Assembly (NCBI GenBank): GCA_963728205.1 | Contig: CAVSIV010000006.1 | Coordinates: 352,001-416,000 of the forward strand | Source: an uncultured Chloroflexia bacterium | GTDB lineage: Bacteria > Chloroflexota > Dehalococcoidia > UBA2979 | Length of the DNA stretch: 64,000 nt | Direction of reading: 5' to 3' | Shown here: in pieces, positions 1-64,000 of the stretch | Layout of the letters: each line of letters opens with the position of its first letter | Numbering within the stretch: position 1 is the first letter of the stretch | Notes under the pieces: generated by a model | Told to the model about the DNA's origin: nothing | What the model saw: the letters and a program-made list of their open reading frames with translations, nothing else | The model's database searches: none | Made by a program: the position numbers and the translations under genes

Positions 1-151
1 GGCGTCGCGCAGGCACAGCCCGTCGGGTCCGGCGAGCGGGTGCTCGACGAGGATCCCGCCGCACCCCGGCGCGTCCGAGAGCAGCGCCGCGGGCACGCCA
101 CCGGCGCGTGCGATCCCGTGCTCGTCGGGACGCGCGCCGAAGAATGCGCCG
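1..151. repeat. Direct repeat of 7664-7814 (duplicated 3'-half segment of the beta-propeller gene; runs to the left window edge)
   Basis: 148/151 identity by eye with 7664-7814; the similarity stops abruptly at 151. Confidence 0.92.
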
Positions 152-358
152 GATTCGTGCAATCCGCGGAGGAAGATCGCGTGTGGACGAGGGTAACCCC
201 TTCGGGTGAGCAGGGCCGGGCCTCTTCGTTGTTGACGGCCTGTCGTTCTCGCGCATATACGTCATCCTCAGGGGGCCCGGCGCGAAAACCTAGCAGAAGC
301 CAATGCACTTCGCGCCTCTCCCCGCGGCGGAGGGCCGGTTAGCCTGCAAGGATTCGTC

Positions 359-571
359 ATGACGCTCCCAGCCGTTACCCCCGCCGAGATGAAGATCCTC
401 CTGTGCCTACTCTCAGCAATGGCCCCGAAACGAATCGCTGAGCAACTCTGCGTCAGTGAACATACGGTCCGCACGCACATCAAGCGCTTGCATGCGAAGT
501 TCGGCACTCACTCGGTCCCGGAACTAATCCTCACCGCCAGCCGGAAACCACCTCAACCTCCTGCACATTGA
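359..571 (+). CDS. Stand-alone LuxR/CsgD-type HTH protein
   Basis: VTPAEMKILLCL...KRIAEQLCVSEHTVRTHIKRLHAKFG matches the LuxR HTH pattern. Confidence 0.75.
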   Translation: MTLPAVTPAEMKILLCLLSAMAPKRIAEQLCVSEHTVRTHIKRLHAKFGTHSVPELILTASRKPPQPPAH

Positions 572-1411
572 AGACGCGCGATGGGTTGCGACGGGAGCCT
601 CTCGCTGCGGAGTGCCAGACCATAATCGGTGCAGCGAGTCGGCGGATCACCGCTAGTAACGATCTGGTGGCGGATGTGACGCTGTGTGCCTCATCCGCGG
701 GGGTGTCCCTTACCGCGTAGCGCATTACAGCCGGCGTTGTTTCATTCTCAGGCATGCTGCAAATTACCTTGCAGTATTATCGCTGCCATACTGAAGCCTC
801 ATGGATGTACGGAAGAGCGCGGCCGCTCGCCACAGAACGGTGTATTCGAGTCTCCAGCGACAAGAGCAGGCGCGGGAGACATCCGCCTCGGTCTTCCGGG
901 CCGCATCCAGCGGAATTTCGTGAGTACTGATCGGACCCGGCGGGAAGAGATGACTCCGCGTCGTGGCCGTTCATGTCGTTCGCACGGCGGCTACGCGGAC
1001 GGGTCTCAATGGCGCGCTTATCAGACGACATGTAGCTGCTTCGCGGCGCGACTGTGCGAGCGCCTCCAAGCGGCTGCCGTACAGCGGGCCTGGCGGCGTG
1101 ATGTGCCTACCCCGCTGTGAAGCGAGACTGAGCGCGCCCCGAGTGCAAGCCGACGCCCGAGGTTGACCAAGTGAAGGAGCCTCAGGCTGCTCGGTCGGCG
1201 GAAAGCCGCGCGTCGACCCGAGGGACGGTCAGGAATTCGGCAGGGGCGTGCCGCGAGGCGAGAACGTCCCTATAGAGACCTGCCGAGTGAAGTATCGCCG
1301 GCACTGAGTATACCCAATCCTGGGGACGTCAGACTACGGACCATGCGATAGCTTCCGAGTCACGCAGGTGCGACGAGAGGTGTGTAGGACTTCCGGTAAG
1401 GACCCGAAACG

Positions 1412-1650
1412 GTGGAGGTCGCCGGCCTCGTGGTCTGCCGGCCGCGGCCGCTTACCGCCCGCGGCATCGTGTTCCTGCTGCTGGAGGACGAGTTCGGGAT
1501 GGTGAACGTGCTCGTGAGCCGCGAGCTCGCGGCGCAGGAACGCGACGTCATGCACTTGGCGCAGTTCGTGGTCGCGCGCGGTGAGCTCGAGGTGCGCGCC
1601 GGTGAGCAGCGCACGCTCGCGGCGACCGCTCGGCGACGACGGCCGCTCGA
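1412..1650 (+). pseudogene. dnaE2: C-terminal OB-fold remnant of error-prone DNA polymerase DnaE2
   Basis: VAGLVVCRPRPLTARGIVFLLLEDEFGMVNVLV is the characteristic DnaE2 OB-fold segment; no upstream polymerase domains are present. Confidence 0.75.
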
Positions 1651-1851
1651 CCTGACCCCCGGAAACCGATCCAGTCGCAAAGTAAGGAAAGCGGCTGCTG
1701 GACCTGAAGCGACTATTCATGGGTCATCCCGAAAGAGGAGAAGGGGGATCGCAAATAGACCGACTCAGATACTTCGGAAGCCACAGTTCCAAGGACTCCG
1801 AGCCCAAGACAGTTCTTTGAAACCACGATGTCCTGAATCCCACTACGCGAA

Positions 1852-2643
1852 TTGAGGGGTGGCGTGCTACTAGGAAAGAAGACAATAACAACCATCGCCG
1901 CGTCATCGTGGTATCGCGGCTGGCTTCTGCTAACGCTCACCGTCGGGGCGCTGGCGGGCCCACAGACAGCTCAGGCCTATCACGGGAGAATCGCTGTTCT
2001 ATCCGGAATCTCGGCGAACGTCTGGAATGGAGAATGTTACTACCCGTCGCAGAACTCCACGATTTGGGCACCTTGTGGCACAGCGGGGACGCACTCAGGT
2101 ACCTATACGCCGTTTGATATTGGGAACGGTAATCCGGACCATTGGATCTTCTTCCAGCTCGACTATCTTCCGTCCAACATCGCCGGTGGCTACGTGAAAG
2201 CGTACCAAGACAACACGAACTGTGCGTCATACAGCGACACATCGCCGAATTGGAACGGTCACAAACTCGTTGTGGAATTTCAGTTCTACAACACCAGTGG
2301 GCAATACGTAACCTGGGCGCACGCCGTCTACCAGCACGTCGATACCGAGCGTCTTCCGGACAACACATGGAAAACATGGAACAATCCATATTCGTCCGCG
2401 CCCATGTGGGGTTCACCAGACTACACCCTGAACAACCTTCAGAACGGCGGAGTCTTAGTCGCCGACATCGCCGCGAATGGCTATGCCTCGGGGAGTATTG
2501 GATGCTCGACGGACGAGCACGTACACCAGGAAGGCAACTACTACTCCGAATACAATTACAGTCGGTACTACAACGAGGCGGTGACGGATCGCTGGTCTGA
2601 CATTTTCTACTACGCGCAGCCAGGAATTACCGGGACCTATTAA
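1852..2643 (+). CDS. Secreted protein, putative divergent M23-like zinc peptidase
   Basis: Signal peptide ending AQA; H...DIG, VYQHV and CSTDEHVHQE resemble the M23 HxxxD, YxH and STGPHLHFE motifs; lower GC than the host. Confidence 0.55.
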   Translation: MRGGVLLGKKTITTIAASSWYRGWLLLTLTVGALAGPQTAQAYHGRIAVLSGISANVWNGECYYPSQNSTIWAPCGTAGTHSGTYTPFDIGNGNPDHWIFFQLDYLPSNIAGGYVKAYQDNTNCASYSDTSPNWNGHKLVVEFQFYNTSGQYVTWAHAVYQHVDTERLPDNTWKTWNNPYSSAPMWGSPDYTLNNLQNGGVLVADIAANGYASGSIGCSTDEHVHQEGNYYSEYNYSRYYNEAVTDRWSDIFYYAQPGITGTY

Positions 2644-3206
2644 TGATGACACGGTTCATGAGACTAGCAGCGCAACTACCCACTCTACAAGCGTCATTGG
2701 TAGCGCTCGCTCTCGCCGCGATTGTTGGATGGGTCGCATTCGGACACGCGACACACAGTGGCGCCGAGGGTGGAAATCACGGGGACGATCTGGCCCAGAA
2801 ACGGGCGAAACTCGAAATGACGCCCACGGATCTGTCCAAGGCCATCTTTAAAGATCGATCAACAGCACCGACGCCGCTACCAAACCTCTCACGGTACAAG
2901 AATGAACAATGGTACTTCGAAGTCTCGAACTACGATGATCGGGAAATCCCCGAGGCAGCTAAAGCTGCCAATCCAGCACGCAACCCCGCATGGCCTTCAT
3001 TCATACGATGCATGCAAAGCCATGGAATTGGGTCGGAGGTGGCGAACCCAGAAGCGGCCTCCCAACAGGATGTTAACAGCATCGTGCTAGCGGTGAACAA
3101 GTCAGGTCCATTCTACGTGGGAGCGACGAAAGGCCTCGAGTATCGAGCAACGCCAGCTTCGGATGCGTTCCTAGGATGCGAACCTCTGTTGTATCCGACA
3201 CGATGA
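2643..3206 (+). CDS. Membrane-anchored or secreted hypothetical protein, coupled to the upstream gene
   Basis: TAATG stop/start overlap; N-terminal hydrophobic helix; Cys pair FIRCMQSHG...FLGCEP. Confidence 0.7.
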   Translation: MMTRFMRLAAQLPTLQASLVALALAAIVGWVAFGHATHSGAEGGNHGDDLAQKRAKLEMTPTDLSKAIFKDRSTAPTPLPNLSRYKNEQWYFEVSNYDDREIPEAAKAANPARNPAWPSFIRCMQSHGIGSEVANPEAASQQDVNSIVLAVNKSGPFYVGATKGLEYRATPASDAFLGCEPLLYPTR

Positions 3207-3223
3207 AACGTGAAAAGTTCATG

Positions 3224-3254
3224 GGTGCCCGGCGAGAATACCTTGCCGGGCACC
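3224..3254 (+). terminator. GC-rich hairpin after the two-gene operon
   Basis: GGTGCCCGGCGAG-AATAC-CTTGCCGGGCACC; no U-tract. Confidence 0.5.
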
Positions 3255-3298
3255 GTCGCGTCTAGGATAAACCTAGCCTAGCACTCGAAGCGAGAACT

Positions 3299-3982
3299 AT
3301 GCAGACGGAGAACCCGAAGCACAACCGCTTGCTCACTCGGCTCTCACGAATCGTGCTACTGACTACGGTGGCGGCGGTCCTGGCGTCATTTATATCCTGC
3401 ACAGACTCCGGTGGGACTAACTCGAGTGAGCCGACCTCAATTCAAGCTACTCAAGCAACCAGAACTGCGCCAAGCGCAACTCTCTCCGTTGTCGGCGGAA
3501 GGAGCCGTCGAACCGGTATCATCAGCGTGGATCGAATCATTGATCTCATAGAGAGCAGGAGCGTGGATGGACTTCTCCAACTCGTGCAATATCGGAAGAT
3601 GGCCTGTAGTGCACGAACGGTCGACCAAAGAGCACCTGAATGTGCGGTTAACGAGCCTATTGGCACCCTGGTCGACTCCCTGCCGGCAGCGTCATGTGAA
3701 GGCTATTTCGCCCGCGATGCACGACCGTTGCTCGAACTTGTGGTCAGAAACGAACTCTACGCAGTTGCGAGGATGCCTCAACTTCCTGGCTTAGACCCGG
3801 TATTCCCAATCGGACAGTACCGAGTCGTTGTAGCCTCCAATTTGGCGGCGTCACCAACAGGTTGGGCGGTCTTGATTGAAGGCGACCGCATCGTTGGGCT
3901 TTGGTCGAGCTGCGGACATCCAAGGGAACTGCTTCGCATCGGAAACGACAACCCGGACCTGTTGCTTGGCCCGTTCGAATAA
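3299..3982 (+). CDS. Lipoprotein with the window's recurring 4-Cys domain
   Basis: Lipobox-like FISC, Thr/Ser linker, and a domain alignable with 17861-18574 and the C-terminus of 5024-6856. Confidence 0.75.
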   Translation: MQTENPKHNRLLTRLSRIVLLTTVAAVLASFISCTDSGGTNSSEPTSIQATQATRTAPSATLSVVGGRSRRTGIISVDRIIDLIESRSVDGLLQLVQYRKMACSARTVDQRAPECAVNEPIGTLVDSLPAASCEGYFARDARPLLELVVRNELYAVARMPQLPGLDPVFPIGQYRVVVASNLAASPTGWAVLIEGDRIVGLWSSCGHPRELLRIGNDNPDLLLGPFE

Positions 3983-4035
3983 GGCCATACCCGGCCGGAC
4001 TTTGCTGATCTCGACCTGCTCGAGCGGACCCCGGA

Positions 4036-4321
4036 TGAATCGCCCCGGGTTTGATGGAGACTCAGTTCATTGAGTCCCGGCCTCCGCCAGGACCTGCGCA
4101 GGGTAGTGGTTGGCCTCGTACTCGGCGGGTGGGACGTAGCCGAGGGCGCTGAAGAGGCGGCGGTGATTGTACCAGTCGACCCACTTCAGCGTGGCGAACT
4201 CGAGGTCTTCGAGGCCGCGCCACGGTCCTTGCTTACGCACCAGCTCGGTCTTGTAGAGCCCGTCCACCGACTCGGCCAGCGCGTTGTCGCAGTCGCCACG
4301 ACTGCCCACCGAGGTCACCAC
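4036..4321 (-). mobile_element. IS3-family remnant (terminal inverted repeat plus OrfB C-terminus)
   Basis: TGAATCGCCCCGG end resembles IS6110-type IRs; GDCDNALAES...YKTELV...WVDWYNHRRLFSALGYVPPAEYE is the IS3 integrase-core tail. Confidence 0.88.
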
Positions 4322-4359
4322 CCCCGCTTCCGCGAGTCAATCAGTCTAGCGGATCGAGA

Positions 4360-4852
4360 GGTGCCTTGCCGCTGCAGGCGTGTGGGCTCTTTCGGTCGCT
4401 CTTCTCCCTTTCGGGGCCGTCCCCGCGGCCCCTTGGGGCGCTCGGTGTCGGGAGGCTTCGGCTTGGGACTGCGGGGCTGCTCGCGTGCCTCGATGGCCGT
4501 GGCGTCTCGGGAGAGGTGGCCGATCAACCGGTCCTGGTAGGCCTTGCGGATCAACGTTTCGTGAACCCGCTCCGGCAACTGCGTCTGTGCAAACGCGTCG
4601 AACGCGCGGGAGAAGACGGATTCGCTCGGCACCTCGCGCTTGCGCTCCCAGCCGCAAATCCGTCGCAACGGCGCATCGGTTTGCAAGCGGTCCAGCAGCA
4701 TGCGCGTCGTCGGCATGTCGTAGACAGCTTTGGCCACAAAGGCACGGGCAATGGCCGCACGATCCTTCGGCGGGCGCCCGGGGACATGGAAGTGCGCGGG
4801 GTAAGGGGGGATCTGCTGCTCAACGCGGATGAGATCGAGGGTCTCTACCAAG
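4360..4852 (-). mobile_element. Truncated DDE transposase (DUF772-type N-terminus; IS5/IS1182-like)
   Basis: GRPPKDRAAIARAFVAKAVY...LRRICGWE...PSESVFSRAF...SRDATAIEARE; both the start and the catalytic C-terminus are missing. Confidence 0.8.
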
Positions 4853-5020
4853 GTAGCTCGTGACGCTCTCCGGCACGAAGCGCTCGAGCGCCCCGAGGTC
4901 GTAGGCCGTCGGGACCGAAGAGTCGTCCGAGGTGCACGCCGCGAGCAACGCAAAGGCAGCGACTAGGGCAAGCACAACGGCCCCGGCAATCCCACTTGCG
5001 ATTGCTCGTGGCTCCGGCAC
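4850..5020 (-). pseudogene. 5' remnant of a lipoprotein gene truncated by the IS
   Basis: Signal peptide with LLAAC lipobox, followed directly by transposase DNA at about 4850. Confidence 0.55.
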
Positions 5021-5023
5021 CGA

Positions 5024-6856
5024 TCACTCTCCCCAATCAGGGCCGCTGAGCCATGGGGCGTCGGCCAGCCTCGGCTGGAGGTCGAACGCCGCGCAGTCCC
5101 CGCCGCCGCCCGCACCAATCAAGCGGCCCTCCTCGTCGAAGCCGAGCCAGCCGGCCTTCTCGAAACCGAACAGAGCCGCGTATCGAGGTGCGTCCACCCC
5201 GAGGTCGACGACGCCAATCAGGTGATCGAGGAACATCGAGGCGTCGAAGCTCTTCACGCGGTACGTGATCGCGGGATCGATGAACGACGCCTGGTCCGGG
5301 CAGCCGCCGAACACAAGAGCGTCGACGAGCGTCCCGGCCTCGACGCCTGATGGGCAGGCCGGCGGGACCAGGATCCCTGGTGCGGGATCGACGACGCACG
5401 GTCCCTCGGTCGTCGTGAGCAGCGCGGCGAGCTGCGCGCCGTCGTGTGCCAGCGCGGCGCCGATCGCCGCCTGCATGTCGCCGGGCAGACGGTCGCGGCT
5501 CTCGGGCGATGATGTCGGAGCCGGGGTTGCAGTCGCCACCGGCGTCGGCGTGAACGGCGGCGTATCGGCGGTCACGCGCTCCGCCGACTCGGCGATGCGC
5601 CGCAGCTCCTCGAACGGCAGGGTGTCGCTCTCGAGCATGGCGACGAGTTCGCCCTCGCGCCAGGCGAGCCGCTCGACCCCACCTTCAGCGTGGTGGTAGC
5701 CGTCCTGGCCGCTGACGTCGACCGGCTCGCCGGCGCGGAGTGCGTCGGGCACGTCGACGCGCACGCGCTGCTGGAGCAGCGCGTAGCCTGCACCGCCCGT
5801 GGCGCTGAGCAGGCTCCAGGCGCCGACGAGCTCACATCCCGGGCCGGATTGCGCACCCGCCGATCCCCCCAGGAAGCCCTCGGGCGCGTACGAGGGCCGC
5901 AGGAAGCCGGCCGGCGCCGAGAACCCGGGTCCGCCCAGCGGGCCGGACGAACCGCCGCACTCCGCGGCGGTCATCGACTCGACCTTGCGAGCACCGGGCG
6001 GTGGCTCGAAGCGCAGCAAATCACCGTCAATCGCGATGCCGTGATCGAGAGTCGTCACTTCGAACAGCGCCGACTGGTGGCCTTCACCACCGTCAATCTC
6101 ATGACGCATGACGAACATCAGGTTGGTGTCGACCCAGATCCGCCCGACGCCGCCCGCCGTATGCTCTGGCGACGACGGCGTCGCCGTGCCGGCTGCAGAG
6201 CCGCCGGGCCGCGGCGTCGCGGTCCCGACGGGTTCGACCGCCTCGCCGTCGTCGCCCCGGGAAGGCGCGGTCGCGGTGGCCGCCGAGCCGGAGCGCCAGA
6301 CCGGGCGATACTCGATCACGCGTATCCCGCTCTGCTCGTCGTCGCGCAGGGTCACCTCGGCGCCGGTCTCGCGGTACCAGTCCGCGAGCTCCTCGACGCT
6401 CGATGCGTTGGCGGGACCGATGAGCGTGCTGAAGCCGGCGGGCGTCGGGAACATCCGCAGCTCCTCGGGGATCGGCGGGAGCCGCTGGTACGTGTCGGTG
6501 CGGCTGTCGTAGGTCCAGACCTCGTCGCCGTCGGCGACCGTGGTCACGGTCCCGGCCTCAAGCGGTGGATCGAGGTACTCGATCTCCCGCCGCCAGTGAT
6601 CACCGTCGACCTGCCACCAGCGCAGCCGCGTCTCGGTCGCCTCGCGCGAGCCGACCGCGATCTGCCAGCGCGGAGGCCGCGCGTCGTCCTCGACGCGGGT
6701 GGAGACCTCGGCATAGAAGCCCGCGTCGCCGGCGTCGCCCTGGGTGCAGGCGGTCGTGAGGACGACGAGCACCACCAGGAGCGCGCTGGCGAGCGCCACG
6801 CCGGGGCGTGCGAACGAGGGTCTCGATCCCACCACTGCCGGCTTCAGACGCGGCAT
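5024..6856 (-). CDS. Multidomain lipoprotein: LolA/RseB-like + DUF4367-like + 4-Cys domain
   Basis: TTAC lipobox; TVADGDEVWTYD, RIWVD and LLRFEPPPGA (LolA-like); LRPSYAPEGF...LAWRE...LPFEELRRIAES (DUF4367-like). Confidence 0.7.
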   Translation of the reverse strand: MPRLKPAVVGSRPSFARPGVALASALLVVLVVLTTACTQGDAGDAGFYAEVSTRVEDDARPPRWQIAVGSREATETRLRWWQVDGDHWRREIEYLDPPLEAGTVTTVADGDEVWTYDSRTDTYQRLPPIPEELRMFPTPAGFSTLIGPANASSVEELADWYRETGAEVTLRDDEQSGIRVIEYRPVWRSGSAATATAPSRGDDGEAVEPVGTATPRPGGSAAGTATPSSPEHTAGGVGRIWVDTNLMFVMRHEIDGGEGHQSALFEVTTLDHGIAIDGDLLRFEPPPGARKVESMTAAECGGSSGPLGGPGFSAPAGFLRPSYAPEGFLGGSAGAQSGPGCELVGAWSLLSATGGAGYALLQQRVRVDVPDALRAGEPVDVSGQDGYHHAEGGVERLAWREGELVAMLESDTLPFEELRRIAESAERVTADTPPFTPTPVATATPAPTSSPESRDRLPGDMQAAIGAALAHDGAQLAALLTTTEGPCVVDPAPGILVPPACPSGVEAGTLVDALVFGGCPDQASFIDPAITYRVKSFDASMFLDHLIGVVDLGVDAPRYAALFGFEKAGWLGFDEEGRLIGAGGGGDCAAFDLQPRLADAPWLSGPDWGE

Positions 6857-7263
6857 CAGTCACCCCCTTCGACGGGTCGAAGCGCCGCGGCGAGCGCGAC
6901 GAGTTCGTCGGGGGGAAAGCGGGCGCTGAACACCGCCGCGGTGCCGCCGACGGTGACGCGCAGCTCGCCGACCTCGCCCGCGACGCACAGCTCCGCCGGC
7001 CCGAGCGACGTTGTCACTGCTTCGAGCACCGGCTCGGGCGGCTCCTCGCCGGCCGCGCGCGCGGGAGGCGGGGCGCTCTCGATCGGCGGGTCGCAGACGA
7101 GCCGCGGCGGCGTCTGGGCGGGGCCGAGGCGCAGCTCCGCCGAGGGCTCGCGCGCCTCAGCACCGGCCGAGTACTCGATGCGCGCCTCCTGGCCGGCGGC
7201 TCCACTGTGCCAGCCGGCGATGCGGCGCAGCGGCGATGATCGCCAGTGCAGCGAAGGTCGCAA
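6856..7263 (-). CDS. Hypothetical protein or remnant with a DUF4367-like tail
   Basis: Stop overlaps the next start; FPPDELVALAAALRPV tail. Confidence 0.4.
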   Translation of the reverse strand: MRPSLHWRSSPLRRIAGWHSGAAGQEARIEYSAGAEAREPSAELRLGPAQTPPRLVCDPPIESAPPPARAAGEEPPEPVLEAVTTSLGPAELCVAGEVGELRVTVGGTAAVFSARFPPDELVALAAALRPVEGGD

Positions 7264-7438
7264 GGATGGAAGCTCGTGCCCCCTTGGGGACGCGGTCCGC
7301 GTTCATGCGTTCACGCTAGAAGTCGGGAACCGTGCCCGCCTCGGCCGCGCGGGCGATTTCTTCCCTCACTCCGGCCATGGACTCCGAGGCCCGGCGAAGG
7401 CGCACAGGGCCACGGGCCCCGATCCGGGGTGCTCGAAC

Positions 7439-8850
7439 CTAGAGACCCGGCGGGGGCCAGGTCACGAAGATCGCGCTCCCGTCCGGAGTCCAGCGGACGA
7501 GCGGCTTGCCGCCCGCATCCCCGTCGATGGGCGCGACGGGCGCGGTGCGCTGGACGCCCGTCGCGAGGTCGACAACCACAATCTCGTACGCCTGGCGGTA
7601 GGTGTGCGCCGCCGACCGCGCGAACGCGACCTTCGTGGCGTCGGGGGAGAAGACGCCGATGGCGGCGTCGCGCAGGCACAGCCCGTCGGGTCCGGCGCGC
7701 GGGTGCTCGACGAGGATCCCGCCGCACCCCGGCGCGTCCGAGAGCAGCGCCGCGGGCACGCCATCGGCGCGTGCAATCCCGTGCTCGTCGGGACGCGCGC
7801 CGAAGAATGCGCCGAGCACCGGGCTGCCCGGCCACTTCGCGAGTACCGCGCCGGTCACGGGATCGACGACCGTCGTCTCCTTCGCGAGGGACGGGTCCTG
7901 CGGCGAGTAGACGAGCGCTGGCCCCTGCCACGCCCAGTCCGCCGGCCACGCCACCGACGGCAGGTCGAGCTTCGTTCCGCGGTCGAGGTCCTCGAGCACG
8001 GTGCCGCCCTGGTCGTCGGGGTGGAGGAGACGGTCGCCGTCGGGCGACCACGTCGGCGAGCTCAGGTAGCCACCCATGTGGTGACCGTCGCCCAGCGAGC
8101 GGGTCGTGTGGCGCTCGGCGTCGTAGAGGTACGCCGCGCTCCCGCCGGTCTCCAGGTCGAGGAGGCAGCGGCCCGACGGCGACCAGCTGGGGACGGCACG
8201 CAGGTCACAGCCGCCGCAGTCGACGAGCGTCGCGTCGATGCGCACGTTGGCGCCGGAGCGGAGGTCGAGCACCCAGTCCTGGTAGGTGCCGCCCGGCCGG
8301 TTCGAGGCGCCGGGGGAGTCGACGCGGTAGAGCATGCGCGTGCCGTCTGGCGAGAAGCTGCCGCAGTTCGCGCGGTAGGCGACGCCCTCGATGACGGCGT
8401 GCAGGTCGCCGCGCTGCGCCTGGGTGCACGCTGGCACGGGCGCGGCGTCCGGGGCGGGGGTGGGGGTCGGGTAGGCATCGCGCTCCTCGAGGCGCGTGCC
8501 GTCGGGGGCGAAGTGGAGGTATTGCTGCGTGTCCTCCACGTGCAACCAGACGCTGCCGTCGTCGAGCATGTACGAGAAGTAGGCGACGGTGCCGTGGAGG
8601 AGGTCGTGCGGCGCGAGCGTACCGGCGTCGAGAAAGAGGGCGCCGTGGGCGGGGCCAGGCGTCGGCGTCAGGACCGGGGTCGGCGACGGGGCCGGGGTGG
8701 CCGTCGACAAGGGTGTCGGAACTGCGGACGACGTGCCAATCGCGGCTGCGGGCGTCGCCGTCCGCGTCGGCTGGGCGCGAGCGCAGCCGGCGACGACCAA
8801 ACCGCCACGAAGAGCGCGAAGAGCGCGAGCGGGATTGGGCGCAACCGCAT
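7439..8850 (-). CDS. TolB-like beta-propeller lipoprotein (apparent frameshift near 8800 in the signal peptide)
   Basis: FSPDG, WSPSG, WSPDG and WTPDG blades; MRLRPIPLALFALFVAV in one frame joins VAGC in another. Confidence 0.75.
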
Positions 8851-9010
8851 CTGAAACCTGCCTACCACCCGCGTCCTGTGACCGGCCACCAACCGGCGTA
8901 CGTCCGTTGCAATCGAATCCGTTCCCGGGACCTTCGCGGACGCGAGCGAGATCCGGCAGCCGCGGACGCTGCGCCGGGTGACCCGACCAGCGAGGCGTGC
9001 CGGCCTCGCC

Positions 9011-10593
9011 TCAGCTTGCGGGCATCGGACCGTAATTCCAGAGCGGCGCCCGGGTCCCCGGATGCACGGTGAAGTGCTCCCACAACTCGTGCCCCTGCCC
9101 GTTGTAGAGCGTGACGGCGGCCCCCGCGCGTCCGCACGCGGCGGGCTGCCCGGCCGCCCCCAGCACGAGCACGGGCGCGGGGTCCGTCCGCGCATCCGCG
9201 CTCGCGCATACCGCGCCGGCGACCTTCGCCGTGATCACGCCCTGGCTCTTCCGCACCCTGGCCACAGCTGGGTCGTCCGCGTAGTCCATCAGCTGGATCA
9301 GGAACGTCGTCGTGGTCGGCGCCTGCCACTGCGCGCTCGCGAACGGCTCGTGCTGCACGGCGACGACCGCGTCGGTGACCGTCACGTCGCCGTTGTCGAG
9401 GAACGGCTGCACGACCGGCGCGAGGCGGCCGGTCGTGACGTCGAGCAGCACGGGCACCGCGCCGTCGTCGTGCGCGCTCGCGGGAAGTTGCAGCTGCGCG
9501 GCGGTCAGCGGCGCGGTCAGCGCCACGTGCGAGTCGTCCACCCACGCCGCGCCGTCGGCGTATACCGCCGCGCCGGGGAGCGAGCGCGTCGAGTAGGTCG
9601 CCATCGGATGGAACCGGCCCTGCTCGCCGACGACGAAGACGCTCCACTCGTGGACGGTGCGGCCGCCGGCCGCGTACGCCCAGTCGACGAAGAGCCGGCG
9701 GCCGTCGACGCTCGCGACAGCGGACACGCCGGTCGCCGTCTCGCCCGACCGCAGCAGGTCCTGCAGGTCGAGGGCCACGGAGCCGTCGGCGCGCACGAGC
9801 CGCGCGTGCGACCACCACAGCACGGTGCCGTCGGGCCGCACCACCGCTGGTCTCCGGATCCCGGGCATGGCCGGTGGGGTCACCCGATCGCCCGAGGGAT
9901 ACCACTCGAGGCGGTCGAAACGCGTCGTCGACTGCGGGTCGTCGCGCAGCAGGAGCACGTGGTCGTGCGCGGTGGCGCCGACCGGCACAGCCGCGGCGTC
10001 GATCGGGCTGCCTGCCGTCCACGTTTGCCCGCCATCGCGTGAGATTTGAAGGATGGTCCGCGCGCCCTGTGGCGGGCCCTCCCCGCCGCAGGACCCCGTG
10101 CTGCACTCGCCGACGACGACCAGGCCGGGCGGTAACCCGGCGCCGAGGATGCCGGTGAGGTCGCTCGCGATCAGCGTCGGTGAGGGCGGCACGCCGCTCG
10201 AGCGGCCGACAATCGGCTGATGGATGACGCTGCCGTCGGGGGCGGTGAAGACGCGCTCGACGCGATCCGGCCGCCGTCCGTGTACGGGCGGTAGACCTCC
10301 ACGACGAGCGCCAGGTGTGGCGGCAGCGCGATGGGGTCGGCGACGGAGAGGGCCCCGAAGCGGTCCGCGGGCGTCGTTGCCGCCGCGGTCGACGTCGCCT
10401 GCACGGGCGTGCCCGTCGCTGCCGCCGCTGGCCCGGTCGAAGCAGCGGGGGTCGGGGCGGGAGGGGAGTGGCCGCTGCACGCCGCGCCCAGGAGCGCGAC
10501 CGCGATCAGCGCGCCGGCGAGGACGGCGCGCGGTGTCCGTCTCGCCCGCGCGGCGGCGGGGTCGGATCCGATGAACGCGGGGATCGCGTACAT
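9011..10593 (-). CDS. Large lipoprotein (apparent frameshift near 10268), propeller/Asp-box-like
   Basis: LGAAC lipobox and Pro/Thr linker in ORF 10171-10665; SRDGGQTW Asp-box in ORF 9011-10480. Confidence 0.6.
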
Positions 10594-10925
10594 CACCGCA
10601 GCCTCACTGGACCGGTCGCCGCCACGAGCCGCTGGGTCGCCGCCGGGGGACGCCCGGCGCTGCAATTAGGGCCCCCATCGCGAGCATGGCCGCGACGGCG
10701 AGTGCGACGAGGACGCCAGCGGGGCGCGGATGTCGGCGGGTGCGTTGGGGACATGCCACCACGCAATCCCGGCACTCTCGCCTGCGGCGCCGCGTACTTC
10801 CGGGCGTGACCGGCAACGTAGATGGCGAGGCTGGCCCTGTCACGCTGCCGACACCGCCGTCCGAGGGGGCGAGGCCGCTCGGGAAACGAAGGAGGGTGAA
10901 GGGGTCGCCAGCACCGGCGGGGTAT

Positions 10926-10951
10926 GCGTACTGACGAGCCCTTCAGTACGC
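10926..10951. promoter_or_regulatory. Perfect inverted repeat, probable operator
   Basis: GCGTACTGA-N8-TCAGTACGC in intergenic DNA. Confidence 0.5.
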
Positions 10952-11122
10952 GCATCATAGCGCCTCGAAGTGATAACCCGCCATAGCGGATGACGAAATT
11001 GGCGAGGCCGTACGCGATGACCGCGCATCCGGGGCTGGGCGCGCGGGACCGGCCCGCGGTCTTCCCGGCCTCCGCTGCAGGACCATGCGCGCACCGCGCG
11101 GACAGGCATCGGGACGCGCCAG

Positions 11123-11485
11123 CTACGCGCGCTCGACCAGCCGGGCGAGGTCCCCCGGATCGAAGGGCTTGAAGAGCGTGCGCGCCCCGAGCGCCTCGGC
11201 CGCGGCGGCGACCTTGCGCGAGGTCGTCATCGCCACCACCCGCAAGGCCTGGTCTCCGCTGGTCTCGTGCAGCCGACGGAGGTCATCAAGCCCCTCGCCG
11301 CTCGGAGCCGGTAGGTCGAGGAACAGGACGGTCGGGCCGAAGCAGTCGACCTCCGCGCACACGTCCGCCGGCGCCAGCACCGCGCGGACGTGGTGTCCCG
11401 CCTCCTCGAGATCCAGGCGGAGGAGGTCGGCGATGGCCCGGTCGTGCTCGATGATCAGCACGCGCTCGGCGCGCGAGGTCGCCAT
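11123..11485 (-). CDS. Single-domain response regulator receiver
   Basis: RVLIIEHD...LFLDL...VVAMT...LFKPFD. Confidence 0.85.
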   Translation of the reverse strand: MATSRAERVLIIEHDRAIADLLRLDLEEAGHHVRAVLAPADVCAEVDCFGPTVLFLDLPAPSGEGLDDLRRLHETSGDQALRVVAMTTSRKVAAAAEALGARTLFKPFDPGDLARLVERA

Positions 11486-11654
11486 GCCCGTTTCCGTCTT
11501 CCGCCATGACGGCAGTTCGCAGGTGCTCCCCGAGCGGCCGACCCACCGCGCCGGGCGCCCGCAGCATATGCGCTGCGAATCTGCTCCGAGCGCTGCACGG
11601 CCACGCGCCGCCCGTGGGACCGGCACCGACCGGCCTCGCGGCCCGCAGCTCGCC

Positions 11655-12851
11655 TCACGAGTTCGCGGCCTCGAGGTAGCCGTGCACGGCCGCCGCCACT
11701 CGCCCGAAGGTGTCCGGCGCCGCCCACCCGTTGGAGAGGATCGCCAGCACGTACGTGCCGAACGGCGCCCGGACAATCGCGACGTCGTGGGCGGCGCCCG
11801 GGTAGTCGCCGGTCTTGTTTCCGACGACGCTGCCGTCGTCGGAAATGCCGCTGGGGATGCGCGAGCGGATCCGCTGCTGCGCGAGCAGGTCGAACACCTG
11901 GGCGGCCACCGCGGGCGTCGGCTTCCCGCGCGCGATCGCCTCGAGCACGCGCGCCATGTCCGCCGCCGTGGTCGGCAGGGCCGAGTCGTTGACGCGGGTG
12001 TCGGCGGCCCCGAGCGCGCGCAGGTCGCGATCGACGTTGGCCCGGCCCACCACGTCGCCGACAAGGTTGGCGAGCGCGTTGTCGCTCGCGACGGTCATCA
12101 GGCGGATCGCGTCGGCGAGCGGGAGCGTCTCGCCCGCCTGCAGTCCCAGCGGCCCCATGGTGCCGAGGTCCTCGGCGGCGTACGTCGGGCGCAGCACCAC
12201 CTGCCGCGTCGAATCGAGCGTCCCCCGGGCCTGCTGCCACGCCGCCTCGACGAGGAGGGGCAGCTTGAACAGGCTGGCCGCGTAGTAGGTGCGGTCCGCG
12301 TCGACGGCGGCGTAGCGGTCGCTCCCGACGTCGATGGCGACCACGCTGATCTCGCCGGGCTCCCCGGCGATCGCATCGCGGATCGTCGTCTCGAGGGCGG
12401 GGTCTTCAGCGAGCGGGGGCTCGACCTGGACGGGCATCGGCGGTGCCGCGTCAGACACGTATCGGCAGTCGGCGCAGTCCGCTGCGCCCGCGGCGGTCGA
12501 TGCGCCGGGCGGGTCGGACGGGCGGCCCGGCGCGGACGCGGACCGCCTCGCGGGCGCGGGGCCGGCGGTGGATGCGAACGCGAGCGCTCCCGAGGGCGCC
12601 ACCGGAGTCGGCCGGGCAGGCGCCGCATCGGCCCCCGCGCGCGGCGTCGCGGACAGGTCCGTGTGGGACGCGGTGGTGACGGGGCCGCCGGACCCGCACG
12701 CGGCAATCGCGATCGCGAGCGTCGCCGTGACGGCCAGCATCCATCTCCGGAGCACGCGGTGGCACGTCCGCGGCCCCTCGGCGGCGACCCGTCGTGCGAC
12801 CCGGCCGTCGCCCGGGCGGCGCGCGGCGTCCCGCCGACCCGAAGGACTCAC
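11655..12851 (-). CDS. Class A beta-lactamase-family serine hydrolase, lipoprotein (start may be 12740)
   Basis: SLFK (SxxK), SDN and KTG motifs; IAAC lipobox. Confidence 0.88.
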   Translation of the reverse strand: MSPSGRRDAARRPGDGRVARRVAAEGPRTCHRVLRRWMLAVTATLAIAIAACGSGGPVTTASHTDLSATPRAGADAAPARPTPVAPSGALAFASTAGPAPARRSASAPGRPSDPPGASTAAGAADCADCRYVSDAAPPMPVQVEPPLAEDPALETTIRDAIAGEPGEISVVAIDVGSDRYAAVDADRTYYAASLFKLPLLVEAAWQQARGTLDSTRQVVLRPTYAAEDLGTMGPLGLQAGETLPLADAIRLMTVASDNALANLVGDVVGRANVDRDLRALGAADTRVNDSALPTTAADMARVLEAIARGKPTPAVAAQVFDLLAQQRIRSRIPSGISDDGSVVGNKTGDYPGAAHDVAIVRAPFGTYVLAILSNGWAAPDTFGRVAAAVHGYLEAANS

Positions 12852-14056
12852 GTGCCGCTCCCGGCCGGCGTCGCGACGGGAGGCAGTGGGGCCAGCGCGT
12901 GGAGCGCCGTCCGCACCGCGGCGGCCTCCTCGGTGGTGGCCGGCCGTGGCCGGTCCTCGACCGGATCGATGAAGGCGGGGCGCACCGTGAGCGCGGGCGG
13001 CGCGTCGGGCGCGAGCGTGACCACCGCCACCGCGGTCTCGAACGGCGCACGCCCGAGCGTGGCGAGGTCACCTGTGTCGAGGTCGAACACGAAGTTGCCG
13101 AGGCTGTAGAGGATGAGGCCTCCGCGATAGCGCTCCCACGGCTGGAGCACGTGCGGGTGCGCGCCGATCACGAGGTCCGCGCCGGCGTCAATCGCGAGGT
13201 GCGCGAGCGAGCGCTGGCGCTGGCTGGGCACCGCCTGGTACTCGTAGCCGGCGTGGAGCATGACGACGACATAATCCGCTCGGGCCCCCGCGGCGGTGAT
13301 CGCGGCGGCCATCCCATCGGAGGCCGCCGCGACGCCCGGCCCGTCCGCGGTCGCGACGCGCGTCTGCCCGATGTCGTCGAAGCCGAGCATCGCGACGGTT
13401 GCGCCGCGCGCGTGGAGCAGGAGGGGCGCCGCGGCCGCCGCCGCCGAGTCGCCGGCGCCGAACCAGCCGACGCCGACGCGGTCCAGCGCGGCCTCGGTGT
13501 CGGCAAGCCCGGACGCGCCGAAGTCGTAGGAGTGGTTGTTCGCCAGCGTCACCGCGCTGAAGCCGCCGGCGACGAGCGCGTCGGCGAGCGGCGGCGGCGT
13601 GCGGAACGTGTATTCCTTGGCGGCCGGCGTGCCGCGGTCGGTGAACGTGCCCTCGAGGTTGCCGACGACGAGGTCCGCGCCCGCCAGCAGAGCGCGCACG
13701 CGCGCGAACGGATAGTCGACGCCGCGGTCGGCCATGAGCATGGTGACGTCGCGCGCGAACATCAGGTCGCCCACCGCGGCGAGCGTGACCACCGGCGGCG
13801 CGACCGCGGTCGGCGCCGCCGCGACTGCGGCGGTCGCGGGCGTGGTCGCATGCACGATGCCGACGGTCGGCACGCCCGCCCCGTGTCCTTGGAGGGCTGG
13901 GCCGCAGCCGAGGACCACGAGAGCGGCGCCGGCGAGCACGAGCATCGCTGCGTGCCCGCGACGCAGTGGCCAAGGCCACCCGCGGACCCTGGCGGCGGCT
14001 CGCGCGGGCGGCCGGGTCCCGGGGCAGGTGATGGACGGAGGCGTCGCCGCGGTCAC
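12848..14056 (-). CDS. CapA (PGA_cap) family metallophosphoesterase
   Basis: AAVGDLM, GNLEG, LANNHSYDFG, MLHAG, IGAHPHVLQ and YSLGNFVFD motifs. Confidence 0.92.
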   Translation of the reverse strand: MTAATPPSITCPGTRPPARAAARVRGWPWPLRRGHAAMLVLAGAALVVLGCGPALQGHGAGVPTVGIVHATTPATAAVAAAPTAVAPPVVTLAAVGDLMFARDVTMLMADRGVDYPFARVRALLAGADLVVGNLEGTFTDRGTPAAKEYTFRTPPPLADALVAGGFSAVTLANNHSYDFGASGLADTEAALDRVGVGWFGAGDSAAAAAAPLLLHARGATVAMLGFDDIGQTRVATADGPGVAAASDGMAAAITAAGARADYVVVMLHAGYEYQAVPSQRQRSLAHLAIDAGADLVIGAHPHVLQPWERYRGGLILYSLGNFVFDLDTGDLATLGRAPFETAVAVVTLAPDAPPALTVRPAFIDPVEDRPRPATTEEAAAVRTALHALAPLPPVATPAGSGT

Positions 14057-14910
14057 TCCGCGCTGGCCGCGAGCTGCTGCGGCGCGACCCGGTAGACCGA
14101 TCGGCCCAGGTCTTCGTCGACCCACGCTCCGTCGACGCCGCGCCGCCGGGTGGTTCCCACGGTCATGAGCTCGCCACGCCGGACCGGCGCGGTCACGAGG
14201 AGTTGCACGCGCGAGGCGAGGGGGCGCGGGCTCCGCAGCGTCGCCGTCACACCCGCGCCGTCGAGGGCGACCGAGAGCCGCACGGGCCACGGGTGCGGGT
14301 TCGAGAACCGCAGATCGCGGTAGGCGTACTCGATCGTGGCGTCGCGTCCGAGCAGGTAGTACCGCTCGTCGCCGTAGGTATCGACGCTGTGACAGTGCCG
14401 CTCCTCGATGCGCAGGTCGCCGAGCAGCGCGGCGTTGTAGACGACCGTCGAGAGCAGGCAGGTCGACCCGCCAACCTCGCTCACGAGCCGGCCGCCGACG
14501 AGCGCCGCGCCGGGCCGGTACCCGCGTCGGGCGGTCGGCTCGCCGGCGAGCCGCCAGAGCGACCACGTCTCCCCGGGCGCGAGCAGGGTGCCGTCGAGCG
14601 CCGCGCCCATGACCCGCAGGTTGTGGCGCTTGTCGGCGGCGAAGCGCGCCTGCCCGGGGTAGTCGTGGACCGGGAGCCGATACGAGGCGATCTCGTGGGG
14701 CCAGCCGTTCGCGCCGTCGCGCCCCGCGGCGAACCGAACGCCACGGTCGTGCCACCAGCGGCGTGCGACCGCGAGGCGCAGTCGCCAGCGGCGCGGCACC
14801 CATCGTCGCGCGAGCCGGCGAGCGGCGCCCGTCGTCGCGCGGAGACGCGCGATCCCGCCGCGAACGACCGCGCGACGCGTCGAGCCGGCATGCGGCGAGA
14901 TTCGCACCAT
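14053..14910 (-). CDS. VanW-family protein (start uncertain)
   Basis: LDGTLLAPGETWS...GGSTCLLSTVVYNAAL...ERHCHS...GRDATI...DLRFSNP. Confidence 0.88.
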   Translation of the reverse strand: MVRISPHAGSTRRAVVRGGIARLRATTGAARRLARRWVPRRWRLRLAVARRWWHDRGVRFAAGRDGANGWPHEIASYRLPVHDYPGQARFAADKRHNLRVMGAALDGTLLAPGETWSLWRLAGEPTARRGYRPGAALVGGRLVSEVGGSTCLLSTVVYNAALLGDLRIEERHCHSVDTYGDERYYLLGRDATIEYAYRDLRFSNPHPWPVRLSVALDGAGVTATLRSPRPLASRVQLLVTAPVRRGELMTVGTTRRRGVDGAWVDEDLGRSVYRVAPQQLAASAE

Positions 14911-15115
14911 CGGTGGGCGCTCCTGGGCCTCGCCCGCCGCCGCCCCTGGCGGCCGTCGTTGGTCCCCACGTGTCGGGACCGCACTCCTTGGACGCTCGAC
15001 CGGGTCCGGCGGTTCCTGCTGCAAGCGACCGCAGTCGTCGGTCCGGACCAGCGATCCAGCGCACGCGCGCCGGGATATGACGATGACACCGCGATGTGGC
15101 GGCTGGCGCTGCCCG

Positions 15116-15143
15116 CAAATCATGTACGCTGCGGCGTACGTCA
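15116..15143 (-). promoter_or_regulatory. 28-bp motif containing GTAC-N8-GTAC, copy 1
   Basis: 22/28 match to the reverse complement of 16740-16767. Confidence 0.55.
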
Positions 15144-15167
15144 GGGCCGACCAAATCACCCGGAACC

Positions 15168-16712
15168 ATGCCGCCGCTCCTGGATCGCACCCTCATCGAT
15201 GCCGCGCGCGAAGCCATGCGCCGCGCCTACCCGGACCATCCGTGGCGCGAGCCATACCGGGAGGCGGTGGCGTGTGCGTACCAGGCGGGAGATCTCGCGG
15301 CGGTCGCGGAGCTGAGCGTCCTCGCGGCCGCGCACCTCTCCGGCGAGGCGCGCATCGCGGAGGCCATCGCGGAGGTGGAGCACGGGCTGGCGCTCGCCGC
15401 CGGCCATCCGGCGTCGCAGGCCCACCTGCTCCGCGCGCGTTCGAGCCTGGAGCTGTTTGCCGACGACCCCACGGTGGCGCTGCACACGCTCGAGCAGGCC
15501 GCCGCGGTCGACGTTCCGGACCCCGGCGCCCGGGATCGCGCGGACCGCGCGATTCGCGAGGTGATCGCCCGCTGCGTCTGCCTGCGGGCGGTGCGACCGG
15601 AGGAGTTCGACGCCGTGCGGCTGCTCGCCGAAGGCACGGACTTCGACTGGCTCGCGACCGGCCTCAAGCAATGGGTGGCCCCGTACCTGCTGGCATCCGG
15701 CCATCCTCGCGAGGCCGGGCCGTGGGCCGAGTCGCTCACGACCCACGCACGTGCGCGGGGGTCCAGCTGGCGCATGGCGGATGCGGCGGCGCAGGTGCGG
15801 GAGGTGAGCGCGGCGCGCGGCGAGCGCCCCGCGCCGGCGGGTGCCGACCTGCTGCCGGGCGGGACGAACGGTCCGGCAATCTGGGCCACGGCGGCGCTCG
15901 ATCTGCACCAGGCGCTGATCCGCGCGGACGCCGCCGCAGCCGACGAGGCGCTGGGCCGCCTGACCCCGGGGCGGATCCTCGCGCCGCCGGCACTGGGTCA
16001 GCCGCGGCGGGCGTTCGAGGCGCTGGTGGTCGCGCTCGACGGCGGGCGTGCGCCGCCGCTGGAGTGCCCCGAACAGCCGAGCCTCCTCAACCTGAGCAGC
16101 GTGCTTGCCGCCGCGGAAGCCGTCGCCGTCGGCGGCTCGCAGGAGGACGCGGTCCGCTGGACGCGGTGGCTGGACGGACGGCTCCCCGACTCGATTGAGA
16201 GTTGCCCCGACTGGCCGGTGTCCGTGCATCGCATCCGGGCGCTGCTCGCCGCGCGCGCGGGCGACGTCCGCCACGGCGTCGCCCGCATGCGGCTCGCCGT
16301 CGCCTGGGCGGACGCCGCCCGGCAGCCCGTGGAGGCGGCGATCGCGCGGGTGCAGCTCGCCGAGCTGATCGCCGTCGCGCCTCGCGCGATCGCCCGCCGG
16401 CAGTGGCTCACGATCCGCGACGACGGACGGTCCGGGTGCCGGGCGCTGGCGCTGCCATACCCGCTGCACGCGCACATCGCGGCGTCGGCCGCGGCGCTCG
16501 GGCGCTTCGACTGCGAGCGGCCCCAGCTGGCGCCGCGCGAGATCGAGGTGCTGGGGCTGCTCGCGGAAGGCGAGACGTACCAGCGGAGTGCGGCGCGGCT
16601 GGGGCTGAGCTGGCGGACGGTGCAGACGATCGCTCACCGCGCCTACCAGAAGCTCGGCGTCGCAAATAAGACGCAGGCGATTAGCGAGGCGCGCGAGCTG
16701 GGTCTGCTGTGA
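15168..16712 (+). CDS. Large LuxR-family transcriptional regulator (helical N-terminus, C-terminal HTH)
   Basis: LAPREIEVLGLLAEGET...LGLSWRTVQTIAHRAYQKLGVANKTQAISEARELGLL. Confidence 0.85.
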   Translation: MPPLLDRTLIDAAREAMRRAYPDHPWREPYREAVACAYQAGDLAAVAELSVLAAAHLSGEARIAEAIAEVEHGLALAAGHPASQAHLLRARSSLELFADDPTVALHTLEQAAAVDVPDPGARDRADRAIREVIARCVCLRAVRPEEFDAVRLLAEGTDFDWLATGLKQWVAPYLLASGHPREAGPWAESLTTHARARGSSWRMADAAAQVREVSAARGERPAPAGADLLPGGTNGPAIWATAALDLHQALIRADAAAADEALGRLTPGRILAPPALGQPRRAFEALVVALDGGRAPPLECPEQPSLLNLSSVLAAAEAVAVGGSQEDAVRWTRWLDGRLPDSIESCPDWPVSVHRIRALLAARAGDVRHGVARMRLAVAWADAARQPVEAAIARVQLAELIAVAPRAIARRQWLTIRDDGRSGCRALALPYPLHAHIAASAAALGRFDCERPQLAPREIEVLGLLAEGETYQRSAARLGLSWRTVQTIAHRAYQKLGVANKTQAISEARELGLL

Positions 16713-16739
16713 GGCGTTTTCCCGGGTCGCGCTACGCGG

Positions 16740-16767
16740 TGACGTACGACGGCGTGTACAGCATTTG
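16740..16767 (+). promoter_or_regulatory. 28-bp motif containing GTAC-N8-GTAC, copy 2 (inverted)
   Basis: TGACGTACGACGGCGTGTACAGCATTTG. Confidence 0.55.
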
Positions 16768-16939
16768 TTGAACGCGTCGGGCGCCCGGCCACGCACATGA
16801 TTCGAACGATGCGCGGTCGCCCCATGCGCTGCTGGGTGGAGTTGCGCCAGTCCGTGCGAGAGCGCGGCGCGACGATGAGCTGATACCACCCGCGGCGACA
16901 GAAACGGAACTCGATGCGATCGCGCGTCGTCTCACTACC

Positions 16940-17774
16940 GTGACCGCACCGCGATCCCGTCGCGCGTTGCGCATCGCGCTGAGCGTGCTCATCGCGGGCA
17001 CCCTGGGCGCCGCTGTGGGCTGCGGCGCAACCCCGTTCGCGCACCCAGCGGGGCCCGCGAGTCCTCCGGCCCCCACCACGGTCGTGACCGGCGGGGCCGA
17101 CCTCCGGCCGCCGTCCTCCGCCGCGCCCACGCCCAGCGGCTCCGCGACCGCCGCGGCGGCGGTCCTCATCGACTGGGTCAACTTCGTGCAGTTCGGCGGG
17201 ATCCAGTACCTCGCCGTCATCCCGTCCGCGCCCGTGGATCCCACGACCGTCGGCCCACATGTCGCCACAGTTCGCCACCGTGCAGGTCAATATCGCGGGC
17301 GTCGTGACCGACCCGTCATACCGGCCACAGGACGGCGACTCCAGCTTCCTCGACGCGGGCACGCCCGTGTACATGCTTCGCGGCTACGACGCGCGCTTCC
17401 GGCTGGTCGCGCCCCACGGCAGCGGTTGGGTGCTGTACGAGGCCGACCGCAACCCGGCGGCCAGGCGCGGTGAGGACCTGCTCGACATCCGAGGCCGCGT
17501 GGCCGCCGTCGAGCTGGACGCCACCGACGGCCGGCCGCTGACCACGGTCAGCGATCCCTCGCAGATCGAGACGCTCCTCAACCTCGTGCTCGACGCGCCC
17601 GTCGACCAGTCCGAGGCGACCGGGTCGGGGCCGCGCTTCTTCATCGTGTTCCACCTCCAGGACGGGACCGAGGCGTCGCGGGCCTACTGGCCGGAGTCGG
17701 GGCTACTCGAGCGAGGCGTCCACCTGCCGTCGTCGTTTGCCGCCGCGCTCGAGCGGGCGCTGCCGGCGTCGTAG
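16940..17774 (+). CDS. Lipoprotein (frameshift near 17275, at a short duplication)
   Basis: AVGC lipobox; IDWVNFVQFGGIQY continues into YRPQDGDSSFLDAGTPVY; TCGCCAC is duplicated at the junction. Confidence 0.7.
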
Positions 17775-17860
17775 AACGGGTCAGGGGACGGCAACGTCGG
17801 TGCGTGAGATTGCGTGGCTTGCTGATGATGCCGCCGGCGCGCAGGGAGAGGCCTACGAGG

Positions 17861-18574
17861 ATGCATGGATTGCGCGTGGCGTCGGTCGCAGCCGTCGCCG
17901 TTCTCGGGTTCGCCGTGGCGGCCTGCTCGAGCAGCCAGGGTCGGCGGACCGCCGCGACCGCCTCGACCACGGCTCCCGTCGGGACCTCGCCGACGGCGGC
18001 GATCGCCTCGAACTCTCCGACGTCGCCCGCCAGACCGACGGCGTTTCCCACGGCAGCGCCAACTGCCACCGGCTATCCGCACGGGACGACCACCGGCAAC
18101 ACCGTCGTCGACCAGCTCGCGGATGCATTCATCAAGCAAGACATCGCCCGACTCCTTGACCTCGCTCGCTACGAGCAAGCGTCATGTGCCACGACCACGA
18201 CGACTGACTGGAACGGGCCGCCACCACCGTGTCCGACTGGAGTGGTTCCGGGTACCCCCGTGAAGTTCATGACGCTGGTTTCTTGTCATGGGCTCGTACG
18301 TGGGCCCGACGACCTCGCGCTCAGCCTGCGTGTTGTTTCGTCGGACATCCGGCTCTTCGCCGTCGCGAAGGCGGAGGGCGACTCAGATCCACGTGCCGAA
18401 TACCACGTGTTCTTCTCGATGGCCGTGGGGCGTGAAGCCGACAACTGGGGAGTCGAATTCGTGACCGGCGCGGGTGGCTTCATTCATGTCAAGGGCGGAT
18501 GCGGAACCAGTGCATCGCAGATGAGCGCCGGTGTCCCACCAACTGCGTTCCTGCTTCCGCCAAGTCCACAGTGA
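17861..18574 (+). CDS. Lipoprotein with the 4-Cys domain
   Basis: VAAC lipobox, Thr/Pro linker, TGNTVVDQ...SC...PPCPTGVVPGTPV...SCHG...GGCG. Confidence 0.78.
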   Translation: MHGLRVASVAAVAVLGFAVAACSSSQGRRTAATASTTAPVGTSPTAAIASNSPTSPARPTAFPTAAPTATGYPHGTTTGNTVVDQLADAFIKQDIARLLDLARYEQASCATTTTTDWNGPPPPCPTGVVPGTPVKFMTLVSCHGLVRGPDDLALSLRVVSSDIRLFAVAKAEGDSDPRAEYHVFFSMAVGREADNWGVEFVTGAGGFIHVKGGCGTSASQMSAGVPPTAFLLPPSPQ

Positions 18575-19103
18575 CGACCGCGCGGCAGTCGCCCCCAGGG
18601 ATCGGGCGGAGGGAGCGCCCCGCGACCCAGGCGGATCGAATGGCCAGGCCCCGGAAGTGCGGACGACTGTCGCGTTCCGCCGTGATCCCACGACGTCGGC
18701 GTAGAAGCTGGCGTTGAGGGTGCGAGCCGGAATGAATGCCTCGGACATGTGCGGGATCTTCGCGAGGCACGAGTCACCCGGTCAACTCGACGAACGCGAC
18801 CGGAAGCCGCTGCGAGGCACCGACCACGCGTGGACGGCCGCTCGGCTACGCGTCGCCCTGCACGTTCTCGGAGCCGATTGCGCGGGTTACGACTGTCGGT
18901 CCTGAGCTGGAGAAGCTGGTTCACCGATTCTGAATCCGCAGATGCCGTTCTGCTTCAACTGCCCGGCCTTACGGCCGGCATTCCCGATCATCTCAGAGGA
19001 AATAGCGGCGGCGTGCGCCGATCCCCACCCCGGCGGATGCGGTGGTTGGCTGAGCAAGCCACTTGTCGACGATTGCGTCGAAGACGTCGAAACGGCCCGA
19101 CGC

Positions 19104-19607
19104 CTACGGCGACTCCGGGCCCACCTCCTCCTGGCGCACCAGCTCCACGAGCTCGTCGCTGATGCGGAAGCCACGCCGCCGGAGCTCCGCGAGCAGTGGC
19201 GAGACGGCCGGGATCAGCCCGCGGTCGCGAGCCGTGCGCAGCAGGCCGAGCGTGCCGGTCAGGGGCAGCCCCTGCCGGGTCGCGAGATCACGAGCACGGC
19301 CATCGTCGAGCAAGACGATGTCGGCGTCCGCCTCGCGCATCAGCACGATGGCCTCCGCCTCCCCGCGGTCGAGTTCGGGCAGCAGCCCCGCAACGGCGGC
19401 GCGGTCGGCGACTGGCCGGACGGCCGGCCAGCCCGCCGCGATCGCGTCACGCAGGGCGGTGGCGCCGGGGATGTCTGGGCCGGCGCGGAGCACCTCGTCG
19501 CGCACCGCGATCGGCGCGATCACCTCGTCGAAAAGCTGCTTGAGGAGGTCGAGCCGGCCAATCCAGGAGAAGTGGATGAGCGGACCAGCGTCGGAGACCG
19601 CCCTCAC
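19104..19607 (-). CDS. DUF3368 PIN-domain toxin
   Basis: VSDAGPLIH...LDLL..LF...LDRGEAEAI...LLDD...ARDLA...GTLGLL. Confidence 0.9.
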   Translation of the reverse strand: MRAVSDAGPLIHFSWIGRLDLLKQLFDEVIAPIAVRDEVLRAGPDIPGATALRDAIAAGWPAVRPVADRAAVAGLLPELDRGEAEAIVLMREADADIVLLDDGRARDLATRQGLPLTGTLGLLRTARDRGLIPAVSPLLAELRRRGFRISDELVELVRQEEVGPESP

Positions 19608-19897
19608 GCCGAGCCGCGGCGCCGCTGCGCTTCGGCGAGCCCGCGCAGGTCCTGCTGGTAGTCGGCCGCCTCGTAGCGAACCGTGGGGAGCCCCATCTCG
19701 GCCAGCAGCCACTCGAACTCGACGCGCGGAACGCCCGCCAGCTCTGCCGCCTTGCCGATGGAGACCAGGCCCTCGAGGAACAGGTGGATCGCGAGCGCGG
19801 CCTTGACCTGCCCGGCCGTGTCGCGCGCGGCAATCCGCGAGCCCTGGAGCAGGGCGAGCAACTCCTCCGGGACCTCGACCTGCTGCGTGCTCACCAC
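19604..19897 (-). CDS. UPF0175-family antitoxin
   Basis: LAIHLFLEGLVSIGKAAELAGV.R.EF..LL; GTGA overlap with the toxin. Confidence 0.88.
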   Translation of the reverse strand: MVSTQQVEVPEELLALLQGSRIAARDTAGQVKAALAIHLFLEGLVSIGKAAELAGVPRVEFEWLLAEMGLPTVRYEAADYQQDLRGLAEAQRRRGSA

Positions 19898-19999
19898 GTC
19901 ACCTCTCGTCGGTCCGGAAACCAGTGTAGCCGCCAGCCGCCGCCGTGATGGGGCGAGTTCGGCGGCGCGGCCCTCGGAACTCCGTCGCCGATGCAGTGC

Positions 20000-20576
20000 T
20001 GGAGTCCCCGCCGAGCAGTCGAACTGACCGATGGGAAGGGGCGCCACTACCCGGTGATCGCCGACAACGAGGGCCATCTCTTCTTCCGGCCCGCGCCGAT
20101 CGCCTGTGGGGTCTGGGCCGCCGACACCGGCGAGTGCCTGGATGTGACCGCCGCTACGCGATTGGACTTTCCACCCGGACCGGCCGATATCTGGCAGTCG
20201 GCCACGGTGTGCCTGCAATCGCCGTGTCGCGTCACGCTCTTCAGCCTCGACCGGCTCGTCAACCCCGAGCGGGGGGACCGTCACATGCCACGCCAGCCCG
20301 GCTGCGCACCAGTTGGAGGTCGACTTCGCGACGACGGCGTACCGACTCCGCTTCACGTGGGCCGGGCGTCCGGGTGCCGAGCCTCCGCCCTGTTCGGACC
20401 TCGCCTCCGGGACGTTGCCGGCGGGGACGTTGATCGCGATCGGCTTCTCGGGGACGGTCACGGCATTCGATCCGGGCGGCGCGCCACTCCCCGTCGCCGC
20501 CGCCGACCGCGTTCTCTACGTGGGCGGGTTCACGCCCGCGGTCGTGGCGTGCCCCTGCGAGCAATGGGGCGAATGA
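20000..20576 (+). pseudogene. Orphan 3' fragment homologous to the extracellular 'CPC-tail' domain of 49971-51375
   Basis: LTDGKGRHYPVIADNEGHLFFRPAP...DTGECLD...RLRF...LYVGGFTP.VVACPC; no HTH or TM; frameshift at a G6 run near 20271. Confidence 0.75.
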
Positions 20577-20680
20577 CGATCTGCCAGGCGGCGGAAGTCG
20601 AAGACCATGGCGAAGGCGGTAAGGCGGACTGTGGGCTGCCCCGGACGCCGGACGAGCGACCAGCCCCGAATCAGGGGGGC

Positions 20681-20706
20681 GGAACCGCGGGGTCGTCGGA
20701 GGTGTA
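20681..20706 (+). promoter_or_regulatory. ECF-sigma promoter GGAACC-N14-GGTGTA
   Basis: Same elements and spacing as 46281-46308 and 46399-46426. Confidence 0.7.
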
Positions 20707-20752
20707 CTAGCGTTGGATCCCGCCGGACGCGGGCGACGTACGGGAGGCAACC

Positions 20753-21845
20753 GTGAGCGCGACGCAGCGAAGGGACTCCGCGCTCGGTCGTCCGCCCGGC
20801 TCGCTTCGGCTGTTCCGGCTTGCGAGCATCGCGGCGCTCATCGTCATCGGTTTCGTCCTGCCCCGGGCGACCGGGCACGCGCTGGCGAAGGGCGGCGGCC
20901 CGGAGGATCCTGCGTGGCTCGACTCGATCGCGCGGCCCGGGGCGACCGGCGCCTGGCTGGTGATGGCCCCGGAGGACGCGGACGGCCTCGCATACTCAAT
21001 CATGTTTACGGAGCCGACGCCGCTCGATGGTCCGCCTTCGAGATCTGGGCAGCTCGGTCGGCGTGCGTGGCGCGTACTGGGCGACGCTCACGCCGGGCAT
21101 CACGTCGCAGGCGGCGCCGACGGCGGACTATTACCCGGGGACCGGGATCGTCCACGCCCACGTCGGCGCCGGGTACGCGGGCGCCACCTGGTTCCGGCTG
21201 GACGCTCGCCGGCAGGCGCTCATGGATCGCTACGCCGCGATCGCCGGCGACCCCGCGCTGCCTGACCAGCCATCGGAGCTGGCGGTGTTGCTCGCGGCGC
21301 GGCGCGACGGGGAAACCGAGGTGCAGGTGCGGGTCGACGGTCGCCCGCTGGACCCCGCGCAGAGCGGGGCGTTCTGGCGCTTCGCGTCCGGGCTCGACGC
21401 CGCTGAGACCAACCTCGCGACCGTGTTCGCCCGGCCTGCGCCGCACGCCACCGTGCCCGGGATGCCCGGTGTGGGGGCGGACCTCGGCGTCAATCTTGGT
21501 CCCCTGCACCTCGGTCCGCCCCTCGCGGCGCGACAAGAGCGAAGCGTGGATCTCGCGCTGCCGGAGGGGCGGACGATCTTCTACACCTTCGCCCCACGCT
21601 CGTCGCTGCTGTTCGGCGCGACCTTCAGCAACGGCGCGCGCTACCCGGGCTACACGTTGCCCGCCGTGTTCACGTCCTGGCTGACGAAGGTCGCGCCGTC
21701 CTCGGGCGCGACTCGTGGCGCCATGCCGGCTGGCGCGGTCGCCGTGTTCGCGATCGCCGCGCTGTGCGCCGTCGTCGCGTCACTTGCGCTGGGCGTCGCC
21801 GTGTGGCGGGCGAGCGCAGACCGCTCACGCCTCGCCGGTGGCTGA
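20753..21845 (+). CDS. Secreted, C-terminally anchored protein (frameshift near 21040); paralog of 43779-44840
   Basis: Signal peptide ending ALA-KGG; shared YYP..G, WFR, DRYA, FWRFA and LPEGR motifs; C-terminal TM. Confidence 0.72.
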
Positions 21846-22123
21846 GGTCCACAACCGTCCCGCGGCTGGCGATCCCATATGCGTTGCGGGATGACAACTC
21901 GCCGTGAGTCTGACACGGTCGGCGTGGTGGCGCCGGGGGAGGTGCAGATGCGCGTCGCGACCATCGCGCTCGTTCCCCTCCTCCTTGTCGCTTCGATCCC
22001 GGTCACTGCCGGCCGGGTCGCCCCACAAGCAACCGAGCCGATAGCGATCGCGGGTGTGCCGCGTCTTGTCCTCGAGTGCATGCGGCTCGCGCCGCCGCTT
22101 CGTCCCTGCGCGCCCGCCGCATC

Positions 22124-23516
22124 GTGACGAAGCGCGTGAAGACGATCGCCGCTGGGGGCGGGTTGGCGCTGGTGGCCGTCGCGGTGCTCGCGATCGCCCT
22201 CTCCCACCGCGGCGCCGGGGCGCCGGCCGCTGCCTCCGCCACCGTCACGGCGACCCCCACGACTGCGGTCGCGGCGACCGCGCCGCCGACCGCCGGTCCC
22301 ACCGAGGCGCCGGCCCTGCCGGTCGCGCTGCGCAGCCGGCTGGCGAGGATGCCGGGCGTCGGCGACGTGCTTGCGGCCGTCGAAGCCGCGGACGCCGACC
22401 GCCTGGTGACGCTCACCTTCCACCAGCCGGGCTACTGCGGGTTCGTGCCGACCGACGTCACGCCGGCGCCGGTGGCACCCGCCGACGCGTACCGCGCGAG
22501 CAACGCCTGCCGCGCACCCGGCGTCTCTACATACGAGGGCATCGCGGTCGCGGCCGACCTCCCGGGCGCGCTCAACGCCGGGCTGGAGCTCTGGAACGAC
22601 GCGGCCTTCGCGACCGCCGCCCGCGCCCTCTTCGGCGCGCACCCGCGACTCGCGTCGGTCTCGGATCGCGCCTATCGCCTGCCCGCCTCCGACGGCACCG
22701 CGTTCGAGGTCCGCCATCGCTACACGCTCTGGTACGCGCTCGCCGCCGACCCCGGGATCACGGGCGCGCCCACCGGAGACGCCGCCGACGGCGGCCAGTC
22801 GACCGAGCCTGTGAATGGCTTCGCGCTCGAGGTCGACACGGGAGAGGCGCAGCCGGTCGCGGCCCTCGAGCTCCTCCATCGTGAAACGTGGCCGGCGCCC
22901 GACACCGTCGACGCGCAGCCGCCGCCCCGCCGCGTCACGCAGGACGCCGGCGCCTCCGTGCGGTCCGCGCTCGCGGCGGTGCCGGGCGTGCGCGACGTGA
23001 TCGCGGCCGCGGACGCCGGCGACGTCGACGCGCTCCTCGCGCTCTTCCAGACGCACGAGGCGATTCTGCATCCGGCCGCCGCTCCCGGGCCACGAGACGC
23101 CGGAGCTATGCGACGACGTCGGCGACCCGCCCGGCGACCGCTACACCGCGTTCACGATGGACGTCGGCACGACGTTCCCGGCGAGCCGGCAGCGCACCCG
23201 CGCGCTGATCGGCGCGCTGTTCATCGGCGGACCGCCGCGCCTCGAGGGCGCGTGGCGCCTGGTCCGGCGGCAGAACGGCGCCGTGGTCGGCGACATCTAC
23301 TACGTGGCGCTCGCCGGCCTCGAGTTCGAGGCGCCGCGCGCGCGGCTCTCGCTCGGCGCTTACTCGTGGGACTCCGTCGTGCTCGCGGTCGACCCAAGCG
23401 CGCCGCAGCCGATCGCGTCGTTCGCGATCCGGAGCCCTCGGTACCCGGCGTCAGTCATGGTGGAGTCGTTCGCGCGCGGCGCGAGCGCGGGAAGCACGCT
23501 CGAGCCGGTGCGGTGA
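22124..23516 (+). CDS. Membrane-anchored protein with two diverged copies of the Cys-domain N-part (frameshift near 23070)
   Basis: PGVGDVLAAVEAADADRLVTL...C and PGVRDVIAAADAGDVDALLAL; N-terminal TM. Confidence 0.62.
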
Positions 23517-23569
23517 GGCGTCGCCCGTGTTAGGGCGTCGGCGGCGGTGCCTTGCGGATCCGTCGATCC

Positions 23570-23730
23570 TTCCGGCGTGCCATGGCCGCCAATCCCGATG
23601 ATGCCGCTGTCGGGGTCCACCCAGAAGGCGACGGGGTGGCCCGGGGGCGCACCGTCTGGGCCGATGGTCGCCAGGCGACCGAGCGGGTGCTCGGTCAGGC
23701 GCTCGAGCTCAGCCTCAGTGAAGACCGTGC
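23570..23730 (-). pseudogene. 5' remnant of a PPOX-class F420-dependent oxidoreductase
   Basis: Manual translation VFTEAELERLTEHPLGRLATIGPDGAP..HPVAFWVD...IGIGG; ACG where the start codon is expected; truncated. Confidence 0.65.
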
Positions 23731-23849
23731 GGCCACCCTAACACGTAAACCTAAGTTGAGATCACGGCCGGTGCGGCCGCTTGTTACTTCTCGTGCCCGG
23801 CTGGGTGACGTGTCGGGCCGCCGAAGCGCTCAGCGACTCGGTGGTGCAC

Positions 23850-23950
23850 TCGCTCCGCCTCACGCCCGGCGAGACCGAGGAGATTCAGCGGTTGGCCGAA
23901 GCGGCCGGGATCCCGGCATCAGCTCTGGTGTGGGACCGGGTCCTCCACCG
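23850..23950 (+). pseudogene. Ribbon-helix-helix (CopG-like) remnant
   Basis: SLRLTPGETEEIQRLAEAAGIPASALV. Confidence 0.35.
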
Positions 23951-24274
23951 GCCTGGCAGCGGTCGTCGGGGCTCCGGAGGCCTCGTCGCTCGGCGTGCCC
24001 GTGGAGACGCTCGCTCGGAACGTCGACAGCCTGCGGTGCGGTCTCGCCCGCCGGAAGAAGGCGTCGTGACTGTATCGCGGGCGCGGCGCCGCTGCCCCAC
24101 GTCGGCTCGCAGTCGCCCCCCACGCCGCACCGCGGCAGCCCTCCTCGACGCGTCGGTCGGCGCGTCACGCGACGCTCTTGTAGGGGAATTTGTCGGGGAA
24201 ACGCCCGCGGGGCCCGGATCGGCCGCCAAATCGGCACTCGCGGAGGCTCGTCTGAATCTGTAAAGTGCTCGATC

Positions 24275-24346
24275 GGGCCCGTAGCTCAGCGGTAGAGCAG
24301 TGGACTTTTAATCCATCGGTCCAGGGTTCGAATCCCTGCGGGCCTA
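24275..24346 (+). tRNA. tRNA-Lys(TTT), CCA not encoded
   Basis: GGGCCCG/CGGGCCT acceptor stem; D arm GCTCAGCGGTAGAGC; anticodon loop CTTTTAA; T loop GGTTCGAATCC. Confidence 0.96.
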
Positions 24347-24574
24347 CGATCCGCCAAACCTGTCGGCCGACCGTACGACCGCCCGCCCATGGGCGGCCCA
24401 TCTCGCCGTGCCGCATTCGTGCCACATCTTCGCGTGCGGCACGGGCCCGGCATCGCCGATGACGCGTGGCCGAGCCGCCGCGAGACGCCGTAGATCCCCG
24501 TACCCGAGCGCCCGGGGCGTGATCCTCGGCGCTGCTGTCGACGGTCTGCAACGCCGCCCCGGCGCCTTCGCCGG

Positions 24575-25072
24575 CTACTGCCCCGAAGCCTCCGGAGCGA
24601 ACTGGCGCGCGCGCCCTCCGGTTTCCATCTGGTACTTCCGCTGCAGCGCGAGCATCTCATCCGGGTCGGGCGACCCGCCCGACGCCGCCGTCAGTCGCGC
24701 GGCCTCCCGCCAGTACTGCTCGAACCCCGGTGGCGTGAGGATCACGAGAAACTCTGCAGCGCTCGTGCCGACGTTGGCGACCGTGTGCCACGTTCCCCTG
24801 GGCACGAGCGCGACCCCGCCGGACGCGACCGCGATGGAGCGATCCCCGACTCGACACTCCAGCAGGCCATCCAGCACGTAGACCGCCTCGTCCGCGTCGT
24901 GATGGAGGTGCAGCGGTGGCCCGGGTGCCGGCGGTGGTGCCATCGTCCAGTGCGTGAGCGAGTAGCCGCCGCCGGTCTCGATCGCGCTCAGCGCAAACCT
25001 CACCCGGTTGGGACCCAAATCGACGGAGTCCACTCCCCCCGACTGCCGAACGACGCCACCCGGTGCGCTCAT
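24575..25072 (-). CDS. Cupin-domain protein
   Basis: PPLHLHHDADEAVYVLDG...VPRGTWHT...TPPGFEQYW. Confidence 0.9.
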   Translation of the reverse strand: MSAPGGVVRQSGGVDSVDLGPNRVRFALSAIETGGGYSLTHWTMAPPPAPGPPLHLHHDADEAVYVLDGLLECRVGDRSIAVASGGVALVPRGTWHTVANVGTSAAEFLVILTPPGFEQYWREAARLTAASGGSPDPDEMLALQRKYQMETGGRARQFAPEASGQ

Positions 25073-25333
25073 GTGCTCCCTCGACCTATCGACCGCGCTG
25101 TTCGGATCGCGAGGCGCCCCGCGCCGCGCCCCGGGATATTACGGCGCGCGCGCGTGCCACATATTCGGTCGAACGTGGCACGCGCGCGGCGACTCGTGCG
25201 ATCGTTGAGGCGCTCCGGACCACCCGCTGCTGTGTGTCCCAGTCGAAACCGGAGCGGGGCCCTTTACGGTTCCTTGCGCTTTTCCCTCCCACCTTTGCGC
25301 AGTTCGACAATCCGCCGACATAGCGTCGACCGC

Positions 25334-26701
25334 ATGAGCCGCCGTGCACTGGAGCGCCCGATGCCCCGCCGCGGCCCCGACGCGCGCGGGCACCGGCGCC
25401 TGCCGCGCGCCGGGGACGTCCTCACGATCACCGCACGACGCCTCGGGTGGGGCGCGCGGCGGCGCCCCGCCTGGGGGCGGGACGACCGCGGCCAGGCGGC
25501 GCTCATGCTGATCGTCGTGATGTTCTTCTTCGCCGTCGCCGGGCTGCTCGTCGTCGACGGCGGGCTGGCATTCACCGACCGCCGCGACGCGCAGAACGAC
25601 GTGGATCGCGCGGCGCTCGCGGGAGCGATCGAGCTGAAGCTCGACCCGACCCAGACGAGCACCGGCGCGTATGACGCGGCGCACCAGTGGCTGATCAACA
25701 ACGACTACGCGCGTGCGGACGCGGCCGCCCAGTACACGATCGACGTCGTCCGCAACTGCTACAACGCCGTCGGCGACGGGTACTACGACGGCGTCCGCGT
25801 CACGGTCTCCCGCACGCCGCCCACCGCGGGCTTCCTCGCGCTCTTCGGTCTGAACTGGGAGACGGGTGCCAGCGCCCTCGCGTGTGCCGGCCGGCTCGCG
25901 AACACCACCGGGTTCCTGCCGTTCTTCGTGTCGATGAGCGGGCCGTCCGCGCTCTGCTACGACGCCGGCGCGCTCATCCCCGGCAATCGCTGCGCCGTGC
26001 GCCTGTTCACCACGCCCGAGACGGGACTCGCCGCCCTGCCGACGAGCGGCCCCTGCGACTCGGGGAAGCCGAGCGGCAGCGACGTCCGCACCAACATCGC
26101 CGAGGGTTCGCAGATCACCTGCGGCGTCGGCGACCTGATCCGGGGCGCGTCGGGCGCGAAGACCGGGCCGGTGAAGCAGGGGCTCGGCGATCGGCTCTCC
26201 GGGGACGGGGCGTGCGAGCAGGCGTCCGCCGTCACGCAGACGGCGTTGACGACGGCGTCGAGCGCGCTGAACAGCCAGGCACTCGCCCGCGGGAACTACG
26301 CGCTGGCCGGGACGCCGTCGACCGGCAACGGGATCGACGACCTGTTCGAGATCTGGAGCCAGCCCGACGCCTCCGCGCTCGACCCCGGCGGCAACGCCGC
26401 CGCGAACGTAGCCGCCAACGGCTGCGCCAGCGTGCGCAACGTCCTGCTCATCGTGATCAACGACATCACGCAGCCGGACCAGGGCGGCCTCGGGAACGCG
26501 GAGTACGAGGTGCGCGGGTTCATCCGCGGCTACCTCGAGGGGTGCGACGACGGCAGCGGGGGTGTGGACACCGAGTGCTCCGGCAACACCTCGAAGAACG
26601 GCGTCTACATCCGCATCCTGCAGCAACTCGGCGCTGCGGCGGTCGGCGAGCTGGGCGACCAGGCCGGCACGGGCGACATCGGCGTCTACCTGAGGCAGTA
26701 G
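25334..26701 (+). CDS. TadG-like Flp/Tad pilus-associated protein (start uncertain)
   Basis: RDDRGQ prepilin-like site, TM, then VDGG....RRDAQNDVDRAALAGA Tad motif; Cys-rich C-terminus. Confidence 0.8.
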   Translation: MSRRALERPMPRRGPDARGHRRLPRAGDVLTITARRLGWGARRRPAWGRDDRGQAALMLIVVMFFFAVAGLLVVDGGLAFTDRRDAQNDVDRAALAGAIELKLDPTQTSTGAYDAAHQWLINNDYARADAAAQYTIDVVRNCYNAVGDGYYDGVRVTVSRTPPTAGFLALFGLNWETGASALACAGRLANTTGFLPFFVSMSGPSALCYDAGALIPGNRCAVRLFTTPETGLAALPTSGPCDSGKPSGSDVRTNIAEGSQITCGVGDLIRGASGAKTGPVKQGLGDRLSGDGACEQASAVTQTALTTASSALNSQALARGNYALAGTPSTGNGIDDLFEIWSQPDASALDPGGNAAANVAANGCASVRNVLLIVINDITQPDQGGLGNAEYEVRGFIRGYLEGCDDGSGGVDTECSGNTSKNGVYIRILQQLGAAAVGELGDQAGTGDIGVYLRQ

Positions 26702-26800
26702 GCGCGGCGCGACCGGCAGGGGGCCCGGGCCGGCCGCGCATCCTTCGCGAACCGCAGGTCACTGCCTGAAACGCGCGGTCTGAGCAAGCGTCGCCGGCGG

Positions 26801-28483
26801 TCAGTCCGGCGACGCCGCGGACTGCGGGTGCGGCATCCGCACGACGAAGCGGCTTCCGCCGTCGGCGGGGAACTCCGCGACCAGCGTGCCGCCGTGCGCC
26901 GCCGCGATCTCGCGGCTGATGAAGAGGCCGAGGCCGAGCCCCGTCTGCCGGCCCGGCCCCTGCCCCGACCGGAAGCGCTCGAACAGCGAGTCGCGCAACT
27001 CCGGCGGCACGCCGGCCCCGTGATCGCGCACCGTGAGCGCCCACGCGCCCGCGTCCCGCCCGAGCCGCACCTCGATCGGCCGCTCGCTGCCGCCGTGGCG
27101 CGCGGCGTTGTCGAGCAGGTTGACCACCACCTGCTCCACGCGCAGCGGGTCGGCATCGACCATCAGCGTCTCGGGCGCGTCGAGCGTGATCGCGACGCCG
27201 CTGATCTCGCGCGTGATGGCCGCGGCGTCGCGGACGAGTGCGGCGACATCGACCCACTCAATCGTGAGCGAGAAGCGGCCGGCGTCCATGCGCGAGATGT
27301 CGAGCAGCTGCCCGATCAGGCGGTCCAGGCGGTCGGCCTGGCGCAGCGCCGTCGTCAGGAGCGGCTGCACGCGATCGACGTCGCCCGGCCGCGCGCGCAG
27401 CCGGCGCGAGGCGAGCTCGGTGCTCATGCGCAGCCCGGTGAGCGGCGTGCGCAGCTCGTGCGCCGCAATCGCGACGAACTCGTCGCGCAGCCGCGCGGTC
27501 TCGCGCGCTGTGAACGCCTCCGCCTGCGCCGCGCGCTCCTCCTCGACGACCTGTGCGCGGCCGATCGCGAGCGCGAAGCGATCGGCGACGACGCGCAGCA
27601 GCGCGAGGTCCTCGCGCGTGAAGCGCCGGAGCCGCCGGCTGCCCACCTGCAGCACGCCGAGGGTCGAGCCGCCATCGATCAGCGGCGCGCCCACGAGCGA
27701 GCTGACGCCGGTGCCCTCGAGCAGCCGCCGCAGGCCCTCGTCCTCGACTGAGTCGTCGATCACCACGAGCTGCCCGGAGTCGGCGACCCGCCGCGCCCAG
27801 CCGGCCCCGAGCGGCGCGCGCGTGCCGCGGCCGATCGGAAACTCGAACCCAACCGACGCGCCCACCGCCCACTCGTCGCCCTCGCGCAGCAGCACCATGG
27901 CCGTGTCGACCGAGAGGACGTCGGCGACGCGCTCGAGGATCGCGTCGAGCAGCGAGGGGAAGTCGAGCCGAGCGAGTCCGGCCTCGGTGACGCGCTGCAC
28001 GGCGTCGAGCCGCTCGCGCGCCGTCTCGGCCTCGAGTCGCGCCTGGCGCTCGGCGGCGAGCAGGATCTCGCGTTCGTCCTCGGCCTGCTTCCGCTCGGTG
28101 AGGTCGCGCGTGACCTTGGAGAAGCCGACGAGGACGCCGTTGTCGTCGTGGACGGCGCTGATGATCACGTTCGCCCAGAAGCGCGTGCCGTCCCTGCGCA
28201 GGCGCCAGCCCTCGTCCTCGAAGCGCCCGTCGGCCGCGGCGACCTTGAGCTCGTAGTCGGGCTTGCCGGCGCGCGCCTCGACGCCCGGGTAGAAGATCGA
28301 GAAGTGCCGTCCGATGATCTCGTCGGCGCGGTAGCCCTTGATGCGCTCGGCACCGCGGTTCCAGGTGACGACGAATCCGCCCGGGTCGAGCAGGAAGATC
28401 GCGTAGTCGCGCACGCTCTCGACGAGCCGGTAGAAGAGCAGGTCGTGCTGCGCGGCGGCCGTGTGCGTGCGTTCCCCGGTCAC
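26801..28483 (-). CDS. PAS-GAF sensor histidine kinase
   Basis: DYAIFLLD...WNRGAERIKGY (PAS); GAF region; AHELRTPL; NLLDNA; DHGAG; GLGLGL. Confidence 0.95.
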   Translation of the reverse strand: MTGERTHTAAAQHDLLFYRLVESVRDYAIFLLDPGGFVVTWNRGAERIKGYRADEIIGRHFSIFYPGVEARAGKPDYELKVAAADGRFEDEGWRLRRDGTRFWANVIISAVHDDNGVLVGFSKVTRDLTERKQAEDEREILLAAERQARLEAETARERLDAVQRVTEAGLARLDFPSLLDAILERVADVLSVDTAMVLLREGDEWAVGASVGFEFPIGRGTRAPLGAGWARRVADSGQLVVIDDSVEDEGLRRLLEGTGVSSLVGAPLIDGGSTLGVLQVGSRRLRRFTREDLALLRVVADRFALAIGRAQVVEEERAAQAEAFTARETARLRDEFVAIAAHELRTPLTGLRMSTELASRRLRARPGDVDRVQPLLTTALRQADRLDRLIGQLLDISRMDAGRFSLTIEWVDVAALVRDAAAITREISGVAITLDAPETLMVDADPLRVEQVVVNLLDNAARHGGSERPIEVRLGRDAGAWALTVRDHGAGVPPELRDSLFERFRSGQGPGRQTGLGLGLFISREIAAAHGGTLVAEFPADGGSRFVVRMPHPQSAASPD

Positions 28484-28529
28484 CCCGCTCCATCCTGTTC
28501 TGCGGCCATGCGGCGTGTCACCTTCCGGG

Positions 28530-28892
28530 TCAGACGCGCTCGGCGACGCCGGCGCGCACCGCTTCGAGCAGCGCGTCCAGGTCGAATGGCTTGGCGACGA
28601 AGCTCGTCGCGCCGACGAGGCGCGCCGCCTCCTCGGGGTTCCGCTGGGCGGTCATCACGATCAGCGGAGTGCGCACGCCGCGGGCCTCGAGCGCCTGCGC
28701 GAACTCGCGCCCGTCCAGGACCGGCATGCGCATGTCGAGCAGGACCAGGTCCGGCGTGGGGTCGCCCGCGATCACCTCGAGCGCGTGCCTGCCGTCGGCC
28801 GCGACGGTGACCGTGTAGCCCTCGTCCTGCAGCAGGTCGCGCACGACCTCGCGGATGGTGACGTCGTCGTCGACGACGAGCACGTGGGTCAC
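28530..28892 (-). CDS. Response regulator receiver
   Basis: VLVVDDD...LLDMRMP..DG...MTA...KPFD. Confidence 0.92.
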   Translation of the reverse strand: MTHVLVVDDDVTIREVVRDLLQDEGYTVTVAADGRHALEVIAGDPTPDLVLLDMRMPVLDGREFAQALEARGVRTPLIVMTAQRNPEEAARLVGATSFVAKPFDLDALLEAVRAGVAERV

Positions 28893-29045
28893 GGACACCC
28901 CCTCGAGCGACCGCTCGGCAGCGCCCGACCGACGATACCGGCGGGGCCGCGTAGCGGGACTCGCAGACCTCACAGAATCGTGACAATCGGGCGCGCGCCC
29001 TGCGTGCCGGGAGCGGCGCGCGGGCGCTGTCCGGGCGGGGGCGGG

Positions 29046-29726
29046 CTAGCGCTGCCGCGCCGGAACCGGGTGCGCCTCGCGCCAGGCGAACCAGCGCGAC
29101 TTCGGCAGCGTGCCCGCTTCGAACTGCCGGTGCGTCTCCTCGAACACGCGGTCGATCTCGGCGAGGAACTCCTCGTACGTGCCGTTGTTGTGGAAGACGT
29201 GGTCGGCGGCGTCCGCGCGCTCGGTCCACTTGCGCTGCGAGTCGAGCCGCTGCTGCGCCTCGGCGTCCGTGAAGCTGTTGCGCTCCATCAGGCGTGGCTT
29301 GGCGACCGCGTCGTCGGCGGCGACGAGCCACGTGGCGTCGCACCACTGCGAGTAGTTCGCCTCGATCAGATTCACGGCCTCCAGCACGGCGACGTCGTGC
29401 GGGCCCAGCGTCGCACGCCAGCCCTCGATCGTCGTGCGCATCTCGTCTTCGATGTTGCCGATGGCCCGCGTCCAGCGGCCCATCGCCTCGGGGTTCCCGA
29501 AAACGATGGCGCCGACCTTCTTGCGGTCGATGTAGCCGTCGTCGCCGATGATCTCGGGCCCGAACTCCTTGACGGCGTTGTCGAAGCCCGGCTTCCCCGG
29601 GTCGAACATGCGGTGCACGATCTTGTCGGCGTCGCCGTGCGTGACGCCGTACTGCTCGACGAGGCGGCGGCACAGGCCGCTCTTGCCCGTCGCGATCGAG
29701 CCCGTGACACCCAGGATCATCGGCAT
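29046..29726 (-). CDS. coaE: Dephospho-CoA kinase
   Basis: LGVTGSIATGKS, DADKIVH, IDRKKVGAIVF, RLMERN. Confidence 0.9.
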   Translation of the reverse strand: MPMILGVTGSIATGKSGLCRRLVEQYGVTHGDADKIVHRMFDPGKPGFDNAVKEFGPEIIGDDGYIDRKKVGAIVFGNPEAMGRWTRAIGNIEDEMRTTIEGWRATLGPHDVAVLEAVNLIEANYSQWCDATWLVAADDAVAKPRLMERNSFTDAEAQQRLDSQRKWTERADAADHVFHNNGTYEEFLAEIDRVFEETHRQFEAGTLPKSRWFAWREAHPVPARQR

Positions 29727-29907
29727 GGCGCGCTCCCCCCCTTCGTGGCGACGTGGGGACTATGGCGGGAGCGCGCGGGCTCGGCAAGTGGGCGCCCGCC
29801 GTGGGCGCGTGCAGCGTCACGCGCAGCGGGATGCTGCCGACCGGCCGCACGGCGACGCGCGGCGCAATCGCGATCGGGCGCCACGCGTCGGGGAGCTCGA
29901 AGCGGAA

Positions 29908-29939
29908 GCGCCTCGCCTCGCCGCGGCGAGGCGAGGCGC
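29908..29939. repeat. Perfect 32-bp palindrome
   Basis: GCGCCTCGCCTCGCCG|CGGCGAGGCGAGGCGC between divergent genes. Confidence 0.85.
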
Positions 29940-30083
29940 GGAGCGGAGCGCACCGGATCCGTCGATGGATGGAACGTCGCATCAGCCGAATCCATCCTTC
30001 GGCCGATGCGTCCGGCGGGGCATGCCGCGATGCTGACGTGGGAGATTGGGCGCGCCGGGATGCCGAGGTGGCCCCCGGTCGGT

Positions 30084-31129
30084 ATGATGCCGCGCGTGGG
30101 CGGGCCCGTGCGTTACTTCCGCGCCGATGACGGCACCAACATCGCGTACACCGACGTGGGTGCGGGGCTGCCCTTCGTCGCGCTCCCGACGATGCCGTTC
30201 TCGCACCTGCAGCACATGCAGGACAGCCCGTCGCTGGCGCGGTGGTTCGACGCCATCGGTCGCGGCCGGCGCCTGATCCAGTACGACGCGCGCGCCACGG
30301 GGATGTCGGACCGCGGCCGCCCCGACTTTTCGATCGACCGGCAGGTGCGCGACCTCGAGCAGCTGCTCGACGCGGTGGACGTGGAGCGCGCCGCGCTCTT
30401 TGGTGCGCTGCACGCGAGCACGATCGCGATCGCCTTCGCCGCGCAGCGGCCAGAGCGCGTGTCCCACCTCGTGCTCTGGCACGCGTACGCGCGCGCCTCC
30501 GACATGTTCCAGAACACGATGGTCGTGACCATCTCGGAGCTGATCCACAAGAACTGGCACGTGTTCACGGACGCGGTGACGTTCTCGAACTTCGGGTGGA
30601 CGTCGGGCGAGAGCGCGCGGGAGTTCGCGACGATGGCGCGGGCGGCGATCGACGAGACGCAGGGACCGGTGGCGTTCGGGCAGCTCGATGTCGAACGACG
30701 TGCGCGCGCTCCTGCCGCTGGTGGAGGTGCCGTCGCTGGTGCTGACGCGCGAGGAGCCGCTCGCCCCGCCGGCGGAGGTGGCGCGCGGCCTGGCCGCAGA
30801 CCTGCCCGACGCGCGGCTCGTGGCGGTGCCGGGCAAGGCGATGGCGCCGTGGGTCGGCGACCCGGCGCCGGCGGCGGCCGCCCTCGACGAGTTCCTGCCG
30901 GAGAAGCTGCCGGGGACGGCCGCGGCGTACGTCGAGACGCTGAGCCCGCGCGAGCTCGAGGTGCTGCGGCTGATTCTCGTCGGGCCACAGCAACCAGCAG
31001 ATCGCGAACGAGCTGACGCTGAGCGTGGGGACGGTGAAGTCCCACGTGAGCAACATCTTCAGCAAGCTGCAGGTGTCGAACCGCACGCAGGCGGTCGCCC
31101 GCGCCCGCGACTCCGAGCTGATTCACTAG
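30084..31129 (+). CDS. Alpha/beta-hydrolase-fold + LuxR HTH fusion regulator (frameshifts near 30690 and 30985)
   Basis: DGTNIAY..G.G, YDARATGMSDR; LSPRELEVLRL; QIANELTLSVGTVKSHVSNIFSKLQVSNRTQAV in the shifted frame. Confidence 0.85.
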
Positions 31130-31203
31130 GCGCGGCGTGTCCGCGCGGCGTGTCCGGCGCGGCGAGCGGCGGCGCGGGGTATTCACTCGGCGGGCGATGA
31201 TCC

Positions 31204-32688
31204 TCAGCCCGCTGACGCGGTGCCGTTCGCCGGCATGCCGTCCGCCAGCCAGAGGTGCATCGCGGCGAGCGCGCGGTGGGGACGCCAGCGCTCGGCGCGG
31301 CGCTCGAGCGCGAGCGGGTCGAGCGCCGCGGGCGCGCCGGCGAGACGCGCGGCGGCGCGGCGCAGGCCGAGGTCGCTCGCGGGGAAGGCGTCGCGGCGGC
31401 CCGTCGCGCGCAGGGCGATCATGTGGGCCGACCACGGGCCGAGCCCCGGCAGCGCCTGGAGTGCCGCGAGCGAGACGTCCAGCGGTTCGGCGGCGTCGAG
31501 CCCGATCGTCCCGTCGGCGTAGGCGCGCGCGAACACGCGCAAGGAGCGTGCGCGGGCCGCGGGCAGGCCGATGGCACGCAGGCGCTGCTCGCTCGCCGCG
31601 GCGAGCGTCGTGGCGGCGGGGAACACGTGCGTCACGCCCAGCGCGCGCAGGCCCTCGACCGGCCGACCGAACGCGGCGACGAGCCGGCCGGTCAGCGTCG
31701 TCGCCCCACCGACCGTCACCTGCTGGCCGAGCAGCACGCGCACCGCGGTCTCGAACGGGTCCCACGCACCGGGCACGCGGAGGCCCGGGCGGCGACGCAC
31801 CGCCGCGCGCAAGAGCGGGTCGCGAGCCAGGCCGGTGCCGGCGGCGGTCGGCGCGTCGAGCCCGAAGAGCCGGCGCACGCGCGTGACGTCGTCGATCAGC
31901 GTCGTGAGCGCCGGCAGGTGCGCCACGACCTCGAGGTGCTGCGCGTCGGCGCGCCGCACCTCGATCACGCCGGGGTCGCCGTGCGTGGACGTCGTGCGCC
32001 GGTACGTAGCCCCGTCCACCACCTCCACGCCCGGGATCGCCCGCGGCGCGAGGTACGCGAGGAGATCGTCGAAGGCGAGCGGACCCTCGAAGGGGACGCG
32101 CAGGCGCAGGCCGCCGTCGGCGACCAGACGGTCGGCGTCGCGGCGGCGGGCGCGCAGCTCGGCCGGGGTGAAGCGGAAGACCGCGCGCATCACGCGGTTG
32201 AGCTGGCGCACGCTGGCGAAGCCGGCGGCTCCGGCGACGTCGGTGATGCGCAGGTCGGTCTCGTCGAGCAGCCGCCGCGCGAAGTGCGCGCGGCGCGAGC
32301 GCGCGACGAAGGCCGGCGTCGCGCCGACGTGTTCGAGGAAGAGCCGCCGCAGGTGCCGGCCGGTGACGCCGAGGCGGCGGGCGAGCGCGTCCTCGGTGCG
32401 GTCGTCGAGCGCGCCGTCGCCGATCAGGATGAGCGCGCGCGCGACCAGGTCGTGCGTGCTGCCGGCGGCGTCGGGCAGGCGGTCGGGCCGGCAGCGCAGG
32501 CAGGGGCGGTAGCCCGCGGCCTCGGCGGCGACGGCGGTGGCGTAGCCGGTGGTGTTGCGCGCGAGCGGCCGGCCGCCGCAGCCGTCGCGGCAGTAAATGC
32601 CGGTCGTGCGCACAGCGGTGAGGCGGCCCGGGCGCGACCCGGGGGCGATGCGCTCGGCAGTGCGGTCGGCGGTGCGTGTGTCGCTCAT
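31204..32688 (-). CDS. alkA: Ada Zn domain-AraC HTH-AlkA DNA-3-methyladenine glycosylase fusion
   Basis: VRTTGIYCRDGC...GYRPCLRCRP; PFETAVRVLLGQQV; LPGLGPWSA...DAFPASDLGL. Confidence 0.95.
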   Translation of the reverse strand: MSDTRTADRTAERIAPGSRPGRLTAVRTTGIYCRDGCGGRPLARNTTGYATAVAAEAAGYRPCLRCRPDRLPDAAGSTHDLVARALILIGDGALDDRTEDALARRLGVTGRHLRRLFLEHVGATPAFVARSRRAHFARRLLDETDLRITDVAGAAGFASVRQLNRVMRAVFRFTPAELRARRRDADRLVADGGLRLRVPFEGPLAFDDLLAYLAPRAIPGVEVVDGATYRRTTSTHGDPGVIEVRRADAQHLEVVAHLPALTTLIDDVTRVRRLFGLDAPTAAGTGLARDPLLRAAVRRRPGLRVPGAWDPFETAVRVLLGQQVTVGGATTLTGRLVAAFGRPVEGLRALGVTHVFPAATTLAAASEQRLRAIGLPAARARSLRVFARAYADGTIGLDAAEPLDVSLAALQALPGLGPWSAHMIALRATGRRDAFPASDLGLRRAAARLAGAPAALDPLALERRAERWRPHRALAAMHLWLADGMPANGTASAG

Positions 32689-32719
32689 GCGGTCGATTCT
32701 GGCGCGGGCCGCGGCGGCG

Positions 32720-32769
32720 GATCGGACCGATTCGGACACGTCCGCGGCGATGTCCGGATCTGTCCGATC
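32720..32769. promoter_or_regulatory. Inverted repeat between alkA and ogt, putative Ada operator
   Basis: GATCGGACCGATTCGGACAC vs reverse complement GATCGGACAGATCCGGACAT (17/20). Confidence 0.6.
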
Positions 32770-32825
32770 GTAGCGCGGCGCGCGCGCGAGACTCGACCGC
32801 GTCGCAGACGAGAGGAGGCGCCTCC

Positions 32826-33362
32826 ATGGCAGTCCAGGTCCGCGAAGCGTTCGCGCTCGACACGTTCGAGACGCCAATCGGGACGATGTGGATCGCGGTG
32901 GACGGCGACGGCGCCGTGCGCGCCGTCGACTGGAGCGACCACGAGGAGCGCATGCGGTCGCTGGTGCGCCGCCAGTATGGCGAGAACGGCGCGCGGCTCG
33001 CGCCCGGCGCGCTGCCCGCAGCCGTCCGCGACGCGCTGGCGGCGTACTTCGCCGGCGCGGTCGACGCGCTCGCCGCGCTGCCCGTGCGCACGCGCGGGAC
33101 CGCGTTTCAGCGCGCGGTGTGGAGCGCGCTGCGCGAGATCCCGGCGGGCACGACCGAGAGCTACGGGGCGCTGGCGGCGCGCATCGGCCGGCCGCGCGCG
33201 GTGCGCGCCGTGGGGGCGGCGAACGGCGCGAACCCGGTCGGCGTGATCGTTCCGTGTCACCGCGTGATCGGTGCGGATCGGACGCTCACCGGCTACGGCG
33301 GCGGGATCGACCGCAAGCGCTGGCTGCTCGCGCACGAGGGAGCCGCGTTCGTCGGGGCGTGA
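32826..33362 (+). CDS. ogt: Methylated-DNA-protein-cysteine methyltransferase
   Basis: GTAFQRAVW..L..IP.G...SYG; NPVGVIVPCHRV. Confidence 0.96.
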   Translation: MAVQVREAFALDTFETPIGTMWIAVDGDGAVRAVDWSDHEERMRSLVRRQYGENGARLAPGALPAAVRDALAAYFAGAVDALAALPVRTRGTAFQRAVWSALREIPAGTTESYGALAARIGRPRAVRAVGAANGANPVGVIVPCHRVIGADRTLTGYGGGIDRKRWLLAHEGAAFVGA

Positions 33363-33387
33363 ACGAGGTGGCGCGGCCGCGCGCCCC

Positions 33388-33542
33388 AGCGGCGGCAGAC
33401 AGGCGCGGAGGCGAGCCGCCTCAGCGGCGGCAGACGGGCCGCCGACCCTCGCGGGCGGCCGAAGCGCCCGGGGTCGCGGCGGCGAGCGGATGCGGGCCGT
33501 GCACCCACGGGAGCGTCGGCCACCCGTCCGCCGCCGCCTGCG
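33388..33542. repeat. Degenerate REP-like copies related to the 47-bp array
   Basis: AGCGGCGGCAGAC at 33388 and 33423; an inverted copy near 33524-33542; lies between convergent genes. Confidence 0.55.
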
Positions 33543-33558
33543 ACGAACCCGACGGTCG

Positions 33559-33918
33559 CTAGCCCGGCATCTGCATGAGCTGGCAGTAGTTGCCGTCGGC
33601 GTCGAGGAACGTCGAGATCACGCCGCCCCAGAACTCGACGCCCTCCTTGCGAATGAACTGCACGCCCTTCGCCTCGAGCGCCTCGCGGGCGGCACGCGCG
33701 TCCGGGACCACGAAGTTGAGCAGCGCGCGCGCCGGCTCCTTCGCCGAGCCGTGAACCTCGCTGTGGCCGTCGATGAAGAGCGAGAAGGTGTCGGTGACGC
33801 GGAAGCCGCCGCCTTCCTCCATCGGCTCCTGCTCGAGGCCCACCGTGTCGCGATAGAAGGCGGCGAGGCGCTCGGGCTGCTCGCTGTTCAGGTTGACGTT
33901 GAAGCCGGTGATGTTCAT
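33559..33918 (-). CDS. VOC/glyoxalase-family protein
   Basis: ERLAAFYRDTVGL...LNFVVPD...WGG..STFLDADGN..QL. Confidence 0.92.
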   Translation of the reverse strand: MNITGFNVNLNSEQPERLAAFYRDTVGLEQEPMEEGGGFRVTDTFSLFIDGHSEVHGSAKEPARALLNFVVPDARAAREALEAKGVQFIRKEGVEFWGGVISTFLDADGNYCQLMQMPG

Positions 33919-34214
33919 CGCGGTTCCCTTCGTGTGCCGGTGCGGGCCGCCACGGTAGAGGCGGCCCGTGACAGCGGGATGTCAGTGGTGCGGGTGACGG
34001 CGCGATCATCCGGACGCGTGGTGGCGTCCGCCGCTCGCGGCGCGCGCCGTGCCGCACGGATCAGGGCGTGGACGGCGACCAGCGGGCGCCCGAACAGGTG
34101 GCGTCTGGTCGGCGCTCGACGCGGGGGCGCGCGGCGCGGATCGGCGCGCGCGGCGACGCGGCGCTCGGCGCGCTCGCGCAGCCACTGCGCCTCGTACGGG
34201 TCGTAGAACCACAT
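33915..34214 (-). CDS. Small basic hypothetical protein (C-terminal extent doubtful)
   Basis: GAAGGGA RBS before MWFYDPYEAQWLRERAERR; preceded by a WYL box. Confidence 0.45.
   Translation of the reverse strand: MWFYDPYEAQWLRERAERRVAARADPRRAPPRRAPTRRHLFGRPLVAVHALIRAARRAPRAADATTRPDDRAVTRTTDIPLSRAASTVAARTGTRREPR
33967..33985 (-). promoter_or_regulatory. WYL/YafY-type box, copy 1
   Basis: CGTGACAGCGGGATGTCAG (TGACA-N6-TGTCA), upstream of a TACCGT -10 and the VOC gene. Confidence 0.75.
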
Positions 34215-34260
34215 GGGCGTCCCTTCGCTTGGCGTGTTCGGAACACACCGTACGAAGGGG

Positions 34261-34279
34261 CGTGACAGCGGGTTGTCAG
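34261..34279 (-). promoter_or_regulatory. WYL/YafY-type box, copy 2
   Basis: CGTGACAGCGGGTTGTCAG, 18/19 identical to copy 1, upstream of a TACGGT -10. Confidence 0.75.
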
Positions 34280-35196
34280 GAGTCGTAGACGCGTGCGAGC
34301 GCCGCGATCTCATCACGCATGCGAGTGATCGCGCCGGGTGGCGACAGCACGCGCGCGGAGGCGCCCCAGCGCAGCGCCCAGGGCATGACGTCGCGCCAGT
34401 CGCGCACGCGGAAGTGGAAGACGGCGCCGTCCTCGGCCGGTTCTTCGCGCTCGAAGCCCCAGCAGGGCTGCTCGCGCGCCCACGGCAGCACGGACGCGGC
34501 GAGCCACACGTGCACATCCACCTCCGGCTTGTTCCGCGCGCGGTCGCGGCGCGGCGGCCGCGGCGGCGGCACGTGCTCGTCGAGCAGCCGGGCCTCGCGC
34601 ACCCGCGACGCGCGGAACATGCGCTCGTCGCCGCGCAGCCGGCAGTGCCCGACGAGGTACCAGTCCTCGCCGTAGTACATGCGGTGCGGCTCGACGTCGC
34701 GCTCGGTCACCGCGTCCGACTCGTAGGCGTGGTAGCGCAGGTGGACGACGCGGTCCTCGAGCACCGCCTGCACGAGCACCGGCAGCCACGGCGACGGCGC
34801 GGCACGGCCGTCGGGCATGGCGGCAAGCCGCTCGCGGCGATGCTGCACCTGCTCGCGCGTCGGGGCGTCGAGCGCCGCCTCCACCTTCGCCGCGGCCGAC
34901 CGCGCGGCGGCGCGCTGATCGTCGGTGCCGAGCGGCGGCGCGAGGTCCGCGCCGAGCAGCAGCTGGGTCGCCTCTTCGGCCGTGAACGCGATGGGCGGCA
35001 GGTGGTAGCCGGGAACGATGCGGTAGCCCTCGCCGGGCATGGCGGCGATGGGGACGCCGGCGGCGCACAGCGCGTCGACGTCGCGATAGACCGTGCGCAC
35101 GGAGCACTCGCAGGTCTCGGCGAGCGCCTGCGCGGTGACGGCGCGCTCCTCGCGCAGCCGCATCAGGATCAGCAGCCGGCGGTCCATCTGTTTCAC
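34276..35196 (-). CDS. YafY-like HTH-WYL-WCX transcriptional regulator
   Basis: TAQALAE..ECSVRTVYRDVDAL; WYLVGHCRLR...RMFR. Confidence 0.95.
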   Translation of the reverse strand: MKQMDRRLLILMRLREERAVTAQALAETCECSVRTVYRDVDALCAAGVPIAAMPGEGYRIVPGYHLPPIAFTAEEATQLLLGADLAPPLGTDDQRAAARSAAAKVEAALDAPTREQVQHRRERLAAMPDGRAAPSPWLPVLVQAVLEDRVVHLRYHAYESDAVTERDVEPHRMYYGEDWYLVGHCRLRGDERMFRASRVREARLLDEHVPPPRPPRRDRARNKPEVDVHVWLAASVLPWAREQPCWGFEREEPAEDGAVFHFRVRDWRDVMPWALRWGASARVLSPPGAITRMRDEIAALARVYDS

Positions 35197-35290
35197 GGCG
35201 CCGTCGAGGATACGGCGCGGCCCCGCAGCGGCGGCAGCGACGGACCGGCGCGCCGAGTGGCCGCGCGTCCGTCGCCGTCACGCCGAGCAG

Positions 35291-35854
35291 TCAACTCCCC
35301 GGCCGCGGCCGCCGCGGCCGCCGCGGCGACACGCCACGCGCGAGGCGCCGATAGCTCGCGCCGAGCAGGAGCACGCCGGGCGCCAGGCCCGCAAGCATGT
35401 CGACCGCCGCCGCCGGCGCGCCGGCAGCGGCGGCCACCAGGCCGGCCACCCCGCACGCGGTGAGGGCCGCCGCCGGCCACGCGAAGACGGGCCACCCCCA
35501 GGCCGCACGCAGCGCGAAGAAGTGCACGCCGACGACCAGCGTGATCCACCCGAGGTCGGCCGGCGTCGCGCCGAGCACGCCGTTGATCACGAGCAGCCCG
35601 CCGAGGCCCGCCACGATCTCGCCCGCGACGATCACGAAGTACGCGCGGTCGAACCGCATCGCGCCCGATCCGTTGGTGCTCCGCACGGCCGGCGAGCGAC
35701 GGAGCAGCACGAGGAGGCCGGCGAGAGCGGCGACCCCGAGCGCACGCAGCGCGATCGGCAGCGGGGTCGGCGCCGCCCCCGCGTTCGCAACGATGTAGAC
35801 GAAGCCGAAGATCCCGGCGATGAGGCAGCCGGTGGTTCCGCCGCGATTGGTCAT
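35291..35854 (-). CDS. Integral membrane protein
   Basis: Several TM helices; LVVGVHFFAL; GGAG RBS. Confidence 0.75.
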   Translation of the reverse strand: MTNRGGTTGCLIAGIFGFVYIVANAGAAPTPLPIALRALGVAALAGLLVLLRRSPAVRSTNGSGAMRFDRAYFVIVAGEIVAGLGGLLVINGVLGATPADLGWITLVVGVHFFALRAAWGWPVFAWPAAALTACGVAGLVAAAAGAPAAAVDMLAGLAPGVLLLGASYRRLARGVSPRRPRRPRPGS

Positions 35855-35940
35855 GGTGGCGTTCTCCCTTGCTTCCCGCGGCACCGGGCGGCAGGCGGCG
35901 CCGGGTCGCGCCGCCGGCCGCCCGGACGCGGCCGTCTGCG

Positions 35941-36633
35941 TCACTCGCGGACGTCGCGCCGCGCGAGGGACCACGCGAGCACCACGCAGGCGGCCGCGAC
36001 GAGCAGCCCGTGGGCGACACGCACCGGCTGTGCCGTCGTGTACTGCGGGATGTAGAGCGCGAACGCGACCGCCAGCGGCACGGTGCTCCAGCGCGGCAGC
36101 CGCTCCGACCGCCACGTCGCGACGGCAAGCACCACGGTGGCGACGCCGAGCGCAAGCAGGCCCGCGAGGATGAACCAGACGCCCTGCTCCCAGCGGATGT
36201 GGTCGACGACGGTCATCAGCGTGGGGTCGTTGCGCTGCAGCACCGCCTGCCCGACGGCGTGCAGGCCGAACACCTCGGCGCCGTAGTACGGCAGCGTGAG
36301 CCCGATGCCGGTCCAGCCGAGGACGAGCGCGACGAGCCCGCCTCGCTCGCCGCGCGAGCCGCGCAGCCGCAGGGTGACGGCGAGCAGCCCGAGCCCGAGC
36401 AGGACGAAGCCGACCATCGCGAGCGAGTGCGCGACGACCCACGCGGTCGACGCGAAGGCGCTCGCGCCCTCGAGGCCGGTCTCGCTCGAGAACGGCCGGA
36501 TCGCGGGGTAGAGGACGAAGAGCACGCCCGCGGCGGCGAGCGCGAACGCCCCCGGTCCCGCACCGCCGGTGCGGCCGACGGAGCGTGGCGCCGGGACGTC
36601 GCGAACGGTGCGCTCGTGCATGAGAACGGCCAT
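35941..36633 (-). CDS. Integral membrane protein
   Basis: LFVLYPAIRPFS, LPYYGAEVFGLH; multiple TM segments. Confidence 0.8.
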   Translation of the reverse strand: MAVLMHERTVRDVPAPRSVGRTGGAGPGAFALAAAGVLFVLYPAIRPFSSETGLEGASAFASTAWVVAHSLAMVGFVLLGLGLLAVTLRLRGSRGERGGLVALVLGWTGIGLTLPYYGAEVFGLHAVGQAVLQRNDPTLMTVVDHIRWEQGVWFILAGLLALGVATVVLAVATWRSERLPRWSTVPLAVAFALYIPQYTTAQPVRVAHGLLVAAACVVLAWSLARRDVRE

Positions 36634-36743
36634 GGTGATCCCTCCTTCGAGAGGTGTGACTTCCGGACACTTGGTGGGATGAGTGGTCGATGCGAACCGG
36701 CGCTGCGGAGCGGCCCCGCCGGCAATGGGGCGGTGCTATCGGT

Positions 36744-37322
36744 TCATCGACGTCGTCCCATCCCCGCTTCGAGCCCGGCGAGGTACGTCCGGATCGCGTA
36801 CTCGAAGCTGGCGTCGATGCCCTGCGGCATGCCGAATGCGCCGCTCGCCTCCAGCGTGGTGAACCCGTGGATCACGCTGCGCAGGCCGCGGATCGCGTGC
36901 ACAAGGTCGTCGGCGGCGAGCCCGTACGGCTCGAGCGCGGCGCCGATCACCTCGAGCGTTGTCTCGGCTGCGCGCAGGCGCCGCGTCTCGTCCTCGCCGG
37001 GGGCGCGCAGCGTCGCGGCGTAGAGCCCGGGGCGCTCCCGGGCGAAGCGGCGATAGGCGCCGGCGATCGCCAGGCTCGCGCGCTCGCCGCTCTTGCCGAC
37101 GGCCGCTCGCGTCAGGCGATTCGCCATCTCCTCGGAGCCCAGCGCCGCGAGCCCCGCCCGCAGCCCGGGCAGGCCGCCGACGTGGTTGTAGAGCGACGGC
37201 GGCCGCACACCGAGGCGCTGCGCGACGGCCGCCAGCGTCACGCCGTCGAGCCCCGCCTCGTCGGCGAGCTCGCCGGCGGCGGCGACGATCACGTCCTCCG
37301 TGAGGCCCGCCCTAGGCGACAA
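36744..37322 (-). CDS. TetR-family regulator (WHG-type C-terminus)
   Basis: LAAVAQRLGVRPPSLYNHV; RSVIHGF..LE..GAFG. Confidence 0.93.
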   Translation of the reverse strand: MSPRAGLTEDVIVAAAGELADEAGLDGVTLAAVAQRLGVRPPSLYNHVGGLPGLRAGLAALGSEEMANRLTRAAVGKSGERASLAIAGAYRRFARERPGLYAATLRAPGEDETRRLRAAETTLEVIGAALEPYGLAADDLVHAIRGLRSVIHGFTTLEASGAFGMPQGIDASFEYAIRTYLAGLEAGMGRRR

Positions 37323-38145
37323 CGTGGCGCTCCCCGACGGCGCTCCGCGTGAAGTCGACGATCGCCGCGTTCGTGACCTCGGGGCGCTCGACGTGCGGGT
37401 AGTGCCCCGCGCCGTCGACCACCAGCACGCGCGCGCCCAGCGCGTCGGCGAGCGCGGCCGCCTCGGCGGCCGGGTCGGGGAAGTCGGGGTCGGCGCCGCC
37501 CATCACCACGAGCGACGGGACACGCACGCGCGCCAGGCGCGCGTCGACGCCGGCGAGCGGACCGTGCGCCATCATCCCGCGCAGCGCGGCGAGCCGGCCC
37601 GGCTCCGCGAGGTTCGCCCGCAGCGCGGCCGCGTAGGCGTCGAAGTCCGCAGGCCTGGCCGACGGGAACAGCGTCGCCCAGAAGCGCATCCACGCGCCGA
37701 CGCCCCACGGGCCCGCGAACATCACGCGAAAGAGCGGCGGGAGCAGGTGGCGGCGCGCCCACGAACCGGAATCGCGCACGAACGGGCCGATCAGCACGGT
37801 CGCGACCACGGCGCCGGGCGACTCCGAGGCCGCCCATACCGCGGCGCTCGCCGCCTTCGAGTTGCCGATCACGATCGCGGGGCCGGCGTCGAGATGTTCG
37901 ACGAGGGCGAGGACGTCGCTGCCGACGGCCTCGGGGGAGACGTCGCGCCAGCCGGTGCTCGACTCGCCGTGGCCTCGGAGGTCCATCGCAACGACGCGAC
38001 AGCCGGCGTCGACGAGCCGCGGGGCGAGGAAACGGTACTCCTGCCGCAGGTCGCCGATGCCCGGCACGCAGACGACGAGCGGACCGCTGCCCTGGTCCGA
38101 GTAGGCCAGGCGGCCGCCGTCGTGGTCGATCCAGCACGTAGTCAT
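37312..38145 (-). CDS. Alpha/beta-fold hydrolase
   Basis: MDLRGHGES, GNS nucleophile elbow, GAGHYPH. Confidence 0.92.
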   Translation of the reverse strand: MTTCWIDHDGGRLAYSDQGSGPLVVCVPGIGDLRQEYRFLAPRLVDAGCRVVAMDLRGHGESSTGWRDVSPEAVGSDVLALVEHLDAGPAIVIGNSKAASAAVWAASESPGAVVATVLIGPFVRDSGSWARRHLLPPLFRVMFAGPWGVGAWMRFWATLFPSARPADFDAYAAALRANLAEPGRLAALRGMMAHGPLAGVDARLARVRVPSLVVMGGADPDFPDPAAEAAALADALGARVLVVDGAGHYPHVERPEVTNAAIVDFTRSAVGERHVVA

Positions 38146-38167
38146 GGTTGCTACCCTCCATCGCTAT

Positions 38168-38186
38168 AAACTACGAGTAGTAGTTT
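38168..38186. promoter_or_regulatory. Putative TetR operator
   Basis: AAACTAC-N5-GTAGTTT AT-rich inverted repeat upstream of the hydrolase-tetR operon. Confidence 0.65.
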
Positions 38187-38231
38187 TACAACGATGGACG
38201 GCCGTTGGCAAGGGCCTGACCGCGCTCGCCG

Positions 38232-38660
38232 CTACATCGGCTTGAAGACCATCGCGGCGACGGCGGAGACGAGCACGAGCAGGATCGTCGCGTTCCACGC
38301 CACGAGCCGCCCGGCGCCCTCGGCGCCGCCCGACGCGAGCACGGCCGCGGCGGCGCGGCGCGCGAACGTCGCGCCGAGCACGGCGGCGACCACGAGCGCG
38401 CCGAATCCCCACCCGACCCACGGCTGCATCTCCACGTGCTCCGCGGCCATCAGCCCGATGCCGCCGACCAGCGTCGCGACGCTGGCGGGCATCAGCACCG
38501 CCTTGCCGACGAACTCCGTGTTGCGCAGGTGTGCGAACAGCCCCGCGCGATCGCCCCGCGCGAAGAGCCGTGCCGTGAGCGTCGAGACGGCGATGCCACC
38601 GCCGACCCACGTCAGCACGCCCGCGAGGTGCAGGAACAGCCATGCGTTCTGTGCGGTCAT
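38232..38660 (-). CDS. DUF2269-like membrane protein
   Basis: LFLHLAGVLTWVGGG...AMVFKP terminus. Confidence 0.75.
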   Translation of the reverse strand: MTAQNAWLFLHLAGVLTWVGGGIAVSTLTARLFARGDRAGLFAHLRNTEFVGKAVLMPASVATLVGGIGLMAAEHVEMQPWVGWGFGALVVAAVLGATFARRAAAAVLASGGAEGAGRLVAWNATILLVLVSAVAAMVFKPM

Positions 38661-38676
38661 CGGGTCCTCCAATGCT

Positions 38677-39483
38677 TCAACCGACGGCTCGGCCGCCCGT
38701 GATGTCGAGCACCTGCCCCGTGATCCACGACGACGCGTCGGAGACGAGGTAGAGCGCCGCCAGGGCGACGTCGTCGGGCTCGCCGATGCGGCGCAGCGGG
38801 AAGCCCGCGGCGATCTGGTCGAGCACCTCGCGCGGCTGCGCGTCGAGGCGTGCGTTGCGCACCGCGGACGGCGAGAGGCAGTTCACGCGCACGCACGCCG
38901 CGGCCACCTCGCTCGCGAGCTGGCGCGTGAGCATGACGACGCCGGCCTTCGCGGCGGAGTACGGCGCCGCCGCCGAACGCCCGGGCGGACCGGGCTGCCT
39001 GCCGGCGGTCGAGGCCATCGTCACGACCGCGCCGCGCCGGCGCTCGACCATCCCCGGCACGACCTCGCGCAGCACGTAGAACGTGCTGCCCAGGTTCACG
39101 TCGACGACGTCGCGCCAGCGCGCGGGCTCGATCTCCAGCGTCGGCTCCGGGACGCCCTCGCCGCCGGCGAACGCGCAGACGATGTCGATGGGCCCGAGCG
39201 CCGACTCCACGTTCCGCCGGACCGCGGCCACCGCCGCGGGGTCGGTCACGTCGGCGGGCGCAGCGAGCGCGGTGCCGTCCGCCTGCTCGATGCTCGCGAC
39301 CACCGCATCGAGCCGCGCGCGGTCGCGTCCGTTGACGGCGACGCGCGCGCCGTTCGCGGCGAGCAGCCGGGCAGTGGCGGCGCCGAGCGCGCCCGACGCG
39401 CCGGTGACCAGCGCGACGCGCCCCTCGAGATCGGGATAGGACGGGTAGGCGAACTCGAAGTCGTGACCACCGCGATGCGGCAT
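38677..39483 (-). CDS. SDR-family oxidoreductase
   Basis: VTGASGALG, YSAAK, RIGEPDDVA...ITGQVL. Confidence 0.95.
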   Translation of the reverse strand: MPHRGGHDFEFAYPSYPDLEGRVALVTGASGALGAATARLLAANGARVAVNGRDRARLDAVVASIEQADGTALAAPADVTDPAAVAAVRRNVESALGPIDIVCAFAGGEGVPEPTLEIEPARWRDVVDVNLGSTFYVLREVVPGMVERRRGAVVTMASTAGRQPGPPGRSAAAPYSAAKAGVVMLTRQLASEVAAACVRVNCLSPSAVRNARLDAQPREVLDQIAAGFPLRRIGEPDDVALAALYLVSDASSWITGQVLDITGGRAVG

Positions 39484-39545
39484 GTGGGGCGTCCTTTCCG
39501 CGCGCGGGACCGGATCGGGGCGGGGCGGGACCGGCGCCGGCGGCG

Positions 39546-40058
39546 TCAGAGCACGCGTCGCCCGGGCGGCGCGAAGTGCCAGCGGACGAGGCGGAAGCCG
39601 TGCGCGATCGCGGGGTCGAGCCGCGCGCGGTCGATCGCGCCGTCGCGGCCGCGCACCGGCAGCATCGCCGCGATGCGCGCGTTCGCGGCCATCATCGCGG
39701 GGAGCAGCCGCGCGATGGTGTCGGGGTCGTCGATCAGCTCCGGCCAGAGCAGGACGTCGCGCCCGCGCAGCCGCGCGCGGACCGGCGTGTCGGGCCGCAG
39801 GTTCAGCTTCCACCGCCCACCGCCGGGCGTGAGCAGCGTGTCGCCGTCGGGGTGGTAGCCGACGGGCTGGCGGTACGTGCGTCCGCTGCGACGCCCGCGG
39901 AACGTGATCAGCATGAGCCGGCGGCTGAGCGGGGTGCGGAACGGCAGCCCGAGCGCGAAGCGCATCGGGACGTTCACCACTCGCATCAGTCGCGCGCGGC
40001 GCGCGAGGTCCGGCGGACGGCGGTTGGTGGGCCGCTCTCGGGCGTGGTCGGTGGCCAT
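39546..40058 (-). CDS. Deazaflavin (F420)-dependent nitroreductase-like (DDN) protein
   Basis: LMLITFRGRRSGRTYRQPV...WKLNL. Confidence 0.8.
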   Translation of the reverse strand: MATDHARERPTNRRPPDLARRARLMRVVNVPMRFALGLPFRTPLSRRLMLITFRGRRSGRTYRQPVGYHPDGDTLLTPGGGRWKLNLRPDTPVRARLRGRDVLLWPELIDDPDTIARLLPAMMAANARIAAMLPVRGRDGAIDRARLDPAIAHGFRLVRWHFAPPGRRVL

Positions 40059-40121
40059 GGGGCGCTCCTTTCGCGCGGAACGCCGTCGAGTCTCGACCGC
40101 GGACGTGGCGCGGGTATGGCT

Positions 40122-40222
40122 GAGATGTGGAGGAGATGCGGAGGTCTCGCGGCGGGCGGGCGAACGTCGCGCCCGTCCGCGCATCCATCGAATCGCCGTG
40201 CCGCCCACATACTTCCTCCACA
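40122..40222. promoter_or_regulatory. Direct repeats, putative OmpR-family binding sites
   Basis: GAGATGTGGAG-GAGATGCGGAG, and opposite-facing CCACA-N8-CCACA, in the divergent intergenic region. Confidence 0.45.
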
Positions 40223-40290
40223 CGCGCGGACGACCATCGATCGCGACGGACGGGGGCGACCCGCCCGGCTGCGATCGAAAGGGGACGGAC

Positions 40291-40782
40291 ATGTACGGAT
40301 CGCGAGAGAGCGTCTTCCCGCGCGTGCTGCTCGCGCTGGTCGCGCTCGCAGGCGTGGCCCTGGTGGCGGTGATCGCGTTCAACGCGGGCGCCGCGCACGG
40401 CGGCGTCGCGGACACCGCGGCCGCCGGCGCGCGTGACTGGCGGTGGCACGGCGGGCCGGGGTTCGGCCTGTGGTTCCTGTTCCCGCTCGGCTTCGGGCTG
40501 CTGTTCTTCGTGTTGCTGTTCGGGCTCGTGCGCGCGGCGTTCTTCGGCTTCGGCCCGCGAAACGGCGGCCCCTGGGGCAGCGGCCCGGCCGGCGGCTGGG
40601 ACGACGGCCCGGGCGCAGGGCGGCGCGACGCGCTGCGACGCGGCTTCGACGAGTGGCACCGCGAGGCACACCGCGACGCGACGTCCGCGGTCCCGCCCCC
40701 GTCCACCGCCGCATCCGAGAGCGCGCCCGGCCCGGCGGACCGGCCCGCGGCGAGCGGCGGCGAGCCCGGGGGCGAGCGCTAG
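40291..40782 (+). CDS. Membrane protein preceding the two-component system
   Basis: AAGGGG RBS; two hydrophobic segments; FDEWHREAH. Confidence 0.75.
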   Translation: MYGSRESVFPRVLLALVALAGVALVAVIAFNAGAAHGGVADTAAAGARDWRWHGGPGFGLWFLFPLGFGLLFFVLLFGLVRAAFFGFGPRNGGPWGSGPAGGWDDGPGAGRRDALRRGFDEWHREAHRDATSAVPPPSTAASESAPGPADRPAASGGEPGGER

Positions 40783-40792
40783 GATCGGCGGC

Positions 40793-41494
40793 ATGAAGAC
40801 GATCCTCGTCGTCGACGACGAGCCGAAGATCGTGGCGATCGCCCGCGACTACCTGCGGCAGGCCGGCTTCGACGTGGTCGCGGCCGCCGACGGCGAGGCG
40901 GCGATCGCCACGGCGCGCGAGCGACGGCCCGACCTGGTCGTGCTCGACCTCGGGCTGCCGCGGATCGACGGGCTCGACGTCGCGCGCACGCTGCGCGCCG
41001 GCGGCGACGTCCCGATCGTCATGCTCACCGCGCGCGACGACGAACTCGACCGCGTGCTCGGCCTCGAGCTCGGCGCCGACGACTACATCACGAAGCCGTT
41101 CAGCCCGCGTGAGCTCGTCGCGCGGGTGCGCGCCGTGCTGCGGCGCAGCGAGCGCCAGGCAGCCGCGCCCGCCGGCGACGACGGCGCCGAGCGCATCGTC
41201 GCCGGCGACGTCGTGCTCGACGTGGAGCGCATGCGCGTCGCCGTCGCGGGCCGGCCGGTCGACGTCACGCCGACCGAGTTCGCGCTGCTCGCGACGCTGG
41301 CGCGGCGGCCGGGGCGCATCTTCACGCGGTCGCAGCTGCTCGACGCGATCCACGGCGTGGCGTTCGAGTCCTACGAGCGCGCGATCGACACGCACGTGAA
41401 GAACCTGCGCCGCAAGCTCGAGCCCGAGCCGCACCGGCCGCGCTACCTGCTGACGGTGCACGGCGTCGGCTACCGCTTCGCCGACGATGACTGA
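40793..41494 (+). CDS. OmpR/PhoB-family response regulator
   Basis: ILVVDDE, LDLGLP, GADDYITKPF, TVHGVGYRF. Confidence 0.96.
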   Translation: MKTILVVDDEPKIVAIARDYLRQAGFDVVAAADGEAAIATARERRPDLVVLDLGLPRIDGLDVARTLRAGGDVPIVMLTARDDELDRVLGLELGADDYITKPFSPRELVARVRAVLRRSERQAAAPAGDDGAERIVAGDVVLDVERMRVAVAGRPVDVTPTEFALLATLARRPGRIFTRSQLLDAIHGVAFESYERAIDTHVKNLRRKLEPEPHRPRYLLTVHGVGYRFADDD

Positions 41495-42641
41495 GCCCAC
41501 CGGGCCGGGCCGCGGCGAGATCCCGTCGCCTCGTCGCCGCGGTCCGCCGCACCGCCCGCCGTGGTGGCCCGAGGGCGAGGTGTGGCCGCCGCGCAGCGGA
41601 CTCGGCGGGCCGCCGCCGATGGTGTTCGCGCGTCGCATCGGGCGCGTGCTGCTCGTGGCCGCGCTGCTCGCCGTCGCCGGCCTCGTCGCGACGGCGGTGG
41701 CGTGGCATCGCGCCGGCCCCGCCGCCAGCGCGGCGGTGCTCTTCGTCTCGCTCGTGCTGCTGGTACTGCTCGCGGGAGCGTCGTTCGCGGCGTTCGGCGC
41801 GCGCCGGATCGCGGTGCCGCTGGAGGACCTCGCCGGCGCGGCGCAGCGCGTGGCCGCGGGCGACTACGCGGCGCGCGTGTCGGCGCGGCCGTGGGGGCCG
41901 CCGTCGCTGCGCGGGCTGATGCGCGCGTTCAACACGATGGCCGAGCGCCTGGAGGCCGACGCCGGCCAGCGCCGCCGGCTGCTCGCGAACACGAGCCACG
42001 AGCTGCGCACGCCGCTGACGAGCCTGCAGGGCGAGCTCGAGGCGATGCTCGACGGCGTGCACCCTGCCGACGCCGCGCACCTGCGCAGCGCGCTCGAGGA
42101 GTCGCGCGTGCTGGCACGCCTCGTCGACGATCTGCGCACGCTGGCGCTCGCCGAGTCAGGCGGGCTGCGGCTGCACCCGGAGCCGGTCGACGTCGCCGCG
42201 CTCGCGCGCGAGGCGGCGGCGGGGCTGGAGGCGACGGCCACGGCGGCCGGGGTGCGGGTGGCGGTGGAGGGTCCGGCGGGCGACGGGGCGGCGGTGGTGA
42301 GCGCCGACCCACTGCGGGTGCGGCAGGTGATCGTGAACCTCGTGGCGAACGCCCTGCGCTACGCGCCGCGCGACAGCGCGGTGACGGTGCGCGTCGAGGG
42401 GCTCGCCGGCCGCGTCGCGGTGAGCGTGCAGGACGCGGGGCCGGGGATCGCGCCGGAGGTGCTGCCGCGCGCGTTCGAGCGCTTCGCGCGCGGGGCGGAC
42501 TCGGACGCCGGCGGCGGGTCGGGGTTGGGGCTCGCGATCGCGCGCGAGCTGGTGGAGGCGCACGGCGGCACGATCGTCGCGGAGCGGCCGCCGGAGGGCG
42601 GGACGCGCGTGCGGTTCGAGCTGCCCGCGGAGGTCGCGTAA
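41487..42641 (+). CDS. HAMP-domain sensor histidine kinase (BaeS-like)
   Basis: Two TMs, AFNTMAERL, SHELRTPL, NLVANA, GSGLGLAI. Confidence 0.95.
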   Translation: MTEPTGPGRGEIPSPRRRGPPHRPPWWPEGEVWPPRSGLGGPPPMVFARRIGRVLLVAALLAVAGLVATAVAWHRAGPAASAAVLFVSLVLLVLLAGASFAAFGARRIAVPLEDLAGAAQRVAAGDYAARVSARPWGPPSLRGLMRAFNTMAERLEADAGQRRRLLANTSHELRTPLTSLQGELEAMLDGVHPADAAHLRSALEESRVLARLVDDLRTLALAESGGLRLHPEPVDVAALAREAAAGLEATATAAGVRVAVEGPAGDGAAVVSADPLRVRQVIVNLVANALRYAPRDSAVTVRVEGLAGRVAVSVQDAGPGIAPEVLPRAFERFARGADSDAGGGSGLGLAIARELVEAHGGTIVAERPPEGGTRVRFELPAEVA

Positions 42642-42656
42642 CCCCCGGAGCACCGA

Positions 42657-43060
42657 CGCAAGCGGCGGCAGACACGCCGCCGACGCTCCCGCGGGCGTCC
42701 GCCCGCAAGCGGCGGCAGACACGCCGCCGACGCTCCCGCGGGCGTCCGCCCGCAAGCGGCGGCCGACACGCCGCCGACGCTGCCGCGGGCGTCCGCCCGC
42801 AAGCGGCGGCAGACACGCCGCCGACGCTCCCGCGGGCGTCCGCCCGCAAGCGGCGGCAGACACGCCGCCGACGCTCCCGCGGGCGACCGCCCGCAAGCGG
42901 CGGCGGACACGCCGCCGACGCTCCCGCGGGCGTCCGCCCGCAAGCGGCGGCGGACACGCCGCCGACGCTGCCGCGGGCATCCGCCCGCAAGCGGCGGCAG
43001 ACACGCCGCCGACGCTGCCGCGGGCATCCGCCCGCAAGCGGCGGCAGACACGCCGCCGCT
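42657..43060. repeat. 47-bp tandem array, 8 full copies plus a partial, two hairpins per unit
   Basis: Unit CGCAAGCGGCGGCAGACACGCCGCCGACGCTCCCGCGGGCGTCCGCC starts at 42657, 42704, 42751, 42798, 42845, 42892, 42939, 42986 and 43033. Confidence 0.95.
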
Positions 43061-43804
43061 GAGCGGGAGGTCGATGAACGCGCGGAGCTGATCGTGGCGG
43101 ACATCGTGCACGATCCGCGAGCGCGCGACCCGGTGGTACTCGTTGTACAGGTGGCCGGGGTGGTGGATCGCGTTCCAGAGCGCGAGGAACGCGCGCTCCA
43201 GCAGCTGGGTGTGCAGCACGGCGCGTCGCGTCTGACCGCGGCCCGTGTACTTCGCGCCGATCGGCGCCATCGCCCAGAAGAAGTCGAGCTGGCGCTGCAC
43301 CGTCTCGTGCAGGCGGTCGGCCGCCGGCGCCTGCGGCTCCGGGGCGACCGCGACCGGCTCCTTCTCGACGAGCACCCGCGCCGCGGCCGGCCGCACGGCG
43401 AGGGTCGCGGGACCCACGTTCCAGTCGATCTCGACCGGGCCGGGGGAGTAGGCGATCCAGAAGCGGCCACCCGGCACGCTGTCGGACGGAATCCCCGCCT
43501 GGACGAGGAGCAGCGGGCCTACCGCCTCGAAGAAGGGGCGGGGCGACTCGAGGATCACGTCGAGGGCCTCGTCGCGCACGACGACGTGGAGGTCGAGGTC
43601 GCTCCACTCGTCGGCTTCGCCGCGACCGAAGGAGCCGGAAAGCCACGCGGCGACGACGCGGTCGTCGCGGGTGAAGGCGTCGACGAGCCGCTCGATGGCG
43701 GCTTCTCGCGCGGCGGCGAGGTCCGCGAGGGTGAGGTCGGGCACCGGGCCGGACATGCGGGCATCGAAGGCCGCCGCGTCAGTGGGCAGGGGCGCCTTCG
43801 GCAT
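43061..43804 (-). CDS. Pol-beta-type nucleotidyltransferase; frame runs into the repeat array
   Basis: DDRVVAAWLSGSFGRGEADEWSDLDL; no stop before the array. Confidence 0.8.
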
Positions 43805-44840
43805 GCTGCGAGGCCGCTACCGACGCGACGAGTGCCGCGCAGCCGACAGCCAAGAACATCGCCGCGAGGGCGAGCACCCACAACCCCGCGTGACTCCCGC
43901 GAGCAGGGACCACGTAGTAGGGCCGCGGTGCCGGCGCACCGGCCACGGCGACGTCCAGCCAGCGGGCGAACGCTGGTGGTGGCGTGTAGGACGGGTACGA
44001 CGGCCAGCCGTGCTGCCAGAGGAAGAGCGCATTGTGGGCGCGGGAGTACGTGTACTCGACGGCACGCCCCTCGGGGAGGCGCAGCACGACGGCGGTGTAG
44101 TGCTCCGCGGGCGCGTCGATGTCGGATGCGGGCACGTCCGCCGCGGGCTGCGCCATCAGTCCGGCGAACCGCCAGAAGTCGGACGCGTCCGCGCCCGCGA
44201 TCGGGTGGGCGTCGACCGCGACGGAGACCTCCTGGTGCAGCCGCCAGCGTGCCGCGACGAGCACCTCGAGCTCGGTGGGCGCGTCGGAGGGCAGCGCGCC
44301 GAGCGCGAGCAGCGACGCGTAGCGGTCGAGCAGCGCGCGGCGCGACGCGTCCGCGCGAAACCAGGCAGCCCCGTGCTCGCCGTCGACGGCGATCACGCCC
44401 TGCGATGGGTAGTAGACCCCCGTCGCGGTGAAGTCGGTTTCGCAGCCGGTGACGTGGGCCCCACATTGCCTGAGGACGGCCCAGTACCCGCTACGGATCG
44501 TGATGCCACTCCCGAGCGAGGCGGGGGGCCCGGCGATTGGCTGCGGGCCGACTCCGAGCTGCCAGAGAGCCTGCGAGTCGGGCACGGGGAGCGCAATCCA
44601 GTCGTCGGCCGTGCCGGGGCGCAGGATGGCGTCGGGAAGGCCCTTCGCGGCGGCGCGCGATGGCGGCCCGGCGAAGAGGAGTGTGGCGGCGAATGCCAGC
44701 AGCGCGACGGTGACCGCCAGCGCGACGCCAACAGCGCGTGCTACGAGCGGCGCCTGGTGAAGGTGCCGGTCGGCACGGAACGCGGAGGCGACCACCGGCA
44801 CCTTCACCAGGCGCCGCTCGAACCTGCGTCCTCGTCTCAT
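43779..44840 (-). CDS. Secreted, C-terminally anchored protein; paralog of 20753-21845
   Basis: Signal ending AAA-KG; shared motifs; ATGA overlap with the upstream gene. Confidence 0.75.
   Translation of the reverse strand: MRRGRRFERRLVKVPVVASAFRADRHLHQAPLVARAVGVALAVTVALLAFAATLLFAGPPSRAAAKGLPDAILRPGTADDWIALPVPDSQALWQLGVGPQPIAGPPASLGSGITIRSGYWAVLRQCGAHVTGCETDFTATGVYYPSQGVIAVDGEHGAAWFRADASRRALLDRYASLLALGALPSDAPTELEVLVAARWRLHQEVSVAVDAHPIAGADASDFWRFAGLMAQPAADVPASDIDAPAEHYTAVVLRLPEGRAVEYTYSRAHNALFLWQHGWPSYPSYTPPPAFARWLDVAVAGAPAPRPYYVVPARGSHAGLWVLALAAMFLAVGCAALVASVAASQHAEGAPAH
44744..44820. repeat. Perfect 27-bp inverted repeat with a 23-nt loop
   Basis: CGAGCGGCGCCTGGTGAAGGTGCCGGT ... ACCGGCACCTTCACCAGGCGCCGCTCG. 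Confidence 0.9.
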
Positions 44841-45640
44841 GGCAGCGTCCTCGCGATGGCGAGCGCCGCGTCGAGCGGCAGCTCGGTCTCGATGCGGTAG
44901 TACGACTCCACGCCGCGCCAGATCAGGACGTGGCTCGAAATCGTGCGGCGCGCGCTCTTCACCTCGTGTCCCTGCGCGTCGTAGAAGCGGGCGTCGTACG
45001 GGCCGCTGACCAGCCAGTACGCCGGCGTGCCGTTCACGTTCGGCGTCTCGACCTGGGCGCTCTCCGGCAGCCCCTTGCCGACGAACCCACCGCCGCGCGT
45101 CTGCCAGAGGTCGAAGTCGGGGTACTCGAGGATGAGCAGCGCCTGATTGCCCCACTCGGCGAGATACACGCCGTCGGGCGTGCCCTGTCCAGCGGGCAGC
45201 GCCGGGTCGAAGCCGAGGACCGCGGGTGCATCCGCGAGCGTGATGGGTCGTGCGTACTCCCACGGCGGTATGGAGATGGGAGGCTGCGTGGGAATCGACG
45301 GCGTGATTGCGGGGGCCGCCGCGGCGGGGGGTTGCGTCGTCGGCATGGGGGTCGGCGTCAGCCGCTCGATGCGCTCGCCGGGCACGAGCCCGAAGAACTC
45401 GCCGACGGCGTGGCGGCTTGTCGGCAGCGCCAGCGTGAGGCCGACCGCGGCGAGCACGAGCGCCAGCGCGGCGAACGCCACGCGGCGGCGCAGCGCGACG
45501 GCGCTCGGCGACGGCGCGCCGCCGGCCGCCACCGCCGCCAGCGTGCGCGCACGCAGGTCGGGCGTCGGCGGATAGTCGATCCGCGGCGCGACGTCGGCGA
45601 TCAGACGCGCCTCGTAGCCGCCGGGCTCAGCCCTGGCCAT
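44837..45640 (-). CDS. Putative membrane anti-sigma factor
   Basis: Overlaps the ECF stop; short cytoplasmic N-terminus, TM, then VNGTPAYW...LIW.....YRIE...L..ALAIA (DUF4367-like). Confidence 0.7.
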   Translation of the reverse strand: MARAEPGGYEARLIADVAPRIDYPPTPDLRARTLAAVAAGGAPSPSAVALRRRVAFAALALVLAAVGLTLALPTSRHAVGEFFGLVPGERIERLTPTPMPTTQPPAAAAPAITPSIPTQPPISIPPWEYARPITLADAPAVLGFDPALPAGQGTPDGVYLAEWGNQALLILEYPDFDLWQTRGGGFVGKGLPESAQVETPNVNGTPAYWLVSGPYDARFYDAQGHEVKSARRTISSHVLIWRGVESYYRIETELPLDAALAIARTLP

Positions 45641-46271
45641 CGTCCGCCCCTTCGATCAGATCCACCGCGTCCGCTGCGTTGCCCGCTCCGCTGTCGCCCG
45701 GCGCGAGCGCCGGGTAGCGCGACTCGATCACTTCGCGCAGCCGCGCCCCCGCGCGACTCAGGCGCGACTTCACCGTCCCCGGCCGCACACCCAGCGCCGT
45801 CGCCATCTCGCTCTCCGGCAGCTCGAGGAAGTGCCGGAGGTAGAGGACGACCTGGTCGTCGTCGCGCAGCTCGCGGAGCGCGCGCAGCAGCGCCGCGTCG
45901 CGCTCGTCGCGGACAACGCGCGTCGCCGGGTCGTCGCCGCGCGGCGGGGCCGCCGGCGCGCGGCGCAGCACGTGCTCCGCCAGCCCGCGGCGGCGGCCGC
46001 GCGCGCGGACCTCGTTCAGCGCGAGGTTCGTGACGATGCGCAGCAGCCACGGCCGGAACGGCGCGCCGGTGCGGAAGCGCGCGAGGCCGCGATAGGCACG
46101 GATGAACGCCTCCTGCGCGACGTCCTCCGCCGCGTCGGCGTCGCGCACGACGAGGTAGGCCGCGCGGAAGGCGACCTCCTGGTAGCGCGCGACGAGGGGG
46201 CCGAACGACTGCGCGTCCCCGTCGAGCGTCGCGCGCACGGCAGCGTCGTCGGCGGCCTGCGCGTCCTGCAT
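45627..46271 (-). CDS. ECF RNA polymerase sigma factor
   Basis: AEDVAQEAF...FRPWLLRIVTN; EMATALGVRPGTVKSRLSRA. Confidence 0.95.
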   Translation of the reverse strand: MQDAQAADDAAVRATLDGDAQSFGPLVARYQEVAFRAAYLVVRDADAAEDVAQEAFIRAYRGLARFRTGAPFRPWLLRIVTNLALNEVRARGRRRGLAEHVLRRAPAAPPRGDDPATRVVRDERDAALLRALRELRDDDQVVLYLRHFLELPESEMATALGVRPGTVKSRLSRAGARLREVIESRYPALAPGDSGAGNAADAVDLIEGADDGQG

Positions 46272-46280
46272 GCACGAGTG

Positions 46281-46308
46281 ATACACCGCGAGGGGCGGCG
46301 CGGTTCCC
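46281..46308 (-). promoter_or_regulatory. ECF autoregulatory promoter GGGAACC-N14-GGTGTAT
   Basis: Lies 9 nt upstream of the sigma ATG. Confidence 0.75.
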
Positions 46309-46398
46309 GGCGATGGTGGTGGCAGACGCGGAGCGAGGAAACGGAGCCTGGTGCGATCCGCGCACCGTCGCGACTGTCGTGCCCGCGAAGGAGATACC

Positions 46399-46426
46399 GG
46401 GAACCGATACTTCGCCGCCGGTGTAT
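46399..46426 (+). promoter_or_regulatory. ECF promoter GGGAACC-N14-GGTGTAT
   Basis: Lies 7 nt upstream of ATG 46434. Confidence 0.75.
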
Positions 46427-46433
46427 TCGACGC

Positions 46434-48074
46434 ATGCTGGACCGCAGACGCCCGCTCGCCCGCTGGATGCCCGTTCCCGTTGTGGCACTGGTCGTTGCGC
46501 TCCTCGCGGGCGCGTGCGCCGGCGGAGCATCCGGCACGCCGAGCGGAAGCGCGGCGACCCGAACGGCTACCGCCGGAGCGACCGCCACGGCACCGGCTCC
46601 AGCGACCCCGGGGCCATCGACCACTCGCGCGGCGCCGACGCCAGCACCGGCGCAGCCGCCGGCCGCGACGCCGGCGCCTCCAGCCGCTCCGCCGATCGCC
46701 TCCGACGACGCCCTAGTGGTTCTTCCCGCGCCAGCCAGCTCTTCGCCGCCCAGCAACCCGACTCAGCTCCTCCAGCCCGTCGCGCCCTCGAGCGCCGATG
46801 TAGCGGACCATCCGCCCCTCGCGATCGGCCTGTTCGGCGGGCTGCACGCCGTCTCTCCCGACGGCAAGTTCCTCGCGCTTTCGGTCTCGGCCCCCGGGGA
46901 CAGCACACGATGGCTCCAGGTGATCGACCTCGACACCTGGCTTCCCGTGCCCCTGCCCGACCACACGGGGGGTGGGACGCTGGAGCCCGTCCTGCGATGG
47001 CTGGGCTGGGGCCCGGACGACCGGCACGTCTATGCAGTCGGCGGGAACCTCCCCGGGGGCGAGCTCTGGGACGTCGATCTCCTACAGGGCACCGCGCGCC
47101 GCCTCGCGACGCTCGATTACGAGCGTCCGTGGGCGAGCCCACGCGTCTCGGCCGACGGCGCCACTGTCTACCTGTTCGGCGCACGCTCGTTCGACGCCGG
47201 CGGCGATATCGCCGCCGGCGTCCCGTTCGTCGAAGCGATCGACGCGCGCACCGGTGCCGTCCGCGGCGAGGTGGACCTGGCGAGCGTTCACGTCTGGGGC
47301 AGCATGCAGGAGGTGCCGCCCGGCAGCAGGCCCTACGCCGTGGTCCCCGTCCCGGGAGTGGCGATGTCGCCGGACGGCTCGCTGCTCTACGTCGTGCACG
47401 GCGACGCGGACCGCGTCACGGTGGTCGACCTTCTCTCGCTCACGGTCGAGCGGACCGTGGAACTCGCGCGCTCGCAGTCGACGCTCGCGCGCGCCGGGGG
47501 CTGGCTGCGCGATCGCTTCGCGCAGAGGGCGGAGGCCAAGGGCGGCGTCTACCGCTCGAAGCGCGCGCTGGTCTCGCCGGACGGCCACCGGCTGTACGTC
47601 ACCGGGACGGCCGATCTCACGTGCGCCGGGCAGCCCACGTTTCCGTGCGTCGAGGGCAACCCGATCGGCCTCGAGGTCGTGGACCTGCAGTCGATGCGCA
47701 TCGTCCGTGAGATCCCGGGCTTCAGCACCCTCGCCACGTCGCCCGACGGACGGTGGCTCGTGGGCTACGGCGACGCGGCCGACTACCGCCACCCGGCCGC
47801 CGACGGCAGCGGGACGATGATCGGGTTCGGCGCGACGATCATCGACACGTCGTCGTGGTGCGTGGCGCGCGTGGCGCCGGGCGTCCCGTTCACGCAGGTC
47901 GCCGTCTCGCGCGACGGGCGGTTCGCCTACCTCGTCTCGCAGGTACCGGGCGACGAGGCGAAGCCGTCCCTGACGGTCGTCGAGCTCGCGACGGGGAAGG
48001 TGAGTGGCCGGCGCGCGATCGACGGCGGCTGGATCACGCTGATCGGGCTCGAGCCTGGGACAACTGCGTGGTGA
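46434..48074 (+). CDS. YncE-like beta-propeller lipoprotein
   Basis: LAGAC lipobox, Pro/Thr linker, repeated SPDG..LYV blades. Confidence 0.82.
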   Translation: MLDRRRPLARWMPVPVVALVVALLAGACAGGASGTPSGSAATRTATAGATATAPAPATPGPSTTRAAPTPAPAQPPAATPAPPAAPPIASDDALVVLPAPASSSPPSNPTQLLQPVAPSSADVADHPPLAIGLFGGLHAVSPDGKFLALSVSAPGDSTRWLQVIDLDTWLPVPLPDHTGGGTLEPVLRWLGWGPDDRHVYAVGGNLPGGELWDVDLLQGTARRLATLDYERPWASPRVSADGATVYLFGARSFDAGGDIAAGVPFVEAIDARTGAVRGEVDLASVHVWGSMQEVPPGSRPYAVVPVPGVAMSPDGSLLYVVHGDADRVTVVDLLSLTVERTVELARSQSTLARAGGWLRDRFAQRAEAKGGVYRSKRALVSPDGHRLYVTGTADLTCAGQPTFPCVEGNPIGLEVVDLQSMRIVREIPGFSTLATSPDGRWLVGYGDAADYRHPAADGSGTMIGFGATIIDTSSWCVARVAPGVPFTQVAVSRDGRFAYLVSQVPGDEAKPSLTVVELATGKVSGRRAIDGGWITLIGLEPGTTAW

Positions 48075-48235
48075 TGCCGGGCGGGGTCGCGCTCTCTCGT
48101 CGCTCGCCGGCACCATGACGCTTCGCGCTGCCGAGGAAGAGCCGCAGCGACGAAGGGAACGCCCTGCCGGTCCGTTGTTCGCGGTTGCACCATCGAGACG
48201 CTGGCGCCCTCCCGTTAGCCGCGAGGCGCCCGGTG

Positions 48236-48273
48236 TGTTGACAACACACAACGCCCGTTGCACACTGTCAACA
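48236..48273 (+). promoter_or_regulatory. Palindromic operator overlapping a TTGACA-N17-CACACT promoter
   Basis: TGTTGACA...CAACG-CC-CGTTG...TGTCAACA, ending on the A of the ATG. Confidence 0.7.
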
Positions 48274-48515
48274 TGCCGAGGCGACGGCATCCCAAGCCGC
48301 CCGTCGAGCGCGCGCTGGCCGCCGCCGAGTCGGCCGGGTGGAGCGTCGAGCCCACCGGCGCCGGGCACCGCTGGGGAGTGATGCGCTGCGCGGAAGCGTC
48401 ACGCGCCGGCTGCCAGGTCTCGGTCTGGTCGACGCCCCGCAGCCCGGACAACCACGCGAAGCAACTGCGGCGCGCGCTGGAGCGCTGCCCGCACGTGCAG
48501 GGGAACGTGCCATGA
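48273..48515 (+). CDS. HicA-like small basic protein (putative toxin)
   Basis: AESAGWSV...GHRWG..RC...VSVWSTP. Confidence 0.65.
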   Translation: MPRRRHPKPPVERALAAAESAGWSVEPTGAGHRWGVMRCAEASRAGCQVSVWSTPRSPDNHAKQLRRALERCPHVQGNVP

Positions 48516-49057
48516 CCACCTACCAGTTCACGCTAATGGTCGAAGGTCCCGACCTCCAGGACGAGGCGCATGCTTCCGCGCTCTTCGCGGCCGGGTGCGA
48601 CGACGCGACCGTCGGGCGCGTCGGCACCGTGCAGTACCTCGACTTCGACCGCGAGGCCAAGACGTTCGCGGACGCCGTGTTCGAGGCGACGGCGGCGGTG
48701 GAGTCCGCGGTGCCCGGCGCGCGCGTCGTGCACCTCGAGCCGGACGACCTGGTCACGATGGCGGAGATCGCGGAGCGCACGGGCCGCACGCGCGAGAGCG
48801 TCCGACTGCTGATCGCCGGCGAGCGCGGCGGCGGCGACTTCCCGGCGCCGGCCACGCACCTCAAGCGCCGGCAGCGGCTGTGGCGCTGGCAGGAGGTCGC
48901 GGCGTGGTTCGCGCGTCATTCGGGCGCGGCGGAGCCGGGCGACGATCCGCAGCGCGCGCGCTTCACCACCGCGTTCAACGCCGGCCTCACGCTGCGCGCC
49001 GTCCACGACGACGTCCCGGCGTACGACCTGCGACGCATCCGCGACCTCGCGAAGTAG
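48512..49057 (+). CDS. HicB-like + HTH DNA-binding protein (putative antitoxin)
   Basis: ALFAAGCDDA...FDREA; DLVTMAEIAERTGRTRESVR...FPAP...LWRW; ATGA overlap. Confidence 0.65.
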   Translation: MTTYQFTLMVEGPDLQDEAHASALFAAGCDDATVGRVGTVQYLDFDREAKTFADAVFEATAAVESAVPGARVVHLEPDDLVTMAEIAERTGRTRESVRLLIAGERGGGDFPAPATHLKRRQRLWRWQEVAAWFARHSGAAEPGDDPQRARFTTAFNAGLTLRAVHDDVPAYDLRRIRDLAK

Positions 49058-49133
49058 GTCTGGCGGAGCGGCGCCGGATCGCTCCGGCGCGGTGGACGGG
49101 GTAAATCGGCCGTCGGCGATCTCGGCTGCGGTC

Positions 49134-49907
49134 ATGCCCGGCCGCGGACGCCCGCCGCACCCCGACATCCTCACGCCGGCCGAGCGCCGCGTGCTCGACG
49201 AGGTGCGCGCCGGCCGCACGAACCCGGAGATCGCGGAACGGCTCGAGGTGAGCGTGAACACCGTGCGCTACCACGTCTCGAACATGCTGGCGAAGCTCGG
49301 GCTGCCCGACCGCCGCGCGCTGGCGGCGTGGCGCGAGTCGCCGGACCGGCGGCGGCCGTGGGCGGCGCTCGCGGCGGGGCTGATCGGCCGCGCGGCGGCA
49401 GCGGCGGCGGTCGTCGGAGCCGGCGGGATCGTCGCACTCGTCCTCGTCGCCGGGCTGCGCGGGGCACGGCACCCGTCCGCCACGACCACTCCCACGACCA
49501 CGCTGAGCCCCGCGGTCGTGGAGCAGGCGAGCCGGGCCTCGGACGTCCTGCCGGCCGCGGACGGCAGGCGACTGCCGACCTTCTTCGAGTACACGGTGCG
49601 CCCCGGCGACACGCTCGACGGCGTCGCGACCACATTCCACATCCCCGCAGGCGACGTCCAGCAGAGCAACCCCGCAGTCGGATCCGACCCGACTGCCGCG
49701 TTGACCACCGGCGTGACGCTGCGCATCCCCGCCGTGTCGGGCGTCCTCTACCAGGTGCGTCCCGGCGACACGCTCGCGTCGATCGCGCGCGCGTACGGCG
49801 TCGCGGAGCGCGACATCGTCGCCTTCGTCGCGAACGGGCTGAGCGGCGGGGCCGCGCCGGAACCCGGGTCGCTCATCCTCATCCCGGGCGGCCGCGAACC
49901 GCGCTAG
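49134..49907 (+). CDS. LuxR-HTH / TM / 2x LysM one-component regulator
   Basis: RGRPPHPDILTPAE...EIAERLEVSVNTVRYHVSNMLAKL; TM; YTVRPGDTL and YQVRPGDTLASIA. Confidence 0.88.
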   Translation: MPGRGRPPHPDILTPAERRVLDEVRAGRTNPEIAERLEVSVNTVRYHVSNMLAKLGLPDRRALAAWRESPDRRRPWAALAAGLIGRAAAAAAVVGAGGIVALVLVAGLRGARHPSATTTPTTTLSPAVVEQASRASDVLPAADGRRLPTFFEYTVRPGDTLDGVATTFHIPAGDVQQSNPAVGSDPTAALTTGVTLRIPAVSGVLYQVRPGDTLASIARAYGVAERDIVAFVANGLSGGAAPEPGSLILIPGGREPR

Positions 49908-49970
49908 TCGCGAGACGGCGCCGCAGGATGCGAACCCTCTTCGCCTGCGAGCGAGCGCCCCAGCCGCCCC

Positions 49971-51375
49971 TCAGCTGCCCGCGGCCGCGCACGGGCACGT
50001 CGTCACCGTCGGCGTGATGCCGCCGACGTAGAGGATCCTCCCCACCTGGTCGGCGACGACGGACAACGGCGAGCCGTCCGGCGCCGTCGCCGACACCTGC
50101 CACGACGTGAAGGACGACATCGCATCGCCGACGGCGACGTGACGGGGAAGACCGCGCGGACAGCCCGGGGGCACGACCGCATTGGGGCGTTCGGCGTCGA
50201 AGCGCAGCCGGAACGTCCCCGTGTCCAGCTCAACCGTCAGGGTGTGAGCGGCCGCGTCGGCGACGCACGTCTCGCTTCCCGCTGCGAGCGCGACGAGGCC
50301 GTCGGCCACGTGGATTCGCGACCGGCAGACGCCGCCGGCGCACTCGGCCGTCGCCGGCCAATTCCCGATCGTCTGTCCGAGCGGCCCGAGCTTCGTCGCC
50401 CGGCTGAGGTCGAGGAACTCGCCGGTGTCGGTCGCCATCACGCCCTCGGGCAGGGGCGCCGGGCGGACGAACAGATGGCCGCGGTTGTCGACCGCCACCG
50501 GGTACCGGTGCCCCGCGGCGTCCGTGAGGTCGATGCCGATCTGCGGCCGCGGGTCGTCGATCTGCGTCGGATAGATGGCGACGGTATCGCGCCCGGTCGT
50601 CAGGAAGTTCGCGTTGCTGCCCGACTCCCGGGACGGCCAGGCAGACCAGAATCTCGAGAGCGAAGGTCCGCCCCGCGGAGTTGAAGTGCAGCAGCAGCCG
50701 CCCCGGCCACGCGCCGGTCACGGCCGGCGCCGATCCTGCCGCCCAGAGCGGACCGGCGGTCGCGTCGAACCGGATGTAGCCGGCGCGCGCGAGCCGGACC
50801 GCGGTGAATCCCGCGCGGTAGGACGTCTCGGCCGCCGGGAAGGGGTTGTAGGAGAGGGCGAAGGCCGCCCCCGTGTCGATGAAGCCGGCGGCGGTCAGAT
50901 TCTGCGGGGAAAGCGCGCGATAGCTCCCGGACTGCGCCAGGGGTATCGACGCGGACGCCGTCGCGAACGCGACGGCCGTGGGCGTGGAGCCGTTCGCAGC
51001 GACGGGTCCCGGGGAGGAGCGGGCAATGCGCATCCCGACGACCACCACCGCGGCGGTCACGCCGAGCGCCGCCGTTGCGACCGCGACTCGCCCCAGCACG
51101 CCGGCCGCGAGCGCCACACCGGCCCACTCGCGCCCTCGCGCGCGACGCTCTGTGGGCTCGCCACGCCAAGCGGCGAGCGCGTAACGGTCGGCGCATCCGA
51201 GCTTCGCCAGCATGCTGGAGACGTGCGTCTTTACCGTCGGCAACGCGACGCCGAGGCGGTCCGCGATCTCGGCGTTCGAGAGCCCCTCGCGCAGCGGCTC
51301 GAGGACGCGCCACTCCGCCGGCGTCAGCACGTCGGGATGGGGAGGGCGCCCGCGCGCGTGTCGTCGCCAGTCCAT
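49971..51375 (-). CDS. LuxR-HTH / TM / extracellular 'CPC-tail' domain regulator (frameshift near 50645)
   Basis: RGRPPHPDVLTPAEW...TVKTHVSSMLAKL; TM; C-terminus LYVGGITPTVTTCPC. Confidence 0.8.
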
Positions 51376-51404
51376 GCAACGAGCCTACGAGCGCGACCGG
51401 TGAA

Positions 51405-51659
51405 TTACCTCATACCTCGGCGGCGCTGGTCGGCTGCGTTGGCGGCACGCTCGGCCCGACGGATCCGCTCGGTCGACGGGAGGCGGCCGCGATACGCGCC
51501 GCGCAGTGACTCGATCGCATGCTCGGGGAGCGGTCGAATGACGACTCGATCGCCCACGTCGACCATCAAGACGCGGTCGGCGTTCCACCGCGCCCGTGTG
51601 GGCGCCGGAAGCGATACTCGTCCATTCGAAGACACCTTCATGACGTAGCTGGCGATCAC
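51405..51659 (-). CDS. AbrB/MazE-type antitoxin, orphan
   Basis: KVSSNGRVSLPAPTR...VVIRP...SLRG; no toxin follows. Confidence 0.75.
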   Translation of the reverse strand: MIASYVMKVSSNGRVSLPAPTRARWNADRVLMVDVGDRVVIRPLPEHAIESLRGAYRGRLPSTERIRRAERAANAADQRRRGMR

Positions 51660-51741
51660 GGGAGCACTCCCTCGTATGCCCGTGATCATCGCACCCCCGG
51701 TCCTGCGGATGGATTCCGCCGCGCACATGCGCCACCGCTCG

Positions 51742-52518
51742 TCACCGCCACGCCTTCGCGATCGCGACCGTCGGCATCTCCTCCAGCGTGAGGTCCGGGC
51801 TCACGAGCTCCGCGGCGGTCCCGCGGTGCGCCTGGAGCACCCCATCGCCGGCCGCGTCGACGACGTCGCCGAAGAGCCACGACCCGTCGGCACAGCGGTA
51901 GTTCGCGTGAGCGCCGTCGACGCCGCCGGTGGCGCCCGTGTCGAAGCGGCATTCCGTCCCGTCCGCAAGCACCACGAGCCAGTAGACGCGCGGCTGCGGC
52001 GGTGGCGTCGCCGCCGCGTCGGGCAGCGGCGCCGTCAGGCGGAGGAGAACACCGGCGTCGTCAATCGCGGGGTTCGCATTGCACACGACGTCGCCCGGGT
52101 CCGTGGCGAAGCATGGGTCGAAGAGATTCCGCCCGTCGGCGGCGGGCTGCTCGGTCGTGCAGCGCCATGCGTCGTCGCGGCCGTTCACCGTGAGCGCGTG
52201 TCCGAAGCACGAGCCGTCTTGCGGAGTGGCGGTCGGCGGCGGCCGCGGGGCGAAGCGGATCACGTCGGTGGCCATGTCCGGCGACGTCGCGTGCCCGCTG
52301 CAGGTAACCAACGGCACGATGACGGCGAGGACCCACATGGCGACACGGGCATGACCCGTCGACCGGCTCAAAAGGCGGAGCCTCCACACGGCATGCTCCT
52401 TGCCGGACCCGACGCCTGCCGGCGGGGGCCGCCCCGTCATCCTCTCAAGCCACCTACACCAGTGTCCTCCTCGTGCGATCGTGACGGCGAGCCGCATCGG
52501 GGAAGGAGCACGAATCAC
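51742..52518 (-). CDS. Secreted Cys-rich hypothetical protein (start probably about 52338-52392)
   Basis: GSCF...DAWRC...LFDPCF...VVC...LADGTECRF.TGA...NYRC. Confidence 0.65.
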   Translation of the reverse strand: MIRAPSPMRLAVTIARGGHWCRWLERMTGRPPPAGVGSGKEHAVWRLRLLSRSTGHARVAMWVLAVIVPLVTCSGHATSPDMATDVIRFAPRPPPTATPQDGSCFGHALTVNGRDDAWRCTTEQPAADGRNLFDPCFATDPGDVVCNANPAIDDAGVLLRLTAPLPDAAATPPPQPRVYWLVVLADGTECRFDTGATGGVDGAHANYRCADGSWLFGDVVDAAGDGVLQAHRGTAAELVSPDLTLEEMPTVAIAKAWR

Positions 52519-52709
52519 GGCCCGCGGCGCCGTCGGTTTCCGAACGGCGGCCCGTCAGCGCGACCGGGATCCGTTGATCCGTGCCTGCATGACACCCGGG
52601 GCGCTCCAGCGGCGGCGAGAGCGAATGGACGGACGCCACCCGGCTGAATCGGGCGGCGTCCACCATTCCCTGTGACACGCCGTCCGCGTCGGTTGGCGCA
52701 GCCGTCCAG

Positions 52710-52955
52710 TCAGTTGGGAAGGCCGTTGGCTGAGCCACCGGCCCAGTCGGGGATCCCATTCGCCGAGCCGCCAACCCAGTCGGGGATGCCGTTGGCTGAG
52801 CCGCCAACCCACTCGGGGATGCCGTTGGCCGAGCCGCCTACCCACTCGGGGATGCCGTTGGCCGAGCCGCCATTCGCGGAGCCCTGAGCCAGTGCCGGCG
52901 CCGCCGTCGCCAGCGTCAACACCGCTGCCAGCACAATCACAACGAGCCTCTTCAC
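52710..52955 (-). CDS. Small secreted precursor with tandem 11-aa repeats
   Basis: GGAGGAG RBS; signal peptide MKRLVVIVLAAVLTLATAAPALA; GIP(E/D)W(V/A)GGSAN x4; 33-bp DNA repeats with synonymous variation. Confidence 0.85.
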   Translation of the reverse strand: MKRLVVIVLAAVLTLATAAPALAQGSANGGSANGIPEWVGGSANGIPEWVGGSANGIPDWVGGSANGIPDWAGGSANGLPN

Positions 52956-53102
52956 GTGGATTCTCCTCCGTCGCTCTGCGCCGTTCGATGCGTCAGCACG
53001 AAGGGCGCACGGTCTTCACATGGCTGTGGTCGCTTGAACCGCCCGTGCCCCTCCTTTCTCGGGATGCCGCCGGGGCGGTGCACGCGTCGGAACCGCCGCA
53101 CA

Positions 53103-53903
53103 TCAGCCCTGCGGCACCGCCGTGAGCTCCGCCATCGCGGCCTCCATCGCCTGCTGGTCGGGGCCGACGAACGGCGCCGCGGACGGCAGCCGCGCGAGCG
53201 TCGCGAGCAGCTCGCCCGCCATCCCACGCGCCGGCGGCAGGTGCGAGCTCAGCACGAGCTCCGACTCCAGCCGCTCAATCGTCGCCAGCTCGCGCTCGAA
53301 CGCCGAGCGTTCGACCTTGTGCACCCACGGCGTGTCGACGGCGCCCCAGAGCAGCTGGCCGTCGCGCCGCGCGCCCTCCGCGATCTCCCCGGCCTCCTGC
53401 GCCGGCTCCTGCAGCACCGCCCCGAAGCAGTCGGAGCTGAACAGCGCGCGCGAGCGCGAGTCGAAGAGCGCCGTCGTCGACGGGTTGTCGAACGTCGGCG
53501 GCTTGAGCGCGGTCAGCGTGCGGTCGCCCACGTCGAGCGACTGGCCCGGGTTGAGCAGGAAGACGCGGTCCATCGGCAGCGGCCGCGACAGGCTGAGCAG
53601 CCCGACGCCGAGGAACGTGGTGACGACCCGCAGCCGCGGTGCCTCCTCGAGCAGGCGGTGCAGGCTGCCGATGTGGTCCGCGTCGGGGTGCGTCAGCCAC
53701 AGCCAGCGCAGGTCGGCGGGGTCGATCACCGAGCGCAGCGTCGACATGAAGTCGTCGCTCTCCGGGATCAGCCCCGTGTCGACGAGCACCGGCTCGCGGG
53801 CGCGGATCACGAACGCGTTGACGGGGATAATCCCCATGCCGGGCACCGGGAAGTAGCTCGGCAGGACGACGGTGTCGTCGCGGACCTGGTACGGAGCTTC
53901 CAT
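53103..53903 (-). CDS. Metallo-beta-lactamase-fold protein (FprA/ODP-like)
   Basis: VLVDTG, THPDADHIGS, LFSSDCFG. Confidence 0.9.
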   Translation of the reverse strand: MEAPYQVRDDTVVLPSYFPVPGMGIIPVNAFVIRAREPVLVDTGLIPESDDFMSTLRSVIDPADLRWLWLTHPDADHIGSLHRLLEEAPRLRVVTTFLGVGLLSLSRPLPMDRVFLLNPGQSLDVGDRTLTALKPPTFDNPSTTALFDSRSRALFSSDCFGAVLQEPAQEAGEIAEGARRDGQLLWGAVDTPWVHKVERSAFERELATIERLESELVLSSHLPPARGMAGELLATLARLPSAAPFVGPDQQAMEAAMAELTAVPQG

Positions 53904-54043
53904 GGCTCCCTCCTCTCTCCGGGACGCCGCCGGGGACGGGGCTCGCCGGCGTCGGGCACGAGACAGCGACGGCCCCTCCGCGGCCGTTGGCGCGCGTTGC
54001 GGGCGCCCCAGAGGGGCGTCGTCGGTCGCACGGATGGGCGGGG

Positions 54044-54439
54044 TCAGGCCGTCGCGGTGGCCTCCAGCTCGATCAGCAGCTCCGGGCGGGCGAGGCGCGA
54101 CACCCCGAGCAGCGTCGCCGCGTAGCGACAGCCGGCGGCGTCGAGCCGCTCCTGCAGCGCCGGCCGCGCGGCCGCGTAGGCGTCGACGTCGGTGACGTAG
54201 GTGTTGAGCCGCACGACGTCGGCGAGCGAGTAGCCGGCGGCATCGAGCAGCGTCTCGAGGTTGTCGAGGGCGCGCAGCGCCTGCGCCCGCATGTCGCCGG
54301 CGTGCTGCGGCGTGCCGTCGTCGTCAACGGAGACGACGCCGGCGCAGAAGAGCGTGCGTGCCGCGCCGGCGACGTCGTTCGCCTGCACGAAGCCCGCGCG
54401 CTGCTGCCAGGTCCACGGGTTGACGACCTGCCGGTTCAT
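54044..54439 (-). CDS. RidA-family protein
   Basis: LFCAG...ALDNL...DVVRLNTYVTD...LLIELEATA. Confidence 0.92.
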   Translation of the reverse strand: MNRQVVNPWTWQQRAGFVQANDVAGAARTLFCAGVVSVDDDGTPQHAGDMRAQALRALDNLETLLDAAGYSLADVVRLNTYVTDVDAYAAARPALQERLDAAGCRYAATLLGVSRLARPELLIELEATATA

Positions 54440-54880
54440 GCGGGGCTCCCTTCGGTGCGCCCGCCGCCGGGGACGACGCCGGCGCGCTGGTGAGCCGGCA
54501 GCGCGAGCGTGAGCGCGATGCCGTCGGGGTCCTTGAAGTTCGAGCATCGGGCTCGTCGCCGCCTCCTCGATCTCGGAGCGCGCGACGCCGAGCGCGTCGA
54601 GGCGCGCGGCCCACGCGTCGAGGTCGTCGCGGGTCGGCACGGCGAGGCAGAGGTGGTCGAGCCCGGTGCGGCGCGGCGAGAAGCCGTCGTTGGCGCCGGC
54701 CGGGAAGTGCACGAGGCCGACGAGCACGGGCGCGCCGGGCAGCGTCATGATCACCGACTGGCGCTCCGGCGTGGTCTCGCGGAAGCGCTCTTCGAAGCCG
54801 AGCACGTCGTGGTACCAGCGGGCGCTGCGTTCGAGGTCGGTGACGGTGAGCCCGACATGTCGGAACCCGGTGATGGGCAT
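54436..54880 (-). CDS. VOC-family protein (frameshift near 54542)
   Basis: HVGLTVTDLERSARWY..VLGF, GLDHL; FKDPDGI in the shifted frame, ending in an ATGA overlap. Confidence 0.85.
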
Positions 54881-55373
54881 CGGCTGCTCCTCTCCGTGCG
54901 GTGCCGGTGGCGAAGCGGTGCGCGGCGGCAACGAGGTCCGCGACGACGTCGAGCCTCGCGCGCGTCGCGCGGCGCGTAGACCATGACGACGGTCGGGGGC
55001 AGCTCGCCGGTCGCGACGAGCGGGTGCGGCTCGGCCCAGCCGGCGCGGCAGGCGTCGGCGGCGAGCGCGGCGGGGAGGCAGAGGTGCAGGCTGTGATCGT
55101 CGCCGGGGTGCAGGTGCGCGAACTCGCGCCTCGGCGCGGCCGGCGAAGAACGCCGCCGCCGGGCCGGCGGCGGCCTCCGGGTCGAGCACGAGCGCGCGCG
55201 GCGCCCGGCACCGAGACCTGGCTCGGGCGTTCGCCGACGCCGCGCAGCGCGAAGACGCGGGCCGCGAGCGCGTCGCGGAGGCACGCCGTCGGCGGGCTGC
55301 TGCGTGAGCTGGGTGTGCGGCAGCCCGGGCGTGGTGCGCGGGCGGCGGCCGGGTCGGACGGGCAGGGGGTGCA
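54880..55373 (-). CDS. DUF5519/luciferase-like domain protein (several frameshifts)
   Basis: PHTQLTQQ, EFAHLH..DHSLHLCLP, GWAEPHP, VMVYAPRD. Confidence 0.75.
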
Positions 55374-55392
55374 CGTCGGAGCCTCCGCCGAA

Positions 55393-55422
55393 GTAGAATG
55401 TAATTGTGTAATGACGTTCTAC
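55393..55422. promoter_or_regulatory. Putative TetR operator
   Basis: GTAGAATGTAATT-N4-AATGACGTTCTAC (11/13 dyad) between divergent genes. Confidence 0.65.
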
Positions 55423-55533
55423 ATCGTGACGACAGGAGCCGCCAAGCCCATGCCCCACGCCGCCCGCCCGACATCGCGAGCATGCACCGGCGCCGGTCGC
55501 CGGCCCGCCGCAGCGCACCTGAATGGAGCCGCC

Positions 55534-56191
55534 GTGACCCAGTCGCGACGCACCGCCGGCCGGCGCGCGGCGCCCGCGGCCGCGCGACCCGCTCGCGCAT
55601 CATCGCGGCCGCCAACGCCCTCTTCCTGCGCGACGGCTACCTCGCGACGACGTCGGCGCGATCGCCGCCGATGCCGGGGTCGCCGTGCAGAGCCTCTACC
55701 TCGCGTTCGGCAGCAAGCTCGGCGTCCTGTCGGCGGTGCTGGACGTCGCGATCGTCGGCGACGAGGAACCGGTGGAGCTGCTGGAGCGCGCGTGGATGCA
55801 GCGCGTCGTCACGGCTCCGGACGGGCCGGGCGCGGTGAGCGTGTTCGTCGCGGAGCTGCGCGCCATCCTCGCGCGCACCTACCCGGTCTACGCCGTCCTC
55901 CAGGCCGCCGCCGCCAGCGAGGCCGGCGAGCTGCTCGCCGAGAACAAGCGCCAGCGGCTCGCGGGCATGCGCGCGGTCGCGGGCGCGCTGAGCGCGAAGC
56001 CGGGCTTCGCCGCGGGGCTCGGGGTGGAGCGCGCCACCGACCTGCTCTACGCGCTCGCGAGCGAGGAGCAGTACGGATTGCTCGTGGTCGAGCGCGGCTG
56101 GGCGCCCGAGGACTGGGAGGCGTGGCTGCGCGAGCTGCTCACCGAGCTCAACTTCCCGCGCACAACGCGTGCTTCGAGCGGCGCCGGGTGA
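55534..56191 (+). CDS. TetR-family regulator (frameshifts in the 5' part)
   Basis: TRSRIIAAANALFLRDGY.ATT...AGVAVQSLYLAFGSK. Confidence 0.85.
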
Positions 56192-56254
56192 CGGCGCTGA
56201 GGGGCGCCGACGCTGAGGGCCGGCGGCGCTGAGCACCGACGGGCGACGACGTTG

Positions 56255-56570
56255 TCGGCGCCGTCCGACGCAATCGTCGAGTGCCGCAGCGCGTCGGCGG
56301 GGAGCCTTGTCGTCGACTTCGTCATCAGCGCGGCGCGGCTCCGGTTCACCGCGTTCAGCGCAGGAGACGTTCGCCCGCCAGGGTGCGCCTCGGCGCATAC
56401 CGGCCGTGTCGCGCGGGGAGATGTAGATCGTCGCGTACCCGTTGTGGGACGTCACCGCGTTGGCGCCGAGCGGGGCGGAGCTGCCCGTGGCGTCGGACGA
56501 CCAGCGGACGCTGTACGTGGGCTTCACCTCGTCCATCACCACGTGCCCCTGCGCACAGCCGGGGAACTGA
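56255..56570 (+). pseudogene. Second orphan 3' fragment of the 'CPC-tail' domain
   Basis: ECRSASAGSLVVDF...RLRF...PPGC...VARGD, then (shifted frame) WDVTALAPSGAELPVASDDQRTLYVGFTSSITTCPCAQPGN*. Confidence 0.7.
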
Positions 56571-56621
56571 GGGGCCCGCAATCCTGCTGGCCTCTCCCTC
56601 GACGCGCTCGCACGCTGCTAG

Positions 56622-56645
56622 CCTTACTTCACCGCAGAAGTAAGG
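56622..56645. promoter_or_regulatory. TA operator inverted repeat
   Basis: CCTTACTTC-N6-GAAGTAAGG, a perfect dyad overlapping the RBS. Confidence 0.75.
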
Positions 56646-56653
56646 AGCATGTC

Positions 56654-56902
56654 GTGCACGTCACCGCCCGCATCACGTCGAAGGGCCAGGTCACGATCCC
56701 GCGCTCCGTGCGCGAAGCGCTCGACCTGCACGAAGGGGACGCCGTCGTCTTCCGAGTGGAAGGCAGCCGCGCCGTGCTCGCGAGAACCCCCGATCTGCTC
56801 GACCTCGCCGGCGCGATCAGCGTGCCGGCGGCGAAGCGCGGCACGCCATGGGACGAGGTGCTGCGACAGACGCGCCGCGCGCGGGGTGCGTCGCGGCGGT
56901 GA
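56654..56902 (+). CDS. AbrB/MazE-type antitoxin (VapB-like)
   Basis: ARITSKGQVTIPRSVREAL.L..GD. Confidence 0.92.
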   Translation: MHVTARITSKGQVTIPRSVREALDLHEGDAVVFRVEGSRAVLARTPDLLDLAGAISVPAAKRGTPWDEVLRQTRRARGASRR

Positions 56903-57302
56903 GGCGCGTTCGTCGACACCAACGTGCTCGTGCGCCACCTCACCGGCGATCCGCCGGCGCAAGCGCGCCGGGCGACGCGCTACCTCGCGCGCGCCGACGA
57001 GCTGCTCCTCCCCGAATCTGATCGTCGCGGAGGTCGCGTACGTGCTCGAGTCGTACTACGAGGCGCCGCGCGCGGACGTCGCGCAGGCCCTTCGCGCCAT
57101 CCTCGCGTTCCCCGCGGTGCGCGTGCTGGACGACGACCTGCTGCAGCGCGCCGTAGAGATCTACCGAGGTCCACCGCCTCGACTGGGCCGACGCCTACCT
57201 CGTCGCGAGCGCGGAGCGGACCGGCGTGGGCGCGGTGGCATCGTTCGACCGCGCCATCGATCGCGTCGGCAGTCGACCGTGCGGCGCGAGGAACCGGCGT
57301 GA
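56899..57302 (+). CDS. vapC: PIN-domain VapC toxin (several frameshifts)
   Basis: FVDTNVLVR.LTGDP, IVAEVAYVLES.Y, DWADAYL, VASFD spread across frames. Confidence 0.8.
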
Positions 57303-57510
57303 GGCGCACGACTCCCGCGCCGCTCAGCGCCTTGACCAGGTGGATGGTCGCCGTGGGGAAGGTAGGGAATCCGCTCGCGAGGCGCCGCTCGAAGCGAGCG
57401 CCTGCGCCGACCGGGCCACCACGATTCTGATGACAGCCACCGCCCGCTTCCCGTAGCCTCCCCGCAACCGCACTCCGCCACCACGGCCGCGCTGCAAGGG
57501 AACGCACGGG

Positions 57511-59133
57511 ATGACGACCAACGCCAGCCCCACGACCGACTTCGACATGGTGATCGTGGGCGCCGGCTTCGCCGGCCTCTACCAGCTCCACCGCGCGCGC
57601 GGCGCCGGCCTCACCGCCCGCGTCTTCGAGGCGGGCGACGGCGTCGGCGGCACCTGGTACTGGAACCGCTACCCCGGCGCGCGCTGCGACATCGAGTCGC
57701 TCGAGTACTCCTTCTCGTTCTCGAAGGAGCTGCGCGAGGAGTGGGACTGGCCCGAGAAGTACTCCGCGCAGCCCGACATCGAGCGCTACGCCAACCACGT
57801 CGCCGACCGCTTCGACCTGCGCCGCGACATCCAGCTCGAGACGCGCGTCACCTCCGCCCACTACGACGAGGACGCCTGCCGCTGGCGCGTCGAGACCGAC
57901 CGCGGCGACCGCGTCACGGCGACGTACCTGATCATGGCGGTGGGCTGCATCTCCGCCGCGAACGTCCCGAACATCGCGGGGCGCGACAGCTTCGAGGGCG
58001 AGTGGTACCACACCGGTCTCTGGCCGAAGGAGCCGGTCGACTTCACCGGCAAGCGCGTCGCCGTCGTCGGCACCGGGTCGTCCGGCATCCAGTCGATCCC
58101 CGAGATCGCGAAGACCGCCGCGCAGCTGACGGTGTTCCAGCGCACGCCGTCGTACTCGCTGCCGTCGGCGAACGCGCCGCTCACCGCCGAGGAGCGCGAC
58201 GCCTACCGCGCGGACTTCGATCACATCCACGCGGAGAACCTCACGATGCCCGCCGGCACGGGCTCGCGCTTCCGCGCCGCGGTGATGCGCCCGGTGCTCG
58301 AGATCCCGGAGGAGGAGCGCCAGCAGATCTTCGAGCAGGGCTGGACCGCCGGCGGGTTCGCGTTCATGCGGGCGTTCTCGGACATCGGGCTCAACTACGA
58401 GGCGAACGGCGTCGCGGCCGGCTTCGTGAAGGACAAGATCCGCTCGATCGTGAAGGACCCCGACACCGCGGAGCTGCTGTGCCCGTGGATCCCGATCGGC
58501 TGCAAGCGGATGGTGATCGACTCGGGCTACTTCGAGACGTTCAACCTGCCGCACGTCACGCTGCGCGACGCGCGCGTGGAGCCGATCGAGGAGATCACGC
58601 CGCGCGGCATCCGCACGACGCTGGCCGAGCACGAGTTCGACGCGATCGTCTTCGCGACGGGCTTCGACGCGATGACCGGCTCGTTCACGCGCATCGACAT
58701 CCGGGGGCGCGACGGCGTCCGGCTGCGCGACGAATGGCACGCGGGGCCGCGCACGTACCTCGGGCTCGGCGTCGCCGGCTTCCCCAACATGTTCACGATC
58801 ACCGGGCCGGGGAGCCCGTCGGTGCTGACGAACATGCTGGTGTCGATCGAGCACCACGTCGACTGGATCACGGACTGCGTCGAGTACCTGCGCGAGCGCG
58901 GGCACACCTCGATCGAGGCGACGCCCGACGCGCAGGATGCGTGGGTCGACCACGTCAACCACGTCGCGAGCAAGGCGATCATGTTCACCGATGCGTCGTG
59001 CAACTCGTGGTACCTGGGGGCGAACATCCCGGGGAAGACGCGGGTGTTCATGCCGCTGCCGGGGCTGCCCGCGTACATCGAGAAGTGCGACGAGATCGTG
59101 GCCGCCGGGTACGAGGGCTTCGCGCTGGCGTAA
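57511..59133 (+). CDS. Type I Baeyer-Villiger monooxygenase (CHMO/PAMO-like)
   Basis: GAGFAG, GGTWYWNRYPGARCD, fingerprint FEGEWYHTGLWP, GTGSSG, ATGFD. Confidence 0.96.
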   Translation: MTTNASPTTDFDMVIVGAGFAGLYQLHRARGAGLTARVFEAGDGVGGTWYWNRYPGARCDIESLEYSFSFSKELREEWDWPEKYSAQPDIERYANHVADRFDLRRDIQLETRVTSAHYDEDACRWRVETDRGDRVTATYLIMAVGCISAANVPNIAGRDSFEGEWYHTGLWPKEPVDFTGKRVAVVGTGSSGIQSIPEIAKTAAQLTVFQRTPSYSLPSANAPLTAEERDAYRADFDHIHAENLTMPAGTGSRFRAAVMRPVLEIPEEERQQIFEQGWTAGGFAFMRAFSDIGLNYEANGVAAGFVKDKIRSIVKDPDTAELLCPWIPIGCKRMVIDSGYFETFNLPHVTLRDARVEPIEEITPRGIRTTLAEHEFDAIVFATGFDAMTGSFTRIDIRGRDGVRLRDEWHAGPRTYLGLGVAGFPNMFTITGPGSPSVLTNMLVSIEHHVDWITDCVEYLRERGHTSIEATPDAQDAWVDHVNHVASKAIMFTDASCNSWYLGANIPGKTRVFMPLPGLPAYIEKCDEIVAAGYEGFALA

Positions 59134-59376
59134 TTCGCCGCGCTGTGATCCTCGTCCGTCGGCGCGCGGTCGGCGCGTGGGCAGCCGGGCCGGTCGGGAC
59201 ACCGGGTCCATCGCGCCCCGGTGAGCCGGGGAGCGGGAGGCCGCCGTTTCGGATTCGACGTGGCGGGAGCGGCGCCTCTGCGGAGCGACCGTCGGAGGCG
59301 GCTCGCGACCGAAAACGGCAGCCTGACATCTGCCGCTCGCCGCGGCCGCGCGGAGAGCCCGCGTCCGCGCAGTTGC

Positions 59377-61962
59377 TCAGCGCGTCGCTCCGTCCTCCCC
59401 GAACTGCTCGCGGTATCCCGTGTCGATCTCCGACAGGCGCCCGGCGGCGAGCGCATCCTCAATCGCGAGCAGCCGCGGGTTCACCAGCCCCTCGCGGGGC
59501 GCGGACGCGGTGACCCCGTCGGCGAAGAGCCGGTCAATCTCGGCCGCGTCGAGCCCGAGCACGCCCGACAGCACCTCGCGCGTGTGCTCGCCGAAGGCAG
59601 GCGCCGGCGCGGGCGGCGGCGGCGCGGGCGACATCCGCCACGCCGCGCGCGGGAAGGGGCGCGCGCCGAGCTCCGGCGCGTACGCCGGCGCCGGCGTCAT
59701 CTCGACGAAGCCCCGGTGCCGCAGCTGCGGGTCGGTCCACACCTCGCAACTGTCCGCGACGACCGTCGCCTCGACGCCCGCTCCCCGCAGGTCGCGCGCG
59801 AGGTCCTCGGCGAGGCGGCCGCGCGTCGCGCCCGCGATCAGCGCGTCGAGCGTGTCCGCCTCCGCGCGCCGTGCCGCGGCCGCCGCGAAGCGCTCAACCG
59901 GTCCGGCACCCAGCCCCAGCACGCCGCACAGCGCGTGGAACTGCGTGTCGCTCGCGACCGAGATCGCGATCCAGCGATCGTCGCCGGCGCACGGGTACGC
60001 GCCCTGCGGACAGCGGGCCGGGTCGCGGTTGCCGTCGCGCGCCGTGACGCCGCGGAGCGCGCGTTCGCCGTTCATCGCGACGTCGAGCATCGCCTCCGGG
60101 AGCGTCGCCACGCCGGCCTCGTAGTGCGAGAGGTCGAGCCACGCGCCCTCGCCCGTGTGGTCGCGCCGTTCGAGCGCGGCGAGGATCGCGTAGGTGCCGT
60201 AGTAGGCGCCGGCGACATCCGTGAACGCGACGCCCCAGCCGCCGGCGCCGGCGCGCACCGGCGGGCCGTCGGGGTAGCCGGTGAGGTGCATGAGCCCGTC
60301 GACCGACTCGGTGATCGGGCCGTACGCCTTGTAGTTGCGCCACGGGCCGGTCTGACCGAAGCCGCTCGACGACAGCAGGATGACGCGCGGGTTGGCGGCG
60401 CGCAGGGTCGCGTAGTCGAGGCCGAGGTGCTCGAGCACGCGGGGCGTGAAGTTCTCGGCGACGACGTCGCTGCGCGCGACCAGCTCGAGCAGGAGCTCGC
60501 GGCCACGCGGGCTGCGGAGGTCGAGCGCGATGCCGCGCTTGCCGCGGTTGAGGTGGTGGAAGTTGCCGGAGTGGTCGTAGTAGCGCGGCCGGATCGTGTT
60601 CCCGGGCTGCGGGCCCCAGCGCACGCTGTCGGGCCGCGACGCGGCCTCGACCTTGATCACGTCGGCGCCGAGTGCGGCGAGCGGCGTGATCGCGAGCGGC
60701 AGGACGAACACCATGCCGAGCTCGAGGATGCGCACGCCGTCGAGTGGCCGCGCCGCCGCGCCGACGGCCCGGGTGTCGGCCGTCTCCGCGCGCGGCGGGT
60801 GCGGCGCGTGCGGCGGCGTGTCGAGCGCCCCCAGCACGGCGGCATCGTGCTGGCCCAGCCGCGGCGCCGGCACAGAGACTCCACGCGCTTCCCCGCTGAT
60901 TTGCGGGACCGCCCCCGGAATCCTCACGGTGCCGCCCGCCGGGTGCGCGTGTTCAATGAAGAAGTCCCGCGCGCGGAGGTGCGGGCAGGCGGCGACCTCC
61001 GTGGGCGACTGGATCGAGCTGATCGTGAGGCCGCGCGCCTGGCCCTCGTGGAAGAGGTCGTCGCGGGTGCGCGCCGCGAAGGCCTCCGCCGCGATGCGGT
61101 CGAGCTCGGTGCTGTGGGCGTGCCGCGAGGCGGAGGTATCGAAGGGAGGTGCGAGCAGCTCGGGGCGCTCGACGAACCCGGCGAAGGTGTCCCACCACAC
61201 GTCGATGCCCGCGTCGGACGGCATGATCCAGCCGTCGGCCGCGCGCATCGGCTGCGACGTCATGAGCTGTGGCAGCGTCGGCGGCGATCGCTTCACGACG
61301 GCGCCGGTGTGCGTATAGACGTTCAGCGCGGGGAAGGCGGTGAGCGCGACGGTTTCCTGCAGCGAGATGTCGATGCGCCGGCCGGCGCCGGAGTCGCGTG
61401 CGTCGCGGGTCGCCGCCAGCACGGCCGCCGCCGCGTTCACGCCGGCGAGGTGCTCGCCCTGGTGGAGCCCCTGCTTGAGCGGAGGCCGGTCGGCGCTGCC
61501 CGTCTGGCCCATCATCCCGCTCGACGCGTAGGCGCTCAGCTCCGAGCCGAGCCAGCCGGCCTTCGGCCCTTCCTGTCCGTACGGGCTGATCGAGCAGACG
61601 ACGAGCGACGGCGGCAGGGCCGTGCCGTCCGGCCAGAGCGCGTCGAAGCGACCGGCGCCGAGGTTCTCGACCACCGCGTCGGCCTCCGCGAGCAGCGCCG
61701 CCAGCTGCGCGCGTCCGTCGACCGTGGTCACGTCGATCACGACGCCGCGCTTGCCGTGGTTGAGGTAGAGGAAGAGGCCGCTCGCCTCAGGATCCGGACG
61801 GTCGTCGCGAAACGGCCCGGCGCGGCGGATCTCGTCGCCGCCGGGCGACTCGACCTTGATCACGTCGGCGCCAGCGTCGGCGAGCAGGCGGGCGCCGAAC
61901 GCGGCCGCGATCCCGCTGCCGAGCTCCACGACGCGCAGGGCGTCGTCACGCCAGACCGCCAC
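59377..61962 (-). CDS. Family III CoA transferase (CaiB/BaiF), tandem-domain
   Basis: Two GADVIKVE / N.GKR / ENF-ENL modules. Confidence 0.93.
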   Translation of the reverse strand: MAVWRDDALRVVELGSGIAAAFGARLLADAGADVIKVESPGGDEIRRAGPFRDDRPDPEASGLFLYLNHGKRGVVIDVTTVDGRAQLAALLAEADAVVENLGAGRFDALWPDGTALPPSLVVCSISPYGQEGPKAGWLGSELSAYASSGMMGQTGSADRPPLKQGLHQGEHLAGVNAAAAVLAATRDARDSGAGRRIDISLQETVALTAFPALNVYTHTGAVVKRSPPTLPQLMTSQPMRAADGWIMPSDAGIDVWWDTFAGFVERPELLAPPFDTSASRHAHSTELDRIAAEAFAARTRDDLFHEGQARGLTISSIQSPTEVAACPHLRARDFFIEHAHPAGGTVRIPGAVPQISGEARGVSVPAPRLGQHDAAVLGALDTPPHAPHPPRAETADTRAVGAAARPLDGVRILELGMVFVLPLAITPLAALGADVIKVEAASRPDSVRWGPQPGNTIRPRYYDHSGNFHHLNRGKRGIALDLRSPRGRELLLELVARSDVVAENFTPRVLEHLGLDYATLRAANPRVILLSSSGFGQTGPWRNYKAYGPITESVDGLMHLTGYPDGPPVRAGAGGWGVAFTDVAGAYYGTYAILAALERRDHTGEGAWLDLSHYEAGVATLPEAMLDVAMNGERALRGVTARDGNRDPARCPQGAYPCAGDDRWIAISVASDTQFHALCGVLGLGAGPVERFAAAAARRAEADTLDALIAGATRGRLAEDLARDLRGAGVEATVVADSCEVWTDPQLRHRGFVEMTPAPAYAPELGARPFPRAAWRMSPAPPPPAPAPAFGEHTREVLSGVLGLDAAEIDRLFADGVTASAPREGLVNPRLLAIEDALAAGRLSEIDTGYREQFGEDGATR

Positions 61963-62057
61963 GTCGCTCCTCGTTCCCTCGCCGCGCCCGGGGCCGCAGG
62001 GAGCATGCCCTATGATCCCGGCCGGCGCGAGGCCATCGTCGAGCGAAGGAGGCGCGC

Positions 62058-62972
62058 GTGGTGCGCGTGATCGACCTGGAGTGCAGCGCGCCGACCTCGG
62101 CAGTGCGCCAGTGGGGCGATCCCACGCTGCCGCGGCATCCCGAGGGCTCGGGGCTGACGTGGGCCGGCCGCGAGCCCGAGCCGCGACCGGGCTGGGGCTT
62201 CGACAACTACGAGGTCATCTTCCGCGGACGCCGCCAGCGCGACGACGGATCCGGGCCACTGCAGCCCACCTTCGAGTCCTTCTGCGAAGAGCTCGAGCGC
62301 GCCGGGGTGGTGAAGGCGTTCATGGCGCACCCAAACCCGATCACGGTCGGCGCCGTGCACGCGCGGCCGGACCTGTTCATGGGCCTGGCGCGGCTCAGCC
62401 CCTTCGACGGCATGCTCGCGGTCCGCGAGTTCGAGCGGCTCGTGCGCGAGGAGTCGCTCTGCGGGCTGATGGTGCAGCCGCACGAGGAGCGGATCCCGGC
62501 GAGCGACCGTCGCTACTACCCGCTGTACACGAAGGCCGCGGAGCTGGGCGTCCCCATCCGCATCTACTCGACGATGAACTACGCGACGGACCGCCCGTAC
62601 GACCTCGGTCATCCGAAGCACCTCGACCAGGTCGCCGGCGACTTCCCGGAGACGCCGGTGATCGCCGCGCTCGCCGGCTGGCCGTGGGTGAACGAGATGG
62701 TGGCGCTGCTGCGTCGCCACCCGAATCTCTACTGCGACACCGCCGCGCACCACCCGAAGTACTTCGCGGTGGCGGGGTCGGGGTGGGACATGTTCATGCA
62801 GTACGGGAACACGCTGATCCAGGACAAGATCATGGCCGCGATGTCGCCGGCGACGCTCGGCGAGCCGTACCAGGCGATGATCGACGCATACCTCGCGCTG
62901 CCGCTCAAGGACGCGGTCAAGGAGAAGTGGCTCTACGGCAACGCCGCTCGCGTGTTCGGGATCAATGGGTAG
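62058..62972 (+). CDS. Amidohydrolase_2-family protein
   Basis: YYPLY.KAAELGVP, DFPE..VI...GWPWV, NLY.D, YGNAARVF. Confidence 0.88.
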   Translation: MVRVIDLECSAPTSAVRQWGDPTLPRHPEGSGLTWAGREPEPRPGWGFDNYEVIFRGRRQRDDGSGPLQPTFESFCEELERAGVVKAFMAHPNPITVGAVHARPDLFMGLARLSPFDGMLAVREFERLVREESLCGLMVQPHEERIPASDRRYYPLYTKAAELGVPIRIYSTMNYATDRPYDLGHPKHLDQVAGDFPETPVIAALAGWPWVNEMVALLRRHPNLYCDTAAHHPKYFAVAGSGWDMFMQYGNTLIQDKIMAAMSPATLGEPYQAMIDAYLALPLKDAVKEKWLYGNAARVFGING

Positions 62973-63080
62973 CGCGGGGATCGCACCGTGCGGAGACCGG
63001 TGTGCGGAGCCGGCCCCGGCGTTGAGGGCGCGTCGGAAACAGCCGCCTCACGCCCCCTGATCCGCGGCGCGGAGGCTGGC

Positions 63081-64000
63081 ATGACGTACTCGCCCGTCGA
63101 CGGGGCGCACGCAACCGCGTTCCTGCGCGCGCGTTACGGCGCCGACGCGACCGCGCCGCGCGCACTCCGCCACGGCGAATGGTCGACGGCGTACGCCTTC
63201 GCGGCCGGCGGGACGGCACTCGTCGCCCGGTTCAGCGCGCTCGAGGAGGACTTCGCGAAGGACCGGCTGGCGTCGCGGCTCGCGTCCGACGCGCTGCCGG
63301 TGCCGCGCGTGCTCGAGGTCGGCAAGGCGCTCGGCGGGTGGTACGCGATCTCGGAGCGCGCGCCGGGCGTGCACATCGACGACCTCGACGGTGCGGGGAT
63401 GCGGCGCGTGCTGCCGTCGCTGTTCGCCGCGATCGACGCGGAGCGACGCGCGGACCTGGCGGGCACGTCCGGCTACGGGGTGTGGAACGCGCACGGGCGC
63501 GCGCCGCACGCGACGTGGCGGGCCGCGCTGCTCGACGCCGCCCGCGACAGCCCGGACCGCCGCGTCCACGGTTGGCGCTCGGCCCTCGAGGCGTCCGCCA
63601 CCGGCACCGCGCCGTTCGACCGCGCGGCCGCGCAGCTGCGGCGACTGGTCGAGGCCGTCCCGGAGGAGCGCCACCTCGTGCACAGCGACCTGCTGCACTG
63701 GAACGTGCTCGTCGCCGACGGCCGCGTGAGCGCCGTGCTCGACTGGGGCTCGTCGCTGTACGGCGACTTCCTCTACGACGTCGCATGGCTGTGCTTCTGG
63801 GCGCCGTGGTCTCCCGCCTGGCGCGACATCGACTTTGCGGCCGAGGCCGCCGCGTACTGGCGCGCCGCCGGTGTCAGCCTTGCCAACTTCGAAGAGCGGC
63901 TGCGGTGCTACCAGGTGCACATCGGGCTCGACGGTCAGGCGTACAACGCGTTCGTGGGGCGGTTCGACGACGTCGCTGCGATCGCGGAGCGGACGCTCGC
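63081..64000 (+). CDS. Aminoglycoside phosphotransferase-family kinase (runs off the window end)
   Basis: Manual translation: GEWSTAY, LPVPRVLEVG, LVHSDLLHWNVLV, VLDWGSSLYGDFLYDVA. Confidence 0.9.
   Translation, partial: MTYSPVDGAHATAFLRARYGADATAPRALRHGEWSTAYAFAAGGTALVARFSALEEDFAKDRLASRLASDALPVPRVLEVGKALGGWYAISERAPGVHIDDLDGAGMRRVLPSLFAAIDAERRADLAGTSGYGVWNAHGRAPHATWRAALLDAARDSPDRRVHGWRSALEASATGTAPFDRAAAQLRRLVEAVPEERHLVHSDLLHWNVLVADGRVSAVLDWGSSLYGDFLYDVAWLCFWAPWSPAWRDIDFAAEAAAYWRAAGVSLANFEERLRCYQVHIGLDGQAYNAFVGRFDDVAAIAERTL

Follow-up and report, generated by a model that had tools for sequence, protein, structure and literature searches.

The window, that is, the whole stretch of 64,000 nucleotides that was analysed, carries two genes, A and B, which are probably paralogues of a lineage-specific family of bitopic one-component regulators found in Dehalococcoidia and mainly in Tepidiformaceae. 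Each member would consist of four parts: a short basic, proline-rich N-terminal arm (R-G-R-P-P/R-H-P-D), a cytoplasmic four-helix GerE/LuxR DNA-binding domain, a basic juxtamembrane stretch leading into one helix that spans the membrane, and a C-terminal domain outside the cell, which seems to have been exchanged repeatedly. In species-representative genomes, 428 pattern matches yielded 407 confirmed copies of the family. The 74 loci that were kept derive almost entirely from metagenome-assembled genomes of Dehalococcoidia/Tepidiformaceae, and a single contig of 2.0 Mb harbours eight family genes and one remnant. The features of both genes are listed in Table 1.

Table 1 Positions of the features of genes A and B in the window
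Feature	Residues	Nucleotides	Strand	Basis and remarks
Predicted promoter element, gene A (20-nt PWM window)		49092..49111	+	PWM, 20.4 bits; core GGTAAATC at 49100-49107
-10-like hexamer of gene A (TCGGCT), 6 nt upstream of its ATG		49122..49127	+	Read directly
Gene A	257 aa + stop	49134..49907	+	Translation, Pfam, hydropathy
GerE/LuxR HTH, gene A	12-64	49167-49325	+	Pfam
Hydrophobic segment, gene A	77-108	49362-49457	+	Hydropathy
Two LysM repeats, gene A	~153-199, ~206-251	~49590-49730, ~49749-49886	+	Pfam
Gene B 3' part, second frame, with stop; Cys-rich ectodomain, predicted all-beta		49971..50624	-	Alignment to P0059
Apparent +1 frameshift interval, gene B		50625..50658	-	Homologue alignment, GC3 phase
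Gene B 5' part, first frame	1-239	50659..51375	-	Translation, Pfam, hydropathy, alignment to P0059
Hydrophobic segment, gene B	86-118	51120-51022	-	Hydropathy
GerE HTH, gene B	15-68	51333-51172	-	Pfam
-10 hexamer of gene B (TAGGCT), 6 nt upstream of its ATG		51382..51387	-	Read directly
Predicted promoter element, gene B		51398..51417	-	PWM, 18.2 bits; core GGTAATTC at 51409-51402

The LuxR-type head and the membrane segment

A sequence-only reading of the window had claimed that the two genes share their N-terminus and a LuxR-type helix-turn-helix (HTH), and this holds for both translations. The proteins begin with ...RGRPPHPD(I/V)LTPAE, of which RGRPPHPD forms the arm of gene A, and the ATG of this gene at 49134 is backed by homologues beginning with MPGRGRGRPPHPD. 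The GerE profile (PF00196) matches gene A with 57.6 bits (E 9.6e-16) and gene B with 51.4 bits (E 8.2e-14), the curated cut-off being 23.5, and it is matched by all 78 family members that were scanned (E <=0.001). The (R)xALAAWR stretch, which had been listed as an additional shared module, turned out to be the fourth helix of the GerE domain. Comparison of the HTH of gene A with PDB sequences retrieved chains of NarL, VraR, DosR and GerE (E 1.7e-7 to 3e-5), and the AlphaFold2 (AF2) model contains four helices in residues 15-65, with a pLDDT of 92-98 for the HTH. Moreover, the HTH of the homologue P0177 can be superposed on the NarL DNA-binding domain from a DNA complex (1je8_A) with a TM score of 0.80 by target and an rmsd of 0.8 over 55 columns at 40% identity. 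Judged by sequence and predicted structure, the family head is a bona fide NarL/GerE-type tetrahelical HTH. It shares the fold with the NarL/GerE-type domains but differs by the added N-terminal GRPxHPD arm and by the lack of a receiver, since PF00072 was absent from genes A and B and from all 78 members scanned with Pfam. Database records in which members are called 'response regulator transcription factor' are wrong. No Y_Y_Y domain was matched in genes A and B, in which GerE occupies residues 12-68. Matches to the head from Streptomyces were rejected as family members because they are ordinary LuxR proteins with a C-terminal HTH, and look-alikes of the head in the ESM Atlas reached a best score of 0.84, which is below the meaningful level.

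The head is also recognised by the Sigma70_r4_2 profile in 64 of the 78 members (best E 7.4e-9). Anti-sigma factors combine a cytoplasmic N-terminal domain with one transmembrane helix and a variable ectodomain, and the family has this layout, too. The N-terminal domain could then be regarded as a sigma-region-4-like module contacting RNA polymerase or a partner at the membrane, that is, as an anti-sigma-like or split-sigma part, and the proteins would not form a family of one-component regulators. This is very unlikely, because the GerE matches are far stronger and exceed the curated cut-off in genes A and B, because the fold superposes on that of DNA-bound NarL with the identity given above, and because the same head is attached to cytoplasmic glyoxalase/VOC domains without a transmembrane helix (P0025, P0114-P0122), which is a typical one-component layout. 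The Sigma70_r2 profile was not matched; the matches were solely of the region-4 type and did not exceed the cut-off, and the HTH stands at the very start of the protein. Sigma factors of the ECF type with C-terminal extensions possess sigma regions 2 and 4, whereas the family lacks region 2.

In the arm preceding the DNA-binding head, two residues are invariant (G5, R6) and a third, P7, is almost so. AT-hooks bind the minor groove of AT tracts through an R-G-R-P core. The GRP arm and the invariant AA core of the DNA element described below, in a genome with 73% GC, constitute an AT-hook-like lead only, and a literature search for a link between AT-hooks and LuxR proteins retrieved nothing.

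A hydrophobic stretch follows ALAAWR in both genes, and in 76 of the 78 members a segment reaching >=1.6 on the Kyte-Doolittle scale begins between residues 77 and 124. Thus, the claim that each protein has one transmembrane helix stands as far as the prediction of a hydrophobic segment goes; in the AF2 model of gene A, residues 75-104 are helical with low confidence. Across the 78 members, the 15 residues before the segment contain on average 2.0 Lys/Arg and those after it 0.78, as in the positive-inside rule, and we infer a single-pass topology with the N-terminus inside and the C-terminus outside. The C-terminal domain is placed outside the cell because six Cys residues are conserved in the gene B type and because LysM, LRR, PD40, RCC1, Kelch and LolA-like types occur elsewhere in the family.

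Exchanged ectodomains and the frameshift in gene B

The ectodomains of the 78 members scanned comprise LysM, LRR, PD40, RCC1, Kelch and LolA-like types. From genes A and B alone it had been proposed that a conserved output module is combined with shuffled sensors, and the family bears this out. The proteins P0006 and P0007 share 93% identity along a stretch of 96 residues, beyond which no similarity is left, and 15 of the 56 pairs with heads that are >=85% identical carry unrelated tails. Since near-identical heads are joined to unrelated ectodomains, module swapping is indicated.

The two LysM repeats that had been assigned to gene A were recovered with Pfam (PF01476; two stretches, 58.2 bits, E 7.7e-16, cut-off 20.9), and comparison of the pair with the PDB retrieved YaaH and a cell-wall-binding endopeptidase (LysM chains, E 3.9e-7). 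Because of these repeats, the ectodomain of gene A most likely binds a GlcNAc-containing glycan, for instance peptidoglycan. According to the available text of a report on Tepidiforma, this genus has a peptidoglycan layer (PMC10284905). LysM is a one-off in the family (one of the 78 members scanned), and the AF2 model of the gene A ectodomain is poor (pLDDT 36-78) because the alignment does not contain any other LysM member.

The ectodomain of gene B belongs to another type, for which 76 relatives were found; in nearly all of them the matched stretch ends at or close to the C-terminus. GerE is present in 20 of 44 relatives, 19 of which exceed the curated cut-off. This type has six conserved Cys residues and a C-terminal CP(P)C motif. 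The AF2 model of the gene B homologue P0177 has a mean pLDDT of 86.3, and a Foldseek search of the ectodomain against the PDB gave no match at E <=0.001; the best TM scores were 0.16 by query and 0.19 by target (ShyA, 6u2a). Based on the model, the gene B ectodomain is a disulfide-rich all-beta domain without a solved relative.

Gene B had been described as one protein with a LuxR head and a CPC-tail domain. Both parts are present, but they lie in two different frames, and the sequence-only reading read across the frameshift. The 5' part encodes the RGRPPHPD arm, the GerE HTH, the hydrophobic segment and the beginning of the ectodomain; past approximately residue 239, the first frame continues as Arg-rich out-of-frame sequence up to a stop at 50230. 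The Cys-rich part ending with TTCPCAAAGS is encoded in the other frame (49971-50717), which has no start codon before 50498. The GC3 phase changes near 50600-50650. Alignment to homologues stops in the first frame with the residues GRTFA, ending at 50659, and resumes in the second frame with SGSNANFL, beginning at 50624. In the intact homologue P0059 (493 aa), residues 6-227 correspond to the first frame of gene B with 44% identity and residues 295-484 align to the second frame (E 4e-24). On the evidence of these alignments and of the GC3 phase, gene B is split by a +1 frameshift in the assembly, and the frameshift reflects either a pseudogene or an assembly indel.

As predicted by a gene caller, the region could also contain two genes, namely a truncated regulator and a separate secreted protein starting with the GTG at 50498. 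A protein of 175 aa that is identical to this ORF (P0176) exists among the proteins of the representative genomes, and an HTH is missing from some of the ectodomain's relatives (P0179-P0181, P0185). However, about 40 codons upstream of 50498 align to homologues and have coding GC3, yet they contain no start codon, the 175-aa ORF would have neither a signal nor an anchor, and P0059 and P0177 carry both halves as one ORF. We therefore regard two separate genes as very unlikely, and gene B is treated as one frameshifted gene.

Relation to known membrane-integrated regulators

As in ToxR, CadC and TcpP, the DNA-binding domain of the family is N-terminal and would lie in the cytoplasm, linked by a single predicted transmembrane helix to a putative extracytoplasmic sensor at the C-terminus, and, like these regulators, the family would signal in one-component fashion without a phosphorelay. 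By analogy, the ToxR-type regulators may be the best guide to how the family operates: binding of a ligand outside the cell would alter DNA binding by the tethered head, either via oligomerisation or by proteolytic release, as in the ToxR/CadC type. However, ToxR-type regulators contain an OmpR-type winged helix (Trans_reg_C) and are encoded by few genes per genome, whereas the family uses the GerE/LuxR tetrahelical HTH and has at least eight copies per genome with exchanged ectodomains. Since the head is of the GerE type and Trans_reg_C was not matched in gene A or gene B at E <=0.1, the family would be ToxR-like in its working but is not a member of the ToxR family.

Regulators with a GerE domain and a single transmembrane helix have also been reported. 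The available text of a study on Bacteroidota describes BguR (and SusR) as one-component regulators in which GerE is joined via one transmembrane helix to an extracytoplasmic sensor and in which neither a kinase nor a receiver is present (bioRxiv 10.64898/2026.01.10.698779). According to the same text, the order of BguR is opposite to that of the family, with a signal peptide, a periplasmic beta-propeller/Y_Y_Y sensor, the transmembrane helix and GerE at the C-terminus; BguR is a single-copy gene beside its target PUL, and a shared leaderless promoter is not described there. Moreover, the LuxR proteins DadR, HcdR and CadR of Coriobacteriia, which have 10-12 transmembrane helices, resemble the family in the available part of their description because they are membrane-embedded, have many paralogues per genome and combine conserved DNA-binding domains with very divergent sensors, and autoregulation of DadR was suggested there as possible (PMC9734109). 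As described in that part, they differ by 10-12 N-terminal transmembrane helices, a C-terminal HTH, the lack of a globular ectodomain and their occurrence in another phylum, while the family has an N-terminal HTH and one segment. The supplementary data of that study (Supplementary Data 1) list 83 transmembrane LuxR proteins, nine of them with fewer than 10 helices, any of which could be a similar single-pass protein with an N-terminal HTH. A published soluble regulator, as far as its accessible description goes, also places the LuxR HTH ahead of the sensor, an order called rare there, but has no transmembrane helix and no ectodomain.

The family had been proposed to be undescribed and ToxR-like. 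Indeed, a literature search retrieved no description of an N-terminal LuxR HTH combined with one transmembrane helix and varied ectodomains. The principle is less new than had been assumed, because membrane-spanning one-component regulators of the LuxR type, namely the 10-12-helix proteins and BguR, have already been described. Membrane-integrated one-component regulators are the simplest route by which a signal can pass across the membrane to the DNA; few types are known, and how the tethered ToxR and CadC find DNA is still debated. The family would add a LuxR-headed, ToxR-like type and represents an unusually clear natural domain-swap series, in which over six kinds of ectodomain are attached to the same head. 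Its promoter, predicted to be leaderless, is short, portable and family-specific, and the family offers modular parts for sensor building. Furthermore, it could explain environmental sensing in Tepidiformales, whose cells possess a peptidoglycan wall as well as an S-layer.

The promoter element and its possible reader

A common upstream motif with identical spacing had been claimed for the two genes and was found exactly as GGTAAATC-N14-TCGGCT-N6-ATG (49100-49136, + strand) and GGTAATTC-N14-TAGGCT-N6-ATG (51409-51373, - strand). In the window, GGTAAWTC occurs three times where 0.21 occurrences would be expected, and 100 shuffles never gave as many as three. In the family, the element is oriented, 14 bp long and fixed in position, with the consensus GGrTGrGGTAAWTC, and the AA of its core is invariant in a genome with 73% GC. 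Other members carry the motif, too: 84 of 85 upstream regions score >=6.2 bits, although these scores are inflated because the PWM was trained on the regions that it scores; the regular-expression count and the exclusivity test are free of this problem. The composite motif was matched 48 times in 966 kb (1-6 times in shuffles), and 44 of these matches lie upstream of family genes. With the PWM at >=16 bits, the window contains only two matches, both at family genes, and the loci contain 74, of which 71 lie upstream of family genes and the other three belong to another paralogue (L007, starting with MQWF) or are orphan copies (L012, L024). In about 480 kb, no non-family gene carried the element at 16 bits. 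The element is almost exclusive to family genes, and because it occurs only at family genes or remnants, it is not a site controlling other nearby genes. No conserved neighbour genes that might be targets were found among 75 loci. The largest clusters of non-family ORFs (14 and 10 of the 75 loci) have low-complexity, Arg/Gly-rich translations and look like wrong-frame ORFs.

In 77 of 86 family genes, a TANNNT hexamer precedes the start codon by 6-8 nt, compared with 1.6% of all ATGs, and in 58 of the 86 it lies at -12..-7. The mRNAs are therefore predicted to be leaderless, and the earlier proposal of leaderless transcripts agrees with this geometry, which is present in only two of 41 other candidate genes of the genome; 24 of the 41 have an SD-like motif. 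The promoter would thus combine a sigma-A-type TANNNT 6-7 nt ahead of the start codon with the 14-bp element, which would fill the -35 region and replace a TTGACA-like box. Gene A belongs to the nine family genes (of 86) in which no TANNNT is present 5-8 nt ahead of the start codon, as its hexamer has C instead of A at position 2, where A is usually essential. Expression as a full protein is not certain for either gene, because the -10 hexamer of gene A lacks the key A and gene B is frameshifted.

It is a plausible but tentative reading that the element in the -35 region is the binding site of the family itself, which would result in positive auto- and cross-regulation. Autoregulation had been proposed from the sequence alone, as had cross-talk through heterodimers, which may likewise occur. 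Every copy pairs a highly conserved head with a highly conserved DNA element, for which self-recognition is the simplest explanation. Co-variation of the recognition helix with the element variants was considered and rejected; identical helices occur with the GGTAAATC, GGTAATTC and GGGAAACC variants, so that direct binding lacks this support. Moreover, most LuxR-type operators have dyad symmetry or a second copy, unlike the family element, in which neither was found: each promoter has a single copy, placed in one orientation at a fixed distance, and the element is never inverted. Since the element is single, oriented and fixed like a -35 box, without a dyad or co-variation, it could equally well be recognised by a sigma factor or activator distinct from the family. 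Here, the proteins would be the same, but an alternative sigma factor or another activator would read the element, the sensor family would be co-expressed as a regulon and each sensor would act at other DNA sites. This alternative, to which we give somewhat under an even chance, fits the replacement of the TTGACA-like box, the fixed distance of the element from the -10 hexamer and its restriction to family genes or remnants; a scan of the region 48900-51600 revealed neither a sigma-70 consensus promoter nor an intrinsic terminator. However, TANNNT is a -10 hexamer of the housekeeping and not of the ECF type, an element of 14 bp is longer than a usual -35 box, and no sigma gene is conserved beside the family genes or present in the window. 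A more specific and rather doubtful form of self-recognition is that the tethered head, as a homologue of sigma region 4, reads the element with the HTH in the major groove and the GRP arm in the minor groove of AAWT, thereby supplying -35 recognition at its own leaderless promoter. The paralogues, of which a genome has at least eight, would in this case constitute a network of surface sensors that cross-activate one another, and new ectodomains would enter it by recombination just before the membrane helix.

A third GGTAATTC in the window (2624-2631, - strand) was rejected as a chance match because it falls within an ORF on the + strand, in an island of low GC, and because the spacing downstream of it does not fit. 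The element of gene B overlaps the TAA stop codon of a MazE-like ORF (51405-51728), whose match to MazE_antitoxin is weak (E 5.5e-4) and below the curated cut-off.

GerE heads and exchanged tails

Gene A and gene B, two paralogues in the window (72.8% GC), both encode an N-terminal GerE domain that is directly followed by a hydrophobic stretch (residues 77-108 and 86-118, respectively). In gene A, residues 12-64 match Pfam GerE (E 9.6e-16), and two stretches match LysM (E 7.7e-16); its ATG was preferred to a GTG upstream at 49092 because the homologues begin MPGRGRGRPPHPD. Neither gene reached the cut-off of any NCBIfam model.

A search with gene A revealed 25 proteins (P0002-P0026) that are alike over the N-terminal 70-110 residues only; the remaining matches, which are LysM-type hydrolases or LuxR proteins of the ordinary C-terminal kind, were rejected as family members. 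Residues 1-246 of gene B gave 172 matches; among the best 120, which were listed, the top-ranked proteins lack a receiver domain and nearly all from P0123 onward are receiver-domain response regulators. Moreover, scanning one genome per species for the pattern P[PR]HPD[VI]LTP yielded 428 stretches; confirmation left 407 copies, and 74 of the best 80 loci were kept. By title, these loci all belong to Dehalococcoidia, Tepidiformaceae, Chloroflexi/Chloroflexota or Anaerolineaceae MAGs, except for a 5-kb contig labelled Gemmatimonadetes. The copies cluster within genomes, and contig CBDBPS010000002.1 carries eight genes and one remnant, which lies at position 5804 of locus L041. In the remnant (about 5786-6000), a complete family promoter and 17 initial codons, MERNRRGRPRHPDVLTPAEWRVL, lead into unrelated sequence in a different reading frame, which continues ...YPFESRFYDAPDGHRVHFVDEGEGS; it is a family-gene remnant joined upstream of another gene.

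The sequence-only reading had claimed a family with a conserved head, which is borne out by the 407 copies, by GerE in all 78 aligned members and by a membrane-type segment (hydropathy at least 1.6, starting at residues 77-124) in 76 of them, with exactly one such segment in 65. G5, R6, T14, P15, E17, R25, V44, K54, R60 and W66 are invariant. On average, 2.0 K/R residues precede the segment vs 0.78 after it, as expected for the predicted N-in/C-out topology. Most tails lack a Pfam match; the others contain LRR_1 (7 members), PD40 (5), RCC1 (3), LolA-like (2), Kelch (1) or LysM (1, gene A). In a soluble variant (P0025, P0114-P0122), the head is joined to a glyoxalase/VOC domain and the membrane segment is absent.

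The proposed swapping of sensors also held up. P0006 and P0007 share 89 of 96 N-terminal residues and then have nothing in common over more than 300 residues. Among the 74 members with tails of at least 100 residues (2,701 pairs; 66-residue heads), 15 of the 56 pairs with heads at least 85% identical have no detectable tail similarity, and tails are common to 16 pairs whose heads are only 55-70% identical. Judged from these alignments, the tail diversity reflects part exchange and not gradual divergence.

The layout resembles that of ToxR/CadC, but the head is GerE and not the winged helix that defines those regulators. Membrane LuxR-type one-component regulators have already been published, namely the 10-12-TM LuxRs of Coriobacteriia (PMC9734109) and BguR (bioRxiv 10.64898/2026.01.10.698779), whose HTH is C-terminal, whereas it is N-terminal in the family; a soluble protein combines an N-terminal LuxR HTH with a PAS domain (bioRxiv 10.64898/2026.03.15.711900). 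A search of the literature outside subscription journals found no description of a protein in which one TM and an ectodomain follow an N-terminal GerE domain. Tepidiforma is described as having a peptidoglycan layer below the S-layer (PMC10284905), and peptidoglycan is therefore a plausible ligand for the predicted LysM ectodomain of gene A.

The shared promoter and its possible reader

The upstream pattern noticed by the sequence-only reading is exactly present at both genes, with the same N14 and N6 spacing (see table). Family gene starts were placed at 86 sites: two in the window and 84 in the loci, where the overlap of L010 and L041 makes one start count double. TANNNT precedes 77 of these starts. 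In 58 it occupies precisely -12..-7, in 16 it is shifted one base away from the start and in three it is shifted by two; it is missing in nine, including gene A. This geometry, for which the background rate is 1.6% among all 4,445 ATG trinucleotides of the same DNA, agrees with the leaderless promoters predicted earlier. An SD-like word precedes the proximal start in 13 of the 86 genes. Among the other 41 candidate genes of the window, 24 have such a word and only two show the geometry at any candidate start; the leaderless geometry is thus a family trait and not a habit of the genome. The TAA stop of an ORF that weakly matches MazE/AbrB-type antitoxins, and which is uncertain because the GC3 signal is weak there, falls within the GGTAATTC promoter core of gene B.

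When 85 upstream regions were aligned iteratively, the consensus was tCGGaTGaGGTAATTCgccc; 14 positions are informative, and the AA hardly varies. The element also occurs in other family members: all regions but that of L057 (84/85) scored at least 6.2 bits, values that are inflated because the matrix was trained on them. Independent checks bear the element out. The expression GG[TG]AA[ATC][TC][CT]-N13-15-TANNNT matched 48 times in 966,020 bases, and 44 of these matches lie at most 100 nt upstream of family genes (20 shuffles, 1-6 matches). At 16 bits or more, the matrix picked out two window sites, each belonging to a family gene; in the loci it picked out 74, and 71 lie upstream of family genes (shuffles, 0-3). 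Each promoter has a single copy in one orientation at a fixed distance, and the opposite strand never carries the element within -300..+100 of family genes. Orphan elements lie at 1455 in L012 and 5068 in L024.

By position, the element corresponds to either a class II activator site or a -35 element. The -10 box, which is of the housekeeping type, is not accompanied by a TTGACA-like box in the region of genes A and B, and this combination fits activator-dependent promoters. A conserved head and a conserved element at every copy suggest self-recognition; moreover, the invariant G-R-P arm presumably resembles an AT-hook core, and the element, in turn, is built around an AT core. Self-recognition is opposed by the absence of a dyad from the element, by element variants that do not co-vary with the recognition helix, by the lack of any non-family target in the matrix scan of window and loci and by the absence of a conserved neighbour gene beside family genes. 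Autoregulation by the family heads, which the sequence-only reading proposed along with potential cross-talk, is accordingly quite possible, if somewhat short of probable, and recognition by a separate factor is only slightly less likely.

The interrupted gene B and its ectodomain

The sequence observations made earlier are real, except that they overlooked the frameshift that puts the tail of gene B in another frame. The first frame turns into Arg-rich nonsense past about residue 239, and the second contains no ATG, GTG or TTG before 50498. The high-GC3 position changes near 50600-50650. P0059 (493 aa) matches the first frame with residues 6-227 (44% identity) and the second with residues 295-484 (E 4e-24), and P0177 (439 aa) spans both halves. 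Gene B is frameshifted in this assembly, being either a true pseudogene or the product of an assembly indel. The 175-aa ORF is evidently a gene-caller prediction because an identical protein, P0176, exists among the representatives. Truncated copies are not rare, since seven of the 86 family genes (L026, L073, L018, L072 at 3004, L030, L031 and L074), all without ectodomain, stop no more than 160 residues past the GRP motif; truncation or frameshifts would thus be frequent in the family, as in gene B, unless assembly indels are responsible.

Among 1.84 billion representatives, the gene B ectodomain has 76 relatives (E at most 0.001), and the match reaches the C-terminus or nearly so in almost all of them. 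Of the 75 non-self matches, 44 were scanned for domains and 20 have an N-terminal GerE, 19 above cut-off. Among the non-GerE ones read, P0179, P0180, P0181 and P0185 have a membrane anchor only; the start of P0183 falls inside a truncated HTH, and in P0202, P0207 and P0212 the HTH is divergent and the GRP arm is missing. The ectodomain has six conserved Cys and ends in CP(P)C-x-x-G. AF2 (45 sequences) gave a confident all-beta model (mean pLDDT 86.3; most of residues 121-439 above 90). Foldseek against the PDB found no ectodomain match at E at most 0.001, the sole good match being the head on DNA-bound NarL.

Further features of the window

The low-GC island, which adjoins a transposase-domain ORF, is probably horizontally acquired DNA. 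The genome has classical two-component systems too, as indicated by an ordinary regulator/kinase pair and a lone receiver. The Beta-lactamase2 and VanW-like proteins have cell-wall-related functions and lie about 35 kb away from the LysM regulator. A small ORF with a signal-peptide-like start contains a 33-nt unit in 4.6 tandem copies, which encode GGSANGIPEWV repeats.

Coordinates of the features in the window
Feature	Position	Strand	Remark
Low-GC island	1837-4000		54-57% GC vs about 73% elsewhere
ORFs in island	1852-2643; 2643-3206	+	no Pfam match
DUF772 ORF	4318-4962	-	
Beta-lactamase2 (class A-type) and VanW-like proteins	11658-15192	-	E 1.4e-40; E 2e-33
Lone receiver	28533-29045	-	
OmpR-type regulator, HAMP/HisKA kinase	40373-42638	+	
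Gene A promoter	49100-49136	+	GGTAAATC-N14-TCGGCT-N6-ATG
Gene A	ATG 49134 to stop 49907	+	257 aa (translation)
Gene B promoter	51409-51373	-	GGTAATTC-N14-TAGGCT-N6-ATG
Gene B, first frame	ATG 51375 to stop 50230	-	GerE at residues 15-68 (Pfam, E 8.2e-14)
Gene B, frame break	50625-50658	-	
Gene B, second frame	50717 to 49971	-	Cys-rich tail (...TTCPCAAAGS)
175-aa ORF	from 50498		
MazE/AbrB-like ORF	51405-51728	-	E 5.5e-4, below cut-off
81-aa ORF	52692-52955	-	no Pfam match
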